Shown: positions 1 through 41,212 of the stretch, piece after piece
Numbering within the stretch: position 1 is the stretch's first letter
How the letters are laid out: each line of letters opens with the position of its first letter
Source of the DNA: an uncultured Clostridia bacterium
GTDB lineage: Bacteria > Bacillota > Clostridia > Christensenellales > UBA1242
Assembly (NCBI GenBank): GCA_944384495.1
Contig: CALWTP010000063.1
Coordinates: 1-41,212 of the forward strand
DNA length: 41,212 nucleotides
Direction: 5' to 3'
Position numbers and translations under genes: made by a program
The notes under the pieces: generated by a model
The model's input: only the letters and a program-made list of their open reading frames with translations
What the model was told of the DNA's origin: nothing
Databases searched by the model: none

Positions 1-102
1 ATCAAAAAAATGCAATACCAGATTTGGAGACCCAAAAAATCTTGGCCCAACAGACTGCCGGTGAAAAAAGTGGGGGATGAAAATGTAGCGGAGAGCAAAT
101 AA
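1..102 (+). CDS. 3' end of an unidentified gene entering from the left edge (33 codons plus TAA)
   Basis: Frame 1 is open from nt 1 to TAA at 100-102 (..IWRPKKSWPNRLPVKKVGDENVAESK*). It is missing from the ORF track because it has no start in the window. It is too short to identify. Confidence 0.3.
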   Translation: MKKMQYQIWRPKKSWPNRLPVKKVGDENVAESK

Positions 103-276
103 TTAAATGGAAATTAAAACTTGTATGATTTAAAAACAAAAAAAATAGCAGTATCCAGCAAGATTTGTTATTTTAATCAAACTTCCATGAATAAAATTCT
201 TGACAGTAAATCATTTGAGCTATCGACAGAATCAAAGATATTTTTATTTATGAAAAGTTTTGGCTTCAAAGCATAT

Positions 277-305
277 TTGACAAATTGCACTCATAGTAGT
301 AAAAT
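277..305 (+). promoter_or_regulatory. Sigma-A type promoter for the 325-1044 gene
   Basis: TTGACA (277-282), a 17-nt spacer, then TAAAAT (300-305). GAGGAG Shine-Dalgarno follows at about 314-319, with ATG at 325. Confidence 0.6.
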
Positions 306-324
306 ACTATAAAGAGGAGAAATT

Positions 325-1044
325 ATGTACTTAGAAAAATCAATTCTCGATGGCAAAATTAGACTTGCGGAATGTGCTTTAGAAGATGTTCAATATCTTT
401 ATGATAAGTTTTTTCCTAATTTCAGCCACACTTTTTTTACTGACGAAATCAAGGGGCATTATTCGTCTATGCAAGCTAAAGAAGCAAGCGAACAAACGAT
501 CAAGGTGCTAAAGAAGGGGATCATCACAAACAATGGTGCAATTTATCCTGTTTATGACTCAGCAAAGGGTAAAAGTGGTGAGTGGCTGGAAGCACATAAA
601 GTCAATGACCATGTGATAACAAGTGCCTTTCTGCGATTAAATTGTATATCTCTAGAAAACTCAGTGCGATATACTTTGTATGACAATGGGCTGGAGTTTT
701 ATCCAAATCACGAATGTTTTGGATTGGTAGAGGCGGACAGTGTTGAGGATCTGATCAAAGCCTATGTGCAAATATACGATAAAAAGGGGAGCGACCATAT
801 TGTTGGACTTAGTAAAGTGCAGATAAATTCGATGTATAAAGTTGCAAGAAGTTTTAACCAAGATTTATTTCAGGCTCTAATAAAAAGCCCTAGCTTTGCG
901 ATCATGAAAAAACCATACGAGATTGAAGATGGCAAGGATTCAAGAAATTGCAAATATAACAAACTGTATCTCAATGAGCTGTTTGCCGCAAACGAGGACG
1001 AGCTTATTGGTTTAGATTATTATAAAAGATTAAGCGGAATATAA
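325..1044 (+). CDS. Hypothetical protein, 239 aa, no family recognised
   Basis: Clean ORF with a strong Shine-Dalgarno site, a consensus promoter upstream and a terminator downstream. No signal peptide and no catalytic motif that I recognise. Confidence 0.7.
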   Translation: MYLEKSILDGKIRLAECALEDVQYLYDKFFPNFSHTFFTDEIKGHYSSMQAKEASEQTIKVLKKGIITNNGAIYPVYDSAKGKSGEWLEAHKVNDHVITSAFLRLNCISLENSVRYTLYDNGLEFYPNHECFGLVEADSVEDLIKAYVQIYDKKGSDHIVGLSKVQINSMYKVARSFNQDLFQALIKSPSFAIMKKPYEIEDGKDSRNCKYNKLYLNELFAANEDELIGLDYYKRLSGI

Positions 1045-1058
1045 AAAGGTATATAAAA

Positions 1059-1089
1059 ATGAGCCACTTAAAAGTGACTCATTTTTTTT
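1059..1089. terminator. Bidirectional rho-independent terminator between convergent genes
   Basis: Hairpin ATGAGCCAC-TTAAAA-GTGACTCAT (1059-1082, one C/A mismatch). It is flanked by an A-run upstream and T8 downstream (1082-1089). Confidence 0.65.
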
Positions 1090-1099
1090 GTTGGCAAAA

Positions 1100-1273
1100 T
1101 TAAAATTTTCGGAAAATCGTTTTCATATCACGTTGGACTTTTTCGTCTTGTAATAACTCTTGAACGGCCTTATCAATTTGCATTTCCATCTCTTTGGATT
1201 GTTTTTGTCTAGGCGCACAATAAGCTATTATATCCGCGATAAATTCATCCCTTTTATTCATTTTCATTTTCAT
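1100..1273 (-). CDS. Small hypothetical protein (about 53-57 aa), apparently translationally coupled to the upstream 196-aa gene
   Basis: The track ORF 1100-1321 overlaps the upstream gene. In-frame ATGs at 1273, 1267 and 1261 lie on the TAA stop (1254-1256) of that gene (MKMKMNKRDEFIADII...). Which ATG is used is ambiguous, and there is no clear Shine-Dalgarno site. Confidence 0.4.
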   Translation of the reverse strand: MKMKMNKRDEFIADIIAYCAPRQKQSKEMEMQIDKAVQELLQDEKVQRDMKTIFRKF

Positions 1274-1844
1274 TCTCAAGACTATCAAATGCACGATCCA
1301 TCTCACTTGAGCGGTCATCATGCTTTATTTTTTCAGCACAGGCAGCAAGATCGCTCGATATAAGCTCTCTTATGTTTGAAGTGATAGATGTATCTCTTTC
1401 TCTATATTTGAGATTAAATGCATTGTTGTGACAAATTCTTTTGTAATATGTTTGAAAGAAAGTTGTCACCTCTTCTGCTGTTTCAATACCAAGATCAGCG
1501 AAAAGCTGACCAACTTTTGCAACCATTTTTGAATATTCTTTCATATCCTTCAATAAAGTATGTTTTTCTCTAGCTCGAGGTGAAAGTGCTTGAGGTTTAA
1601 TTTGATAGCGAGCCATAATCCCATCATAAATTTTAAAATAAGTGTTAAGATCAAAAAGGGTGGCAATCAGCTCATTTATTTTATCATCTAATGCATCCGA
1701 TTTTATAATAGCTGTAATTTTTGCAAGCAGTTCTGGGTTGGCGTCAGGCGAAAAATATCCTGCATGATTAGTTTTTTGTGTCTCCTCTATAATTTGATTG
1801 ATTGTTTGATCTCGATTTTTTTTGTCATTGTACCATTTGCTCAT
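1254..1844 (-). CDS. Hypothetical helical protein (about 196 aa), no family recognised
   Basis: The track ORF starts at 1856, but codons 1-3 (ATGGAGGAA) themselves form a GGAGG Shine-Dalgarno site 7 nt upstream of the second ATG (1844, MSKWYNDKK...). I therefore prefer 1844. The acidic tail ..ENENENE is encoded by a GAAAAT-type hexamer run. Confidence 0.7.
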   Translation of the reverse strand: MSKWYNDKKNRDQTINQIIEETQKTNHAGYFSPDANPELLAKITAIIKSDALDDKINELIATLFDLNTYFKIYDGIMARYQIKPQALSPRAREKHTLLKDMKEYSKMVAKVGQLFADLGIETAEEVTTFFQTYYKRICHNNAFNLKYRERDTSITSNIRELISSDLAACAEKIKHDDRSSEMDRAFDSLENENENE

Positions 1845-1879
1845 AAGTTCCTCCATTTAAGCTTAATTTATACCGTTTA

Positions 1880-1907
1880 AGTATACCATTTAAAATCAAA
1901 ATGTCAA
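1880..1907 (-). promoter_or_regulatory. Sigma-A type promoter (extended -10) for the 1844-1100 unit
   Basis: Minus strand reads TTGACA (1907-1902), a 16-nt spacer, then TGgTATACT (-10 at 1885-1880). It overlaps a direct repeat TTAAATGGTATA / TTAAACGGTATA (plus-strand 1869-1893). Confidence 0.55.
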
Positions 1908-2322
1908 GGGGGTTTTGGAAATAAATTGAATGAAATTTTAAGATTTTTTTGTAGATATATAATATATGCGATAATTATAGAAAAATATACAATAAAATAA
2001 GGCTTAAACGATAAAAAATAATTTAAAATTTATTATTTAAATAAAATTAAAATTAATATTATTTTTTTTTATTAAAAAACTTATTTATCATAAATTTATA
2101 TTATTCGTCATCCAAAAAAAATACCCCTAAAAACATCAATTTAATTCCTTTAAATTTCAGCCTTTAAGGGTATTTTCATAATATTAATTTGTTTAATTTA
2201 TTTTTTCTCCAAGAAGAAAAATTTGATAATTTAATATTATTTTTTATATTAAAAATTAAAAAAGAAAATTATTTTTTGTAAAACCTTTATTTCCTAATGA
2301 TTTTTGTAATATTTTCCATTTT

Positions 2323-4056
2323 TTATTGCCTTAATTTTATATGAAGCTCACGAAGTTGTTTTTCATCTGCTTCAATTGGCCCGCCCATGAGCAGATCTTG
2401 CGCTTTGCTGTTCATTGGGAAAGGCACTACATCTCGGATGTTTGTTATCCCTCTCATAAGCATAATCATACGTTCAAATCCAGGAGCGATACCTGCATGT
2501 GGAGGAACACCATATTGGAAAGCTGTGTAAAGCGCACCAAATCTTTTGATAATTTCCTCTTCACTGTATCCAACAATATTAAATAATTTTATCATTATAT
2601 CCTTATTGATGTTTCGTACAGCACCAGATGCCATTTCATAGCCATTTGCGACAAGGTCATACTGATAAGCAACCACATCCAGCGGATTCACAGTGCTCAG
2701 GGTTTCGAGATCACACTTAGGCATATTGAAAGGATTATGGCAAAACTCTATTTTTCCCTCATCGTCAAGCTCAAACATAGGGAAGTCGACTATCCAGCAA
2801 AATTCAACTCGTGTCTTGTCGATAATATCAAGTTTTGCTCCAACCTCATTTCTTAAAATACCAGCAAGTTTATAGCATTTTTTTGCGTCAATATCTGCAA
2901 TGACAAAGATGTCATCGCCAATTTTAGCATTGGTTTTTTTGATTAAATCCTGAGATTCTTGTTCTGTTATAAACTTAACAATAGGCCCTTTAAGAGTTCC
3001 GTCTTCCAGTACTCTGACCCAGGCCAGCCCTCCCGCACCTTCGTTTAACATTAAGTTTTGCAGTCTTTCATAGAAGGCACGCGATTGTCCCTTTGGATTT
3101 ATTGCAAAGCCTTCAATTGTCTTATCTTTAAAGGCTCCAAAAGTGGTATCCTTAAACACATCTTCAAGACCAACCATTTCAATTGGGTTTCTTAAGTCTG
3201 GCTTATCTGAGCCATACTTCACCATCGCCTCTTTGTAAGGTATACGCCTAAATGGTCCCTTGTTGTATGGAAACAGGCTGAACTTGTCAAAGAGATGAGC
3301 AACCAGTTTTTCAACCGTGCCAAGCACGTCATCTTGGGTTGCGAAACTCATTTCCATATCGATTTGATAAAAGTCGCCAGCAAGTCTGTCTGCACGAGGG
3401 TCTTCATCTCTAAAACAAGGAGCAATTTGGAAATATTTATCCACGCCTCCGCACATCAAAAGCTGTTTAAACTGTTGCGGTGCTTGAGGGAGGGCATAAA
3501 ATTTGCCTTTATGAACTCGGCTTGGAACAAGATAGTCTCTCGCACCTTCTGGACTTGGCACTGTAAGGATAGGGGTGTTTACCTCAGTAAATCCAAGGCC
3601 TCGCAAAAAAGATCGGGTGGCAAAAGCGACATCATCACGTAGCGCAAGCATATTTTGCATCTTTTCATTTCGAAGGTCGAGATATCTATATTTAAGCCTT
3701 AACTCCTCACTGACCTTCATACTATCCTCAATTTCAAAAGGCAGGACATTTTTAGCCTTTGATATGATCGTCAACTTTTCAACCGCGACCTCCACTTTCC
3801 CAGATTTTAAAGCGGGATTTATGGTATCATTTGCCCTAAGAACCACTTTGCCTTTTACAGAAATAACACTTTCTCTGGAAAGAGTGGCAAGCATGGTATC
3901 GTCATGCGTGGTGAGCTGGACTAAGTCTGTTTTATCTCTTAAATCGATAAAGACAATTCCGCCGTGATCACGGATAGTTTTTACCCAGCCGGCAAGCTCC
4001 ACCGTTTGTCCAACAAGAGCCTCATCCACATTTTCAAGTAGCATTGTTCTATACAT
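2323..4056 (-). CDS. aspS: Aspartyl-tRNA synthetase (bacterial type, 577 aa)
   Basis: Class II aaRS hallmarks: N-terminal OB fold (..LAGWVKTIRDHGGIVFIDLRD..), FRDED motif 2 region, GGPIEADE.. C-terminus. GGAG Shine-Dalgarno site lies 10 nt after the gatB stop. Confidence 0.95.
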   Translation of the reverse strand: MYRTMLLENVDEALVGQTVELAGWVKTIRDHGGIVFIDLRDKTDLVQLTTHDDTMLATLSRESVISVKGKVVLRANDTINPALKSGKVEVAVEKLTIISKAKNVLPFEIEDSMKVSEELRLKYRYLDLRNEKMQNMLALRDDVAFATRSFLRGLGFTEVNTPILTVPSPEGARDYLVPSRVHKGKFYALPQAPQQFKQLLMCGGVDKYFQIAPCFRDEDPRADRLAGDFYQIDMEMSFATQDDVLGTVEKLVAHLFDKFSLFPYNKGPFRRIPYKEAMVKYGSDKPDLRNPIEMVGLEDVFKDTTFGAFKDKTIEGFAINPKGQSRAFYERLQNLMLNEGAGGLAWVRVLEDGTLKGPIVKFITEQESQDLIKKTNAKIGDDIFVIADIDAKKCYKLAGILRNEVGAKLDIIDKTRVEFCWIVDFPMFELDDEGKIEFCHNPFNMPKCDLETLSTVNPLDVVAYQYDLVANGYEMASGAVRNINKDIMIKLFNIVGYSEEEIIKRFGALYTAFQYGVPPHAGIAPGFERMIMLMRGITNIRDVVPFPMNSKAQDLLMGGPIEADEKQLRELHIKLRQ

Positions 4057-4066
4057 AATAAACTCC

Positions 4067-5488
4067 TTAATTCAATTTTTCCCTTAATATTTGCATAATT
4101 TCCTGAGCATTTGCCTTGCCTAGGCTTGCTTTCATAACCTGACCTACCAAAAAGTTTAAAATTTTAGGATCTTTTTCTCGCTTATACTGCTCGACAACTT
4201 CTGCTTTTTCTTTTAACACGTTGTCAAGTATTCCTAAAATAACACTTTGGTCAAGGTCGGACAATAATCCACGAGATTTTGCCTCGGTTTGAGCATCAAG
4301 ATCAGTTCCCCAGATGATGGACAAAAGCTCTTTTGCATTATTTCTTTGAAGTTTCTTCTCATCCACTGTCTTTATAATCCAAATGAGATTTTCACCACTT
4401 ATAGCGATGTCTTCATTATTTTTTATTCTGGCAAGTATCTCAGTTGTAATCCAATTTGCAATTGTTTTAGGCTGAGGATATAAAGCGACACATTGATTAT
4501 AAAAGTCTGAGATTTTTTTATCTGCAAGTATGACATCGGCATCATATTCACTAAGGCCATAATTTGAAGTATAGATTTGCTTAAGCTGGTCGGGCAGAGG
4601 AGAAAGGGATTTTTTTATTTCCTCGATATCCTCATCACTTATGTGAATAGCAATAAGATCTGGGTCTGGGAAGTAGCGATAATCCTCGCTGTTTTCCTTT
4701 GTTCTCAAGGTAAAACTCTCACCTTTTTCATCATCCCATTTTCTTGTTTCCTGCAAAATGGTGCCACCATCATCCAAAATCTCTTTTTGTCTGTTTATCT
4801 CATAATTTATGGCTCTGTAAACCGACTTAAAGCCCATAATGTTTTTCATCTCAACTTTGACACCATATTCAGCGCTCCCTTTTGGTTTTAATGAGATATT
4901 TACATCGGCTCGCATTTGACCTTTTTCAAGTTCACATTCTGCCACACCTGCATAGATATATATCTGTCTCAATTTTGTCAAAAATTCAATTGCCTCATCA
5001 GCGCTTTCAATATGAGGTTCTTTCAGAGCATCTGTGACCAGTTCAATTAGCGGTACTCCACCGCGGTTATAGTCGATCATGGAAATATTGCCTTGATGAA
5101 TAAGCTTTCCAGCATCCTCTTCAAGATGAATTCGATTTATTGGAATATCTTTATCAAAAATCCTTAATGATCCATTTATGCAGATGGGTTTCTCAAGCTG
5201 GCTGATCTGATAGGCTTTAGGAAGGTCTGGGTAAAAATAATTTTTTCGCTCAAATATGGCAGTTTTATTTATTTCAAACCCCATCGCAAGCCCGGCCTTA
5301 ATGGTTTTTTTGACAGCTTCACCATTTAAAACAGGCAATGCTCCAGGCAGTCCCACACAAACAGGGCAACAGTTGCTGTTTGGAGATTGGCCATATTGAT
5401 TTTTACAAGAGCAGAAACATTTGGTTTTGGTATTTAGTTCTGCGTGGACTTCAAGTCCAATAACAACATCATACTGCATATCATTCAC
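4067..5488 (-). CDS. gatB: Asp/Glu-tRNA amidotransferase subunit B
   Basis: Canonical GatB N-terminus MNDMQYDVVIGLEVHAEL and CxxC cluster. The start overlaps the gatA stop by 8 nt. Confidence 0.95.
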   Translation of the reverse strand: MNDMQYDVVIGLEVHAELNTKTKCFCSCKNQYGQSPNSNCCPVCVGLPGALPVLNGEAVKKTIKAGLAMGFEINKTAIFERKNYFYPDLPKAYQISQLEKPICINGSLRIFDKDIPINRIHLEEDAGKLIHQGNISMIDYNRGGVPLIELVTDALKEPHIESADEAIEFLTKLRQIYIYAGVAECELEKGQMRADVNISLKPKGSAEYGVKVEMKNIMGFKSVYRAINYEINRQKEILDDGGTILQETRKWDDEKGESFTLRTKENSEDYRYFPDPDLIAIHISDEDIEEIKKSLSPLPDQLKQIYTSNYGLSEYDADVILADKKISDFYNQCVALYPQPKTIANWITTEILARIKNNEDIAISGENLIWIIKTVDEKKLQRNNAKELLSIIWGTDLDAQTEAKSRGLLSDLDQSVILGILDNVLKEKAEVVEQYKREKDPKILNFLVGQVMKASLGKANAQEIMQILREKLN

Positions 5489-6908
5489 CTCGCTCTTCTT
5501 CTAGGAATTTGGCAAGATTGTAGATTGTTTTTTCATTAAACTTTCTTGCCATCAGTTGCACACCTAAAGGCATCCCATGCTCTCCCTTTCCAAAAGGAAT
5601 GGATAGAGATGGTATTCCCACAATATTGGCAGTAACCGTAAAGATATCTTCCTTATATGTGTCAACAGGATTATCTGATTTACTGCCAATCTTATAGGCT
5701 TCTGCCAGGGTGGTTGGCATGATGATAATATCACAGCTTTCAAAAGCCCTATTAAATTGTTTGATAAGTTCACCTTGAATTCTCTTGGCTTTTTTATAAT
5801 AAGCATCGTAGTAGCCAGACGATAAGACATAATTTCCAAGCATAATCCTTCGCTTAACCTCTTTTCCAAAGCCCTCACTTCTGGACATTTTGTAAATTTC
5901 ATCTAGATTTTTGGCATTCTTTGCCCTTGATGTATACTTGACCCCATCAAATCTGGCAAGATTGCTAGTTGCCTCTGCTGGGGCGATGATATAATAGACT
6001 GGCAGGGCGATATCAATATTTGGAAGAGATATATCAACAATTTCAATCTCTTTTGATTTTAACCACTTTACAAAATTCTTTAAATTTTCTTCGCAAGGGA
6101 GACCCTTTGCAAGGTTTAAGATTTCCTTTGGCAGGCCAACTTTGATCTTTTTACATGACCAGTCGCCATTTGTATAGTCATCAACTGCCACTTTAGCGCA
6201 CGTCATATCATTTTTGTCTTCGCCAGCCAAAACCTCGAGCATAAGAGCATTGTCATAAACATTTTTAGAGAATATTCCCACCTGGTCAAGTGAGCTTGCA
6301 AATGCCACCACACCATAGCGAGAAATTCTGCCATAACTTGGCTTTAATCCATATATTCCGCAGTAGCTTGCCGGCTGACGCACACTGCCACCAGTTTCAG
6401 TGCCAAGTGCAATCGGGCACATATCAAGCGCGACTGCCGCACTGCTCCCGCCAGACGAACCGCCTGGTACTCTGTCAAAGTCAAGAGGGTTATGAGTAAT
6501 GCCGAATGCTGAATTTTCGGTAGAGCTTCCCATTGCAAATTCGTCCATGTTGGCTCTTGCAATGATAACCGCTCCCGCCTGCAAAAGCTTATCAATAACC
6601 GTTGCATTGTATTGAGCGACATAATCTTTTAAAAATTCAGAGCCACAGCTACAGATTTTGCCCTCATAGAGGATGTTATCTTTTATAATAATTGGCACTC
6701 CTGCCAACTTTCCCTTAAAACCATTTTTAATCTTTTCGTCCATTGTTTTTGCCTGAAGGATGGCATCATCAAAGACTTCCAAAACAGCATTATATTTTTG
6801 ATTTTTGTTGATTTGATCAATAAACGCTGTGGTCACTTCTTCAGAAGAAAGTTCTCCAGACAATATCTTTTCACGAATTTCTAAGGCTGATAATTTTATA
6901 ATTTCCAT
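5481..6908 (-). CDS. gatA: Asp/Glu-tRNA amidotransferase subunit A (amidase family)
   Basis: Amidase signature GGSSGGSSAAVA. The track start (6941) overlaps gatC. I prefer ATG 6908 (MEIIKLSALEIREKI...), which has a GGAGTG Shine-Dalgarno site and lies 2 nt after the gatC TGA. Confidence 0.95.
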   Translation of the reverse strand: MEIIKLSALEIREKILSGELSSEEVTTAFIDQINKNQKYNAVLEVFDDAILQAKTMDEKIKNGFKGKLAGVPIIIKDNILYEGKICSCGSEFLKDYVAQYNATVIDKLLQAGAVIIARANMDEFAMGSSTENSAFGITHNPLDFDRVPGGSSGGSSAAVALDMCPIALGTETGGSVRQPASYCGIYGLKPSYGRISRYGVVAFASSLDQVGIFSKNVYDNALMLEVLAGEDKNDMTCAKVAVDDYTNGDWSCKKIKVGLPKEILNLAKGLPCEENLKNFVKWLKSKEIEIVDISLPNIDIALPVYYIIAPAEATSNLARFDGVKYTSRAKNAKNLDEIYKMSRSEGFGKEVKRRIMLGNYVLSSGYYDAYYKKAKRIQGELIKQFNRAFESCDIIIMPTTLAEAYKIGSKSDNPVDTYKEDIFTVTANIVGIPSLSIPFGKGEHGMPLGVQLMARKFNEKTIYNLAKFLEEERGE

Positions 6909-6910
6909 AA

Positions 6911-7186
6911 TCACTCCATAATTCTTGGTACAACAATGCAATCCTGTTTGACAAGAGGCGAGTCTTTAAGCAATATCTCAGTTGGTGTGCTTTTGCCAAT
7001 TTCATCATCACGCAACTTGCCCAGATCAATTGTCTGTATGTTTTGTTCGCCTTGAAGATCTGCATTTTTGACAATGTCAGCAAATTCAACAAGATGTTCA
7101 AATTCTTTTGAAAAGCTCTCCATCTCTTCTGGTGAAAATTCAAGTTTTGACAGCTGTGCCAAATGTTCAATTTCCTTAATATCCAT
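6911..7186 (-). CDS. gatC: Asp/Glu-tRNA amidotransferase subunit C
   Basis: 91 aa, typical GatC opening (I..LA.LS.L.F..EE...F). It is the first gene of the gatCAB operon, with a GGGAGGA Shine-Dalgarno site upstream. Confidence 0.9.
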   Translation of the reverse strand: MDIKEIEHLAQLSKLEFSPEEMESFSKEFEHLVEFADIVKNADLQGEQNIQTIDLGKLRDDEIGKSTPTEILLKDSPLVKQDCIVVPRIME

Positions 7187-7204
7187 TATATCCTCCCAGT
7201 CTAT

Positions 7205-7244
7205 AAAAAATAAAAACCACAGTCCGTTTTATAGGAGGCTGTAG
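7205..7244 (-). terminator. Intrinsic terminator hairpin inside the gatC 5' leader (candidate attenuator)
   Basis: Minus-sense RNA reads CUACAGCC-(11-nt loop)-GG(A)CUGUGG, followed by UUUUUAUUUUUU. It ends 18 nt before the gatC ATG. One pair is G.U on the minus sense but a C/A mismatch on the plus sense, which argues for function on the minus strand. Confidence 0.55.
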
Positions 7245-7336
7245 TTTTTTATATAAACAAACAAGCCCCATTAAATGTGGTTCAAATTATTATTGCAATT
7301 AACAACGATTGTAAACATAGACTTTTCCTTTGGAAA

Positions 7337-7365
7337 AATATATCATATAATCATTTAAAAGTCAA
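7337..7365 (-). promoter_or_regulatory. Sigma-A type promoter (extended -10) for gatCAB-aspS
   Basis: Minus strand reads TTGACT (7365-7360), a 17-nt spacer ending in TG, then TATATT (7342-7337). This predicts a leader of roughly 145 nt. Confidence 0.55.
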
Positions 7366-7582
7366 CTGATTGAAAAGCATTTAAGATATTTCCTTATTTT
7401 AAAAATGCAGGTTGTTAAGTGGCAATTGTAATTTTAGTAAAATTCCTAAATTATTTTTTTTGCATCTAGTTAAAAAAATCCATAACCAAGAAATTGTTTG
7501 AAAATATATAAAAATTCAAGATTTTTGACAAAAAAGATCGATATTTTGAAAAAAAAATTAAAATTAATACTTTTAAATAATT

Positions 7583-7610
7583 TTGTAAATACCTTTCTTT
7601 ATGCTAAAAT
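7583..7610 (+). promoter_or_regulatory. Sigma-A type promoter (extended -10) directly abutting the SDR start codon
   Basis: TTGTAA (7583-7588), a 16-nt spacer, then TGcTAAAAT (-10 at 7605-7610). Only 6 nt separate the -10 from ATG 7617, and no Shine-Dalgarno site is present. Confidence 0.5.
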
Positions 7611-7616
7611 AGACAA

Positions 7617-8405
7617 ATGAAAAAGCTTGATAAAGTTGTCGTTATCACTGGAATTTCGGGCGGGATAGGCCAAAGGACTGCAGAATATCTATATCAGAGA
7701 GGTTGCAGAATTTATGGTATTATGAGAAGCGATTTTCAAAATGAAAAATACTTTTGTTATAAAGCGGATGTAAATGACCATAAGAGGATTGAGGAAATTT
7801 TTGAGGATATTTACCAAAAAGAAAAACGCATAGATGTGCTAATCAACAATGCTGGGTTTGGAATTGCAGGAGCAATCGAAAATGCACCAAAAGACAAAGT
7901 CTATCAGATTATCGACACAAATCTCGCATCTGCAATAACCGTAACGCAAGCATCGATAAAATACTTAAAAGAAAGCAGGGGAAATATTATCACAATATCA
8001 TCACTTGGCGGGGTGATCCCGTTGCCATATCAAGCTTGCTATAGTGCAACAAAGGCGGGAATAGAAATTTTTTCAAGAGCACTCGATGGCGAGGTAAAAC
8101 GATATGGAATTAAAACCACGGTAATATTGCCAGGTGATTTAAAAACGGGGTTTACAAATTCAAGGCAAAAGTATCTTGATCGAGGTAAATCGGTTTATGA
8201 AGAGCGGTCGATAAGAAAAATGGAAAATTTTGAGAACAAAGGCAAAGATCCAATTGTTGTCAGCAAAGCTATTTTCAAAATAATAAAACAAAAACGACCG
8301 CCACTACGAAAGACAATAGGCTTCGGAAATAAAATTTTGGTGTTTGCCACTCGGATTTTGCCAACAAGACTTATCAATTATTTAGTAAGAAACATTTATT
8401 GTTAG
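7617..8405 (+). CDS. Classical short-chain dehydrogenase/reductase (262 aa); candidate 3-keto-sphinganine-type reductase
   Basis: TGISGGIG cofactor motif (TGxxxGxG), NNAG, and a Ser...YSATK catalytic triad. The SDR family call is confident. The substrate call is inferred from operon context only. Confidence 0.85.
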   Translation: MKKLDKVVVITGISGGIGQRTAEYLYQRGCRIYGIMRSDFQNEKYFCYKADVNDHKRIEEIFEDIYQKEKRIDVLINNAGFGIAGAIENAPKDKVYQIIDTNLASAITVTQASIKYLKESRGNIITISSLGGVIPLPYQACYSATKAGIEIFSRALDGEVKRYGIKTTVILPGDLKTGFTNSRQKYLDRGKSVYEERSIRKMENFENKGKDPIVVSKAIFKIIKQKRPPLRKTIGFGNKILVFATRILPTRLINYLVRNIYC

Positions 8406-8415
8406 GAGGAACAAA

Positions 8416-9597
8416 ATGGATCTATTTGAAAAAACAAAAGGCGAGCATATCTATGATATGGCAAAAGAGAAGGGAATCTATCCATATTTCCACAAACTTA
8501 CCACAGGCCAGGATGTTGTTGTGGATATCGAGGGCAAAAACACGATTATGATAGGCTCCAACAACTATCTGGGATTGACATCACATCAAGAGGTTAAAGA
8601 GGCAGCAAAAAAGGCTATAGACAAGTATGGCTCGGGATGCTCAGGCTCAAGGTTTTTAAACGGCACACTTGACCTTCATGTGGAGCTTGAAAATGAGCTT
8701 GCACGATTTTTAAAGAAGGACAAGGTTATTACATTTAGCACGGGCTTTCAGGCAAATCTTGGAGTTATAAGTGCAATAGCAGGGCGAGGAGATTTTATCC
8801 TGTGCGACAAAGAAAATCATGCCAGCATCTATGATGGATGTCGTTTGAGCTATGCAAAGCTGTTGAGATATGAGCATAGTGACATGGAAGACCTTGAGAG
8901 AAAATTGAAGCTAGTGCCAGAGGATAATGGCATTTTAATCGTGACTGATGGTGTTTTCTCGATGGGAGGAGACATCTGCAAATTGCCAGAAATAGTAAAG
9001 CTTGCCAAAAAATATGGAGCAAGAATTATGGTAGATGATGCTCATGCGCTTGGCGTACTTGGCAAACATGGCAGAGGTACAGCGGAGTATTTTGGACTTG
9101 AGGATGATGTTGACATATATATGGGAACCTTTTCAAAATCACTGGCATCACTTGGTGGTTATATTGCGTCAAGTGCAAGGGTTATTGATTATATCACCCA
9201 CACCTCAAGGCCATATATTTTCAGTGCGAGCATGACCCCGGCATCAGTTGCAAGTGCTTTGACTGCGCTAAGGATCTTAGAACGTGAGCCTGAACGAATG
9301 GAAGCATTAAAAAACATTTCTTCATATATGCGTGAAGGACTCAAAAAGATGGGAATACAGATTATTGAGAGTCAAACTCCAATAATTCCAATCTATACCT
9401 ATGATGATGAAAAAGCTTTTATGGCCTGCAAGCTCTTACTTGATAGAGGTGTCTATGTAAATCCTGTTGTTTCTCCAGCAACTCCGGTTGGAAAGGCGCT
9501 CATTCGAACAAGTTATACAGCGACTCACACCAAAGAGCAAATGGACACAGCTATGGCAAAAATTCAAGAAGTAATGAAAATATTGGAAATCATATAG
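8416..9597 (+). CDS. PLP-dependent alpha-oxoamine synthase, serine palmitoyltransferase-like (393 aa)
   Basis: SNNYLGL, NHASIYDG, DDAHALG and the PLP-lysine motif GTFSKSLASLGG. From memory the FSKS-type motif resembles bacterial Spt, whereas E. coli Kbl has GTLGKALGG. AGGAGGA Shine-Dalgarno site lies 10 nt after the SDR stop. Family membership is confident; the acyl and amino-acid substrates are inference. Confidence 0.85.
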   Translation: MDLFEKTKGEHIYDMAKEKGIYPYFHKLTTGQDVVVDIEGKNTIMIGSNNYLGLTSHQEVKEAAKKAIDKYGSGCSGSRFLNGTLDLHVELENELARFLKKDKVITFSTGFQANLGVISAIAGRGDFILCDKENHASIYDGCRLSYAKLLRYEHSDMEDLERKLKLVPEDNGILIVTDGVFSMGGDICKLPEIVKLAKKYGARIMVDDAHALGVLGKHGRGTAEYFGLEDDVDIYMGTFSKSLASLGGYIASSARVIDYITHTSRPYIFSASMTPASVASALTALRILEREPERMEALKNISSYMREGLKKMGIQIIESQTPIIPIYTYDDEKAFMACKLLLDRGVYVNPVVSPATPVGKALIRTSYTATHTKEQMDTAMAKIQEVMKILEII

Positions 9598-9605
9598 AAA
9601 TAAAA

Positions 9606-9638
9606 ATAGAACAAACAGATGTTTTTGTTCTATTTTTT
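9606..9638 (+). terminator. Rho-independent terminator of the SDR-Spt-like operon
   Basis: Perfect 10-bp stem ATAGAACAAA / TTTGTTCTAT with an 8-nt loop, followed by T5. Confidence 0.8.
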
Positions 9639-9645
9639 AAAATTT

Positions 9646-9721
9646 TGGTCGAGGTGATGGGATTTGAACCCATGGCCTTACGGTCCCGAACCGTACGCGC
9701 TAGCCCCTGCGCTACACCTCG
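9646..9721 (-). tRNA. tRNA-Pro (anticodon CGG), 76 nt with encoded CCA
   Basis: Hand-folded cloverleaf. Acceptor CGAGGUG/CACCUCG, D stem GCGC/GCGC, anticodon stem UACGG/CCGUA with loop UUCGGGA (CGG, G37). T arm AUGGG-UUCAAAU-CCCAU, discriminator A, then CCA. Confidence 0.9.
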
Positions 9722-9928
9722 CTATAGTTATGTTATCACCGACAGCAAAAATATGCAAGTTATTTCGATTTTCTCTGAGAAATATTTGTTCTTAAGTCAT
9801 CATAAGCGATATAGGTTTTTATATTACCAAAATTAAATTTTTGGAGCTTAAAAATATTGACAAGATAGACCCGGAAGTAATTTTATAAAAAGCATATTAT
9901 GCCTTCCGTTGTACAATTTAGGCTGACT

Positions 9929-10435
9929 TTAATTTATTTCTTTATTAGTACTATTTTCAATTTTTAATAGTTCGATCTTTTTATCCGTTCCGGCAGAATA
10001 ACCCGTTATCTTGCCGTTTTGTCCCAAGACCCTATGACAGGGGATAAGTATGATGATTGGATTTTTGGCGACGGCATTGCCAACGGCTCTTGCTGACATT
10101 CTTTTGTTATGTTTATATGCCAGTTTTAAAGCTATGTCTTTATATGTAAGAGTTTTTCCGTATTCAATGTTTAAAAGCTCACGATAGACTTCCATTTGAA
10201 AGACACTGCCACTTGGCTTTAAAAGATTTTGATCAAAGGATACCTTTTGGCCGCTAAAATATTTATCTAAAAATTCTTTAACCTTTTTGAAGACTTCAAG
10301 ATCGTTATTTTCAACAAATTTTTTTTCATCAAAAGAAAAATACTTTTGTCCTTCGAAAGCCATTTTTGTAAGTTGTTCGCCATCGCTAAGGATAAATATT
10401 TTGCCTAAGGGCGAGGTATATTGTGAAAAATACAT
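9929..10435 (-). CDS. ogt: Methylated-DNA-protein-cysteine methyltransferase
   Basis: Active-site PCHRV motif (..LIPCHRVLG..) and 168 aa, typical of Ogt/Ada C-terminal domain proteins. Confidence 0.9.
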   Translation of the reverse strand: MYFSQYTSPLGKIFILSDGEQLTKMAFEGQKYFSFDEKKFVENNDLEVFKKVKEFLDKYFSGQKVSFDQNLLKPSGSVFQMEVYRELLNIEYGKTLTYKDIALKLAYKHNKRMSARAVGNAVAKNPIIILIPCHRVLGQNGKITGYSAGTDKKIELLKIENSTNKEIN

Positions 10436-10454
10436 GGTTTGCTCCTTATTTAAA

Positions 10455-11291
10455 TTAAAGTTGAGAATGGGAAAATCTTTTATAAAAATTTGGATAACTA
10501 ATAAATTCCTTATCGTTTAAATAGGATAAAATGCCATCCAAATGAAATATCAGTTTATAACAATGCAAACGCTGATATTTTGCTTTAAATTTTTTATTAT
10601 CCTCATTCTTACCATATTTCCCATCCCCAATGATAGGATGGCCAAGAAAGGCTAAATGGGCTCGGATTTGGTGAGTTTTACCTCCCAAAATCGTACATTC
10701 AATTATGCTTGAAGCGGGAGAAGAAGACAAAGTGTTAAACTTTGTTGCAATAGGCATCGCTCCTTTGGCGGGACATGAGAAAACTTTAACATGACTTTTA
10801 TTTTTATCCTTAAATAGATATGCGTTAAACCACTTGTTTTGGACATCAAACTGACCGACAACCTGTGCAAGATAGAGTTTTTCAATCTGATGTCTTTTCA
10901 TTGCTTGCAAAAGCAACGCTTCAGCCTCTTTGGTTCTTGCCAGTATCACAAGACCAGTGGTGTTTCTGTCAAGCCTATGAACAGCAAACGCATTCAATCT
11001 TTGCGCAAGACCATCTTTGCCAGTAATTTCAATTCCTTGAGGTTTATTGACAATTATAACCTTCTCATCTTGAAACACGATATCATAACTTCTTTCAATA
11101 TCCTTCTCTTCAAAATAAACTTGAACTTCACTTCCCTTTTGAACTTGAATGTTTTCTGAAATTTTCACCCCATCAATTCGTATATCTTTGTTTCTCAAAA
11201 GCTTATTGCAGTGATTATAAGAAAAATCTCGTTTTAGAAGTATATTTATGATTTTATCATTTTTTTTATTTATAAAGCTGATTTTATTCAT
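10455..11291 (-). CDS. RluA-family pseudouridine synthase with N-terminal S4-like domain
   Basis: Catalytic motif HRLDRNTTGLVILAR, the KTHQIR motif, and an S4-like N-terminus. Confidence 0.9.
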   Translation of the reverse strand: MNKISFINKKNDKIINILLKRDFSYNHCNKLLRNKDIRIDGVKISENIQVQKGSEVQVYFEEKDIERSYDIVFQDEKVIIVNKPQGIEITGKDGLAQRLNAFAVHRLDRNTTGLVILARTKEAEALLLQAMKRHQIEKLYLAQVVGQFDVQNKWFNAYLFKDKNKSHVKVFSCPAKGAMPIATKFNTLSSSPASSIIECTILGGKTHQIRAHLAFLGHPIIGDGKYGKNEDNKKFKAKYQRLHCYKLIFHLDGILSYLNDKEFISYPNFYKRFSHSQL

Positions 11292-11366
11292 GCCTCAATT
11301 GTACAACAAATCACTTTGAAAATCTATCATTTTTTAAATTTTACCAGAATATATTAAGGAAAAGAG

Positions 11367-11621
11367 GTGAAGATGAACAAGTTTTTACATTTAGAAGGTG
11401 ACATGCTTCAGATCAAAGGTGCAACAAAGATTGTTTCATCAACAACAAGTCAGGCCGTTGTTGAGACTGCTGATTCAACTATTGTTGTAACAGGACAAAA
11501 TATTGAGGTCAAAAGATTGAATTTGGATGAACAGGATGTATGCCTTTCGGGCACCTTTTCACAATTTAAGTTTAATTCTTCAGCAGTCAAAGTTCCACTC
11601 TTGAAAAGAATTTTTAAGTAG
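11367..11621 (+). CDS. yabP: Sporulation protein YabP
   Basis: About 80 aa. Pattern L.I.G..K.........V.T......V.G.N..VK.L.L....V...G matches the YabP family and the gene is followed by a yabQ-like gene. The real start may be ATG 11373, 7 nt after the GAGG Shine-Dalgarno site. Confidence 0.75.
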   Translation: MKMNKFLHLEGDMLQIKGATKIVSSTTSQAVVETADSTIVVTGQNIEVKRLNLDEQDVCLSGTFSQFKFNSSAVKVPLLKRIFK

Positions 11622-11631
11622 AGAGGGAGGA

Positions 11632-12000
11632 ATGCTTTATCCGTCGCTTAATCAACCACTTGTGATAGCCTGTACATTTTGTATAGGTATTTTGTCAGGT
11701 TTAATTTTTGATGGAATGGGATTGCTTGCAAAAATATGTAAAAAAATAAAATTTGCAAATATTTTTTTTGATTTTTTAGCTGTTATTTTTTCATTTTTTT
11801 TATTAATTTTTGTAAATTTAAAGATAAATTATGGGCAATTTAGATTTTACGTTTTAATTGTTTTTTTTACAGCTTTTTTCTTGGAAAGAGCACTATCGAA
11901 TTTATTGACAAAAAAGCTTTTTTATACAATTGTAAATAAGAAAATAAAAGAAAAAAGCATGGAAAAGAAATCAAAAAAAAATGATAAAAAAATTGTTTAA
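11632..12000 (+). CDS. yabQ: YabQ-like spore cortex biosynthesis membrane protein
   Basis: A 122-aa multi-pass membrane protein immediately after yabP, with a G..SGLIFD motif near the N-terminus and a lysine-rich tail. The call rests largely on synteny. Confidence 0.6.
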   Translation: MLYPSLNQPLVIACTFCIGILSGLIFDGMGLLAKICKKIKFANIFFDFLAVIFSFFLLIFVNLKINYGQFRFYVLIVFFTAFFLERALSNLLTKKLFYTIVNKKIKEKSMEKKSKKNDKKIV

Positions 12001-12091
12001 ATTGTATGAAATTTTAATAAATGTCAATAAATTTTGAAAATAATTTAAATTTTATTGAAAAAATATAAAAAAACTGATAAAATAAAACTGA

Positions 12092-12289
12092 ATGGAAAAT
12101 AAAAAAAATAAAAAAAGATGGCTGGACATTGTTTTGATTGTGGGAATATGCGTGCTCATTGCTTTTGTGGTGGTGACAAGCATTGTCATCAACAACAAGC
12201 GAAAAGACCTTGATAATCTGGAACAGCAGATTGAACAGATGGAAAACTCGTCACAAGAGCAAGAAAATTTAGCGGAGATATCTTTATAA
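12092..12289 (+). CDS. Small bitopic coiled-coil protein, DivIC/FtsB-like by position
   Basis: 65 aa: basic N-terminus, one TM helix, then a Q/E-rich heptad-like tail. It occupies the divIC position of the B. subtilis yabP-yabQ-divIC order. Confidence 0.45.
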   Translation: MENKKNKKRWLDIVLIVGICVLIAFVVVTSIVINNKRKDLDNLEQQIEQMENSSQEQENLAEISL

Positions 12290-12321
12290 CCATCTTTTAC
12301 AATGTCATCCTGATGAGAAAC

Positions 12322-12349
12322 TTGATAAGTATTTGAAGTAAACTATAAT
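12322..12349 (+). promoter_or_regulatory. Candidate sigma-A promoter for the giant gene
   Basis: TTGATA (12322-12327), a 16-nt spacer, then TATAAT (12344-12349). AGGAAGAGG Shine-Dalgarno site lies 5 nt before ATG 12473. Confidence 0.45.
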
Positions 12350-12472
12350 TAGGTATAGTGAAAAACTCGCATTTATATTGTGTATTTATTAATAATAATC
12401 TAAAATTTGCTAAAACATTTGCTTTATAGGCTTAAAAAGTGATAATATGAAAATACTAAGGAAGAGGTTTTA

Positions 12473-15400
12473 ATGAAGGGAAAAATCTTAACCATATTGG
12501 CGCTAGTTGTACTTTCTTTAGTAGCAATGACAGCCTGTTCGGGAAGGCCAAGCAAGAGTGGCGAATTTAAAAGTGATACATATGTTCTCTCTATTGGAGA
12601 CAGCATAGATCTTTATAATGAAATTACGATGAAAAATGGCGAGAAGAGTGATGTCGCCATCTCTTTATCCAATGGCAATCTGTCTTTATCCAGCGATAAC
12701 ACCTTTGAAGCGGTGAAGAGCGGACAGACAATTGCTTTTGCAAATTACAATGGTCAAAGCTTTGCGCAGTGTAAAATAATAATTCGCTATAAATTTTCCG
12801 CTCCTTCCAATATATCAGTGGACGAAAATGGAAACATCACTTGGAATCGCTCGTTCGCGATGATAGAAGGGCAGGAAGTCTTTGCCACCGATTATACTCT
12901 TTCAATTGCCAATGTGACAGGTTTAGAGCAAATTGATTATGATTCAATTATATTTGAAGAGATTGAGGTTGGCGAAAGCTATCAAATTTCGCAACCGGGA
13001 TCTTATTGTGTTAAGCTTATGGCAAATGCTATTGAAAATGACAACATAGACAGCTCACAACAAAGCAAAATGGTTGTTTTGAATTATAAGGTGATGGGAA
13101 GAGTTGAAAATTTAAATATTTTGCCATCAAGCTTTAGCGGTAATCAAAGCTCCACGATTTCTTGGGATGAAAAAGAAAACGCAATATACAACATCTATGC
13201 CGAGGGATTTTTGATTGAGGAAAATTTAGAAGGCAATTCTTTTGATTATGATTTTTCATTTTTACAGGCTGGCGAAAGTGTGCCGTTTATGGTTGTGGCC
13301 ATTGACAAGAATGGAATATTTTTAGAAACCAACACATCATTCACTGTGACTGGACTTGAAACTCCAGCGCCTGTATATAGCAATGATACTGAGGGCTTTA
13401 TATCATGGCAAAGTGTTGAAAATGCATCGACATATCTTTTTAATTTTATAAGTTTAGATGATGCAACCGTTCAACAATCTTTTGTTGTTCAGTCGGGGCA
13501 AAATAGCAATCAAGTGTTCGACTCTTTGCCAAGTGGAAATTATAGGCTTTATGCAAGCGCGCAAGCATCAGTAAGTCAGGGTCAGCTATATAGTACGAGT
13601 ACTTTATCTGAAGTGCAATATTATACAAAACTCAATACCCCGCAATCAACCGTCACCTTTGACGGAAAAACATTAAACGTGGACATTGAAGAGGACTCTT
13701 ACAACAAAAATTATAAGGCCACCATCGAGGATAGAGTGTTCTATTTTTCAAGTAACCAGTTTTCGATAGACCTTGATGGTTTCGATTTGGGATTGCACAC
13801 TTTGTCCATCACAGCTTTGCCAAATCCTGGGCAGATGATTATTGTAAATCAGGACCAGACTTCAAACCCGTTAAATTCAAACCCGTTTACTTTTGATTTC
13901 TATATTTTGGATACACTTGGGGAAATTCATCATAGTCTTGACCAAGAGCGCAACATTTCAATATTCTCCCTTTCCACAATAGAAAATGCAAACTATTATA
14001 AGCTGTACATAAACGATATACTTTTTGACATCGAGCCTTATATTGAGAACAACATTGTTTCTTTCACAGTTGAAAATCTGAATCAAATACAACCAAGTCT
14101 TTCTGGATATGAGATAATGGTGACCGCCGGAAATAATATAGATGGAATTGAGTATGCGCCCCTTTCAACTACCACAAAAACGCTTGAAATTTTGCCTTTG
14201 GTTCAAAAAAGCACATCAGAACAAAATGGCTATTATATATGGGACAATCTGGACCAAATTTACCAAGATCGTTTTGAAGAAGAGGTATCGTATTACTATG
14301 AAATTTTCAAGTCAAACAAAGATTATACCAACATCGAAGAGCCAAGTGTGCAATCGGGCTGGACCATGGATGGCAAAAATCAAAACGCGTTAGAGTTTGG
14401 TTATTACATCATCCACATATATGCTCATTCAAATGATACAAATTTATATCTTGACAATACTTTCCACGACAAGGAGAACTTCTTTACCGGCGAATTTTTT
14501 GTGACCGAGCAAATCGCCACACCAACCGCAGTTTTGACTCGAGATGGGGAGTTTAAAGACAATTATTATCTTTCCATATCCACAGTAGAATATGGTGGCG
14601 GATATGTGGTCTATGTTGACGGTGAGTTTGACGGGCAAATAGAGGTGAACAGTGATACGTCAGTTGCGACTTATACTTTTTCAAATACTTTTGAAAAGGT
14701 AAAAAATTATGATATTGCCTTGATTGCAACAAGTGGCTCACGCTTTGACGGGCAACTTCATTTAAACTCAGAAGAGTATCATTTAAATATAGAAAAATTG
14801 CCACAGCCGACCTTCTCCTATCGAGAGGCTTATGACGATTATGGGACAAAAATTAGGGAAGATTTGACGATTGCATCTATTTCAAATCTGCAACAGATAA
14901 AAATCAAAATTGATGATGTGATTGTAAATGCTTCTTCAAACAATACCATAGATTTATACTCATACGACAACGAATTTACTCTTAATCTTCAATACATAGC
15001 AATAGATGGTGGCGACAATCAATTCTATATAAACAGTGATGAGCGGATAGTTGAGTTTTACAGAACCACAGCACCGTCCAACATGCACTTCTCGGACGGA
15101 ATATTAAGCTGGGATGGTCAAGACACAAACATAGCAGACTATTATCTCTCAATCATACTTACAAATCAGCAAAATGGGAATTCATATTATTCATTCTTCC
15201 TAGGGAATACTCTAAATAGTTTTAATCTTCAGACAAAAATCAATCAATTACTTGATACAAATGCTTTATTTGCAACAAGCTATAGAATGGCGGACAGTGT
15301 GGACATCAAGCTCTATGCCTATGCATTACCAGTTGACGATAGTCAGAATGCTTTCTATATTTCATCACAATATGGCACAACACAGGCAAATCAAACTTAT

Positions 15401-18400
15401 CTTTCTTTGACCACTTTGGAAGCTCCAAATCTCAGTTTTAATAGTGCCACGAGGACACTAAGCTGGAATGATGTTGGACAAAATACATATTATGACATCT
15501 ATGTCGATGATGTATGCGTTGTAGAAGGATATAGAGGCAGTGTACTAGCTTCTGAAAATATGATAAGCATAAACCTTGACAGCTTGGGAGATATTGATTG
15601 GCAAAATAGAAAGGAGGTTGTGGTAAAGACTGTAAATCCAAGTTATCTCGACTCGGAAGATTCAAATGTTATATACATAAAACAGTTGGCGCCAATACTA
15701 AATCTCAATATTTCATCCGCCCAAAATCAGTATCAGGCCTCGTTTAATATAACAACTGACATTGAATACATCAGCCATATTCTTTTAAATAATGAAATTG
15801 TCGCAAGTTACAACTCCTCGTCGGCGACAGGGAGTTTTGCCTTAGACGATCCTTCTGTAACCGTATTTGATTTACAGGTGTGTGCAAAAGACAACGGAAA
15901 TTACTACTACTTAGACTCTATCATCACAACTTTTGAACTTCATGATATAAACGAGAGTAATTTTGAATTGACACTTGATGGAGATATGCTTAAATGGACG
16001 CAATTAGACTCGCAAATCGTTGGACAGCCAGAAAACAAAATTAAGTATACACTTGTTATCACCAGTGGTGGAAAATCATATGATATCAGCACTTTTGATC
16101 TTGAATATTCCATTCAAGAGATAGAAGAGGCAATTGGTGAGGTATTGTCAGATACTGTCAATATAAAAGTGGTGGCAAATGTATTAAACTATACTTTCAC
16201 TCAAACCGATGGACAGGCAAGGGGATATTATGGTCAAAAAGAGAGCACCGAGGAGACAACAACCAAATTAAATAAAGTAGCACAAATAACTGTAAATTAT
16301 TTAGTTGATAGCACTCAAAGCCTAGACCTAGACAAATACTTAGAAAGTTACGCACAGCTTTCATGGAACGACGAATGGAGTTCTTATCAAAATGTGAAAT
16401 TTTTAATCAAAGTTTCAAATTCAAATTCTGTCTTGCTCGAAACAACGGTGGGACAAGTTGTCAGTCAGGATTACAGCCTTTCACTGCAAGACGGAATTTA
16501 CACATTAAGGCTAAATAAAGCTTTAATATCGGCAATAAATACCACTGTTGAGATCACTGTTATAGTGCAGGGGAATATAAATTCTCAGCCAACTTCTGTG
16601 ACTATCAGCAGGTTAAATAGCATAGCAGAGGCTTCGGTTGATGGTGATGGCATTTTGACAGTAGACGTAAGTGAAACACAGGATTTAATAGGAGAGGGAA
16701 TCAATTTACTGCTTGAGTTGAGACTGGGACAAGATATAGTAAATTATACCTTCAGTGCTCAACAACAGCTTAATTTAAACAGTGAAGAACTTGGTCTCCT
16801 TTACGGCAAATATGGAGCATATTCGATAAGAATTATTGCAATTGATCAAAATAATCGAGTTTTACCATCTGGTGATGCATATATGATTACGGGGAACAAA
16901 CTTCAAGGTATAGATCAGCTGATAATCAATCAAAGCGGTGATATAGAGATAACTGTGATTGCCGATGATCTTTCTGACATTGTTTTCCATGCGAAAACCA
17001 TGGTAGGAGCAAATGAAGTTATAAAGACTTTCTTACCAGATCAAAATGAAAGTAGCAATGTTTATACGATATCAATGCTGGAAATGCTCGAACTTTTCTT
17101 TAATGATGCTGATGGTACAAGTGGATATTTATTTGAACAAATTTATAACTTTGAAATTACGGTGAGTAAGTCAGACTCGGTGACAGCGGACTGGAAAGAA
17201 ATCTCTTTTGGCTATAAATTTGAATCATTGCAAAATCAAGCAAAGATACTTAGATCAAACGATCTAAGTCGTGATTACATCATAATCGGTGCCCTTGCGG
17301 ATAGCATCTTGAATGATCCAACACGTGCCCTAATCGTCAGCATAAGAGATGGGTCCACCGTGACAAACATTAAATTGAATTCACTTATGTTAATCTTGCT
17401 TCGTGGTTATTGGAAAACAACATCACAGCAAGATAAGGGGACATTTGTAACCACACAAGGTAATGATGGAGCAACATATACTCCTTGTTATGGAGTTTGT
17501 TTAAATGACATTCTCGACGACTACTTGCCAGAGTTTGATTATGGTAATTTTGAAGTTGAAATCTCACGCATTAGCAATGAAAATAGTACCTATTATCAAT
17601 ATAATCAAACTTCGTTTGAAGTAAAACGATTAAATGAAATTATAAATCTTGAGATATATGACAATGTTCTATCTTGGCAGTGGATTAAGCCTGCAGATTT
17701 TATGGCAGACCCAACATTCCAAGCAGTCTCATATTATGTGGTTATTGATCAGATTACTAATGATGGTCTTTCAAATGTAAAAAAGCTTCTTGTAAATTCA
17801 GCATCTCTTGATTTAAGAGGGGTGAATGAAATTATTCCAGGAAACAGATATCAAATTTCTGTGATAGCTTTGCCAAATGCCGATAATCAAACCGTGATAA
17901 GCTCGAAGGCTGTTGTTTATGGCAGTGAAGTCTATAAATATGCCACCCCTATTTCACTTGAGGTAAAGGATGGAAAAATAACATTTAATGCCGAGCAGTT
18001 TGAAACCAGCGCATTTATTCAAGATTTAAAGGATTATTTTGGAGAAGAAGATCCAAGCATTTCAGGTAAAACTGAGCTTTACCAAATCGTAGGTGCAAAA
18101 ACATATTACCAGCCTATAGAATTTCTCGCGAGTACATTGTTAAATCAGCGGGTTGTTTTGAGATTTATTCTGCGCGATGGAAATAGTGATACCAATACAC
18201 ACTATGATGTTGAACTTTTTGCATATCAATTGTTCCCAGATATAGAAATATTAAATGCGGATAACGTCATAGCCACAGATGAATTACATTCGTATTTTGA
18301 TCTTTTAAATTCCTATTTAAATACTAGTCGAATCGACCAATCCGTACCAGAGGGAAGAGAAACTGTAAATTTAATAGAGACGTTGTTATCTTCCTATAGA

Positions 18401-21400
18401 GGCATATCTGGCGATACTGCCCTGTTTGATGATTTTGGTAGGCAAATTCCAACAGGGATATATTCTGTAGCAATTTTTCAAACTGAGCCAAGTGGTTATC
18501 AGACACGAGAATACATAGACTCTCAGCTTTCAAATTCGGTTGTCATGTTTGTCAACCCTGCACCAAGTGTTGAATTGGAGGTAAATAATCGGGATATTGA
18601 TAGTGAAACAAATAAGAATTTTTATGAGGCCGTTGTTAATGTAGGGCAAATTTATGTCTTTGATGAAGCAAGCAGTTCCTATATAAAACGCGATGCAACT
18701 TATTATAAAATGTTAATGCGAACCAATTACCAAGAAGGAATTAAGGATTATAGTAACGATTCGGTATTGGAGTTTGATATACAATATATCAGCGATCAAT
18801 GGCTCATTTATTATAATGATGTACTCGTAGAAAATGTGATTACCACATATTCTAGCAGTAATTTTACAATAAATTTTACATTACTTCGCGACAAATTGCC
18901 GGAAATTTTAGAAGAGTATTTGGAGTGGAGAAATGTGGAGTGGCGAATTGATCTCTATGTATATACTGCTGACAGCTCTTTGATAATAGATGAAACTGAC
19001 GGGAATAATTTGACTTATGGATCACTTAATGGCAAAAGTGCGACCATCAACTTAACTTACCTGGATCTGCTGGAGACAAGTGTAAATTTCACAGATGGAA
19101 GACTTTGCGTAACGATAGACCAGGGAAGAGATAATCAGGACTCATTGCTTGTAAAATATTACTCTTCTGGTAGTGGCGAGTTAAACAAAATATATCAAAT
19201 TACTTCGAGCAATGTCTACATTGACATGGACAATTCTGGATTGTATAGTTATATCATCCTTTCAATAAATGGATCAATTTCTTATAATACAATGCGTGTT
19301 GAAAGCCAGTCATATGCGATAGCGAATAGTTATAAGCTCAACAGTCCACAGCTTTCAATATCGAACAATGATTTGTATGTAAGTATAAATTCTGTGGATC
19401 AGACTTATCATGATGATTTGCACTATTTACTCGCTAATGACCTATCATTACAAAATGGAGATGGCTATTATTACACAAGTGCAAGAGTCGAGAATACCTA
19501 TATTTTAACAAGAATTGGCCAAAATGATGAAAGTGAATTGCGGGCGGGTAGTTTTTATGTATATCTTTTAGGTAACTCTGGAAATTTTGTGTTATCCACC
19601 GATACAACCAGCACAATTCCTGGCGGTGCGGACAATCTCCTTATTTTCCAGAACACTTCAACAAGTTTAACAGCCAAAGGATATCCAATTTTCTCTTCAG
19701 ATACAGCCAGCATTAATGCAAGGATGCTACACAACATAGAAAACGATCCTTTTGTATCCAGTGGTGGAATATCTTGGGAAGTCGATAATGATCAGTTGTT
19801 AGAAGAAGATGCGGTAAACTTATATCAAATTGACATCGAATATTATACCAGATTGCAAGACGAATATGAATTAAGCCGAACGGAAACACTATATACAACT
19901 GCTACAAGTTTAAATCATACATACCTTAATGAAGCTTATCAATATTATAAAGTGTTTGTCACAGCACTAGCAGGCAGAGTGGCAACAAGCACACTTGCAA
20001 ATATAACAACAATTGAAGGAGAAACTTACAATATCCTTCAGCCAAGAAGTTATCAGGATGGCAGTTATGTTTTAAGAGGGTTGAAGCTTTCGGCAACAAA
20101 TGGGTATCTGCAGAGAACAATGACTCCTGTACTATTGACAAATATGACAGGAATCAGTGGAGATACAATTGAGTTCTATATAGATGCCAGAGTTTATAAC
20201 AATGATATAAATAATACAAATAGGACTATAACAGATGAAAATAATGCAAGTGCCAGCGAGAGGATTCTCATTCAGGCCAGATATTTCAGTGGTAGCAGTG
20301 AAGTCTTGGAAAGCCTAGAAGGTTCGTTTATATTTAGTAGTGACACGCATATTGATACCACAGGCCTTATAAAAGTTGAGTTTGTATTAAGTCCGGGACA
20401 ATTAAATATAACAAATATGTTTGATATTGAAATCAGGAACTATATATCAAACGACAGCACTGCTCTTTTGATGTCGAGCGGACTTGTGATAGAGAATGTC
20501 ACAAAACTGCAACCAATGCTCGAACAGTACTATTCTATTGGCATACAGCAAGAAGGACAAGATTATATATCATATATTGATTTTAGCAATTACTTTGAAA
20601 GCGTGATGATTGCATCGAGCAATACGATGTACAGTATAATAGTAAAAATCACCACAACAAGTGGCGAAGAGGTCGAATATCAAATAACGCACCAGGACAA
20701 CAAGCAACTGCCAATATATGAGACCTATCAGTCTATTCAGATCCAAATTGTTGACAATCAGGAGGCAACACTAGTTGGCAGAAGATTGCTGTTAAACAGC
20801 GACATAACGACTTTCAATATTTCACCGACTCAAATAGGCGATGGCGATGGCGCTTGGCTTGAAATTGAGTGGGATGAGGATAATAGCATGTTCCGTTGGA
20901 GCTGGAATGAAGAGTCAGTTTTTGGCAACAATTATCAATACTATTTCAATATCATAATTGACGGGCGACAGACTAGTGGCATAATTGAAAATAGTTATTA
21001 TTTGCCTGTTCAAGGCGGTACAGACAACGAAATCACATCATTCTATATTCAAGCCCGTCAGATCAATCAGGCAGATAATACAATATATCTATTTAGTGAC
21101 AGTGTCAATTATCAGTTTGACAGCGGAAACATAACATATAACCTGTTTGCCGGCGGACAAGGTACTATCTCGTCACCATATCTGATTGCAAATGCCAGTC
21201 AATTTATTCAAATTTACAAGAGGAATTTTGAGGGGCAAGAGGTTTATTATCGTTTGACAAATAATATTGATTTGACTGACGAACTGATATTTATGCAAGC
21301 AGAAGAAGAGGTTGATTTTAGGGAAAAAGTCAAGGTCTTCTATGGAAACATAGATGGTAATGGAAATACAATCACAATTTCCGCTAGCGATTTTCTGGTG

Positions 21401-22333
21401 ATGAGTGAAAGCTATAGCACCACGCTTATGAACTTGCAACTTTCTTTCGATAGGTATTTTGCCTTGTTTGAAACAATATCCTCTAGTGCAAGCATTAAAA
21501 ATTTGAATATCATATTCAATATAGATATCAATACTCTTCAATCAAGCAATATTTTGATAAGCCCGCTTGCAGTATACAATCTTGGCACAATAGAAAATGT
21601 GACAATTACAGGAACAAGCATTTCCAATCTCTCAGGAAGAGGGGACAATGTGGCCTTTGTTGGAGGGATTGTTGCGGCAAATTATGGTGGCACGATCACC
21701 AATTGCCACAATGAAGCCAGCTTCAACTTTAATACCGGGCAGGGGCAAGCATTAAGATTTGCCTACGGCGCTATATCATTATTTAATGTAAATGATGGCC
21801 AAATTCAAGATAGCACCAATAGTGGTACAAAAACTTTGAGAGTTGAGACAAGCAATCAGGTATCATATTTAGCTGGAATAACGATAATAAACTCAGGTAC
21901 CATCTTAAGAAGTGGAAATGATGGAAGTTTTGATGTTGGTGCCATATCGAGTGTGTCCAGCTTTACGACGTATCAAAGCGGTAATGCCATTGTAAGTAGC
22001 GGAGTTTTATCTTTCTGTTATAACAATGGAACCCTAAACAAATCGGCCAATGTGGGCACATTAAATAAGGCAGCTATAGCGCTAACTCTAACTGGAGGCA
22101 CGATAAATTACCTGGCCGACACCCAAGGAAATAGTCTGGTCAACTCGGTAACTGCATACCTTATCATTGACAACGGAGTTAATTATGCTTCTGCAGGGTC
22201 AACGATATCCAACCAGATAAAAGTCACCATCATCCAGCCACTCGAAGAGCCAATAGACGCAGGAGATGGATACTATTTTAGAATAACGTCGGAGAATGGA
22301 GGATTGAGGGTTTCAATTACAACAGAGCCATAA
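12473..22333 (+). CDS. Giant lipoprotein (3286 aa): Ig/FN3-like module array with a C-terminal GLUG-motif module; putative surface adhesin
   Basis: Uninterrupted 9.86-kb ORF. N-terminus MKGKILTILALVVLSLVAMTAC gives a signal peptide plus a lipobox Cys. A Big_2-like first module is followed by at least 10 recurrences of an I-S/T-W strand motif. The C-terminus has SPYLIANASQFIQI... and then GLUG-type repeats (VAFVGGIVAANYGGTITN, YLAGITIINSGTILRSGN). There is no LPXTG or SLH. Confidence 0.9.
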   Translation: MKGKILTILALVVLSLVAMTACSGRPSKSGEFKSDTYVLSIGDSIDLYNEITMKNGEKSDVAISLSNGNLSLSSDNTFEAVKSGQTIAFANYNGQSFAQCKIIIRYKFSAPSNISVDENGNITWNRSFAMIEGQEVFATDYTLSIANVTGLEQIDYDSIIFEEIEVGESYQISQPGSYCVKLMANAIENDNIDSSQQSKMVVLNYKVMGRVENLNILPSSFSGNQSSTISWDEKENAIYNIYAEGFLIEENLEGNSFDYDFSFLQAGESVPFMVVAIDKNGIFLETNTSFTVTGLETPAPVYSNDTEGFISWQSVENASTYLFNFISLDDATVQQSFVVQSGQNSNQVFDSLPSGNYRLYASAQASVSQGQLYSTSTLSEVQYYTKLNTPQSTVTFDGKTLNVDIEEDSYNKNYKATIEDRVFYFSSNQFSIDLDGFDLGLHTLSITALPNPGQMIIVNQDQTSNPLNSNPFTFDFYILDTLGEIHHSLDQERNISIFSLSTIENANYYKLYINDILFDIEPYIENNIVSFTVENLNQIQPSLSGYEIMVTAGNNIDGIEYAPLSTTTKTLEILPLVQKSTSEQNGYYIWDNLDQIYQDRFEEEVSYYYEIFKSNKDYTNIEEPSVQSGWTMDGKNQNALEFGYYIIHIYAHSNDTNLYLDNTFHDKENFFTGEFFVTEQIATPTAVLTRDGEFKDNYYLSISTVEYGGGYVVYVDGEFDGQIEVNSDTSVATYTFSNTFEKVKNYDIALIATSGSRFDGQLHLNSEEYHLNIEKLPQPTFSYREAYDDYGTKIREDLTIASISNLQQIKIKIDDVIVNASSNNTIDLYSYDNEFTLNLQYIAIDGGDNQFYINSDERIVEFYRTTAPSNMHFSDGILSWDGQDTNIADYYLSIILTNQQNGNSYYSFFLGNTLNSFNLQTKINQLLDTNALFATSYRMADSVDIKLYAYALPVDDSQNAFYISSQYGTTQANQTYLSLTTLEAPNLSFNSATRTLSWNDVGQNTYYDIYVDDVCVVEGYRGSVLASENMISINLDSLGDIDWQNRKEVVVKTVNPSYLDSEDSNVIYIKQLAPILNLNISSAQNQYQASFNITTDIEYISHILLNNEIVASYNSSSATGSFALDDPSVTVFDLQVCAKDNGNYYYLDSIITTFELHDINESNFELTLDGDMLKWTQLDSQIVGQPENKIKYTLVITSGGKSYDISTFDLEYSIQEIEEAIGEVLSDTVNIKVVANVLNYTFTQTDGQARGYYGQKESTEETTTKLNKVAQITVNYLVDSTQSLDLDKYLESYAQLSWNDEWSSYQNVKFLIKVSNSNSVLLETTVGQVVSQDYSLSLQDGIYTLRLNKALISAINTTVEITVIVQGNINSQPTSVTISRLNSIAEASVDGDGILTVDVSETQDLIGEGINLLLELRLGQDIVNYTFSAQQQLNLNSEELGLLYGKYGAYSIRIIAIDQNNRVLPSGDAYMITGNKLQGIDQLIINQSGDIEITVIADDLSDIVFHAKTMVGANEVIKTFLPDQNESSNVYTISMLEMLELFFNDADGTSGYLFEQIYNFEITVSKSDSVTADWKEISFGYKFESLQNQAKILRSNDLSRDYIIIGALADSILNDPTRALIVSIRDGSTVTNIKLNSLMLILLRGYWKTTSQQDKGTFVTTQGNDGATYTPCYGVCLNDILDDYLPEFDYGNFEVEISRISNENSTYYQYNQTSFEVKRLNEIINLEIYDNVLSWQWIKPADFMADPTFQAVSYYVVIDQITNDGLSNVKKLLVNSASLDLRGVNEIIPGNRYQISVIALPNADNQTVISSKAVVYGSEVYKYATPISLEVKDGKITFNAEQFETSAFIQDLKDYFGEEDPSISGKTELYQIVGAKTYYQPIEFLASTLLNQRVVLRFILRDGNSDTNTHYDVELFAYQLFPDIEILNADNVIATDELHSYFDLLNSYLNTSRIDQSVPEGRETVNLIETLLSSYRGISGDTALFDDFGRQIPTGIYSVAIFQTEPSGYQTREYIDSQLSNSVVMFVNPAPSVELEVNNRDIDSETNKNFYEAVVNVGQIYVFDEASSSYIKRDATYYKMLMRTNYQEGIKDYSNDSVLEFDIQYISDQWLIYYNDVLVENVITTYSSSNFTINFTLLRDKLPEILEEYLEWRNVEWRIDLYVYTADSSLIIDETDGNNLTYGSLNGKSATINLTYLDLLETSVNFTDGRLCVTIDQGRDNQDSLLVKYYSSGSGELNKIYQITSSNVYIDMDNSGLYSYIILSINGSISYNTMRVESQSYAIANSYKLNSPQLSISNNDLYVSINSVDQTYHDDLHYLLANDLSLQNGDGYYYTSARVENTYILTRIGQNDESELRAGSFYVYLLGNSGNFVLSTDTTSTIPGGADNLLIFQNTSTSLTAKGYPIFSSDTASINARMLHNIENDPFVSSGGISWEVDNDQLLEEDAVNLYQIDIEYYTRLQDEYELSRTETLYTTATSLNHTYLNEAYQYYKVFVTALAGRVATSTLANITTIEGETYNILQPRSYQDGSYVLRGLKLSATNGYLQRTMTPVLLTNMTGISGDTIEFYIDARVYNNDINNTNRTITDENNASASERILIQARYFSGSSEVLESLEGSFIFSSDTHIDTTGLIKVEFVLSPGQLNITNMFDIEIRNYISNDSTALLMSSGLVIENVTKLQPMLEQYYSIGIQQEGQDYISYIDFSNYFESVMIASSNTMYSIIVKITTTSGEEVEYQITHQDNKQLPIYETYQSIQIQIVDNQEATLVGRRLLLNSDITTFNISPTQIGDGDGAWLEIEWDEDNSMFRWSWNEESVFGNNYQYYFNIIIDGRQTSGIIENSYYLPVQGGTDNEITSFYIQARQINQADNTIYLFSDSVNYQFDSGNITYNLFAGGQGTISSPYLIANASQFIQIYKRNFEGQEVYYRLTNNIDLTDELIFMQAEEEVDFREKVKVFYGNIDGNGNTITISASDFLVMSESYSTTLMNLQLSFDRYFALFETISSSASIKNLNIIFNIDINTLQSSNILISPLAVYNLGTIENVTITGTSISNLSGRGDNVAFVGGIVAANYGGTITNCHNEASFNFNTGQGQALRFAYGAISLFNVNDGQIQDSTNSGTKTLRVETSNQVSYLAGITIINSGTILRSGNDGSFDVGAISSVSSFTTYQSGNAIVSSGVLSFCYNNGTLNKSANVGTLNKAAIALTLTGGTINYLADTQGNSLVNSVTAYLIIDNGVNYASAGSTISNQIKVTIIQPLEEPIDAGDGYYFRITSENGGLRVSITTEP

Positions 22334-22355
22334 AGACAAAGATCAGAACTTAAAA

Positions 22356-22389
22356 ATAGCTGTAAAGGACAACATTACAGCTATTTTTT
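22356..22389 (+). terminator. Rho-independent terminator of the giant gene
   Basis: Perfect 10-bp stem ATAGCTGTAA / TTACAGCTAT with a 9-nt loop, followed by T5. Confidence 0.85.
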
Positions 22390-22531
22390 AATAATAAAAT
22401 AGGTGATAGGATAGAGAATCTGTTTTGACACAAAAAATGGCTTAAGCGAATTTAAAAGACAAAAAATAGACATTTTGTTAAAGATTGCATAATCTCTCAT
22501 AAGAGGGAATTTAAAAGAATAAAATATACAT

Positions 22532-23419
22532 ATGAAAAAGATTTTTGCACTTTTTTGTCTATTGTTTTTGCTATTTCCTATAGTGTCCAGCAATAAAATA
22601 AACCTTGCATCCGATGGAGAGACACAAGAGACTGGGGCGGATGATATTATAATGTTATCACTTTCCTCGTCAAGCACACCTGTGCAGAGCATTGCGTTTT
22701 CGATAAGTGGCGAGCTGTGTGACAGGGCAGGATTAAATGCATTACAAAGAAGTGAATTTATTGATTGCTTGCTTCAAAAAATAGATCATTTAAGAACGGA
22801 ATTTTTATTAAGCCTTTCTTTAAAATATCTTCAAAATCCAATTGAGCAGTATAAAATCAACAAGGGAGTAACTCTCACTGCAGTTTCATATAATGACAAT
22901 TCGTCTTTGATTGGCTTTAGCATTATTTATGACAGCCATACCTCTTTCAATTATTACAATTCCTCTTCCTCTTCAAGTAGAGACACACAACGAGGCAACT
23001 ATTTTATTAAAAAATATATATCACAAGGGAAGTTTCCGTTTTCAAGTCAATTTGCAGGTAAAAATACAACCATAGGTCAGCGCTATAAGGAGATATTCCT
23101 ATCAGCAGCAGAAGGCAAGGATTATTATCAAGCAATATCGCAAAATTATAGTCCTAAATTTGTTTATGATTATGCTGTGGTCAACGACAAGTTGAAATCC
23201 AATGCAAACATCATCACAAAGAGTGCGGAGCAGACACATCATATATGGATTGTGGATGAGCAAAATTTGACAAACGCAAACGATATACAATTAAGCCTTA
23301 CAATGGTCAATAGAGGTGCTTGGTATTTGACTGCTTTGATTGTTGTGATGGCGGTCACTATAATCTATATTTTTATAGAATTTAAAATTAGATCAAAATT
23401 AAAAAAAACAAAAAAATAA
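22532..23419 (+). CDS. Hypothetical type-I membrane protein (295 aa): signal peptide plus C-terminal TM anchor
   Basis: N-terminus MKKIFALFCLLFLLFPIVSS. C-terminal helix WYLTALIVVMAVTIIYIFI is followed by KIRSKLKKTKK. No family recognised and the Shine-Dalgarno site is weak. Confidence 0.7.
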   Translation: MKKIFALFCLLFLLFPIVSSNKINLASDGETQETGADDIIMLSLSSSSTPVQSIAFSISGELCDRAGLNALQRSEFIDCLLQKIDHLRTEFLLSLSLKYLQNPIEQYKINKGVTLTAVSYNDNSSLIGFSIIYDSHTSFNYYNSSSSSSRDTQRGNYFIKKYISQGKFPFSSQFAGKNTTIGQRYKEIFLSAAEGKDYYQAISQNYSPKFVYDYAVVNDKLKSNANIITKSAEQTHHIWIVDEQNLTNANDIQLSLTMVNRGAWYLTALIVVMAVTIIYIFIEFKIRSKLKKTKK

Positions 23420-23843
23420 AATAAAAAAATAAATAGATTAGATAATAAAATAATTATAAACAGCCATTTAATTTGCTGAAAAAACAGGATGAAAAAATAA
23501 ATAAACAATTTCAAAACAAATCAACAGATATTCATGTTTTTTAAAATCAATTTATTGTCAAATTGAATTAAATATTTTTTTAATAAAAAATTTTATTCTT
23601 AAATGATGTTCAAGCATGGAAAATTTAACACCTATTTTTGTTTTTTAAATAAGAAATATTAAACTTAGGTTTTGGATTTGAATGCTTTAAGACCATTTTG
23701 GCATGGCTGAAATTATGATTGAATACTGGTTCATATTTTTGTCATGCTAAAAATTATGCGAAACGACAAATTAAAAATTCTTGGAATTGATTTTGGCAAA
23801 ACTCTTTTATTTCAAATTTTACATATATTATTACATTATCCAG

Positions 23844-23872
23844 TTGAAATTTAGTGCAAATTGTGTTAAAAT
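23844..23872 (+). promoter_or_regulatory. Candidate sigma-A promoter for the typA operon
   Basis: TTGAAA (23844-23849), a 17-nt spacer ending in TGt, then TAAAAT (23867-23872). AAAGAGG Shine-Dalgarno site precedes ATG 23921. Confidence 0.5.
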
Positions 23873-23920
23873 AATCCTTTGTAAAAAGGTATAATAAAAG
23901 ATATAATAAAGAGGCACATT

Positions 23921-25753
23921 ATGGAAAACAAAAACATTAGAAATATTGCAATCATTGCCCATGTCGATCATGGCAAAACATCGCTTGTTGATGAGTTATT
24001 AAAACAAGGAAGTGTTTTCCGCGACAATCAAGTGGTACAAGATCGTGTGATGGACTCAAATGCTTTGGAGAGAGAACGGGGCATTACAATTTTATCAAAA
24101 AACTGCTCATGCGTTTATAATGGAGTAAAGATCAATATCATAGACACTCCTGGACATGCTGATTTTGGCGGTGAAGTTGAGCGTGTGCTCAAAATGGTCG
24201 ACGGTGTACTTTTGGTCGTTGATGCTTTTGAGGGGCCTATGCCACAGACAAGATTTGTTCTGGAAAAAGCTTTGGCATTGTCGCTTAAGGTTATCGTTGT
24301 TATAAACAAAATAGACAAGCCAGATGCAAGGATAGACGAGGTGATAGACGAGGTACTTGAATTATTCTTAGATCTCGATGCAAACGATGAACAGCTCTCA
24401 TCTCCATTTATCTTTGCCTCAGCAAGAAAAGGTGTCGCAAGCGACGATAAAAACGGAAACTTTGAAAGCATGAAACCGCTCTTTGAGAAAATCATTGAAT
24501 ATATTCCTGCACCGGTTGGAGACGAAACGGCTCCACTTAAAATGTTGGTGTCATCTTGCGAACACAACGATTTTGTGGGCAAGCTTGCAGTAGGGAAAAT
24601 CAGTCAGGGAACGATCAAGGTTGGACAAAGTGTAAACTTATGCAATTATCATGACAACGAGAAAAAATCCAAGTCTAAAATTGTCAGTCTTTATGTTTTT
24701 GATGGACTTAAGAAAGTGCCAGTGGAGAGTGCTAGTGTGGGCGAAATAGTATGTGTGGCAGGGATTGAAAATGTTCAAATAGGCGATACTATTTGTGATA
24801 GCAGTATAAATGAGCCCATTGAATTTGTGAAAATTGCTCAGCCTAGTGTCGAAATGACTTTTATGGTCAACGACAGTCCACTTGCCGGCAAAGATGGAAA
24901 GTTTGTCACATCCAGACACCTTAGAGACAGGCTTTACAAAGAAGCTGTCAAAGATTTATCACTTAGTGTAAGTGATGGGCAAAGTGCCGACCAGTTTAAG
25001 GTCTGTGGCAGAGGAGAGATGCACCTATCAATTCTTATTGAAAATATGCGAAGAGACGGGTATGAGTTTCAAGTTTCCATGCCTAAGGTTTTGATCAAGG
25101 AAATCAATGGTGTAAAATGTGAGCCAGTTGACAGGCTTTATCTGGATGTTCCAGAAGATTGCGTAGGAGCCGTTATGCAAAAGATGGGAGTGCGCAAGGG
25201 AGAACTTGTTCAAATGACTCCACGTGGCAGTAGAATGAAAATGGAGTTTTTGATTCCTTCTCGAGGTCTTTTTGGGTTTAAAAGTGAACTTTTGACTGAA
25301 ACAAAAGGAGAAGGGGTGATAAACTCAACTTTTTATGATTACCAGCCATGGAAGGGTGAAATAAATAGAAGAGAATATGGCTCGCTTATTGCTCACGAGA
25401 GCGGTGAGGCAATTGTTTATGGCCTTTTCAACGCGCAAGAGCGAGGTGATTTGTTTATTGAGCCTGGCACAATGGTTTATGCTGGTATGGTGGTTGGACA
25501 AAATCCAAAAGGCGACGATATTGTGGTAAATGTCTGCAAGAAAAAGCATCTTTCAAATTGTCGTGCTTCAGGATCCGATGAGGCCTTAAGACTTACTCCA
25601 CCAAAAAAGTTAAGTTTGGAAGATGCAATAGAATTTCTTGCTGACGATGAAATATTGGAGGTCACACCAAAGACCTTTAGAATAAGAAAAATCATCTTAG
25701 ATCACAATATGCGTTTACGAGAAAGAGGGAGGCTTCTTAGAGGAGAGGTCTAA
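23921..25753 (+). CDS. typA: Translational GTPase TypA/BipA
   Basis: G1 AHVDHGKT, DTPGHADF, NKID(K). The 610-aa length and overall sequence are typical of BipA. Confidence 0.95.
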   Translation: MENKNIRNIAIIAHVDHGKTSLVDELLKQGSVFRDNQVVQDRVMDSNALERERGITILSKNCSCVYNGVKINIIDTPGHADFGGEVERVLKMVDGVLLVVDAFEGPMPQTRFVLEKALALSLKVIVVINKIDKPDARIDEVIDEVLELFLDLDANDEQLSSPFIFASARKGVASDDKNGNFESMKPLFEKIIEYIPAPVGDETAPLKMLVSSCEHNDFVGKLAVGKISQGTIKVGQSVNLCNYHDNEKKSKSKIVSLYVFDGLKKVPVESASVGEIVCVAGIENVQIGDTICDSSINEPIEFVKIAQPSVEMTFMVNDSPLAGKDGKFVTSRHLRDRLYKEAVKDLSLSVSDGQSADQFKVCGRGEMHLSILIENMRRDGYEFQVSMPKVLIKEINGVKCEPVDRLYLDVPEDCVGAVMQKMGVRKGELVQMTPRGSRMKMEFLIPSRGLFGFKSELLTETKGEGVINSTFYDYQPWKGEINRREYGSLIAHESGEAIVYGLFNAQERGDLFIEPGTMVYAGMVVGQNPKGDDIVVNVCKKKHLSNCRASGSDEALRLTPPKKLSLEDAIEFLADDEILEVTPKTFRIRKIILDHNMRLRERGRLLRGEV

Positions 25754-25767
25754 AAAGAGGAGGATAA

Positions 25768-26037
25768 ATGGCTTTATTACCCAATGAGAGCAGAGATTTA
25801 CGGAAAAAATACAAACGGCTGATATGGTTTTTATTGGCAGTGTTTATTTTTGATGTTTTTATTTGCTTTCTGTTTTTTGAGTATACCAGCATGAATAAAG
25901 TACTTGCAGGGTTTATTGTAATATGTATAACAGCCATTTTATACTTGCTCTTTTCACTGATTTGTGCTAAAATTGATAAAAAGAAGAAGAAAAGGCTTGA
26001 AGAAAACAAAAATAAAGATCCTTTTACAAATGAATAG
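25768..26037 (+). CDS. Small two-TM membrane protein (89 aa), unknown function
   Basis: Two hydrophobic helices and a KKKKKRLEENK tail. AGAGGAGG Shine-Dalgarno site, packed 14 nt after typA and 8 nt before dnaB. Confidence 0.55.
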   Translation: MALLPNESRDLRKKYKRLIWFLLAVFIFDVFICFLFFEYTSMNKVLAGFIVICITAILYLLFSLICAKIDKKKKKRLEENKNKDPFTNE

Positions 26038-26045
26038 GAGGCTAA

Positions 26046-27485
26046 ATGGCAGACTATAAAATTATGCCACATAATATTGAAGCGGAGCAGGCAGTTCTTG
26101 GTTGCATCCTTATTGATGTCCAAGCTCAGGCAGATATACTTGGCATAATGAAAGAAGAAGATTTTTATACCCAAGCTCATAGAGATATTTATCTAAGCAT
26201 GCTCAAGATCTACCAAAAGTCAATACCGGTAGATTTTGTAACCATTTTGGATCAACTTGATAAAGACAAAATTTTGGATAAGGTGGGCGGAATTGATTAT
26301 ATCACGACACTTACAAATGTTGTTCCTTCTGCGGTAAATTTTAAATATTATTGTGATATTGTCAAAGCAGATTCCACCAGGCGTAAACTGATTGAGTCAG
26401 GGCAGAAAATCATTCAGGACGCATATGAGAATGAAGATAAGGATAAGAGTCTACAATTTGCAGAAAAAGAAATCTTTGATATCGCCGAGAAGCAAGAGAG
26501 AAGCGCGCTGGAACATGTTGGAGTGCCAAATGGCGCCATTAAACATGTCATTGATAAATTTGATGCGATTGCAAAAGATCCAACCTCACTTAAAGGTATA
26601 CCGACAGGATTTAAAGAGTTTGATAGGGTTACGAATGGGCTTCAGAACAGTGATTTAATATTGCTCGCCGCAAGGCCAGGTGTTGGAAAAACATCTTTTG
26701 CAATGAACATTATTGTTCATGCTGCCACAACACTAGGAAAGAAGTGTGCGGTGTTTTCGCTTGAGATGAGCAAAGAACAGCTTATTCAAAGAGCAATATG
26801 TTCACTTGCAAAAGTCAGTATGGCAAAAGCACTAAACGGAAGCATGGATGCGGAAGAGTGGAAGCGTATTTGGTCTGCAACCAAAAGGCTTGAGCAGAGC
26901 GGACTATATGTCGACGATTCTTCACTGACAACCCCGGCTGATATACTTACAAAGTGTCGCAGGCTTAAAGCCAAAGAAAACATTGATCTTATTATGATTG
27001 ACTATATTCAGCTTATGTCATCTGGAAGCAACAAAAAGGATATGAATCGTCAAAACGAGGTAAGTGATATATCAAGAAATTTAAAAATCACAGCAAAAGA
27101 GCTTAATGTTCCTATCATTGTTCTTTCACAGCTTTCAAGAAGTGTGGAGGCAAGATCAGAAAACGGACATAGGCCGATGCTTTCAGACCTAAGAGACTCA
27201 GGTGCGATAGAACAAGATGCGGATATAGTGCTATTTTTGTATAACCCTGAAAAATATAACGACGTCGCACAAGAAGACGAACCGGGCACTGTAGAGCTGA
27301 TAATAGCAAAGCACAGAAATGGAAGCACGGGCAAGGTTAAACTCCGATGGATCGGCGAATATACCACCTTTGTCAATCCTGATGAAAGGGTTGCAGTGCA
27401 AAAGATGGAACATATCAATTATAATGATATTGAAGAAATGCCACTTGAAAACAACGCAGATATAGATGTGTTTTCTGATGAATAA
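26046..27485 (+). CDS. dnaB: Replicative DNA helicase DnaB
   Basis: N-terminus PHNIEAEQAVLGCIL, Walker A AARPGVGKTSF, Walker B IMIDYIQLM, and the SQLSR motif. Confidence 0.95.
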   Translation: MADYKIMPHNIEAEQAVLGCILIDVQAQADILGIMKEEDFYTQAHRDIYLSMLKIYQKSIPVDFVTILDQLDKDKILDKVGGIDYITTLTNVVPSAVNFKYYCDIVKADSTRRKLIESGQKIIQDAYENEDKDKSLQFAEKEIFDIAEKQERSALEHVGVPNGAIKHVIDKFDAIAKDPTSLKGIPTGFKEFDRVTNGLQNSDLILLAARPGVGKTSFAMNIIVHAATTLGKKCAVFSLEMSKEQLIQRAICSLAKVSMAKALNGSMDAEEWKRIWSATKRLEQSGLYVDDSSLTTPADILTKCRRLKAKENIDLIMIDYIQLMSSGSNKKDMNRQNEVSDISRNLKITAKELNVPIIVLSQLSRSVEARSENGHRPMLSDLRDSGAIEQDADIVLFLYNPEKYNDVAQEDEPGTVELIIAKHRNGSTGKVKLRWIGEYTTFVNPDERVAVQKMEHINYNDIEEMPLENNADIDVFSDE

Positions 27486-27494
27486 GGAGGGAAA

Positions 27495-28466
27495 ATGGCC
27501 AAAAATAAAGATAATCAATCGAATGGAAATGGCAAAAGATGGGTGACTTTTATTGCAATACTGGTTTTAATTGCAATAATCGTTGTTTTGATTGTCATTT
27601 TTATACCGGCAAATACTTCGGATGCAAAGAGAATACTAAATGATGTATCTTCTTCATCTTATCTTAATGACGAGGACGAAAAATCGGCTTATCAAACTGT
27701 GGGAGAAAAACTGAGTAGTAGCACAAAAAGTTATTATATGACAGAGTATAACGACATCTTACTTCTTTCAGAAGGGATAAGTGATGTATTGCAATTTTAT
27801 GACGACTATCTGGTTTTTGCCAAAGATAACAAGGTTTTATCTTCCAACTACAAGACCATTCGAAACAATTTAAATCGAGTGAAGTCTTCCAAAGAGGATT
27901 TAAACGAATTGGTGGCGACCGTCAACAGCCTTGAAGAGGACAGCGATTCATATGTTAAAAATCTTTGGATTGATTTTAGAGGTGAGTATGTGAATTGGCT
28001 TGAGAGCAATGCGAAGGCCATCTCCGCTTTGAATAATTGCTATCAGGGATGTTTTGACAATACTCTCTCAAACAACTTAGCCTCTTCTACTATTTTAACA
28101 ACTGTTGATAATTATCTGACTTCAATCATAAACAAATTCAATGCCATTATCGACGTTGACAAGAAAAACACTTTGGATGATGTTTATTCATATTCGATTT
28201 CTGGGCAAATTCTTGGGTTCAGCAGATTTGTGAACTCCTATATTGTGGATACCACTGATATAGTTTGCTATAATTTTGAAACGACATATCAAGGGAAATA
28301 CAATTTGATAAATCAGTTCTGCGAAACCTTTGCAGAGAGTGATTTCATTGTGCTTATCGATTCTATGGATGCAGAGGGCAATATCACCAAAACATATGAA
28401 ACGACAGATATGCAGACCACAATTTTTGAGATAACAAAATCGTTTATAGAGGCAAAGGAGGGTTAA
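27495..28466 (+). CDS. Hypothetical membrane-anchored protein (323 aa, N-terminal TM helix, helical ectodomain)
   Basis: Signal-anchor WVTFIAILVLIAIIVVLIVIFI. GGAGGG Shine-Dalgarno site, 9 nt after the dnaB stop. No family recognised. Confidence 0.7.
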   Translation: MAKNKDNQSNGNGKRWVTFIAILVLIAIIVVLIVIFIPANTSDAKRILNDVSSSSYLNDEDEKSAYQTVGEKLSSSTKSYYMTEYNDILLLSEGISDVLQFYDDYLVFAKDNKVLSSNYKTIRNNLNRVKSSKEDLNELVATVNSLEEDSDSYVKNLWIDFRGEYVNWLESNAKAISALNNCYQGCFDNTLSNNLASSTILTTVDNYLTSIINKFNAIIDVDKKNTLDDVYSYSISGQILGFSRFVNSYIVDTTDIVCYNFETTYQGKYNLINQFCETFAESDFIVLIDSMDAEGNITKTYETTDMQTTIFEITKSFIEAKEG

Positions 28467-28467
28467 T

Positions 28468-29502
28468 ATGGCAAAAAGAAAATTTTTATTACCAATTCTT
28501 GCATTAATTTTAATTGTGGGGTCCATATCAATGGTTGCATGCTCGGATAAGACGACCAACACCGATGTATATAACTCTTATCTCCAAACGATTGAAAAAT
28601 TTACAGCAGACACTTCATTTTTGGTTGAAAATAATGCCAATGTATACGGCTCAAAATTCTATTTTGACAATTTCAATTATAAAACTCCAACTGGAGTAAA
28701 AATGGATGATGACGCAAACTATCAAACTTTAAATGCAATTGGACTAAATTTTATAGAAAAACACTATGACATGACAAATGAGATCAAAAAAGCTCGTAGT
28801 CTCAAAAATTCAATAGAGGATCTCAATGAAGCTTATGACCTTGTCAAGGTCGAGTACGATATGTTAATCATGATTGATTCTGATGCGACATACCAAATAT
28901 ACAATGGGTATAGCACAAGATATAAGTGGGGGGCACGTGATTTTATCAACCAGGTTTATGAATGTGCTTTTGATCTTGCTGATGTTATTATAGAAAGTGG
29001 ATATTTAGACGATATAGAGGAACTGGTAGCAGACTATTCTCAACAAGAGGAGCAGGTTGACTTAGAGTTATGGAATAGCAAACTTGAATTTTACATCGAC
29101 TATCAAAATCTTTTAGTCGCAAATGATTTTAGATTGCTTTTACTTGAAAGTGGTCAAGGGCAACAATTTGAAGGCAATAGTGATTATGTGAATATTTCTT
29201 TGCTTTTGCAGTCTTTTGCTCAGACAATTTCAACTGCTTCAAATCAACTTTTAGATGATGCCACGATGGCATACAGAAATATAAATAATATGCTTGCAAG
29301 TGAAAGACAGCTTATGCAGGAAGCTTTAGAGGATTTCAATCTGTACGAATTTATCGAAAATTATGGCGGATCGGTTGATGCATATGAAAAAGAGGAGAGG
29401 TATGCAAAGGCCTACTATAACGAGCTCTCAAAATATTTCAGTGCAGAAAACAACTTTATAAGCCAATATATCAGCTATATCCAAAGCAACATATATTCTT
29501 AA
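28468..29502 (+). CDS. Hypothetical lipoprotein (344 aa, helical)
   Basis: MAKRKFLLPILALILIVGSISMVAC gives a signal peptide plus lipobox. The ATG lies 1 nt after the upstream TAA, which suggests coupling. No family recognised. Confidence 0.7.
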   Translation: MAKRKFLLPILALILIVGSISMVACSDKTTNTDVYNSYLQTIEKFTADTSFLVENNANVYGSKFYFDNFNYKTPTGVKMDDDANYQTLNAIGLNFIEKHYDMTNEIKKARSLKNSIEDLNEAYDLVKVEYDMLIMIDSDATYQIYNGYSTRYKWGARDFINQVYECAFDLADVIIESGYLDDIEELVADYSQQEEQVDLELWNSKLEFYIDYQNLLVANDFRLLLLESGQGQQFEGNSDYVNISLLLQSFAQTISTASNQLLDDATMAYRNINNMLASERQLMQEALEDFNLYEFIENYGGSVDAYEKEERYAKAYYNELSKYFSAENNFISQYISYIQSNIYS

Positions 29503-29511
29503 GGAGCAGAA

Positions 29512-31149
29512 ATGGATTATAAAAAAATTGCAGACTTGTTATTTAAAGACATATCACTCACAACAGATGATATATTGCAAAGATATCCTAAACGCAAACT
29601 AAAGAGTGATCAGATAGTAACAAGGTTTGCGCCAAGCCCGACAGGCTATATGCATATTGGGAATTTTTTTCAGGCATTTATAAGTTATAATCTGGCAAAA
29701 AATTCTGACGGAATACTATATTTAAGAATAGAAGATACCGATCGAAAACGCGAAGTTCAAGAAGCCAAGGGTGTAATATATGAAATACTTGATCATTATG
29801 GCATAAAGTTTGACGAATATCAAACTTTGGACGGAAAAGATATTGGTGACTATGGACCATATGTTCAAAGTCAACGGAAGGATATTTATAAGGTATTTGC
29901 TAAAAAATTGGTCAGCGAAGGGAAAGCCTTCCCTTGTTTTTGCAAAAAAACAGAAGGGAAAGAAGATGTTTTAAAGCTGAGAGAGGATAAATTTATTGAG
30001 GATGATGAAAAAGAGTATGATCCTTGTCGCAATCTATCCTATAAAGAGGTAAAAAGTCATCTTGACAGAGGTGAAAGTTTTGCTATTAGACTTAAAACCA
30101 AAAATCAAGGGCATGAACGGATAAAGTTTACCGACCTTATAAAAGGCGAGCTTGAGGCCAAAGCAAACGCAAAAGATTTTGTGATCTTAAAGAGTGATGG
30201 GACTCCTCCATATGCCTTTGCGCATGCTGTCGATGATACCCTAATGGGGACAACAATTGTTGTAAGAGGAGAGGAATATATCTCATCGACTCCGGCACAT
30301 TTGGAGCTTTTTGAGGCACTGGGTTTTAATCCGATAGCCTATTGCCATAATCCACTGATATATAAACTGGGAGAGAATGGCAATAGACGCAAAATTTCAA
30401 AGAGATATGATCCTGAATCAAACATGCAATATTTCAGCGAAAATGGGTATCCAGTTGAGAGTGTACTTGAGTATTTGCTCAACATGATAAACTCCGGTTT
30501 TGAAATTTGGAGAAAAAATAACCCGTCTTTATCTTGGAAAGAGTTTAAGTTTAACGTTAATCAAATCACAACTGTAGCACCAATTTTTGATATTATGAAG
30601 CTCAACGACATTTCAAAAAATATTATTGCGCAACAAAACGGCGAAGAGCTTTACAAGAATTGGTTAAACTATGCACAAAAATACGATAAAGACCTGGCCT
30701 TAATATTAAGCGAAAACAGAGAAAAATATATCAAGCTATGCCAAATGGACCGAGAGGGCCTAGCAAAGCCACGAAAAGATATATACAATTACGGCATGAT
30801 GAAAAACTATTTTGATTATATTTTTGATGTTCCAAAAAACATAGAAATAGATGAAAATGACAAAGTTCTGGCAAATGATTTCATATCCAAATACCTTAAA
30901 ACTTTTCAAATGCCACGCAGTAATGAAGAGTGGTTTGCCGATGTGAAAAAACTTGCACAGCAGGAAGGTTATGCAACCGACAACAAACTTTATAAACAAA
31001 ATCCAATGGCCTATAAAGGGAACGTGGCAAAGGCCTGCGAATTTATAAGACTTGCATTAACTGGCAGGAAAAACTCACCGACGCTTTTTACAATTATGCA
31101 AATTTTAGGCGAACAAGAAGTAAAGAGCAGGCTTGAGCGGGGGTTTTAA
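29512..31149 (+). CDS. gltX: Glutamyl-tRNA synthetase (long form, 545 aa)
   Basis: Class I motifs: RFAPSPTGYMHIGN (HIGH-type), LRIEDTD, and KISKR (KMSKS-type). Confidence 0.9.
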   Translation: MDYKKIADLLFKDISLTTDDILQRYPKRKLKSDQIVTRFAPSPTGYMHIGNFFQAFISYNLAKNSDGILYLRIEDTDRKREVQEAKGVIYEILDHYGIKFDEYQTLDGKDIGDYGPYVQSQRKDIYKVFAKKLVSEGKAFPCFCKKTEGKEDVLKLREDKFIEDDEKEYDPCRNLSYKEVKSHLDRGESFAIRLKTKNQGHERIKFTDLIKGELEAKANAKDFVILKSDGTPPYAFAHAVDDTLMGTTIVVRGEEYISSTPAHLELFEALGFNPIAYCHNPLIYKLGENGNRRKISKRYDPESNMQYFSENGYPVESVLEYLLNMINSGFEIWRKNNPSLSWKEFKFNVNQITTVAPIFDIMKLNDISKNIIAQQNGEELYKNWLNYAQKYDKDLALILSENREKYIKLCQMDREGLAKPRKDIYNYGMMKNYFDYIFDVPKNIEIDENDKVLANDFISKYLKTFQMPRSNEEWFADVKKLAQQEGYATDNKLYKQNPMAYKGNVAKACEFIRLALTGRKNSPTLFTIMQILGEQEVKSRLERGF

Positions 31150-31219
31150 ACAATAAGTATTTGTTATATTTAGTTATTTTTATTGCCAAAATTTCAGATA
31201 TACTGACAATTTAAACTTT

Positions 31220-31242
31220 GTGTGCTTTAAGCACACTTTTTT
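31220..31242 (+). terminator. Rho-independent terminator of the typA-to-gltX operon
   Basis: GTGTGC-TTTAA-GCACAC followed by T6. The track ORF start at 31220 sits inside this hairpin. Confidence 0.7.
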
Positions 31243-31264
31243 GTTATATTTAATAAATATTCAT

Positions 31265-31444
31265 ATGGAAGAAAAACAGAAACTAGACTTAAGTGGCGAA
31301 GAGCTTGTTTCTCTCGCCGGAAGTTTGGCCATATGTTTGGCAAAAAAATATAGTAGAGATGATCTCAAAACTTTGCGTTTGTTTTTCCAGTCAATTGCCT
31401 CGAATATCACAATAATAGAAATTCAAAATATAAATAAATATTAA
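31265..31444 (+). CDS. Small hypothetical protein (59 aa)
   Basis: The ATG at 31265 lies after the terminator (MEEKQKLDLSGEELVSLAGSLAICLAKKYSRDDLKTLRLFFQSIASNITII..). No Shine-Dalgarno site, and its stop is only 2 nt from the convergent spmB stop. Coding status is uncertain. Confidence 0.4.
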   Translation: MEEKQKLDLSGEELVSLAGSLAICLAKKYSRDDLKTLRLFFQSIASNITIIEIQNINKY

Positions 31445-31446
31445 TC

Positions 31447-31953
31447 TTAGATGATTCTGCAAAGCAAACATGCAATAATAGCCCCAATCAGCGAACAAAT
31501 TAGGGCGACAGGCACCGCATACAAAAGCTTTTTGACTTTGGTTTGCGAAATATAGACAGTTGTGACATAAAAAATTGTTTCGCTACATCCCAAAATCACA
31601 GATGCACAGCGAGAAATATATGAATCAGCGCCATACTGCAAATATATATCATTGAGCAGGGCAAAACTGCCAGATCCAGTGAATGGTCGAAGAAGGACAA
31701 GCTCGATAAGCTCGCTGGGAATACCCAGAGCCAAAAAGATGGGCGAAAATGAGTCGGCAAGCAGGGCTGTTATACCACTTGCCCGCAAAAGTGCCACAGC
31801 AATCATAATGGAGGCAATATATGGAAAGATATCAACCACAAGAGGAATAGATTTTTTTGCCCCTTTGACAAAGGAATCATAACAGCCAACCTTTTTAATT
31901 TTAGCATAACAAAAAAGACCAATAAAGAGCAAGGGAAGAATATATGCACTCAT
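31447..31953 (-). CDS. spmB: Spore maturation protein B (nucleoside-recognition/Gate-domain membrane protein)
   Basis: A 168-aa polytopic membrane protein overlapping spmA by 4 nt. This is the typical spmA-spmB pair arrangement. Confidence 0.8.
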   Translation of the reverse strand: MSAYILPLLFIGLFCYAKIKKVGCYDSFVKGAKKSIPLVVDIFPYIASIMIAVALLRASGITALLADSFSPIFLALGIPSELIELVLLRPFTGSGSFALLNDIYLQYGADSYISRCASVILGCSETIFYVTTVYISQTKVKKLLYAVPVALICSLIGAIIACLLCRII

Positions 31954-32519
31954 TTTCCTCTCCTTTTAAACCATCTTTGACAAAATTTTACCAAAATTAT
32001 TCCCAGGCTACAGGTGCAAATGGTGGCCAAAAGGGTTGGTAAAATTATATCGGCTGGAGACTGTGATCCCGCAGCTGCTCTAAGGCCGATTACAGTTGTT
32101 GGGAGCAGTTGAAGTGAGGTGGCATTTAGGACAATCAGCATGATAATCGCCGGTGTTGCTTCACCACTTCCATCGTCAAGCCTTTTCATGGCATTTATTC
32201 CCATTGGAGTTGCTGCATTGCCAAGGCCGAGAATGTTTGCTGACATATTTAAAGCTATAAACTTTTCTGTTTCCACGTCATCAATTTTAAACAACTTTTT
32301 AATTACAGGTTTTAACAACTTTGCAAGTTTATCGCTAAGCCCGCTGACCTCAACTATTTCTAAAATGCCAAGCCAAACAGCATAGACGGCACAAAGCTCA
32401 AGGCTAAGAGCAAATGCATCCGAGGCTGCGCCAACCATTGTGTTTAAGATGTTTGAAGGGCTTGTCCATACCAGCAAAGATAGTGATGCCACGATCATAA
32501 TAAACCAAATTCTATTCAT
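31950..32519 (-). CDS. spmA: Spore maturation protein A (nucleoside-recognition/Gate-domain membrane protein)
   Basis: 189 aa. The MNRIWFIMIV... opening and GNAATPMGI(N)AM motif are typical of SpmA. Confidence 0.8.
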   Translation of the reverse strand: MNRIWFIMIVASLSLLVWTSPSNILNTMVGAASDAFALSLELCAVYAVWLGILEIVEVSGLSDKLAKLLKPVIKKLFKIDDVETEKFIALNMSANILGLGNAATPMGINAMKRLDDGSGEATPAIIMLIVLNATSLQLLPTTVIGLRAAAGSQSPADIILPTLLATICTCSLGIILVKFCQRWFKRRGK

Positions 32520-32642
32520 GTAATATATTATTCAGAAATTTAAGTAGATAGAAATAAAATAATATCTTTTATTTTAATAGTATTACAAAATTAAATTGAC
32601 AAAATGCTCAAATTATTTTAAACTTTTTCATAAGGAGTAATT

Positions 32643-33410
32643 ATGTTTGTAGACACGCATGCGCATCTTACAGATAAGGTTTTTCAAGGGCGAGAAGATG
32701 AGATTATCAAGCTGGCAAATGATATGGGCATAGAGGCAATCATAACTTCTAGCGTAGATTTAGAGAGCGCAGAAGATTGTATAAATTTATCCAAAAGATA
32801 TCAATGTGTATATTCCAGTGTGGGTCTTTATCCAGAGTTTGCAGAATCATGGAACGGGCAGGTAGGGAATGACCTTGCCACCCTTGCTATGGAGGATAAA
32901 GTTGTGGCAATTGGCGAAATTGGCTTGCAATACACTGATGGAATGCCAGATAGAGGGCAACAAGAAGTGGCTTTGGTTGAGCAACTCAAGCTTGCATACC
33001 AATTAAAAAAACCGGTAGTTTTGCATTGTCGAGAGGCCTACGGTGCAATTTTGGAGATATTGAAAAAGAATAAAGCGCTTCTCAAGTATGGTGCGACAAT
33101 GCACTGTTTCAGTGGAAGCAAAGAGATCGCCAAAGAACTTTTAAAACTGGATCTATATTTTTCTGTTGGAGGTGTCTCCACTTTTAAAAATGCGCTGGCT
33201 TTAAAAGAAACACTAAAATTTTTGCCACTTGAGAGGCTTTTATTTGAGACTGACAGTCCCTATCTTTCTCCACATCCTTACAGAGGACAGGTCAATATGC
33301 CGAGCATGATTGGAGTCATTGCTCAAAATTTGGCAAATATAAAAGACATTCCTGTCGAAGATGTTGCCAGGGAAGTGCGACAAAATACAAGGAGATTATT
33401 TGGAATATGA
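32643..33410 (+). CDS. tatD: TatD-family metal-dependent DNase/hydrolase
   Basis: N-terminal FVDTHAHL, plus the GEIGL, HCR/HCF and ETDSPYL motifs. Confidence 0.9.
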   Translation: MFVDTHAHLTDKVFQGREDEIIKLANDMGIEAIITSSVDLESAEDCINLSKRYQCVYSSVGLYPEFAESWNGQVGNDLATLAMEDKVVAIGEIGLQYTDGMPDRGQQEVALVEQLKLAYQLKKPVVLHCREAYGAILEILKKNKALLKYGATMHCFSGSKEIAKELLKLDLYFSVGGVSTFKNALALKETLKFLPLERLLFETDSPYLSPHPYRGQVNMPSMIGVIAQNLANIKDIPVEDVAREVRQNTRRLFGI

Positions 33411-34207
33411 CACACAACTTTAAGAAGAAATTTGGCCAAAATTTTATAAGCGACACAAATTTGCTCGAGGCCATGGTAAGAGATAGTGGCATTTGTAAAA
33501 GCGATAATGTGCTTGAAATAGGGGCAGGGCTTGGGAGCTTAACAAAGATTTTAGATGCAAGTGCAAAAAAAGTAGTAAGTTATGAGATCGATAGGGATTT
33601 AATTGAGCCATTGCAAGGATTAGGTTTGAAAAATACCAACTTTGTATTTAAGGACATTATGGATGAGCCACTGGAAAAAGTGGAGGAGCATTTTGATGGG
33701 CAATATAAACTCATCGCCAATCTTCCCTATTATATCACCACTCCAATTATTTTTAAATTTTTGAATCATTCAAAAAAAATTACAAGCCTTACGGTTATGG
33801 TCCAAAAGGAAGTTGCCAAGCGAATAATTGCAAAAAGCGGAGATGCTGATTATGGAATTTTATCCATTATGATATCACTTTCTGGAAAGGCCAAAATCAC
33901 TCGTTATGTAAATCGCGCAATGTTTACGCCGGTTCCAAATGTTGATTCGGCAATTGTTCATATTGACGTGGGTGACAAGTTTGACGATATTGATCGAGAG
34001 GAATTTTATCATTTCATTCAAGCTTGTTTTGCCATGAGACGCAAAAAACTAAAGAATAATCTTTTAAAGGCCTATCCACAATTTGCCGAGCATCTGCAGT
34101 CTATATTTGGTGATGATGTAAATGTGAGAAGTGAAAATTTGTCTTTAGAGAAATTTATTTATTATTTTAAAGAATTAAAAAAAATTAATAATGAAGATGC
34201 TTTTTAA
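33407..34207 (+). CDS. rsmA: 16S rRNA (adenine1518/1519-N6)-dimethyltransferase
   Basis: KKKFGQNF opening, SAM motif LEIGAGLGSLT, and NLPYYITTPI. It overlaps tatD by 4 nt. Confidence 0.92.
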   Translation: MTHNFKKKFGQNFISDTNLLEAMVRDSGICKSDNVLEIGAGLGSLTKILDASAKKVVSYEIDRDLIEPLQGLGLKNTNFVFKDIMDEPLEKVEEHFDGQYKLIANLPYYITTPIIFKFLNHSKKITSLTVMVQKEVAKRIIAKSGDADYGILSIMISLSGKAKITRYVNRAMFTPVPNVDSAIVHIDVGDKFDDIDREEFYHFIQACFAMRRKKLKNNLLKAYPQFAEHLQSIFGDDVNVRSENLSLEKFIYYFKELKKINNEDAF

Positions 34208-34241
34208 AAAATATAAAGACCTTCTTTTTTTAAAAATAAAA

Positions 34242-34276
34242 ACTCAAAATTTATATAAATTATTTTGAGTTTTTTT
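34242..34276. terminator. Bidirectional rho-independent terminator after rsmA
   Basis: Perfect 9-bp stem ACTCAAAAT / ATTTTGAGT with an 11-nt loop, an A-run upstream and T6 downstream. Confidence 0.8.
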
Positions 34277-34478
34277 GTTTTTTATATTATTTTAATTATT
34301 TATATCCCTTTAATTTCCAGAAGAATATCGTTTTCATATTTTAATATCATATACAAAATTATATTTAAAATTATTTATTTTTTATTTTTTAATAGACGTG
34401 TCTATTATAATTTTATTAATTTTTTCATTTATTTTATTTTGCATTTTTTTAAAAATCGATTTATTTTTATTGTATATT

Positions 34479-35213
34479 TTAATAATTTTTATCAAACAAA
34501 TTATATCTTTCGCTGTGGATGATGCTGGCAAATAATTTTTCTTTGCTAAGAGGATAACTCTTCTCAAGCAAGGCAAGCAGATCTTTTGCATTTTGTCTTT
34601 CTGTATGTTTATCAGCAGGGCAAGGGTTATGGAAAACAGGAAAGTCTTTGCTGACTTTGGCTATATCTTTTTCTTCACAAAAGATCAGCGGTCGTATAAC
34701 CGAAAGCTCCTGTCGAGTGAGATATGATTTTGGTTTAAAAGTTGACAGTCTGCCTTCAAAAAATAGTGATAAAATAAATGTCTCAATAAGGTCATCCCGG
34801 TGATGGCCTAAAGCCACCTTGTTGCATCCCAATTCCTTTGCTTTGCTGTTCAAGATTCCTCTTCGCAAATTTGCACAAAGGGAGCATGGATTTTTTTCTT
34901 TGCGGATATCAAAAACGATTTCAAATACGTTTGATGGCACGATATACAGCATAACATTTAACTCTTCGCAAAATTTTTGAATTTGAGAAAAATCGCTTTG
35001 ACCACCGCTAAGGTCCACACAAATTGCACATAGATCAAACTTCTTATCACTAAATGATTGGTATCTTTTAAGAGCCACAAGGAGTGCTAGACTATCTTTC
35101 CCTCCAGACAGGCCGACCGCAATCTTATCTCCATCTTCAATTAAATTATAGCTTTGGCAGGCTTTTCGAAGCATACCTAAAATCTTCTGCATAACTTCCT
35201 CCGTCAAAATCAA
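34479..35213 (-). CDS. ttcA: PP-loop ATP pyrophosphatase, TtcA-like tRNA thiolation enzyme
   Basis: PP-loop SGGKDS, plus CSLC and CP..K cysteine motifs. The 244-aa size fits the TtcA/TilS-like family. Confidence 0.75.
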   Translation of the reverse strand: MILTEEVMQKILGMLRKACQSYNLIEDGDKIAVGLSGGKDSLALLVALKRYQSFSDKKFDLCAICVDLSGGQSDFSQIQKFCEELNVMLYIVPSNVFEIVFDIRKEKNPCSLCANLRRGILNSKAKELGCNKVALGHHRDDLIETFILSLFFEGRLSTFKPKSYLTRQELSVIRPLIFCEEKDIAKVSKDFPVFHNPCPADKHTERQNAKDLLALLEKSYPLSKEKLFASIIHSERYNLFDKNY

Positions 35214-35366
35214 GTATAGCCTTTTTAAAAAATAAAATCAAGCCATCTTTTGGTTTAAAACAGCAAAATTATCCTCTTTAATCTGTCACAATTATAGTCA
35301 TTTACCCAGTTTCCCGCTCTCTTGCCAAAAATTAATTTATATATTTCTTATATAATACGTTTTTAT

Positions 35367-35396
35367 TTGACAATCTTCTGCCAAAAAAGTTATAAT
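35367..35396 (+). promoter_or_regulatory. Candidate sigma-A promoter for the second giant gene
   Basis: TTGACA (35367-35372), an 18-nt spacer, then TATAAT (35391-35396). AGGAGG Shine-Dalgarno site at 35472-35477. Confidence 0.5.
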
Positions 35397-35481
35397 TTTT
35401 ATGTAATAAAAATTTAAACACAATTTTTTACAAAGATGTTTAAAAAGATCTGATTTTACAGATATTAATCAAGGAGGCAAC

Positions 35482-38400
35482 ATGAAAAAGTTTCTTGTTG
35501 GAATGTTGAGCATATTCGTACTCTTAGGAGCATCAATTTTGGCAGCGTGTGGTTCTTCCAAAATTGAGCTTACTTTATCGCAGGAAAGCATTTCAATACT
35601 CTATGATTCCTCAGAGCCAAGCCAAGAGGTCGTTGTGGCTAGTGTAACTGGTGGAAAAAATGTGGAAGTGGTTGCAAGCCCGAGCAACAGTTATGAGAAT
35701 ATCATATCTGCTTCTGCATCAAATGTTGGCTCCAACAGATGGGAGATCACCATCACAGCTTTAAACGAAGGATATGGCGAGGTTGTGGTGATGACAAACC
35801 AGGGCAATGTCTCAAAAATAATAAGTGTCGATGTTTACACAGAGGTCACCTCAATGGAGCAAAACTTTGATGAAAAAGTTGTGCGAAAGAATTACGCGAT
35901 CCGTGGAGAGACAACAAGACTTATTGAAGAGAACCTTCTTTCATTCCAACCATCTAATCTTTCACGAAGAACGATAACATGGACAGTTCAAAATCCGGTT
36001 TCCGGAGTGACAATTGATGGCCAAATGCTGACCATTGATGAAAGAGTACAACTTGACGAGATTATATTGGTTGCGACAACAGAGAACAATATTTCAACGA
36101 CAGTGACTTTGCCAATCCTTGACAATATTGCAGAAGATTTAAGCTTGTCTTGGTCTTATAGCCTTAGCGGAACCTTCACGGAGATTAACAGTGATTATAA
36201 TACTTTTGCATTAGTTCCAAATGATCCAGATGATCCGAACTATACAGGATATGTAAAATTAAACTATAACGGAGACCTTGTCATCACTCCAAGAGTTACA
36301 CTTGCAAACAGCAATGAAGACGATGGTTTTATACATGTAAACAGCCTTTCTCAGGATGACAACGGCTATCCGATCTATGCAGTTTTCGTAGATAGACAGG
36401 TAAACAATATAAACAGAAATTATCAGCTTTATTTTGAAGTTGGCTATGAGGATTATGATTATAATATCGACACCTCTGCATCTATGATCAATTTGCATGT
36501 ACGTGAAGTTGTAAATGATATTGAAATAAGAGGAGAAGATAATAGCCTAATCGCAAACAGCGAAATTACATCCTCAGTGCAAACTTTGTATTCTCAATAC
36601 CATGGCACAAATGGAGAAATGTTTAATATTTTGGTACTGCCAACAACAGTACAAAACTATTCCAACAGCTATAGGTTGGAACTGACCACAGGGAGTCTTG
36701 GCGAGCCAATTATGAGTGACAACACATCGCCAGTTGTCGTACAATATTACGATTCAATCAACTATGTTTGGCAGGAGGTTCCTCTGATTTGGGATGAGAG
36801 CAAGAATGCCTATCTCTCAAATCCAAACATCAACCTAAGTGCAAGTACGATCTATCTTAAGGCGCACCCAAATCTTTTGGTTCAAACGGCGAGCAATTTA
36901 CAGCTACGAGTTATCAGCACGGACAATGAGACGGTTTCGGCGAGCATAAACCTTGAACTCGTTCGAGCAGTGACAGAAGAGCAATTTAATAATGCCTTCA
37001 ACGATGCAGACACTACTTTTATTGTTGACAGCTCTCCAAGAGCGACAGCTTTAACCATTGCAAAGACTTTCACTCTTGTCGGACAATCAGATATACGCGG
37101 GCTTTCAGTTGAAACCAACAGTCAACATATTTCGCTTACTCAGCCAAGAAGGCTTTCAAGTAGTACGGATAGGGTAACATTTGAAATCGTATTGACATTA
37201 AATCCATCAAGCATAGGTGTGACTTCGCAAGATAGTTACCGCTTTATCCATGCAAACGGTCTTGTAAGCCGTGATTTTGAAATTGATATTTTCCTTCCGC
37301 TTACAGAAGCGGCGGTGGTATATGATCAGGGAAGCAATCTCTTTGATTCGGTCACATATAGCGTGAATAGCAATTTGGTATATAGCGATGATGGTTCCAC
37401 AGCTGCAAACACAGAAAGCCTTTCGAGAATAATGATTAAAAATGGCTCAACGATACCACTATTGTATCAATACAATTATGCAAATGGCAACTATGCAGTA
37501 GGCAACGTTCAAGTGAATTACTATGATTTGGATTTCGTTGCCGGAGAAGATGGCATTTTGACGGATGATGAAAAGTCTGCTCAGATCGCAGATTTTAAAG
37601 CTCTTTTAGACACACAAGCAGGCAGAAGCCAAATAATTGCATCTGCAAGCGAGAACACAGAGATAGGGAAGTATGCATATTTTTCACTTGACAACAGCAG
37701 TATTATCACAACAAATGTGGGCTTTACATATGCAGTTGTATCTTTCACAGGTAAAGGAATAACAGGAGCAGACGAGGATGGGAATATAACTATAAAAAGA
37801 ATAATCTTGATCGAAAGTTATATTTCTCCAAGCACACTTGCGGTTACTCCAAACACAGATCGTGAGGTTGGGCTTTATGCATCGGATACCGTATCTTCAA
37901 CCGATACCACTCTCACTCGTAAGACAATTACAATTGATTTCAGAATCAGCAATGTTACATATACAAGTCTAGACAATTTCAGGTTTGTTTCCACTGCGAT
38001 CAATTCTCAAGGCAATGCAATAATGGGCGAGGGCACAATCAGTGGCAATTCAGTATCTTGGGATAATGGCAGATATGTGCTTGAAAACATCGTGATCTCA
38101 GATCATTCAATGACATTTGATATTGTGTCGCTATCACTTCAAGGTGCTTCAAGCTTTAGCGATAATCTAAACGTTTATTATCAACTCGATGTTTTAAATA
38201 GTCAGGGCGATGCTGTTAAGCGAGATATAATGTCCACAACGATTGCAGTTGTTATACGAAGTGCACAGAGGATTGAAAGCCTGCAATGGGAAGGCGAGGA
38301 TGAGGAAGGATTATACTTTGAGCTTGGCGAGAGTGAACCACAATTTATTGTCTTGACAACTTCACCTTCAGACGCTCGAAATAAAAACATTTCATACCTA

Positions 38401-41212
38401 ATCACCGACTCGACTGGCCAAGTTGATTATACGAACGCAGCAATAGTATCAGTAGGCGATTATATCAACCAAAACAGGCTTGCATTGACATTGAACGAGG
38501 ATTTGACTCAAGGAATTACGGGTTACATCTATCTTCTTCCACAGGACGCGATCTATAATGGGCAAATTTCATATTATTTGACAAGCGAGATGACAGGAGA
38601 ACAGCCAATTCGATATACTGTATCTTTTGACAGCTTAGGGCAGATCCGCTCTGGCAGTCAGACATGGTATGACTACTTGATCGAAAATGCATATTTTATC
38701 TCAAATGCATCCATAGAAGGGGAGCAAAAAAACATCAGTTTTGCTGACATTTTATTAAAAATCAAAATCACTGTCGCAGATGGCAGAAGTTTTGAACATG
38801 CATATAGGATTTACACTGCGGAAGAATTTACTGGACGCATCGCGCTTAATCCACATTATTTCTATCGTGTTATGAACAGTTTTGAGGTGACCTATAATGG
38901 TGCAGGCATTACCTTAACTGGAGGTATTGAAGGCAGAGCATATGATGACTTGGATGGCAACAGAAGCACAATCACCTTCGATAATTCAAATGTGTTTATC
39001 AGCAAAAATAGCGGTACAATCCGAAACATCATCTTTAACGGCGAAATATCGTCTTCAAACGGATTTGTGGCAAACACAAATAGTGGAACAATCCGAAATA
39101 TCATCTTTAACGGCGAAATATCCTCTTCAAACGGATTTGTGGCAAACACAAATAGTGGAACAATTGAAAATGTCACAGTTGATGTCAATGGAACATATCC
39201 AAGCAGTTTGTCGGGTGATGGTCAATATATCGGCGGACTTGTTGGACAAAATAGTGGAACAATTTCAAACTCAAGCGTACTTGGACTGTCAATCACTGGC
39301 GGAACAGGCGAAACAGACTATGTTGGTGGTATCGCCGGTCAAAATAGCGGAACGATTACAGGAAGCAGAGTCGAGTTTTACAACCTTAGCGAAGAGGGCA
39401 CAGAAGCTACCGGTATAAATACATTTACTGGAGTGAATATCGGCGGACTTGTCGGCAAGGCGCAAGATGGCTCAATTCTTACTTTAAGCTATGCATACAA
39501 CTATGCTTATGAAGACTCGCCATTTTCGCCATTTTCGCCATTTTCGCCATTTGCAGGCTTTGCCCTGATTGCAACAAGCAGTGGAACAATTACAGTAGAC
39601 CAAGTGTTTGCCTATGGGATATCGGGTACTATAATAGGCACAAATGCCACAGTGCAAGGTGAATATTACAATGTTTACGAAGCAGATGGCACATATGATG
39701 AGAGTACTACTGCAGAATATTATGAAGGAAGAGAGGAAGACCTCGATCTTTCTGACAACCTCGATCTTTCTGACAACTATATTGAGCCGGGCGAAGAGGG
39801 CTTCTTGACCTATGTCAATAATGGAGGGGCATACTTTAGAAATATTTATCAAGCTGAGAAAGTCCAGTCGCTTGATACCGCTCAAATCAAAACAATTACC
39901 GATATAAATGGCTATTATAAATCTCTCGCTGTCACAGAGGAGAGCACTGACGCGGATACCGCTAGCGATCCTTCTTTTGGCAGAGGAATCTTGTTCTACT
40001 ATGCAATAGAGCAAGGTATTGGCGGACTGACACAGAGCGCATTAAATGATTTGGATGAGCTTAATACAATTTCTCTTTCAGAGCTTATCTTGATTGGCAA
40101 CTTGTCCACAGATTATCTTATTATCACCTCATCAAATAGCGGTGTTTTAAGAATTATTGGAAGCGATATCAAGATCTTGGGCACTGGATCGGTTGAGCTT
40201 AAACTGTATTCAAAACAGGATGTAAGCATAAATAAGACTTTTGAAATTGAAGTGATCTATTCGATGTCACAACCAGAAATTTCTTGGACCGACAGCAGTG
40301 GAAGGACAAATATTGTCAGCGAAAATTCAATTTCTTATCTGCAACGCACAACAACAAGATATTATGTTGTGACCTATCAAAATCCTTATGTGATTTTGGG
40401 CAATCAAGCAACCGAGTACAGCCTGATCAGAAATAATGTGACGATTGCAACTGATGTGACACCTGCTGATGGCACAGCGGTTTCTTGCGAACCTAGCGGA
40501 AATATAATTACAGTGACGGCCGAACAAGACTCTGTCGAGAGTAAAATCACTGTAAAAACAGGGATTTTTGGTGAAGAGTCAATCTATCAAGAGGCAATCA
40601 ATGCCGAATTTAACAGGACTTTCACTATAAGCCCAACAGACGGAGTTATTGAATTCAGTGTCTCTGAAGGAGGTTTGTCGATCACACCATCCACAAATGC
40701 TGTTGTGCGTGTAATGATCACAACCACAGCCGATGATGACAACAAAACAATTACTCCACAACTGAGAGATGAAAATAATATCCTTCTGCCGGCTTATACT
40801 CCTAAGCCAGATGGCGACTATGCAAAATATGATTATATTTATTATCTTGCGACAGATCAAAGCACTCCATTTATGGGGGCATATGTAAGGCTTGCATCGC
40901 AAAGCGGTCCATCCAATGGTCAATACAGCTTTATATTTGAAATAACTTTTGAGATCACGCAAGCCTATAGATCGCTTATAAGCCGTGATCAGTCATTTGA
41001 TGTTTCCTTTATAAGTTATAGCGGTAATGACAGCTATTATCAGACCGAGGGAAGTGCAACATTTAAACTAAATCTTTCAAAACAAAACTTTACAAATATC
41101 AACATAAGCAACTATCTTATCTCTCAATCTCAATGGCAGTCAAGTGGTAGTGAATATATAACCGTTCATACAATAAGTGATCCTGTGGGAGTGCTTGCTC
41201 CTGGAGGAAGCT
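35482..41212 (+). CDS. Second giant lipoprotein, 5' partial (more than 1910 aa, runs off the right edge): Ig-like modules plus an internal GLUG-motif module
   Basis: It is not in the ORF track. I translated frame 1 line by line from ATG 35482 to 41212 and found no stop. N-terminus MKKFLVGMLSIFVLLGASILAAC has the canonical LAAC lipobox. Two Big_2-like modules follow. GLUG repeats are YIGGLVGQNSGTISNS, YVGGIAGQNSGTITGS and NIGGLVGKAQDGSI. Confidence 0.88.
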   Translation, partial: MKKFLVGMLSIFVLLGASILAACGSSKIELTLSQESISILYDSSEPSQEVVVASVTGGKNVEVVASPSNSYENIISASASNVGSNRWEITITALNEGYGEVVVMTNQGNVSKIISVDVYTEVTSMEQNFDEKVVRKNYAIRGETTRLIEENLLSFQPSNLSRRTITWTVQNPVSGVTIDGQMLTIDERVQLDEIILVATTENNISTTVTLPILDNIAEDLSLSWSYSLSGTFTEINSDYNTFALVPNDPDDPNYTGYVKLNYNGDLVITPRVTLANSNEDDGFIHVNSLSQDDNGYPIYAVFVDRQVNNINRNYQLYFEVGYEDYDYNIDTSASMINLHVREVVNDIEIRGEDNSLIANSEITSSVQTLYSQYHGTNGEMFNILVLPTTVQNYSNSYRLELTTGSLGEPIMSDNTSPVVVQYYDSINYVWQEVPLIWDESKNAYLSNPNINLSASTIYLKAHPNLLVQTASNLQLRVISTDNETVSASINLELVRAVTEEQFNNAFNDADTTFIVDSSPRATALTIAKTFTLVGQSDIRGLSVETNSQHISLTQPRRLSSSTDRVTFEIVLTLNPSSIGVTSQDSYRFIHANGLVSRDFEIDIFLPLTEAAVVYDQGSNLFDSVTYSVNSNLVYSDDGSTAANTESLSRIMIKNGSTIPLLYQYNYANGNYAVGNVQVNYYDLDFVAGEDGILTDDEKSAQIADFKALLDTQAGRSQIIASASENTEIGKYAYFSLDNSSIITTNVGFTYAVVSFTGKGITGADEDGNITIKRIILIESYISPSTLAVTPNTDREVGLYASDTVSSTDTTLTRKTITIDFRISNVTYTSLDNFRFVSTAINSQGNAIMGEGTISGNSVSWDNGRYVLENIVISDHSMTFDIVSLSLQGASSFSDNLNVYYQLDVLNSQGDAVKRDIMSTTIAVVIRSAQRIESLQWEGEDEEGLYFELGESEPQFIVLTTSPSDARNKNISYLITDSTGQVDYTNAAIVSVGDYINQNRLALTLNEDLTQGITGYIYLLPQDAIYNGQISYYLTSEMTGEQPIRYTVSFDSLGQIRSGSQTWYDYLIENAYFISNASIEGEQKNISFADILLKIKITVADGRSFEHAYRIYTAEEFTGRIALNPHYFYRVMNSFEVTYNGAGITLTGGIEGRAYDDLDGNRSTITFDNSNVFISKNSGTIRNIIFNGEISSSNGFVANTNSGTIRNIIFNGEISSSNGFVANTNSGTIENVTVDVNGTYPSSLSGDGQYIGGLVGQNSGTISNSSVLGLSITGGTGETDYVGGIAGQNSGTITGSRVEFYNLSEEGTEATGINTFTGVNIGGLVGKAQDGSILTLSYAYNYAYEDSPFSPFSPFSPFAGFALIATSSGTITVDQVFAYGISGTIIGTNATVQGEYYNVYEADGTYDESTTAEYYEGREEDLDLSDNLDLSDNYIEPGEEGFLTYVNNGGAYFRNIYQAEKVQSLDTAQIKTITDINGYYKSLAVTEESTDADTASDPSFGRGILFYYAIEQGIGGLTQSALNDLDELNTISLSELILIGNLSTDYLIITSSNSGVLRIIGSDIKILGTGSVELKLYSKQDVSINKTFEIEVIYSMSQPEISWTDSSGRTNIVSENSISYLQRTTTRYYVVTYQNPYVILGNQATEYSLIRNNVTIATDVTPADGTAVSCEPSGNIITVTAEQDSVESKITVKTGIFGEESIYQEAINAEFNRTFTISPTDGVIEFSVSEGGLSITPSTNAVVRVMITTTADDDNKTITPQLRDENNILLPAYTPKPDGDYAKYDYIYYLATDQSTPFMGAYVRLASQSGPSNGQYSFIFEITFEITQAYRSLISRDQSFDVSFISYSGNDSYYQTEGSATFKLNLSKQNFTNINISNYLISQSQWQSSGSEYITVHTISDPVGVLAPGGS
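39010..39153 (+). repeat. In-frame 72-nt tandem duplication (2 full units plus a partial third) inside the giant gene
   Basis: Units 39010-39081 and 39082-39153 both encode SGTIRNIIFNGEISSSNGFVANTN. They differ at 4 of 72 nt, all synonymous third positions. A third unit starts SGTIENV. Confidence 0.95.
39517..39552 (+). repeat. Perfect 9-nt x4 in-frame tandem repeat (TCGCCATTT)4 encoding (SPF)4
   Basis: Read directly from the sequence. Its reverse complement produces the WRKWRKWRKW run in the antisense track ORF. Confidence 0.95.
39742..39777 (+). repeat. Perfect 18-nt x2 in-frame tandem repeat encoding (LDLSDN)2
   Basis: CTCGATCTTTCTGACAAC occurs twice in tandem (39742-39759 and 39760-39777). 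Confidence 0.95.

Follow-up and report, generated by a model that had tools for sequence, protein, structure and literature searches.

A putative serine palmitoyltransferase and 3-ketosphinganine reductase operon in an uncultured Clostridia bacterium, and the linkage of its two gene families across Bacillota

We describe a two-gene operon in an uncultured gut Clostridia bacterium, known from metagenomes only, which would constitute a self-contained module for the de novo synthesis of sphingoid long-chain bases. From sequence comparisons we estimate the probability that its products make 3-ketosphinganine and reduce it to sphinganine at roughly 70%. In the pathway that we propose, a soluble, homodimeric, PLP-dependent serine palmitoyltransferase (Spt) of the Bacteroidota/δ-proteobacterial subgroup would join L-serine to a long-chain acyl thioester by decarboxylative Claisen condensation and so form 3-ketodihydrosphingosine; acyl-ACP is a likelier acyl donor in a Firmicute than acyl-CoA. 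A cytoplasmic SDR of the BT_0972/KdsR type would then use NADPH to reduce the C3 ketone, yielding dihydrosphingosine (sphinganine). The order of steps would thus be that of eukaryotes, condensation followed by reduction. The reading draws on the family placement of the two proteins, conservation of the synthase active site, the structure of the operon and the way in which the two genes are linked and co-evolve in Bacillota, and it is from these that we infer the substrates, cofactor and product named here.

The operon and its genomic setting

The features of the operon are given below by their positions in the window, by which we mean the whole stretch of 41,212 nucleotides that was analysed.

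7583 to 7610, plus strand: promoter-like site (TTGTAA, 16-nt spacer, TAAAAT, TG extension; 9 of 12 consensus matches)
7617 to 8405, plus strand: KdsR-like classical SDR, 262 aa (adh_short, NF049977 and motifs)
8404 to 8410, plus strand: Shine-Dalgarno sequence AGGAGGA of the synthase gene, read from the sequence
8416 to 9597, plus strand: serine palmitoyltransferase-like α-oxoamine synthase, 393 aa, PLP lysine K241 (NF047600, 570 bits; 52.3% identity to S. multivorum SPT)
9602 to 9637, plus strand: A+T-rich 14-bp hairpin with a T-run (RNA fold ΔG −12.2 kcal/mol; z = −3.27 against shuffled sequences)
9646 to 9721, minus strand: tRNA-Pro gene, convergent, just past the hairpin

The two open reading frames are separated by 10 nt, and the two-gene operon, short gap and AGGAGGA site described in an earlier note on this DNA were all present. 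The AGGAGGA sequence overlaps the TAG stop codon of the SDR gene by 2 nt, which suggests that the SDR and synthase are translationally coupled; its GGAGG core stops 6 nt short of the synthase ATG. The promoter-like site upstream is only a candidate, since a consensus scan of the region returned 13 such sites where 10.1 were expected, a number not above chance. Its −10 element ends 6 nt 5' of the SDR start codon and no Shine-Dalgarno sequence was read upstream of that codon, so the SDR transcript may be leaderless. At the other end of the operon, the hairpin is probably an intrinsic terminator that closes the transcription unit. A scan for consensus, G+C-rich terminators found nothing, the hairpin being missed for its shortage of G-C pairs; for the same reason the terminator, previously described as strong, is better called plausible, although the hairpin and its T-run are there. 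An Rfam scan gave the tRNA as its sole match, with no riboswitch upstream of the operon.

The operon lies in a housekeeping region of the chromosome, with aspS, gatCAB, typA and dnaB as neighbours. The window has a GC content of 0.363, and in the closest relatives the downstream ORFs have syntenic counterparts with the Pfam domains YabP and Spore_YabQ, in keeping with the low-GC, spore-former-like setting that had been suggested. Both operon genes match aspS, gatCAB, typA and dnaB in GC and GC3, and in the closest species (Spt 89% identical) the gene pair and the downstream synteny are kept. On these grounds we see no sign of recent transfer, and a recent horizontal origin of the operon is unsupported.

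The two enzymes and alternative readings of their chemistry

The synthase matches PF00155 at 1.6e-63 (fold-type I PLP-dependent α-oxoamine synthases). Its best NCBIfam family is NF047600 (SerpalmtaseCFB) at 570.1 bits, 136 bits ahead of the next model (TIGR01825, 434 bits), a score that falls short of the curated equivalog cut-off of 640 bits. Among sequences in the PDB the best match was S. multivorum SPT (447 bits), followed among non-identical chains by ThAOS at 315 bits, and the top Foldseek matches were 8guh and 3a2b, with a TM-score of 0.92. In a neighbour-joining tree the Bacillota synthases formed a monophyletic clade in 99 of 100 bootstraps. This clade joined S. multivorum SPT, to the exclusion of S. 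paucimobilis SPT, ThAOS, Kbl and BioF, in 76 of 100, a modest figure from a simple tree with few named references. The earlier note had called for such a phylogeny, and its expectation that the protein would resemble Spt more than Kbl agrees with the tree, the family scores and the nearest solved structure. The 10 nearest single-domain representatives, the set that we scanned, likewise had NF047600 as their best family at 440 to 625 bits, again below the cut-off. Since neither protein of the operon reaches its curated cut-off, we file both synthase and SDR as sister lineages; judged by sequence, the synthase is a sister lineage of the Bacteroidota-type Spt and not a certified NF047600 equivalog.

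The PLP-lysine motif previously quoted for the synthase, GTFSKSLASLGG, is present with K241 and is identical in S. multivorum SPT, and K241, H135, D207 and H210 align with Lys244, His138, Asp210 and His213 of that enzyme. The PLP and L-serine contacts of S. multivorum SPT include Asn52, Gly80, Ser81, His138, Ser185, Asp210 and Ala212, together with His213, Thr241, Ser243, Lys244, Met271 and Phe272 (PMC10196870). Twelve of these 13 residues are identical in the synthase, the exception being a backbone contact (Met271, here Ile), and the same 12 are kept in 76 to 77 of the 77 clade members. Because SPT recognises the serine side chain largely by way of water molecules and the protein backbone (PMC10196870), conservation of residues cannot prove serine specificity or acyl length.

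The SDR matches Pfam adh_short (PF00106) at 4.8e-42 and carries the motifs attributed to it earlier, TGISGGIG at residue 11, NNAG at 77 and YSATK at 142, with N102, S129, Y142 and K146 as catalytic residues. KdsR (NF049977) is its best NCBIfam family, at 212.9 bits over the full length of the model, a score to be read against an equivalog cut-off of 400 bits and against 191 bits, only about 22 fewer, for the generic model PRK06179. KdsR also matched all 32 Spt-adjacent SDRs (best E-value 6.5e-86) and had the best E-value among the families that they matched, the full NCBIfam ranking having been made for the window SDR alone. An AlphaFold2 model (pLDDT 91.8) has 3m1a and 17β-HSD1 as its closest folds, and the lack of a signal peptide suggests a cytoplasmic enzyme. 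Arg37, directly after β-strand 2, is nearly invariant among the relatives; an Arg in this position fits a preference for NADP(H) under the standard SDR cofactor rules, from which we infer dependence on NADPH. The protein is a predicted NADPH-dependent 3-ketosphinganine (3-ketodihydrosphingosine) reductase, the type proposed for it before, albeit below the equivalog cut-off.

The same chemistry could serve other substrates, with alanine, glycine, homoserine or cysteate in place of serine, or a short or unusual acyl group, and so lead to a non-canonical 2-amino-3-hydroxy lipid or a signal. We consider this unlikely but worth keeping in view: neither synthase nor SDR belongs to its curated equivalog family, Spt and KdsR respectively, the nearest scanned synthases likewise stay below the NF047600 cut-off, bacterial SPTs accept Ala, Gly and homoserine (PMC10196870), and downstream sphingolipid genes were not found in the window or related loci. 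Weighing on the other side are the near-complete retention of the S. multivorum SPT pocket across the clade and, for particular products, much lower scores. The cysteate transferases that have been characterised stand much further off (28eh, 246 bits in the PDB comparison; Alistipes 7u7h, only 31% identical by Foldseek), neither cysteate synthase nor any other precursor gene is linked in the window or the 80 related loci surveyed (below), and the CqsA model gives 228 bits against a cut-off of 428. With ALAS at no more than 188 bits and CqsA at 135 in the PDB comparison, we ruled out cysteate acyltransferase, CqsA and HemA by these far lower scores.

We also weighed the case that the synthase is Kbl (glycine C-acetyltransferase) and the SDR a threonine 3-dehydrogenase, the pair acting in threonine catabolism, and rate it as very improbable. 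The Kbl model NF005394 comes near its cut-off (422.8 against 460 bits), and the synthase shares 43% identity with the Kbl/BioF enzyme of Thermus and 38% with Kbl of E. coli. That score is nevertheless below the cut-off and 147 bits under the Spt model; the second Kbl model, TIGR01822, gives 336.8 bits against 493, and Kbl chains in the PDB reach at most 286 bits. All Kbl enzymes have Val at the position of ThAOS Val79 (PMC11906848), whereas the synthase has an invariant Ser (Ser78) within an SPT-type GSRFLNGT loop that differs from the Kbl form, (A/S)VRxIxGT (PMC11906848). The region of E. coli Kbl equivalent to the PLP-lysine motif does read GTLGKALGG, as the earlier note had it. No tdh, whether Zn-dependent or of the extended-SDR type, occurs in the window or is linked in the 80 loci, and the partner is a classical 262-aa SDR with KdsR as its best family. 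Model cut-offs, the Val-to-Ser change, the loop and the absence of tdh together led us to discard Kbl-Tdh.

The earlier note could not separate the synthase from BioF (8-amino-7-oxononanoate synthase) by motif. If it were BioF, it would serve biotin synthesis and the SDR would be unrelated, a reading to which we give slightly less credence again than to Kbl. The BioF model TIGR00858 scores 399.3 bits against a cut-off of 426.45, and BioF shares the Ser at the ThAOS Val79 position. BioF has a different loop, GSGHVSGY, with Gly at the position of Ser243; the synthase is 31.6% identical to E. coli BioF, and BioF chains in the PDB give at most 211 bits. None of bioA, bioB, bioD, bioW, bioC and bioH is present in the window or recurrent in the 80 loci, where the sole recurring neighbour is the co-evolving SDR. 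BioF was thus ruled out by model cut-off, identity, loop and gene content.

Distribution and linkage in Bacillota

Homologues of the synthase with 63 to 78% identity were found in at least 80 species represented by metagenome-assembled genomes, in Clostridia, Bacilli and Acholeplasmataceae; the Clostridia lineages that carry them are labelled Christensenellales, Oscillospiraceae and Mogibacterium/Anaerovoracaceae. Among the carriers are OZ223250.1, which is a complete chromosome from Acholeplasmataceae, JBMNLZ010000001 and CAPMFN01. To survey neighbours, we took every ORF lying up to 6 kb from Spt in 80 Bacillota loci and clustered them. A KdsR-like SDR adjoins Spt in 33 of them, across several orders and in three arrangements, with the SDR before Spt, after it or divergent from it, and 47 loci lack an adjacent KdsR-like SDR. 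Pairwise distances of Spt and SDR correlate with r = 0.81, a value reached in none of 999 Mantel permutations: the two genes co-evolve across Bacillota. That they are neighbours by chance, with no functional link, is barely credible: SDRs are very common genes and the 47 loci without one would allow it, but the same SDR subfamily recurs beside Spt in different orders and arrangements, the distances co-vary, and the 10-nt gap with a Shine-Dalgarno sequence over the stop codon points to co-translation.

The SDR was the only recurring neighbour in the survey; no third gene, be it for a ceramide synthase, an ACP, an acyl-ACP synthetase or a kinase, proved to be conserved within 6 kb in the 80 loci. 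Homologues of ceramide synthase, CerR, ACP and acyl-ACP synthetase were found neither in the window nor in most related loci, and a TBLASTN search of the window with the FemAB-like and GNAT domains of Spt fusion proteins gave no match.

In one locus (L012) a gene for a 375-aa GNAT protein follows the Spt-SDR pair, and P0268 carries such a protein as a fusion with an Spt-like domain. Neither the window nor 78 other loci contain it, and in three other genomes it is not adjacent to Spt; we mention it in passing only.

Reviews recognise Bacteroidota as bacterial sphingolipid producers, along with some Proteobacteria and a few Gram-positive bacteria but no others, and our literature search found no description of Spt or sphingolipids in Clostridia. 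The remark in the earlier note that the pathway would be unusual in a spore-former-like genome therefore holds for the literature; it does not hold for the metagenomic record, since the pair is widespread in uncultured Bacillota. On balance we favour the view that de novo sphingoid-base synthesis by a compact Spt-KdsR module is widespread and vertically maintained in uncultured monoderm Bacillota, comprising gut and rumen Clostridia and Acholeplasmataceae. A close relative of the synthase, MBO5022501.1, bears the NCBI name "aminotransferase class I/II-fold PLP-dependent enzyme", a generic label under which it is invisible to pathway annotation.

Significance and comparison with known systems

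If this reading of the operon is right, many uncultured Firmicutes share a pathway that has so far been described chiefly in Bacteroidota and Proteobacteria. Sphingolipids made by gut Bacteroidota pass into the tissues of the host and modulate its immunity and its lipid metabolism (PMC9278070, PMC10191378). Bacteroidota would then not be the sole major gut source of bacterial sphingolipids, and studies that use Bacteroidota Spt as a marker would undercount sphingolipid production if gut and rumen Clostridia are also producers. It is disputed which comes first in bacteria, reduction of 3-ketosphinganine or N-acylation (PMC11087976), and the Spt-KdsR linkage would give independent genomic support to the "reduce first, acylate later" route, with a BT_0972-type reductase tied to Spt both physically and in evolution, and this in organisms lacking the periplasm that a CerR-type reaction would need. 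The operon also raises the question of what role a sphingoid base has in a spore-forming monoderm. Both genes are small and their products soluble, so they should be easy to test in E. coli, where co-expression followed by LC-MS worked for BtSPT and BT_0972 (PMC9278070).

Several known systems pair an α-oxoamine synthase with a dehydrogenase. Kbl-Tdh does so with a PLP enzyme 38 to 43% identical to the synthase, from which the latter departs by its Ser in place of the Kbl Val, its loop, its scores below the Kbl cut-offs and a partner that is not of the Tdh type. In the sulfonolipid pathway (SulA/CapB, 7U7H and 28EH, with a 3-ketocapnine reductase) an α-oxoamine synthase is likewise followed by an SDR to give a sphingoid-like base; here, identity to 7u7h is 31%, 28eh scores 246 bits against 447 for SPT, and no cysteate synthase is linked. 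The Caulobacter-type pathway (Spt, AcpR, AasR, bCerS and CerR) shares the Spt-catalysed first condensation, but its ACP, acyl-ACP synthetase, GNAT-type bCerS and NDUFA9-like CerR have no counterpart near the window operon. Caulobacter CerR is a periplasmic extended SDR that acts on oxidised ceramide (PMC11087976, PMC9386255), whereas the window SDR is of the classical type, apparently cytoplasmic, and should act before N-acylation.

Eukaryotic SPT and KDSR (Tsc10, FVT1) carry out the two steps proposed here, in the same order. The eukaryotic enzymes are membrane-bound and their SPT is a heteromeric complex (PMC11087976). The bacterial SDR is no more than a distant relative of Tsc10 and FVT1, to which the Bacteroides candidates were reported to be 16 to 30% identical (PMC9278070).

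The synthase is most like S. multivorum Spt (3A2B, 8GUH; NF047600), a soluble protein, about 395 aa long, that shares its α-oxoamine synthase fold (52% identity, TM 0.92), from which it is set apart by its position in a Bacillota clade of its own, with 99% support, and by a score below the 640-bit cut-off. As in the Bacteroidota/δ-proteobacterial Spt subgroup, no dedicated gene for an ACP or acyl-ACP synthetase is adjacent (PMC9386255); in contrast to Bacteroidota, the host is a monoderm spore-former without an outer membrane, and the Spt gene stands in an operon with its putative reductase. For that reductase the closest parallel is BT_0972 of Bacteroides thetaiotaomicron, a KdsR family member which reduces 3-ketosphinganine (PMC9278070). 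Both are classical SDRs of about 265 aa with a Gly-rich NADP(H) motif and a Ser-Tyr-Lys set, the window SDR scoring 213 bits against the 400-bit KdsR cut-off. Judging by its locus tag, BT_0972 presumably lies far from the Bacteroides Spt gene, whereas in the Bacillota described here SDR and Spt are adjacent and co-evolving.

Layout and chromosomal setting of the operon

The two ORFs, the 10-nt gap between them, the AGGAGGA and every motif cited in the earlier note were found in the sequence. The features of the region are as follows.

7617-8405, + strand: SDR ORF, 262 aa
8416-9597, + strand: alpha-oxoamine synthase (Spt-like) ORF, 393 aa
7583-7617 region, 5' of the SDR gene: promoter-like site TTGTAA-16-TGcTAAAAT, extended -10-like, ending 6 nt before the ATG
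8404-8410, + strand: AGGAGGA, Shine-Dalgarno of the synthase gene, overlapping the SDR's TAG stop
9602-9637, 3' of the synthase gene: A+T-rich 14-bp hairpin, then a T-run (RNA folding)
9646-9721, beyond the hairpin, convergent to the operon: tRNA-Pro(CGG)
Upstream, - strand: aspS and gatCAB, housekeeping
Downstream: ogt and an rluA-family gene
Downstream: two small ORFs syntenic with YabP and Spore_YabQ genes of relatives
12473-22333, + strand, downstream: lipoprotein-like ORF, 3286 aa
After the 3286-aa ORF: typA, dnaB, a class-I Glu/Gln-type tRNA synthetase gene, tatD, ksgA

The GGAGG core of the Shine-Dalgarno ends 6 nt 5' of the synthase ATG. Since the SDR ATG has no such sequence and the -10-like element lies so close to it, the operon mRNA may be leaderless; promoter-like sites in this DNA were no commoner than expected by chance. 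The terminator, previously described as strong, stands as a hairpin with a T-run (-12.2 kcal/mol, z = -3.3), but "strong" overstates it because a G+C-based terminator scan did not call it. Rfam matched the tRNA only.

GC/GC3 values of the two operon genes (0.36/0.31 and 0.41/0.37) fall inside the range of their housekeeping neighbours. The nearest species (Spt 89% identical) retains the pair and the downstream synteny, with different genes upstream; this marks the operon as a stable part of the chromosome in an uncultured, low-GC, spore-forming Clostridium from the gut.

The 3286-aa ORF is conserved in that species (3287 aa), and three relatives' products have no recorded Pfam match. A second giant ORF (35482 to the window end, + strand, >1900 aa) extends past the window. 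Both ORFs open with signal peptides that end in a lipobox-like Cys (…MTACSG… and …LAACGS…). The second ORF includes a 72-bp tandem repeat at 39006-39164 (2.2 copies, 95% match), so its protein has repeated segments. Five further ORFs of 200-344 aa (325-1044, 1254-1856, 22532-23419, 27495-28466 and 28468-29502) had no Pfam match, nor an NCBIfam match where also scanned; two of them directly follow dnaB.

Family placement of the synthase and the reductase

The synthase matched Pfam PF00155 (1.6e-63) and scored highest among NCBIfam models with a serine palmitoyltransferase family, below the cut-off in each case.

NCBIfam scores of the synthase (bits, with cut-off)
NF047600, serine palmitoyltransferase (CFB type): 570 (640)
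TIGR01825: 434 (535)
Beta-proteobacterial Spt: 426 (500)
Kbl: 423 (460)
BioF: 399 (426)

Sequence comparison with solved structures ranked S. multivorum SPT first (447 bits, 52.3% BLASTP identity), ahead of ThAOS, the Thermus alpha-oxoamine synthase (315, 43%), S. paucimobilis SPT (313, 43%), the top Kbl (286), a cysteate acyltransferase (246) and the top BioF (211). Identity to E. coli Kbl and BioF was 38% and 32%, and to the Alistipes cysteate transferase 31%. The top structural matches of the AlphaFold2 model (pLDDT 82.6) were 8guh and 3a2b (TM 0.92).

Our NJ tree of 93 sequences was built from 6 named references (the window protein among them), 20 homologues from Bacillota and 67 single-domain proteins representing 50%-identity clusters. 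The Bacillota clade was monophyletic in 99/100 bootstraps, and in 76/100 it grouped with S. multivorum SPT to the exclusion of S. paucimobilis SPT, ThAOS, Kbl and BioF.

The PLP and L-serine contacts listed for S. multivorum SPT (PMC10196870) are conserved in the window synthase and in 76-77 of the 77 clade members, except Met271, a backbone contact, which is Ile in the window synthase. Where every Kbl enzyme has Val and SPT has Ser (PMC11906848), the window synthase has Ser78. Around this residue it reads GSRFLNGT, the loop of both crystallised bacterial SPTs, in contrast to (A/S)VRxIxGT in Kbl and GSGHVSGY in BioF. The earlier reading of the synthase as Spt-like is supported. Family scores, tree, contact residues and the Ser78 loop together place the protein by sequence as an Spt-like member of the Bacteroidota/delta-proteobacterial subgroup (as defined in PMC9386255), in its own lineage under the NCBI equivalog threshold.

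The first gene encodes a classical SDR (Pfam), as proposed. Among NCBIfam families it fits NF049977 best (3-ketodihydrosphingosine reductase KdsR), a family rank that favours the suggested ketosphinganine reductase role; the match covers the full length with 212.9 bits, below the 400-bit cut-off and only ~22 bits over a generic model. All 32 Spt-adjacent SDRs of related loci also matched KdsR, with the best E-value among families matched. The enzyme may use NADP(H), with which the nearly invariant Arg37 after beta-strand 2 is consistent under the usual SDR rules. Its model (pLDDT 91.8) resembles 3m1a and 17beta-HSD1, an NADP-dependent enzyme of lipophilic substrates, a predicted likeness compatible with the KdsR assignment and not specific to it.

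Linkage across Bacillota genomes

A protein search returned >8000 relatives of the synthase at E < 1e-50, including ones 89-100% identical. For the genome survey we used the best 80 of 114 relatives, all from MAGs, with Spt 63-78% identical to the window protein and labelled Clostridia, Clostridiales, Christensenellaceae, Oscillospiraceae, Mogibacterium, Bacilli or Acholeplasmataceae. A KdsR-like SDR directly adjoins Spt in 33 of these 80 loci, and three arrangements occur: SDR first, Spt first, or the two genes divergent. The pairwise distances of Spt correlate with those of the SDR (r = 0.81; 0 of 999 Mantel permutations as high), and the two genes co-evolve, Spt being far more constrained (mean p-distance 0.31 vs 0.57). 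Spt had no other conserved neighbour in the 80 loci; ACP, acyl-ACP synthetase, bCerS, CerR, tdh and bio genes did not recur beside it.

Two Clostridia MAG loci, L003 and L005, lack the KdsR-like SDR. Just upstream of Spt they instead encode a 412-aa protein (6512-7750 in L003; ~250 bp from Spt in L005) that combines another type of SDR domain with an additional C-terminal one, and that may replace the reductase non-orthologously.

Three proteins from elsewhere (P0273, P0278 and P0285; 44-51% identical to the window Spt) carry an N-terminal ~400-aa FemAB-like/Acetyltransf_6 (GNAT) domain before the synthase domain, and P0278 ends in an additional PilZ domain. By domain content they look like acyltransferase-Spt fusions, as expected of a ceramide synthase joined to Spt. 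P0283 (654 aa) combines an Spt-like domain (49% identical over the synthase part) with a C-terminal DUF1571. In L012, a Bacilli MAG locus, a ~375-aa GNAT protein (9989-11125, + strand) directly follows Spt-SDR and is homologous (E ~1e-30) to the C-terminal half (residues 393-777) of P0268, a 777-aa Spt-like fusion. The same family entry occurs in another locus, L030 (1241-2365, - strand). This family has >6500 matches, annotated hypothetical or GNAT, and in three other genomes checked its gene did not adjoin Spt. It is a tentative candidate for the missing N-acyltransferase.

Proposed pathway and known systems

Family placement, the conserved active site, the operon structure and the co-evolving linkage support the proposal that the pair encodes two sphingoid-base steps, and we give sphingoid-base synthesis by this operon a probability of about 0.7. 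Spt would condense L-serine and a long-chain acyl thioester into 3-ketodihydrosphingosine, which the KdsR-like SDR would reduce with NADPH to sphinganine. The main rival, that the two enzymes run the same chemistry on non-canonical substrates, appears unlikely. For sphingoid-base synthesis, the acyl donor might be acyl-ACP, a guess from Firmicute lipid metabolism and from acyl-ACP use by the related Alistipes enzyme (PMC9304779).

The literature surveyed describes bacterial sphingolipids from Bacteroidota, from Proteobacteria and from a small set of Gram-positive bacteria. The pair occurs in an unexpected phylum, where it is apparently unreported. It had been called unusual in a Firmicute; this holds for the literature, where our search on sphingolipids and Spt found nothing for Clostridia, but not for genomes, as the pair is widespread in uncultured Bacillota MAGs. 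At NCBI, one close relative of the synthase and one of the SDR's relatives bear only generic names. The pair is also present in an Acholeplasmataceae chromosome (L072), which would fit the sphingolipids reportedly found in Acholeplasma axanthum in the 1970s.

The two-step logic proposed for the window operon matches the eukaryotic one and also the route put forward for Bacteroides via BT_0972, the KdsR of B. thetaiotaomicron (PMC9278070). It differs from that of Caulobacter, in which acylation comes first and is followed by periplasmic reduction by CerR (PMC11087976).

Follow-up and report, generated by a model that had tools for sequence, protein, structure and literature searches.

Known long-reach adhesins share a layout in which one end is anchored, a middle section serves as extender and the opposite end carries a distinct domain. 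The repeat adhesins with which we compared the protein described here include Gram-negative RTX proteins (LapA, SiiE, MpIBP) and the Gram-positive SasG/Aap, Ebh and Rib-type 'periscope' proteins; these are held by LPXTG/sortase, a C-terminal TM helix or T1SS retention, and typically contain near-identical repeats in variable copy number. Two other kinds of protein resemble parts of it: FN3 arrays, such as those of fibronectin, the contactins, cytokine receptors and ROS1/Sevenless, and the GLUG/M26-N beta-helix, represented by Bacteroides ovatus 3n6z and by the N-terminal part of IgA1 protease (6xja/7uvl). PfbA of S. pneumoniae is reportedly a surface adhesin whose functional right-handed beta-helix binds host ligands. 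It is likened to the present protein by description, not by homology, both being Gram-positive surface proteins with a beta-helix, but PfbA is small, LPXTG-anchored and without an FN3 stalk.

Within a 41,212-nt stretch of DNA from an uncultured Clostridia bacterium (the window), we characterized a giant gene whose product shares with the long-reach adhesins a very large size, an anchor, a long beta-sandwich extender, a distinct terminal domain and an acidic, cysteine-poor composition. Judging from sequence and structural models, we hold with moderate confidence that this gene encodes a lipid-anchored, fixed-length surface fibre presenting a binding head, acting either as a long-reach adhesin or as a tether. 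In contrast to the known adhesins, its anchor would be an N-terminal lipid, its modules have diverged strongly, correspond by position between homologues and show no repeats at the DNA level, and its length is fixed within and between species; Pfam also finds none of their RTX, G5, Rib or FIVAR domains in it. The locus is composed of the following features.

12322..12349, forward strand: promoter-like TTGATA-16-TATAAT (consensus scan, 11/12 positions), ~124 nt upstream of the start codon
12460-12467, forward strand: Shine-Dalgarno-like GGAAGAGG, read off the sequence, 5 nt ahead of the ATG
12473..22333, forward strand: giant ORF with ATG start, 9861 nt including the stop codon, 3286 aa
12473..12538, forward strand: predicted lipoprotein signal peptide with lipobox (aa 1-22), ending at Cys22
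12557..12784, forward strand: N-terminal Big_2-like beta-sandwich (aa 29-104), a tentative assignment; AF2 strands at model residues 7-82, pLDDT ~75-87
12788..16174, forward strand: continuous array of ~12 FN3-like modules (aa 106-1234), from AF2, Foldseek and hhalign
16175..17542, forward strand: family-specific region (aa 1235-1690), outside the AF2 models, which on this side reach as far as aa 1165; no hhalign repeat signal
17543..17962, forward strand: FN3-like module or modules including NVLSWQW (aa 1691-1830), hhalign 71-84% to N-terminal modules
17963..19069, forward strand: another stretch not confidently modelled (aa 1831-2199); no hhalign repeat signal, low pLDDT at aa 2101-2199
19070..21130, forward strand: ~6-7 further beta-sandwich modules (aa 2200-2886), from AF2, Foldseek and hhalign
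21131..22330, forward strand: GLUG-type right-handed beta-helix head (aa 2887-3286), AF2 pLDDT ~80-95
22352..22388, forward strand: intrinsic-terminator hairpin with a 14-bp stem, followed by a U-run
22532..23419, forward strand: conserved partner gene (295 aa), with an N-terminal signal peptide, a C-terminal TM helix and a K-rich tail

The initial annotation had described a single giant ORF with its own promoter and a perfect 10-bp-stem terminator. All three descriptions held, the promoter as a consensus match only, which is not proof of function, and the 10-bp stem as the core of the longer hairpin (−15.7 kcal/mol, z = −7.0; equally good folds in 0/200 shuffles), which a pattern scan overlooked because its stem has fewer than three G-C pairs. 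The composition was likewise described correctly as rich in Asn, Ser, Thr, Tyr and Ile (S 10.3%, I 9.1%, L 8.7%, N 8.7%, T 7.8%, D 6.8%, Y 6.5%), and there is a marked charge bias (D+E 12.7% vs K+R just 5.3%). The ORF contains no tandem repeats, and its direct repeats amount to two chance-level pairs of 21-33 nt, in agreement with the earlier statement that DNA-level repeats are absent.

We examined the means of attachment. The signal sequence, MKGKILTILALVVLSLVAMTAC, is laid out as a K-rich N-terminus, a hydrophobic core and then A-M-T-A-C, with the Cys at position 22. PROSITE PS51257-type rules describe a K/R-rich N-terminus, an uncharged hydrophobic core and [LIVMFWSTAG]2-[LIVMFYSTAGCQ]-[AGS]-C with the Cys at positions 15-35; by eye, the sequence conforms, with K2 and K4, A-M-T-A ahead of C22 and no D, E, R or K at −5 to −10. 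Cys22 is kept in 62/62 family members, and the signal peptide is the sole hydrophobic segment of the protein. An LPXTG-like motif and a C-terminal hydrophobic segment are both absent, which argues against a sortase anchor, and Pfam found no SLH, choline-binding, CWB2, cohesin or other anchor domain in the giant protein. Extending the Pfam search to 11 homologues likewise found neither wall-binding modules (SLH, CWB2, choline-binding, LysM) nor cohesin/dockerin modules, the latter result speaking against a cellulosomal scaffoldin. By sequence, then, a lipid anchor is the only visible attachment, as had been claimed. An RTX/T1SS adhesin was considered separately and rejected, since the N-terminal Sec/SPII signal is incompatible with it and the host MAGs are all labelled Clostridia or Firmicutes; Pfam gave no RTX/HemolysinCabind match in the giant protein.

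Most of the remaining length is predicted to be beta-sandwich. The Big_2 assignment of the most N-terminal domain is accompanied by a Pfam Big_2 match in one homologue (E = 9e-4). An AF2 model of aa 23-1165 was all-beta (pLDDT 80.9) with 12 beta-sandwich modules; its top Foldseek matches were FN3 arrays (ROS1, contactin, gp130, fibronectin; E down to 1e-15), and hhalign between modules within aa 106-1234 gave probabilities of 60-96%. A second model, of aa 2101-3286, was also all-beta (pLDDT 72.3), comprising ~7 modules plus the beta-helix, and Foldseek placed it with FN3 arrays, LepR and the contactins among them; here pLDDT was moderate to high at aa 2204-2288 and 2540-2880 and low at aa 2290-2540, and hhalign ties aa 2200-2297 to the N-terminal modules. 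The tandem seven-strand beta-sandwiches that characterize the FN3 fold were thus found by AF2 and Foldseek in the modelled two thirds of the protein. Since the input alignments held 11 sequences each and pTM was low (0.37 and 0.52), the models do not fix the relative arrangement of the modules. The array proposed in the initial annotation was therefore borne out for the 12 and ~7 modelled modules, but aa 1235-1690 and 1831-2199 (~825 residues) lie outside confident models.

Those two regions were also searched as profiles against PDB sequences, with nothing credible returned; the single match, a DXR enzyme (E = 3e-4, 22.8 bits), stood isolated and was judged spurious. The second region holds a conserved block, LFDDFGRxIPxGxY, and the invariant residues G1977, F1985, G1995 and Y1997. 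A Chou-Fasman profile on the alignment did not separate helix from strand, the modelled regions included.

A Trp strand motif had been reported to recur at least ten times, and all ten quoted instances were verified (aa 120, 227, 308, 876, 994, 1171, 1294, 1731, 2431 and 2806); matches to [LIVMF][STKRE]W number 13 vs 2.0 ± 1.3 expected (2000 shuffles, maximum 8). Seven Trp residues (W124, W231, W590, W998, W1175, W1735 and W2435) are invariant in a 6-sequence alignment of closer relatives and, W1175 excepted, across all 11 homologues. The motif had been read as the first strand of FN3/Ig-like modules. AF2 and Foldseek agree on the FN3/Ig-like fold, but in the AF2 models the motif lies on the second strand of each module, not strictly the first. 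The module fold, the Trp strand motif and a Y-x-V-x-A type strand are all shared with known FN3 arrays; the giant protein differs from these in its far larger number of modules, its lipoprotein setting and the absence of any Pfam fn3 (PF00041) match, at E <= 1 in the protein itself or at E <= 0.1 in 11 homologues. Internal similarity was marginal when 150-aa fragments were compared by self-BLAST (best E = 0.004). Because DNA repeats are absent, the relation between modules is visible only at the profile level (hhalign probability up to 96%) and the modules are one-to-one orthologous by position across 62 homologues, the array is, as far as sequence can tell, ancient and diverged, not recently expanded, as the initial annotation had maintained.

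The C-terminal head was assigned by profile and by fold. The direct Pfam GLUG match of the giant protein fell below the cutoff (E = 0.56, 11.2 vs 20.5 bits), and phmmer of the head against the PDB gave no match; a profile was needed. Through the family profile the head matches PDB 3n6z (E = 9.4e-7), and a profile search retrieved PF07581- and PF05342-bearing proteins. With Foldseek, the modelled head matched 3n6z (E = 5e-5) and the S. pneumoniae IgA1 protease (7uvl/6xja/6xjb, ~1e-4), while BLASTP aligned it with the GLUG region of a second giant ORF (E = 8e-7). The head thus shows remote homology to GLUG/Peptidase_M26_N members and shares their right-handed beta-helix fold, including the N-cap motif LFxGGxGTxxxPYxI and GGIxxxNxGxIxNC-type rungs. 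The protein as a whole is unlike IgA1 protease in having no metalloprotease middle or C-terminal domains, and its helix forms the terminus of the predicted fibre, not an enzyme gate. Identification as an M26 IgA1-specific metalloprotease was rejected on these grounds: HExxH is absent from all 3286 aa, and Pfam gave no Peptidase_M26_C match.

Beyond the sub-threshold GLUG match, Pfam and NCBIfam returned nothing for the whole giant protein, and Pfam searches of 11 homologues gave only scattered weak matches (CE2_N, Big_2, GH85_C); no enzyme or S-layer family was among the results of the domain searches. No published description of the family was found in the literature. Among 1.84 billion proteins, clustering at 50% identity gives ~50 clusters for the family, every one of them from MAGs of uncultured gut Clostridia/Firmicutes, human and mouse gut included. 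Its members are collinear end to end at 3032-3729 aa, and the gene length that we followed across these homologues is constant among strains within species: strains of one species are 96-99.8% identical without indels, and each of 27 strain variants in three species clusters has the same length as its own reference. Conservation is uniform over the whole length, and within-species substitutions are evenly spread with no hypervariable tip. A variable-length 'periscope' or tandem-repeat adhesin was rejected, there being no tandem or long direct repeats and no change of length between strains.

The gene is also fixed in its surroundings. In a genome scan for related loci run with the 6-sequence alignment of closer relatives, a homologue of the 295-aa partner lies directly downstream in 14/14 loci reaching past the giant gene, and the partner also adjoins the giant gene of the most distant relative examined (hhalign probability 98.8%). 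Most partner homologues have a lipobox Cys, and the partner itself has no match in Pfam, NCBIfam, PDB (profile included), PHROGs or PADLOC. The gene lies in a deeply conserved neighbourhood of housekeeping genes (TypA, DnaB, GltX), and this synteny persists even at 22% identity, with the chromosomal position kept in >15 species. From its gene order, the setting looks like that of a core cell component.

Combining these results, we propose the following arrangement for the favoured surface fibre. After Sec export, signal peptidase II would process the precursor and Cys22 would be diacylglycerol-modified, as the lipobox suggests, tying the N-terminus to the cytoplasmic membrane's outer leaflet. 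The Big_2-like domain and ~25-30 FN3-type beta-sandwich modules, of which 19 are modelled and the remainder are extrapolated, would then form a long, acidic stalk. At the ~3.5-4 nm that an FN3 domain measures, a surface-exposed, extended stalk would be roughly 100 nm long, sufficient to span the wall and any outer layer, and would carry at its distal C-terminal end the ~400-residue beta-helix as a head. Most likely, this head binds a conserved ligand without acting on it as an enzyme; glycans, glycoproteins and the surfaces of other cells are candidates. We take the 295-aa membrane protein to be a probable dedicated partner, which might, for example, assist assembly, provide docking or relay signals where the fibre meets the membrane. 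The adhesin or glycan-binding fibre of the initial proposal would be a candidate role for such a structure. Far greater variation is seen in many adhesins that hosts or phages encounter, and the fixed length and even, low variation fit a structural role at least as well as an adhesin. It is the constancy of length and the low, even within-species variation, untypical of variable adhesins, that keep a structural role in consideration.

The structural alternative, which we consider unlikely, is that the protein is an envelope spacer or tether: a fixed-length 'ruler', lipid-anchored at one end, whose beta-helix would bind an outer layer (wall polymer, S-layer, sheath or neighbouring cell) and which, with the partner, would set or maintain envelope architecture. 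The logic would be analogous to that of lipid-anchored tethers such as Braun's lipoprotein, on a much larger scale. Most of the family-level data agree with it: length is kept over ~50 clusters, strains lack indels, modules are collinear and one-to-one orthologous, conservation runs uniformly to a tip that does not vary, core synteny holds to 22% identity, and a membrane partner is obligately linked. However, Pfam detected no known wall-binding module (SLH, CWB2, LysM, SH3b), a ~100-nm stalk far exceeds the thickness of a Gram-positive wall, and an outer layer at ~100 nm is without evidence in these organisms. A bolder version, which we rate as rather improbable, would make the giant lipoprotein and its partner a lineage-defining envelope machine of a low-G+C clade of uncultured gut Clostridia, a ~100 nm tether or 'ruler' whose ~30 non-interchangeable modules may each have a positional role, for example in docking surface proteins or a neighbouring cell. 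Cell architecture, or an obligate attachment to other cells or to the host, may depend on such a machine, which would then not be a dispensable adhesin.

Returning to the head of the proposed fibre, we asked what its conservation says about catalysis. Right-handed beta-helices include many glycan-degrading enzymes, the closest solved relatives of the head are annotated as IgA1 proteases, and Foldseek against viral structures, which gave otherwise generic FN3 and beta-helix matches, included some 'pectate lyase superfamily' tail proteins (E ~1e-3 to 8e-3). The fibre might accordingly present an enzyme, with the head or one of the two middle regions acting as a pectate-lyase-fold polysaccharide lyase or hydrolase, or as a protease, and the ~825 residues outside confident models could hide another activity. 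We judge this improbable. Within the head, the positions conserved in at least 90% of 62 sequences are confined to G, N, P, a single Arg and residues with aromatic or aliphatic side chains; no D, E, H, K, S or C is conserved across these sequences, and HExxH is missing. The corresponding beta-helix of the S. pneumoniae IgA1 protease touches the substrate as a gate but is itself non-catalytic, catalysis being the task of other domains (PMC7695701). Nor did Pfam or NCBIfam identify an enzyme family in the protein or its homologues, and the middle-region profiles gave nothing credible in the PDB.

The genes directly upstream, YabQ (PF09578, E = 7e-11) and a 65-aa FtsL/DivIC-like ORF, together with a YabP found near a distant homologue, raise the idea of a surface structure linked to sporulation or division, for instance an appendage of the spore or a component of the septum. 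At other loci, however, yabP/yabQ lie on the opposite strand with a pseudouridine synthase gene between them and the giant gene, so this proximity reflects synteny, not an operon; the giant gene moreover has its own promoter-like site and terminator, and the lipobox points to the membrane of the producing cell, leaving this reading very unlikely. A mobile, phage or defence origin, for instance as a tail-fibre-like protein or surface-exclusion factor, is in keeping with the frequency of FN3 domains and beta-helices in phage tail proteins and with the generic viral Foldseek matches, but can be practically dismissed given no PHROGs or PADLOC match of the giant protein, a position among housekeeping genes kept in >15 species and a G+C content equal to that of the flanking DNA.

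The giant gene occupies ~10 kb in genomes that appear small, and its family is unnamed, is covered by neither a Pfam nor an NCBIfam model and lacks a solved relative over most of its length. It joins features not usually combined: a lipid anchor, ~25-30 ancient non-interchangeable FN3 modules, a GLUG tip, strict length and a linked partner. If it were the main surface fibre, it would offer a way to enrich and culture these uncultured Clostridia by means of antibodies or ligands, and would be a candidate determinant of host, diet or partner specificity. If it were merely another adhesin, the practical yield would be two new annotation families, for the giant protein and for its partner. The family also lends itself to asking why length is constant in some bacterial fibres and variable in others.

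Absent from the initial annotation were the GLUG-type head in the last 400 residues, the linked partner gene and the second giant GLUG lipoprotein. The last of these starts at 35482 and is partial in the window, and its ORF passes the Pfam GLUG cutoff (24.6 bits vs 20.5).

The giant gene proved to be the single reading frame of 9.86 kb that the initial annotation described, with promoter-like and terminator elements of its own, as also claimed there.

Sequence features of the window discussed here
9649-9721, - strand: tRNA gene (Rfam RF00005, 66.7 bits), the only Rfam match in the window
12322-12349: promoter-like site TTGATA-16-TATAAT, a near-consensus match
5 nt upstream of the giant-gene ATG: ribosome-binding site GGAAGAGG, read from the sequence
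12473-22333, + strand: giant gene, a single ORF of 9861 nt encoding 3286 aa
22352-22388: terminator hairpin, 14-bp stem and U-run, 19 nt past the giant-gene stop codon
22532-23419, + strand: partner gene, 295 aa, with signal peptide, C-terminal TM helix and Lys-rich tail
35482-41212, running off the right end, + strand: second giant ORF, at least 1910 aa, with lipoprotein signal MKKFLVGMLSIFVLLGASILAACGSSK

The hairpin has a folding energy of -15.7 kcal/mol (z = -7.0), which none of 200 shuffles matched. The N-terminus of the giant protein (MKGKILTILALVVLSLVAMTAC) is a lipoprotein signal and its only hydrophobic stretch; we found no LPXTG-like motif and, by Pfam, no SLH, choline-binding, CWB2, LysM, cohesin or other anchoring module, leaving the lipobox as the sole visible attachment. 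All ten strand motifs quoted earlier were located at their expected positions, and we counted 13 instances of [LIVMF][STKRE]W, compared with 2.0 ± 1.3 in shuffles. Neither tandem repeats nor meaningful direct DNA repeats were found within the ORF, and the protein is strongly acidic (D+E 12.7%, K+R 5.3%) and rich in S, I, L, N, T, D and Y. With ORF, anchor, motifs, repeats and composition all in agreement, the initial annotation was thus confirmed in each of these points.

We modeled the protein in two parts with AlphaFold2. The model of aa 23-1165 (mean pLDDT 80.9) is all-beta, with 12 successive sandwich modules and one helical insertion near aa 919-938, and its top Foldseek matches in the PDB are FN3 arrays (E down to 1e-15), among them those of ROS1/Sevenless, contactin-2, gp130 and other cytokine receptors, and fibronectin. 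The model of aa 2101-3286 (pLDDT 72.3; confidence low at 2101-2200 and 2290-2540, good at 2540-2880) comprises about seven more sandwiches followed by a right-handed beta-helix, and Foldseek again returned FN3 arrays. Because both models derive from shallow 11-sequence alignments and have low pTM, they do not settle the geometry between modules. The recurring Trp motif had been likened to the first strand of FN3/Ig-like modules; the models and Foldseek bear out the FN3-like sandwiches, but the strand that carries the Trp motif is the second one. The N-terminal module (aa 29-104) resembles Big_2, and one homologue matches PF02368 at E 9e-4. Profile-profile comparison of modules, based on a 62-sequence alignment, resolved aa 106-1234 as an unbroken run of modules homologous to one another (probability up to 96%) and placed aa 1691-1830 and aa 2200-2297 in the same repeat family. 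The same comparison gave no repeat signal for aa 1235-1690 and aa 1831-2199, which together (about 825 aa, one quarter of the protein) have no PDB relative and no confident model. Nineteen sandwich modules were modeled, and we estimate a total of 25-30.

The C-terminal head (aa 2887-3286) is the part modeled as a beta-helix, with pLDDT of 80-95. Foldseek matched the aa 2101-3286 model to PDB 3n6z ('putative IgA1 protease', Bacteroides ovatus; E 5e-5) and to the S. pneumoniae IgA1 protease (7uvl, 6xja, 6xjb; E about 1e-4), and a profile built from the family's final 400 residues hit 3n6z at E 9.4e-7 via the cap motif LFxGGxGTxxxPYxI. This profile also finds proteins of 260-710 aa with PF07581 (GLUG) or PF05342 (Peptidase_M26_N); the giant protein's direct Pfam GLUG score is below threshold. 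In the pneumococcal IgA1 protease, the equivalent beta-helix is a non-catalytic gate that moves upon substrate binding, and the HExxH site resides in other domains (PMC7695701). HExxH is absent from the giant protein, and the head positions that are at least 90% conserved over 62 sequences hold G, N, aromatic/aliphatic residues, P and one Arg, the signature of a structural Asn-ladder helix rather than of an active site. The missing HExxH, this structural type of conservation and the non-catalytic nature of the protease beta-helix lead us to read the head as probably a binding or structural domain rather than an enzyme.

A search of 5.8 billion proteins returned ten further clusters (3148-3729 aa) besides the query's own, all aligning with the giant protein end to end at 22-49% identity and none carrying a Pfam domain or a name. 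An exhaustive phmmer search of 1.84 billion representatives, with aa 1166-2100 (the middle third) as query, yielded 49 matches, all at E <= 1e-10, and none between 1e-10 and 1e-3; this segment therefore has no detectable relatives outside the giant-protein family. Full-length matches were 3032-3533 aa, with the matched part always at approximately residues 1140-2080. Amongst GTDB species representatives, the family occurs in 15 MAGs labelled uncultured Clostridia, Firmicutes, Clostridiales or Eubacteriales (locus G+C 27 to 39%), some with UMGS isolate labels and others with MGBC labels, which we take to denote human and mouse gut, respectively. The 62 distinct full-length sequences span 3032-3729 aa (median 3252), every one with a Cys at the signal-peptide end. 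Variation in gene length, which the initial annotation proposed to check in related MAGs, was not found: 27 strain variants from three species-level clusters, 95.8-99.8% identical with evenly spread substitutions, all had the length of their own reference and no indels, so the length of the giant gene does not vary. The most divergent homologues (P0007, P0009 and P0010, for example at related locus L016, 8001-18857; 3600-3730 aa) carry extra segments of ~100-250 aa immediately before the beta-helix (e.g. '...FNGEYYKVSTADIV...') that the window's protein lacks, and their C-terminal part beyond the beta-helix is also shorter.

Directly 3' of the giant gene, a partner homologue was present in 14/14 related loci reaching past it, followed where the contig allows by TypA/BipA, DnaB, two uncharacterised secreted proteins and GltX. 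Around P0007, the most distant homologue whose locus was examined (22% identity), the order is YabP, pseudouridine synthase, giant gene, partner, BipA, DnaB, two unknowns and GltX, and the partner there matches the partner profile at a probability of 98.8%. The two genes thus form a cassette of ancient origin that has been passed on vertically among housekeeping genes rather than in an island; G+C matches that of the flanking DNA. Partner family members (about 270-320 aa) have no relatives outside their own family, and the partner has no match in Pfam, NCBIfam, PDB, PHROGs or PADLOC. A lipobox Cys (…F[TS]GC…) accompanies the C-terminal TM helix in 8 of 12 aligned homologues; since the window's copy lacks it and has a plain signal peptide (…LFPIVSSNK), this species has apparently lost the N-terminal lipid anchor. 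The gap between the two genes is 29-140 nt in other loci and 198 nt in the window, where it holds the terminator, making co-transcription uncertain here.

Between dnaB and gltX lie two uncharacterised envelope genes (27495-28466 and 28468-29502, +) encoding a 323-aa protein with an N-terminal TM helix and a 344-aa lipoprotein (signal ...SISMVACSDK), neither with a significant Pfam match. Both are kept in place in related loci extending that far, and L016 has two similar-sized genes without Pfam match at this position. Directly 5' of the giant gene are YabQ (spore cortex protein, PF09578, E 7e-11; 11632-12000, +) and an ORF of 65 aa (12092-12289, +) whose product has a single TM helix plus a coiled coil and looks like FtsL or DivIC, with only weak NCBIfam matches, an arrangement resembling Bacillus yabP-yabQ-divIC; in other species, genes of these types are on the strand opposite to the giant gene.

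The best-supported reading, which we hold with modest confidence, is that the giant protein is a lipid-anchored surface fibre of fixed length. Cys22 would hold the protein's N-terminal end at the membrane, an extended FN3-type stalk would be roughly 100 nm long (FN3 modules measure 3.5-4 nm each), and the distal GLUG beta-helix would bind a conserved ligand. What the analysis demonstrates is how the domains are laid out, the anchoring signal, the fold of the head and the linkage of the two genes; lipidation, surface exposure, an extended shape, ligand binding and what the partner does are inferred. The main alternative, a structural spacer or tether, fits the strict length conservation, the uniform purifying selection with no variable tip and the core-gene context, and we consider it possible if rather unlikely. 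An enzymatic role is improbable, and the catalytic domains of M26 proteases are missing. A sporulation-linked role for a gene with YabQ as its neighbour is very doubtful, and a phage or defence origin for one in such a housekeeping setting is barely conceivable.

As a fibre, the protein would resemble in function the long-reach adhesins, which combine anchor, extender and distal binding region; its modules share the fold of FN3 domains, and its head is remotely homologous to GLUG/M26-N beta-helices. It differs from LPXTG proteins (defining motif absent), RTX adhesins (no RTX repeats; a Sec/SPII signal instead), periscope/tandem-repeat adhesins (neither DNA repeats nor length variation), S-layer proteins (no SLH or CWB2) and scaffoldins (no cohesin). 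This unannotated family would bring together attachment by lipid, non-interchangeable modules of ancient origin, a fixed length, a GLUG tip and a presumably dedicated membrane partner.

Elsewhere in the window, two adjacent genes at 7617-8405 and 8416-9597 (+) look like those for the two opening reactions of sphingolipid synthesis. One encodes an alpha-oxoamine synthase similar to serine palmitoyltransferase (NF047600, 570 bits, cutoff 640) and the other an SDR similar to 3-ketodihydrosphingosine reductase (NF049977, 213 bits, cutoff 400); both scores are under the curated cutoffs. To our knowledge, sphingolipid synthesis would be unusual for a Clostridia MAG. In the second giant ORF, Pfam detects a GLUG motif at a significant score (24.6 bits, aa 1247-1272). 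The beta-helix region of this ORF shares 30% identity with the first protein's head (BLASTP E 8e-7) but lies mid-protein, not at the terminus; the genome therefore encodes two or more giant GLUG lipoproteins within 13 kb. Unlike the first, the second giant gene shows signs of recent repeat expansion: a 72-bp tandem repeat at 39006-39164 (2.2 copies, 95% match) duplicates a GLUG rung (GTIRNIIFNGEISSSNGFVANTNS), and a perfect 9-bp x4 repeat at 39517-39552 encodes SPF-SPF-SPF.

Follow-up and report, generated by a model that had tools for sequence, protein, structure and literature searches.

Giant surface proteins govern the attachment and recognition of gut bacteria. The classical Gram-positive examples, among them Ebh of Staphylococcus aureus, the serine-rich repeat proteins and the LPXTG MSCRAMMs, are giant, surface-exposed molecules containing Ig-like and beta-solenoid blocks. 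Extracellular proteins of 3,000-8,000 amino acids, Giant1-5, have been described in Apilactobacillus kunkeei and are read as adhesive or interaction proteins; their signal is of the Sec/SPI type, an SH3b-like domain at the C-terminus (DUF5776) binds the wall, and they are built from long, mostly alpha-helical arrays of imperfect repeats (PMC12863079). Repeat-built giants of gut Clostridia, namely the RCC1-type proteins of Oscillospiraceae and proteins with Listeria-Bacteroides repeats or YG repeats, consist of tandem copies of known Pfam repeats, and those of the RCC1 type are reported to be without membrane anchors (bioRxiv 10.1101/2023.11.21.568195). In the IgA1 protease of Streptococcus pneumoniae, access to the active site is gated by an N-terminal beta-helix domain (PMC7695701).

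The present work concerns a giant gene that begins at position 35482 of a 41,212-bp stretch of DNA (the “window”), and the protein family to which its product belongs, a family that is invisible to annotation. An earlier note made from the letters of the window had described the gene as the second of two encoding giant lipoproteins, and its claims are taken up below where the evidence bears on them.

Results

Extent of the gene

Frame 1 of the + strand runs from the ATG at 35482 through 1910 codons (35482-41211) with zero stops, as the earlier note had found by translation, while the remaining five frames of 35482-41212 contain 75-155 stops apiece. Given the base composition of the window, the probability that 1910 open codons arise by chance is about 1e-63. 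Since the window is the entire contig, the gene breaks off where the contig stops. The frame is absent from the list of open reading frames because ORFs that run off the end of a source sequence are not listed there; the earlier observation that the ORF track misses the gene is therefore correct, but the omission is a trivial edge effect and no biological oddity. Judged from full-length relatives, 35482-41212 would be the 5' 28% of a gene of about 20 kb with a predicted product of about 6,700 residues (about 730 kDa), and about 4,800 further residues are expected past the contig end.

The other giant lipoprotein gene, giant gene 1 (12473..22333, + strand, 3,286 amino acids), is about half the size of the full-length homologues of the 35482 product (6,000-7,100 amino acids). 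It belongs to a separate family that shares only a GLUG-type module with the present one; a paralogous relationship was considered and rejected, since there are no matches between the two apart from this module. Together the two genes (9861 and 5731 nt) occupy 15,592 nt, or 37.8% of the window, in agreement with the 15.6 kb and 38% given previously.

Promoter, 5' untranslated region and lipoprotein signal

The best promoter site of the region (35367..35396, + strand) is of the sigma-70 type and matches the consensus at 12 of 12 positions, with TTGACA at 35367-35372, an 18-nt spacer and TATAAT at 35391-35396; the intergenic regions of orthologues retain both hexamers. When the upstream regions of 10 orthologues are aligned, they reveal a conserved block in the 5' untranslated region, ATGTTTAAA ... 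TTACAGATATTAAnCAAGGAGG (35436..35477, + strand), which has no match in Rfam and which ends in the Shine-Dalgarno sequence AGGAGG (35472-35477), 4 nt before the ATG. Promoter, ribosome-binding site and conserved block are retained in 9 of the 10 intergenic regions, which elsewhere consist of unalignable AT-rich DNA. The promoter and the strong Shine-Dalgarno site had both been pointed out in the earlier note, and to the perfect match is now added their conservation among orthologues. This conservation, along with the fit to consensus, suggests that the gene would be transcribed from a strong sigma-70-type promoter.

The start codon, a 22-residue signal peptide and the lipobox Cys23 (35548-35550) occupy 35482..35550 on the + strand. 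The signal, MKKFLVGMLSIFVLLGASILAAC, was judged by eye against a lipobox rule of the PROSITE PS51257 type, which asks for K or R among residues 1-7, a hydrophobic core free of charges, and the pattern [LVI][ASTVI][GAS]-C with the Cys at positions 15-35. The signal fits this rule, having K2 and K3, an uncharged hydrophobic core and the sequence L-A-A-C ending at Cys23, with no charged residue at -10 to -5 of the cysteine. The arrangement is conserved in the long homologues, 50 of 51 of which match the lipobox pattern, most of them with the cysteine at position 23; the sole homologue outside the pattern also reads ..ILWAC with Cys23. The signal (..LLGASILAAC) thus deserves the description “textbook” that it had been given, and lipidation of Cys23 is predicted because the lipobox rule fits and is conserved. 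Neither lgt nor lspA lies on the 41-kb contig.

The signal peptide is the only hydrophobic segment of the protein encoded in the window, and no other such segment was found in the two full-length homologues that were scanned. The LPXTG motif (searched as LP.TG) is likewise absent from five full-length homologues, and the possibility of a sortase-anchored LPXTG protein was rejected on these two grounds. The product is predicted to be a lipid-anchored surface protein, tethered at its N-terminus.

Domain structure and composition

Directly adjacent to the membrane, residues 24-223 (35551..36150, + strand) are modelled as two all-beta Ig-like sandwich domains with a pLDDT of 70-87, and Foldseek matches them to tandem Ig, cadherin and S-layer (SbsC, Sap) arrays with E-values of 1e-8 to 1e-5 and a probability of 1.0. 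No Pfam Ig family matched the window protein or the orthologues scanned at E <= 0.1, and this includes Big_2 (PF02368) and fn3 (PF00041), the two families that the earlier note had proposed for the search. The “Ig-like modules” of that note therefore hold as a predicted fold for approximately the first 200 mature residues, and more weakly to about residue 590, but not as Pfam domains; the models point to a fold resemblance for residues 24-223, not to membership in a family. The remainder of the N-terminal region, residues 224-1095 (36151..38766, + strand), is beta-rich and of unassigned fold, with Ig-like patches to about residue 590, low to moderate pLDDT and no Pfam or PDB match. When residues 24-1095 were used as a profile, only family members were found among 1.84e9 proteins. 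At the other end of the window protein, residues 1401-1910 (39682..41212, + strand, to the contig end) appear from translation and model to be mostly beta, again of unassigned fold. AlphaFold worked from alignments of 4 sequences, and its models are of low overall quality (mean pLDDT 47 and 40), which leaves most of the fold assignment tentative.

Between these regions lies a predicted GLUG-type beta-helix module, residues 1096-1400 (38767..39681, + strand), which is indicated by Pfam, hhalign, a weak Foldseek match and the model. In an alignment of 20 sequences the rung pattern ..VGG[IL]VG.N.G.I.NS.V.G..I.. is repeated across the module, which is modelled as short-strand rungs with a pLDDT of 50-77. 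Pfam GLUG (PF07581) matches residues 1247-1272 (39220-39297) with 24.6 bits (E 3e-5), where the gathering threshold is 20.5 bits, so that the GLUG motif noticed earlier is recovered above threshold, if marginally. Its orthologues score lower, with a below-threshold 15.1 bits in the closest relative, L038, and no match in L003, and GLUG family membership at the sequence level is thus marginal. For residues 1096-1910, Foldseek gives a weak match to the IgA1 protease structure 6xjb of S. pneumoniae (E 0.08, with a query model pLDDT of 40). By hhalign the module is related to the C-terminal end of the giant gene 1 product at 94% probability and to residues ~4700-5000 of orthologues at 96%, and GLUG-type modules are the only parts of the protein that are related to one another.

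Three in-frame tandem repeats were detected by TRF on the + strand in and just beyond the module. A 72-nt duplication of 2.2 copies (39006..39164) adds one 24-residue rung and is absent from 19 orthologues; a 9-nt repeat of four copies, SPFSPFSPFSPF (39517..39552), is found only in this genome in comparison with the same number of orthologues; and an 18-nt repeat of 2.1 copies, of the DLDLSDN type (39740..39777), has no orthologue match, in an alignment of 19 orthologues that stops at 39741 and so covers only its first bases. Apart from these, internal repeats were absent from BLASTP self-comparisons of 5,193-aa orthologues, and hhalign comparison of 12 segments cut from residues 24-1910 reached a probability of at most 17%. 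A giant adhesin assembled from repeats in the manner of Ebh, SiiE or LapA/BapA was rejected, since BLASTP self-comparison and hhalign indicate that the length is not made up of tandem repeats. The window protein is acidic (pI 4.2) and contains 11.6% Ser, 9.4% Thr, 7.9% Asn and 0.1% Cys, and Lys is strongly depleted (2.0% vs 8.8%).

The family, its neighbourhood and its divergence

Whether queried with one sequence or with a profile of 20, a word-index homologue search returned no more than 2-3 truncated relatives and overlooked nearly all the full-length ones, and an exhaustive HMMER search was therefore needed. The latter, across 1.84 billion proteins, yielded 78 relatives, none outside the family, of which about 45 (clusters at 50% identity) are full-length at 6,029-7,082 amino acids; in-frame read-through exceeds 5,150 amino acids in 14 MAG loci. 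The closest relative, L038, is complete (6,772 amino acids, 20,319 nt) and is 58% identical. No database source supplied a family name or function. Searches of the window protein, giant gene 1 and full-length orthologues against Pfam and NCBIfam gave nothing beyond the marginal GLUG matches, and six family alignments, which together span most of the protein, found no credible match when searched as sequence profiles against the PDB. The protein belongs to no characterised adhesin family, in line with the earlier note, which did not recognise the architecture as one. The family is known only from an uncultured gut Clostridia group, in MAGs from human, mouse and deer gut, and at least 6 of the contigs examined, this one included, end within the giant gene.

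Upstream, the divergent TtcA-like PP-loop gene (34479..35213, - strand; Pfam, NCBIfam) is the invariant neighbour in all loci. The L038 orthologue sits between the Gate/TatD/KsgA/TtcA-like genes and RadC, with the same upstream order as in the window, and L003 shares with the window the entire block from DnaB to KsgA. Downstream, the metagenome loci contain RadC, NUDIX and UvrB genes, with RadC immediately next in all of them. Each of the related genomes examined has the giant gene at a single, syntenic locus. It is a core gene of one uncultured gut Clostridia lineage, has been inherited vertically, and is not part of a mobile or phage element.

Sequence identity is 31-56% for the giant gene, as against 69-74% for the TtcA-like gene (10 loci) and 91% for DnaB; the giant gene evolves much faster than its neighbours. 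Column conservation is 0.40-0.53 in residues 1-2200, 0.55-0.68 in residues 2300-3200 and 0.13-0.30 in residues 5000-6400; conservation thus peaks in the central beta-helix region (~2300-3200), and the far C-terminal third varies most between species. Differences within species cluster at residues ~3500-5000, away from the extreme distal end, and the C-terminus is 99-100% identical among strains of one species. The C-terminal variable region is followed by a conserved Gly-rich motif, for which a collagen-like character was rejected because its G-X-Y runs do not exceed 4-5 triplets.

Discussion

The best reading of these results, to which a probability of about 60% may be attached, is that the gene encodes a giant surface fibril or adhesin that is lipid-anchored at its N-terminus. 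The protein would be exported by Sec and lipidated at Cys23 by Lgt/Lsp, which would leave its N-terminus fixed to the outside of the cytoplasmic membrane. The window-encoded part would form a membrane-proximal stalk of at least two Ig-like beta-sandwiches, the unassigned beta-rich domains and the first GLUG-type beta-helix module, while the remainder, as seen in homologues, would comprise the conserved central beta-helix (~2300-3200), further beta-helix modules and the hypervariable distal third. As a long fibril without repeats, the whole may cross the cell wall, project outside it and act in adhesion or surface recognition, with host mucus or glycans, food particles and other cells as candidate targets. 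In such an arrangement the conserved stalk and core would give reach, and the variable distal part would give specificity or antigenic variation. We infer the adhesin function from anatomy and evolutionary pattern, domain searches having identified no binding or adhesion domain, and the clustering of within-species differences at residues ~3500-5000 complicates a simple “variable tip” picture. That the most conserved part is the central beta-helix would also fit an enzyme or a structural scaffold.

Four readings compete with a surface fibril or adhesin. A chance frame, a pseudogene or an assembly artefact might be suspected, since the frame is incomplete within the window, since the window copy contains tandem duplications seen nowhere else, and since some copies are cut or split (L001 ends at 3,285 amino acids, L002 is frameshifted and L015 ends at 2,550 amino acids). 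The shortened copies, however, derive from low-coverage or possibly chimeric contigs, every duplication in the window copy keeps the frame, and the chance probability of about 1e-63 stands beside some 45 independent copies of 6-7 thousand residues in which protein sequence, signal peptide, promoter and synteny are all conserved. A non-functional sequence is accordingly refuted at the family level and has a negligible probability; the open frame, the full-length relatives and the conserved promoter and ribosome-binding site mark a genuine gene, as the earlier note had maintained. An abundant structural coat, in which the protein would form a lipid-tethered S-layer-like or glycocalyx-like layer against host proteases, bile or phage, is unlikely. 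The consensus promoter and ribosome-binding site are conserved, the gene is core, syntenic and single-locus in every related genome examined, the protein is acidic, Ser/Thr-rich and Cys-poor like S-layer proteins, its Lys depletion would remove trypsin sites, and the Foldseek matches include the S-layer proteins SbsC and Sap. Against this, Pfam searches of the full length found neither SLH nor CWB2 nor any other domain by which S-layer proteins are anchored or self-assemble, a 730-kDa monomer far exceeds known S-layer subunits, and a variable distal third suits interaction with a ligand or the immune system better than packing in a lattice.

Pectate-lyase-type enzymes and phage depolymerases are built on right-handed beta-helices, and the beta-helices here could be polysaccharide lyase or hydrolase domains, or substrate-gating domains of the kind found at the N-terminus of the IgA1 protease, in a surface-tethered enzyme that degrades host or dietary polymers. 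The conservation of the central beta-helix region, the highest in the family, and the IgA1 protease 6xjb, to which Foldseek gives the GLUG module its best match that can be interpreted, would agree with an enzyme, but Pfam, NCBIfam and PDB profile searches along the 6,772 residues recovered no catalytic family, the Peptidase_M26 domain is absent, and the 6xjb match has the weak E-value and low-confidence model noted above; an enzyme is thus improbable. Still further from the data is a polymorphic toxin or contact-dependent competition protein that delivers a variable C-terminal effector to neighbouring cells. The very large size, the predicted position at the surface and the weak conservation of the C-terminal third from species to species speak for such a protein, but the variable region spans about 1,400 residues and is not a short terminal toxin cassette, the conserved Gly-rich motif comes after it, the C-termini hardly differ among strains of one species, RadC always lies downstream with no immunity-like small ORF, and domain searches found no Rhs, LXG, PT-TG or toxin domains. 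This alternative is already disfavoured and has very little probability.

The gene is core and syntenic in a lineage represented in human, mouse and deer gut MAGs, which makes its product a plausible candidate for a major antigen and a molecule of the host interface in this uncultured group. The family also constitutes a large reservoir of domains without detectable relatives. A bolder and rather doubtful proposal is that it represents a previously unrecognised class of envelope organelle made from a single repeat-free, lipid-tethered polypeptide of about 730 kDa, with some 6,000 residues outside the GLUG-type modules lacking detectable relatives, in which the conserved core at ~2300-3200 would serve as a new machine for receptor binding or catalysis, with Lys depletion as an adaptation for surviving host proteases. 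There is in addition a practical warning, which is that ORF tracks and gene callers lose such giant genes at contig edges.

Comparison with known systems

The family resembles the classical Gram-positive adhesins (Ebh, the serine-rich repeat proteins and the MSCRAMMs) in size class, surface exposure and the presence of Ig-like and beta-solenoid blocks, but it differs from them in having no LPXTG motif, C-terminal membrane anchor, Ser-rich repeats, nearby accessory Sec locus or detected homology. With the GLUG proteins (PF07581) and the IgA1 metalloprotease 6xjb it shares the rung pattern, the one GLUG match above the cut-off and the weak structural match. It lacks the M26 protease, G5 and LPXTG parts of the metalloprotease, and the GLUG-type module makes up less than 10% of the protein, the other ~6,000 residues having no relatives outside the family. 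The repeat giants of gut Clostridia come from the same habitat and class, and have been proposed to bind host or prey surfaces; the present family differs in having a conserved lipoprotein anchor and neither Pfam nor internal repeats. From the A. kunkeei proteins Giant1-5, going by their description, the 35482 protein is set apart by its predicted N-terminal lipid anchor, its beta-rich structure and its lack of detectable internal repeats. The two systems nevertheless have much in common, since both occur in host-associated Firmicutes in which several giant secreted proteins fill a large share of a small region, and both combine beta-solenoid and Ig-like parts with an atypical composition rich in Asn and Ser. 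Pfam covers almost none of their length, they diverge rapidly, and for both a role in adhesion or interaction is presumed. By analogy, the A. kunkeei giant proteins may be taken to support the interpretation of the 35482 protein as an adhesin.

Extent of the reading frame and of the family

The reading frame that begins at ATG 35482 (+) contains 1910 codons and no stop over 35482-41211, as the earlier note had claimed, while each of the remaining five frames contains 75-155 stops in the same interval; the probability of an open run of 1910 codons is about 1e-63 at the base composition of the window (A 33%, T 30%; stop-codon probability 0.073). The note was also right that this ORF is missing from the ORF list, but the cause is trivial, since ORFs that overrun a sequence end are left out by the lister. 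The window is a whole contig of 41,212 bp, the length also given for the longest contig of a database protein that is 100% identical to the contig's other giant protein; the assembly thus broke inside the gene, and six or more of the contigs studied, the window among them, terminate within it.

The 5731-nt ORF reported from the window is real but incomplete, since its homologues show about 6,700 residues. Among GTDB representative genomes, a scan located 22 loci with 29-60% identity over residues 1-1910, all in gut MAGs of uncultured Clostridia/Firmicutes; their sources are human (UMGS1812, UMGS2054), mouse (MGBC), water deer and the BRZ_* animal samples. When these loci were read in frame, 14 remained open to the edge of their 10-kb flanks, i.e. 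for more than 5,150-5,250 aa, and when metagenomes were scanned with the final 800 residues known at that stage, the stop codon appeared after another 1,450-1,640 residues. In three of these metagenome ORFs (5,478-5,571 aa) the flank edge coincides with the start of the first GLUG module (residue ~1,090), which implies a total length of ~6,600-6,800 aa. An exhaustive HMMER search of 1.84 billion representative proteins with a profile of residues 24-1095 (E <= 1e-3) returned 78 relatives and no protein outside the family; about 45 of them are full-length (6,029-7,082 aa), and nearly all of these align starting at their own residue ~24, whereas a word-index protein search recovered only 2-3 truncated relatives. 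The nearest, the database proteins P0087 (6,772 aa) and P0007 (6,746 aa), share 58% identity with the 1910 residues encoded in the window, and no family member is named in any source. Because full-length relatives far exceed 1910 residues (the gene of P0087 is complete in the related locus L038), the window carries about 28% of the gene.

P0001, a 3,285-aa homologue from the related contig L001, is 99% identical through residue 3269 to the >5,180-aa copy in L018, another such contig; past that residue the sequence runs on for 16 unrelated residues to a stop, and a LacI-family gene follows. This copy is a large deletion variant, or else the contig is chimeric. A frameshift at residue ~2,290 in a further related contig (L002, 7840-7900; coverage 3.9x) divides that copy into ORFs of 2,296 aa and at least 1,977 aa, and is a sequencing error or the mark of a pseudogene.

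Expression signals and genomic context

The promoter and Shine-Dalgarno site described earlier are both present upstream of the ATG: TTGACA (35367-35372, +) and TATAAT (35391-35396, +), with an 18-nt spacer, match the consensus at 12 of 12 positions, and AGGAGG (35472-35477, +) lies 4 nt before the start codon. These elements, together with a 5'UTR block (ATGTTTAAA ... TTACAGATATTAAnCAAGGAGG, 35436-35477) that has no Rfam match, are kept in 9 of 10 orthologous intergenic regions whose remaining sequence cannot be aligned. Some gene callers place the protein start inside this block (..DIKQGG-MKKF). The N-terminus MKKFLVGMLSIFVLLGASILAAC obeys the lipobox rule, with lysines at positions 2 and 3, a hydrophobic core that carries no charge, and L-A-A-C ending in Cys23, which bears out the proposed lipoprotein signal. 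The signal peptide is the sole hydrophobic segment of the protein, and the LPXTG motif is absent from the full-length family members examined.

In L038, the complete 20,319-nt gene of P0087 is preceded by Gate, TatD, KsgA and PP-loop genes, in an order identical to that of the window, and is followed by RadC. The PP-loop gene, which is divergently transcribed, TtcA-like and under the NCBIfam cut-off, is the upstream neighbour in every locus and is 69-74% identical to the window copy, compared with 31-56% for the giant protein; in the most similar fully syntenic genome (L003) the corresponding values are 91% for DnaB, 77% for GluRS and 56% for the giant protein. The genes downstream in relatives are RadC, NUDIX and UvrB, and no secretion, sortase, glycosylation, immunity or phage genes adjoin the giant gene. 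To judge from sequence, this is a vertically inherited core gene whose promoter is predicted to be strong and under selection.

Between DnaB and GluRS lie two ORFs without a Pfam match, 27495-28466 (323 aa, with an N-terminal transmembrane segment) and 28468-29502 (344 aa), which are kept in L003 at 56% and 44% identity; an ORF of 323 aa also follows DnaB in L041, a further related locus.

Domains, folds and composition

The GLUG motif noticed earlier is the only Pfam match of the window protein (PF07581; score 24.6 bits, cut-off 20.5; residues 1247-1272). NCBIfam gave no match, the orthologues gave either no Pfam or NCBIfam match or GLUG below threshold only, and six alignments that together span most of the length, run as profiles against the PDB sequences, produced no credible match; this agrees with the earlier failure to recognise a characterised adhesin family in the architecture. 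AlphaFold models, built on 4-sequence alignments, are mostly of low confidence (pLDDT averages 47 over residues 24-1095 and 40 over 1096-1910), but residues 24-223 form all-beta domains at pLDDT 70-87, with patches reaching ~residue 590, and Foldseek pairs the N-terminal model with strings of Ig, cadherin or S-layer (SbsC, Sap) domains in tandem (E 1e-8 to 1e-5). The proposed Ig-like modules are thus supported, at the level of fold, for the membrane-proximal end only.

Residues 1096-1400 contain a recurring rung motif with short strands (pLDDT 50-77), and are homologous by hhalign both to the C-terminus of the contig's other giant lipoprotein gene (probability 94%, E 1e-7) and to orthologue residues ~4700-5000 (probability 96%, E 2e-9). 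Their sole interpretable structural match is a weak one (Foldseek E 0.08) to the S. pneumoniae IgA1 protease 6xjb, whose N-terminal domain is a beta-helix (PMC7695701). Apart from the GLUG-type modules no internal repeats were detected (an empty BLASTP self-comparison; a best hhalign probability of 17% among 12 segments).

With a pI of 4.2 the mature part is acidic; it contains 11.6% Ser, 9.4% Thr, 7.9% Asn, 5.9% Tyr, 0.1% Cys and 2.0% Lys, and the mature mass of the nearest full-length homologue is ~733 kDa. Cys is nearly absent from both giant proteins of the contig; Lys makes up 2.0% and 2.9% of them, compared with 8.8% of eight housekeeping proteins encoded in the window, and K+R 5.2% against 13.1%. 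The scarcity of Lys may serve to resist trypsin-like proteases of the gut.

Variation along the protein

Conservation was scored over 41 aligned full-length sequences as the fraction that carry the consensus residue. It lies at 0.40-0.53 across residues 1-2200, the whole window part included, reaches its maximum of 0.55-0.68 in the region of GLUG-type rungs (residues 2300-3200), and falls to 0.13-0.30 over residues 5000-6400 before rising slightly near a C-terminal Gly-rich motif. Given an N-terminal anchor, the residues encoded in the window would form a conserved stalk close to the membrane, and variability would be greatest in the part farthest from it. Between members of one species, identity is 99-100% except in patches of 80-93% at residues ~3500-5000 (the P0006 cluster of homologues, and P0087 versus P0007), which suggests recombination or altered rung number. 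The Gly-rich motif, GDGGNGGAGGSxYR, follows the hypervariable region at the C-termini of full-length homologues (P0087 ~6590-6640) and is preceded by short G-X-Y runs; a collagen-like reading was rejected because these runs are too short.

Three in-frame tandem duplications occur in the window copy: 72 nt x2.2 at 39006-39164, which adds one 24-residue rung of the putative beta-helix and is absent in 19 of 19 orthologues; 9 nt x4 (SPFSPFSPFSPF) at 39517-39552, absent in all 19 aligned orthologues; and 18 nt x2.1 at 39740-39777, which lies at the end of the 19-orthologue alignment and is matched by no orthologue. Either slippage produced them recently or they are artefacts of the assembly.

The other giant gene

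The gene at 12473-22333 (+) encodes 3,286 aa with an N-terminal lipoprotein-type signal MKGKILTILALVVLSLVAMTAC and no Pfam domain, and its overlap with the gene studied is limited to the GLUG-type module. Ten homologues were found (3,148-3,729 aa); the nearest, P0091 in L041, occupies a conserved position, with the sporulation genes YabP/YabQ preceding it and BipA/DnaB following. The earlier figure of 38% of the contig for two giant lipoproteins is correct, and is an understatement because the second gene would run on for ~14.5 kb beyond the contig. Directly after the first is an ORF of 295 aa (22532-23419) with a signal peptide, a C-terminal membrane anchor, a basic tail and no Pfam match; an ORF of 285-302 aa follows the orthologues in L041 and the related loci L039 and L040, and from sequence the 295-aa product may be a partner protein.

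Interpretation and comparison with known systems

The conserved giant ORF with its conserved expression signals, the conserved lipoprotein-type signal as the only anchor, and the fast, position-dependent divergence point to a real giant surface lipoprotein gene (probability about 0.95), and the chance that this is not a gene is negligible. The protein would be exported by Sec, lipidated at Cys23 by Lgt/Lsp, and would extend across the wall from its membrane anchor as a long fibril. Adhesion or recognition by the distal parts is a function to which we give roughly even odds. The Lys depletion and strong promoter would also fit a protective envelope coat, but lattice or anchor domains are absent and we consider this improbable. 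A tethered enzyme that uses the putative beta-helices is less probable again, as no catalytic signature is present, and a polymorphic toxin, for which there is neither a cassette nor an immunity gene, is very unlikely indeed. No catalytic, wall-binding or toxin domains were detected in the giant protein.

The nearest sequence-defined family to this putative adhesion or recognition fibril is that of the GLUG-motif proteins, but membership is marginal, being above threshold in the window copy and below it in the orthologues scanned, and concerns <10% of the protein's length. In biological terms the closest analogues are Giant1-5 of Apilactobacillus kunkeei, which carry an SPI signal and long imperfect repeats and have a C-terminal SH3b-like domain for binding the wall (PMC12863079); by comparison with those descriptions, the present protein is N-terminally lipid-anchored and non-repetitive. 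It differs also from the gut Clostridia giant proteins described so far, which are built of RCC1, Listeria-Bacteroides or YG repeats (bioRxiv 10.1101/2023.11.21.568195), and it lacks the defining features of LPXTG, S-layer, repeat-adhesin and polymorphic-toxin proteins, for which it was tested. While not mechanistically surprising, it is a large, conserved and wholly unannotated host-interface candidate in uncultured gut bacteria. Most giant adhesins contain internal repeats, whereas this giant bacterial surface protein, an unnamed, lineage-restricted lipoprotein of ~6,700 residues, is not repeat-built, its GLUG-type modules apart.
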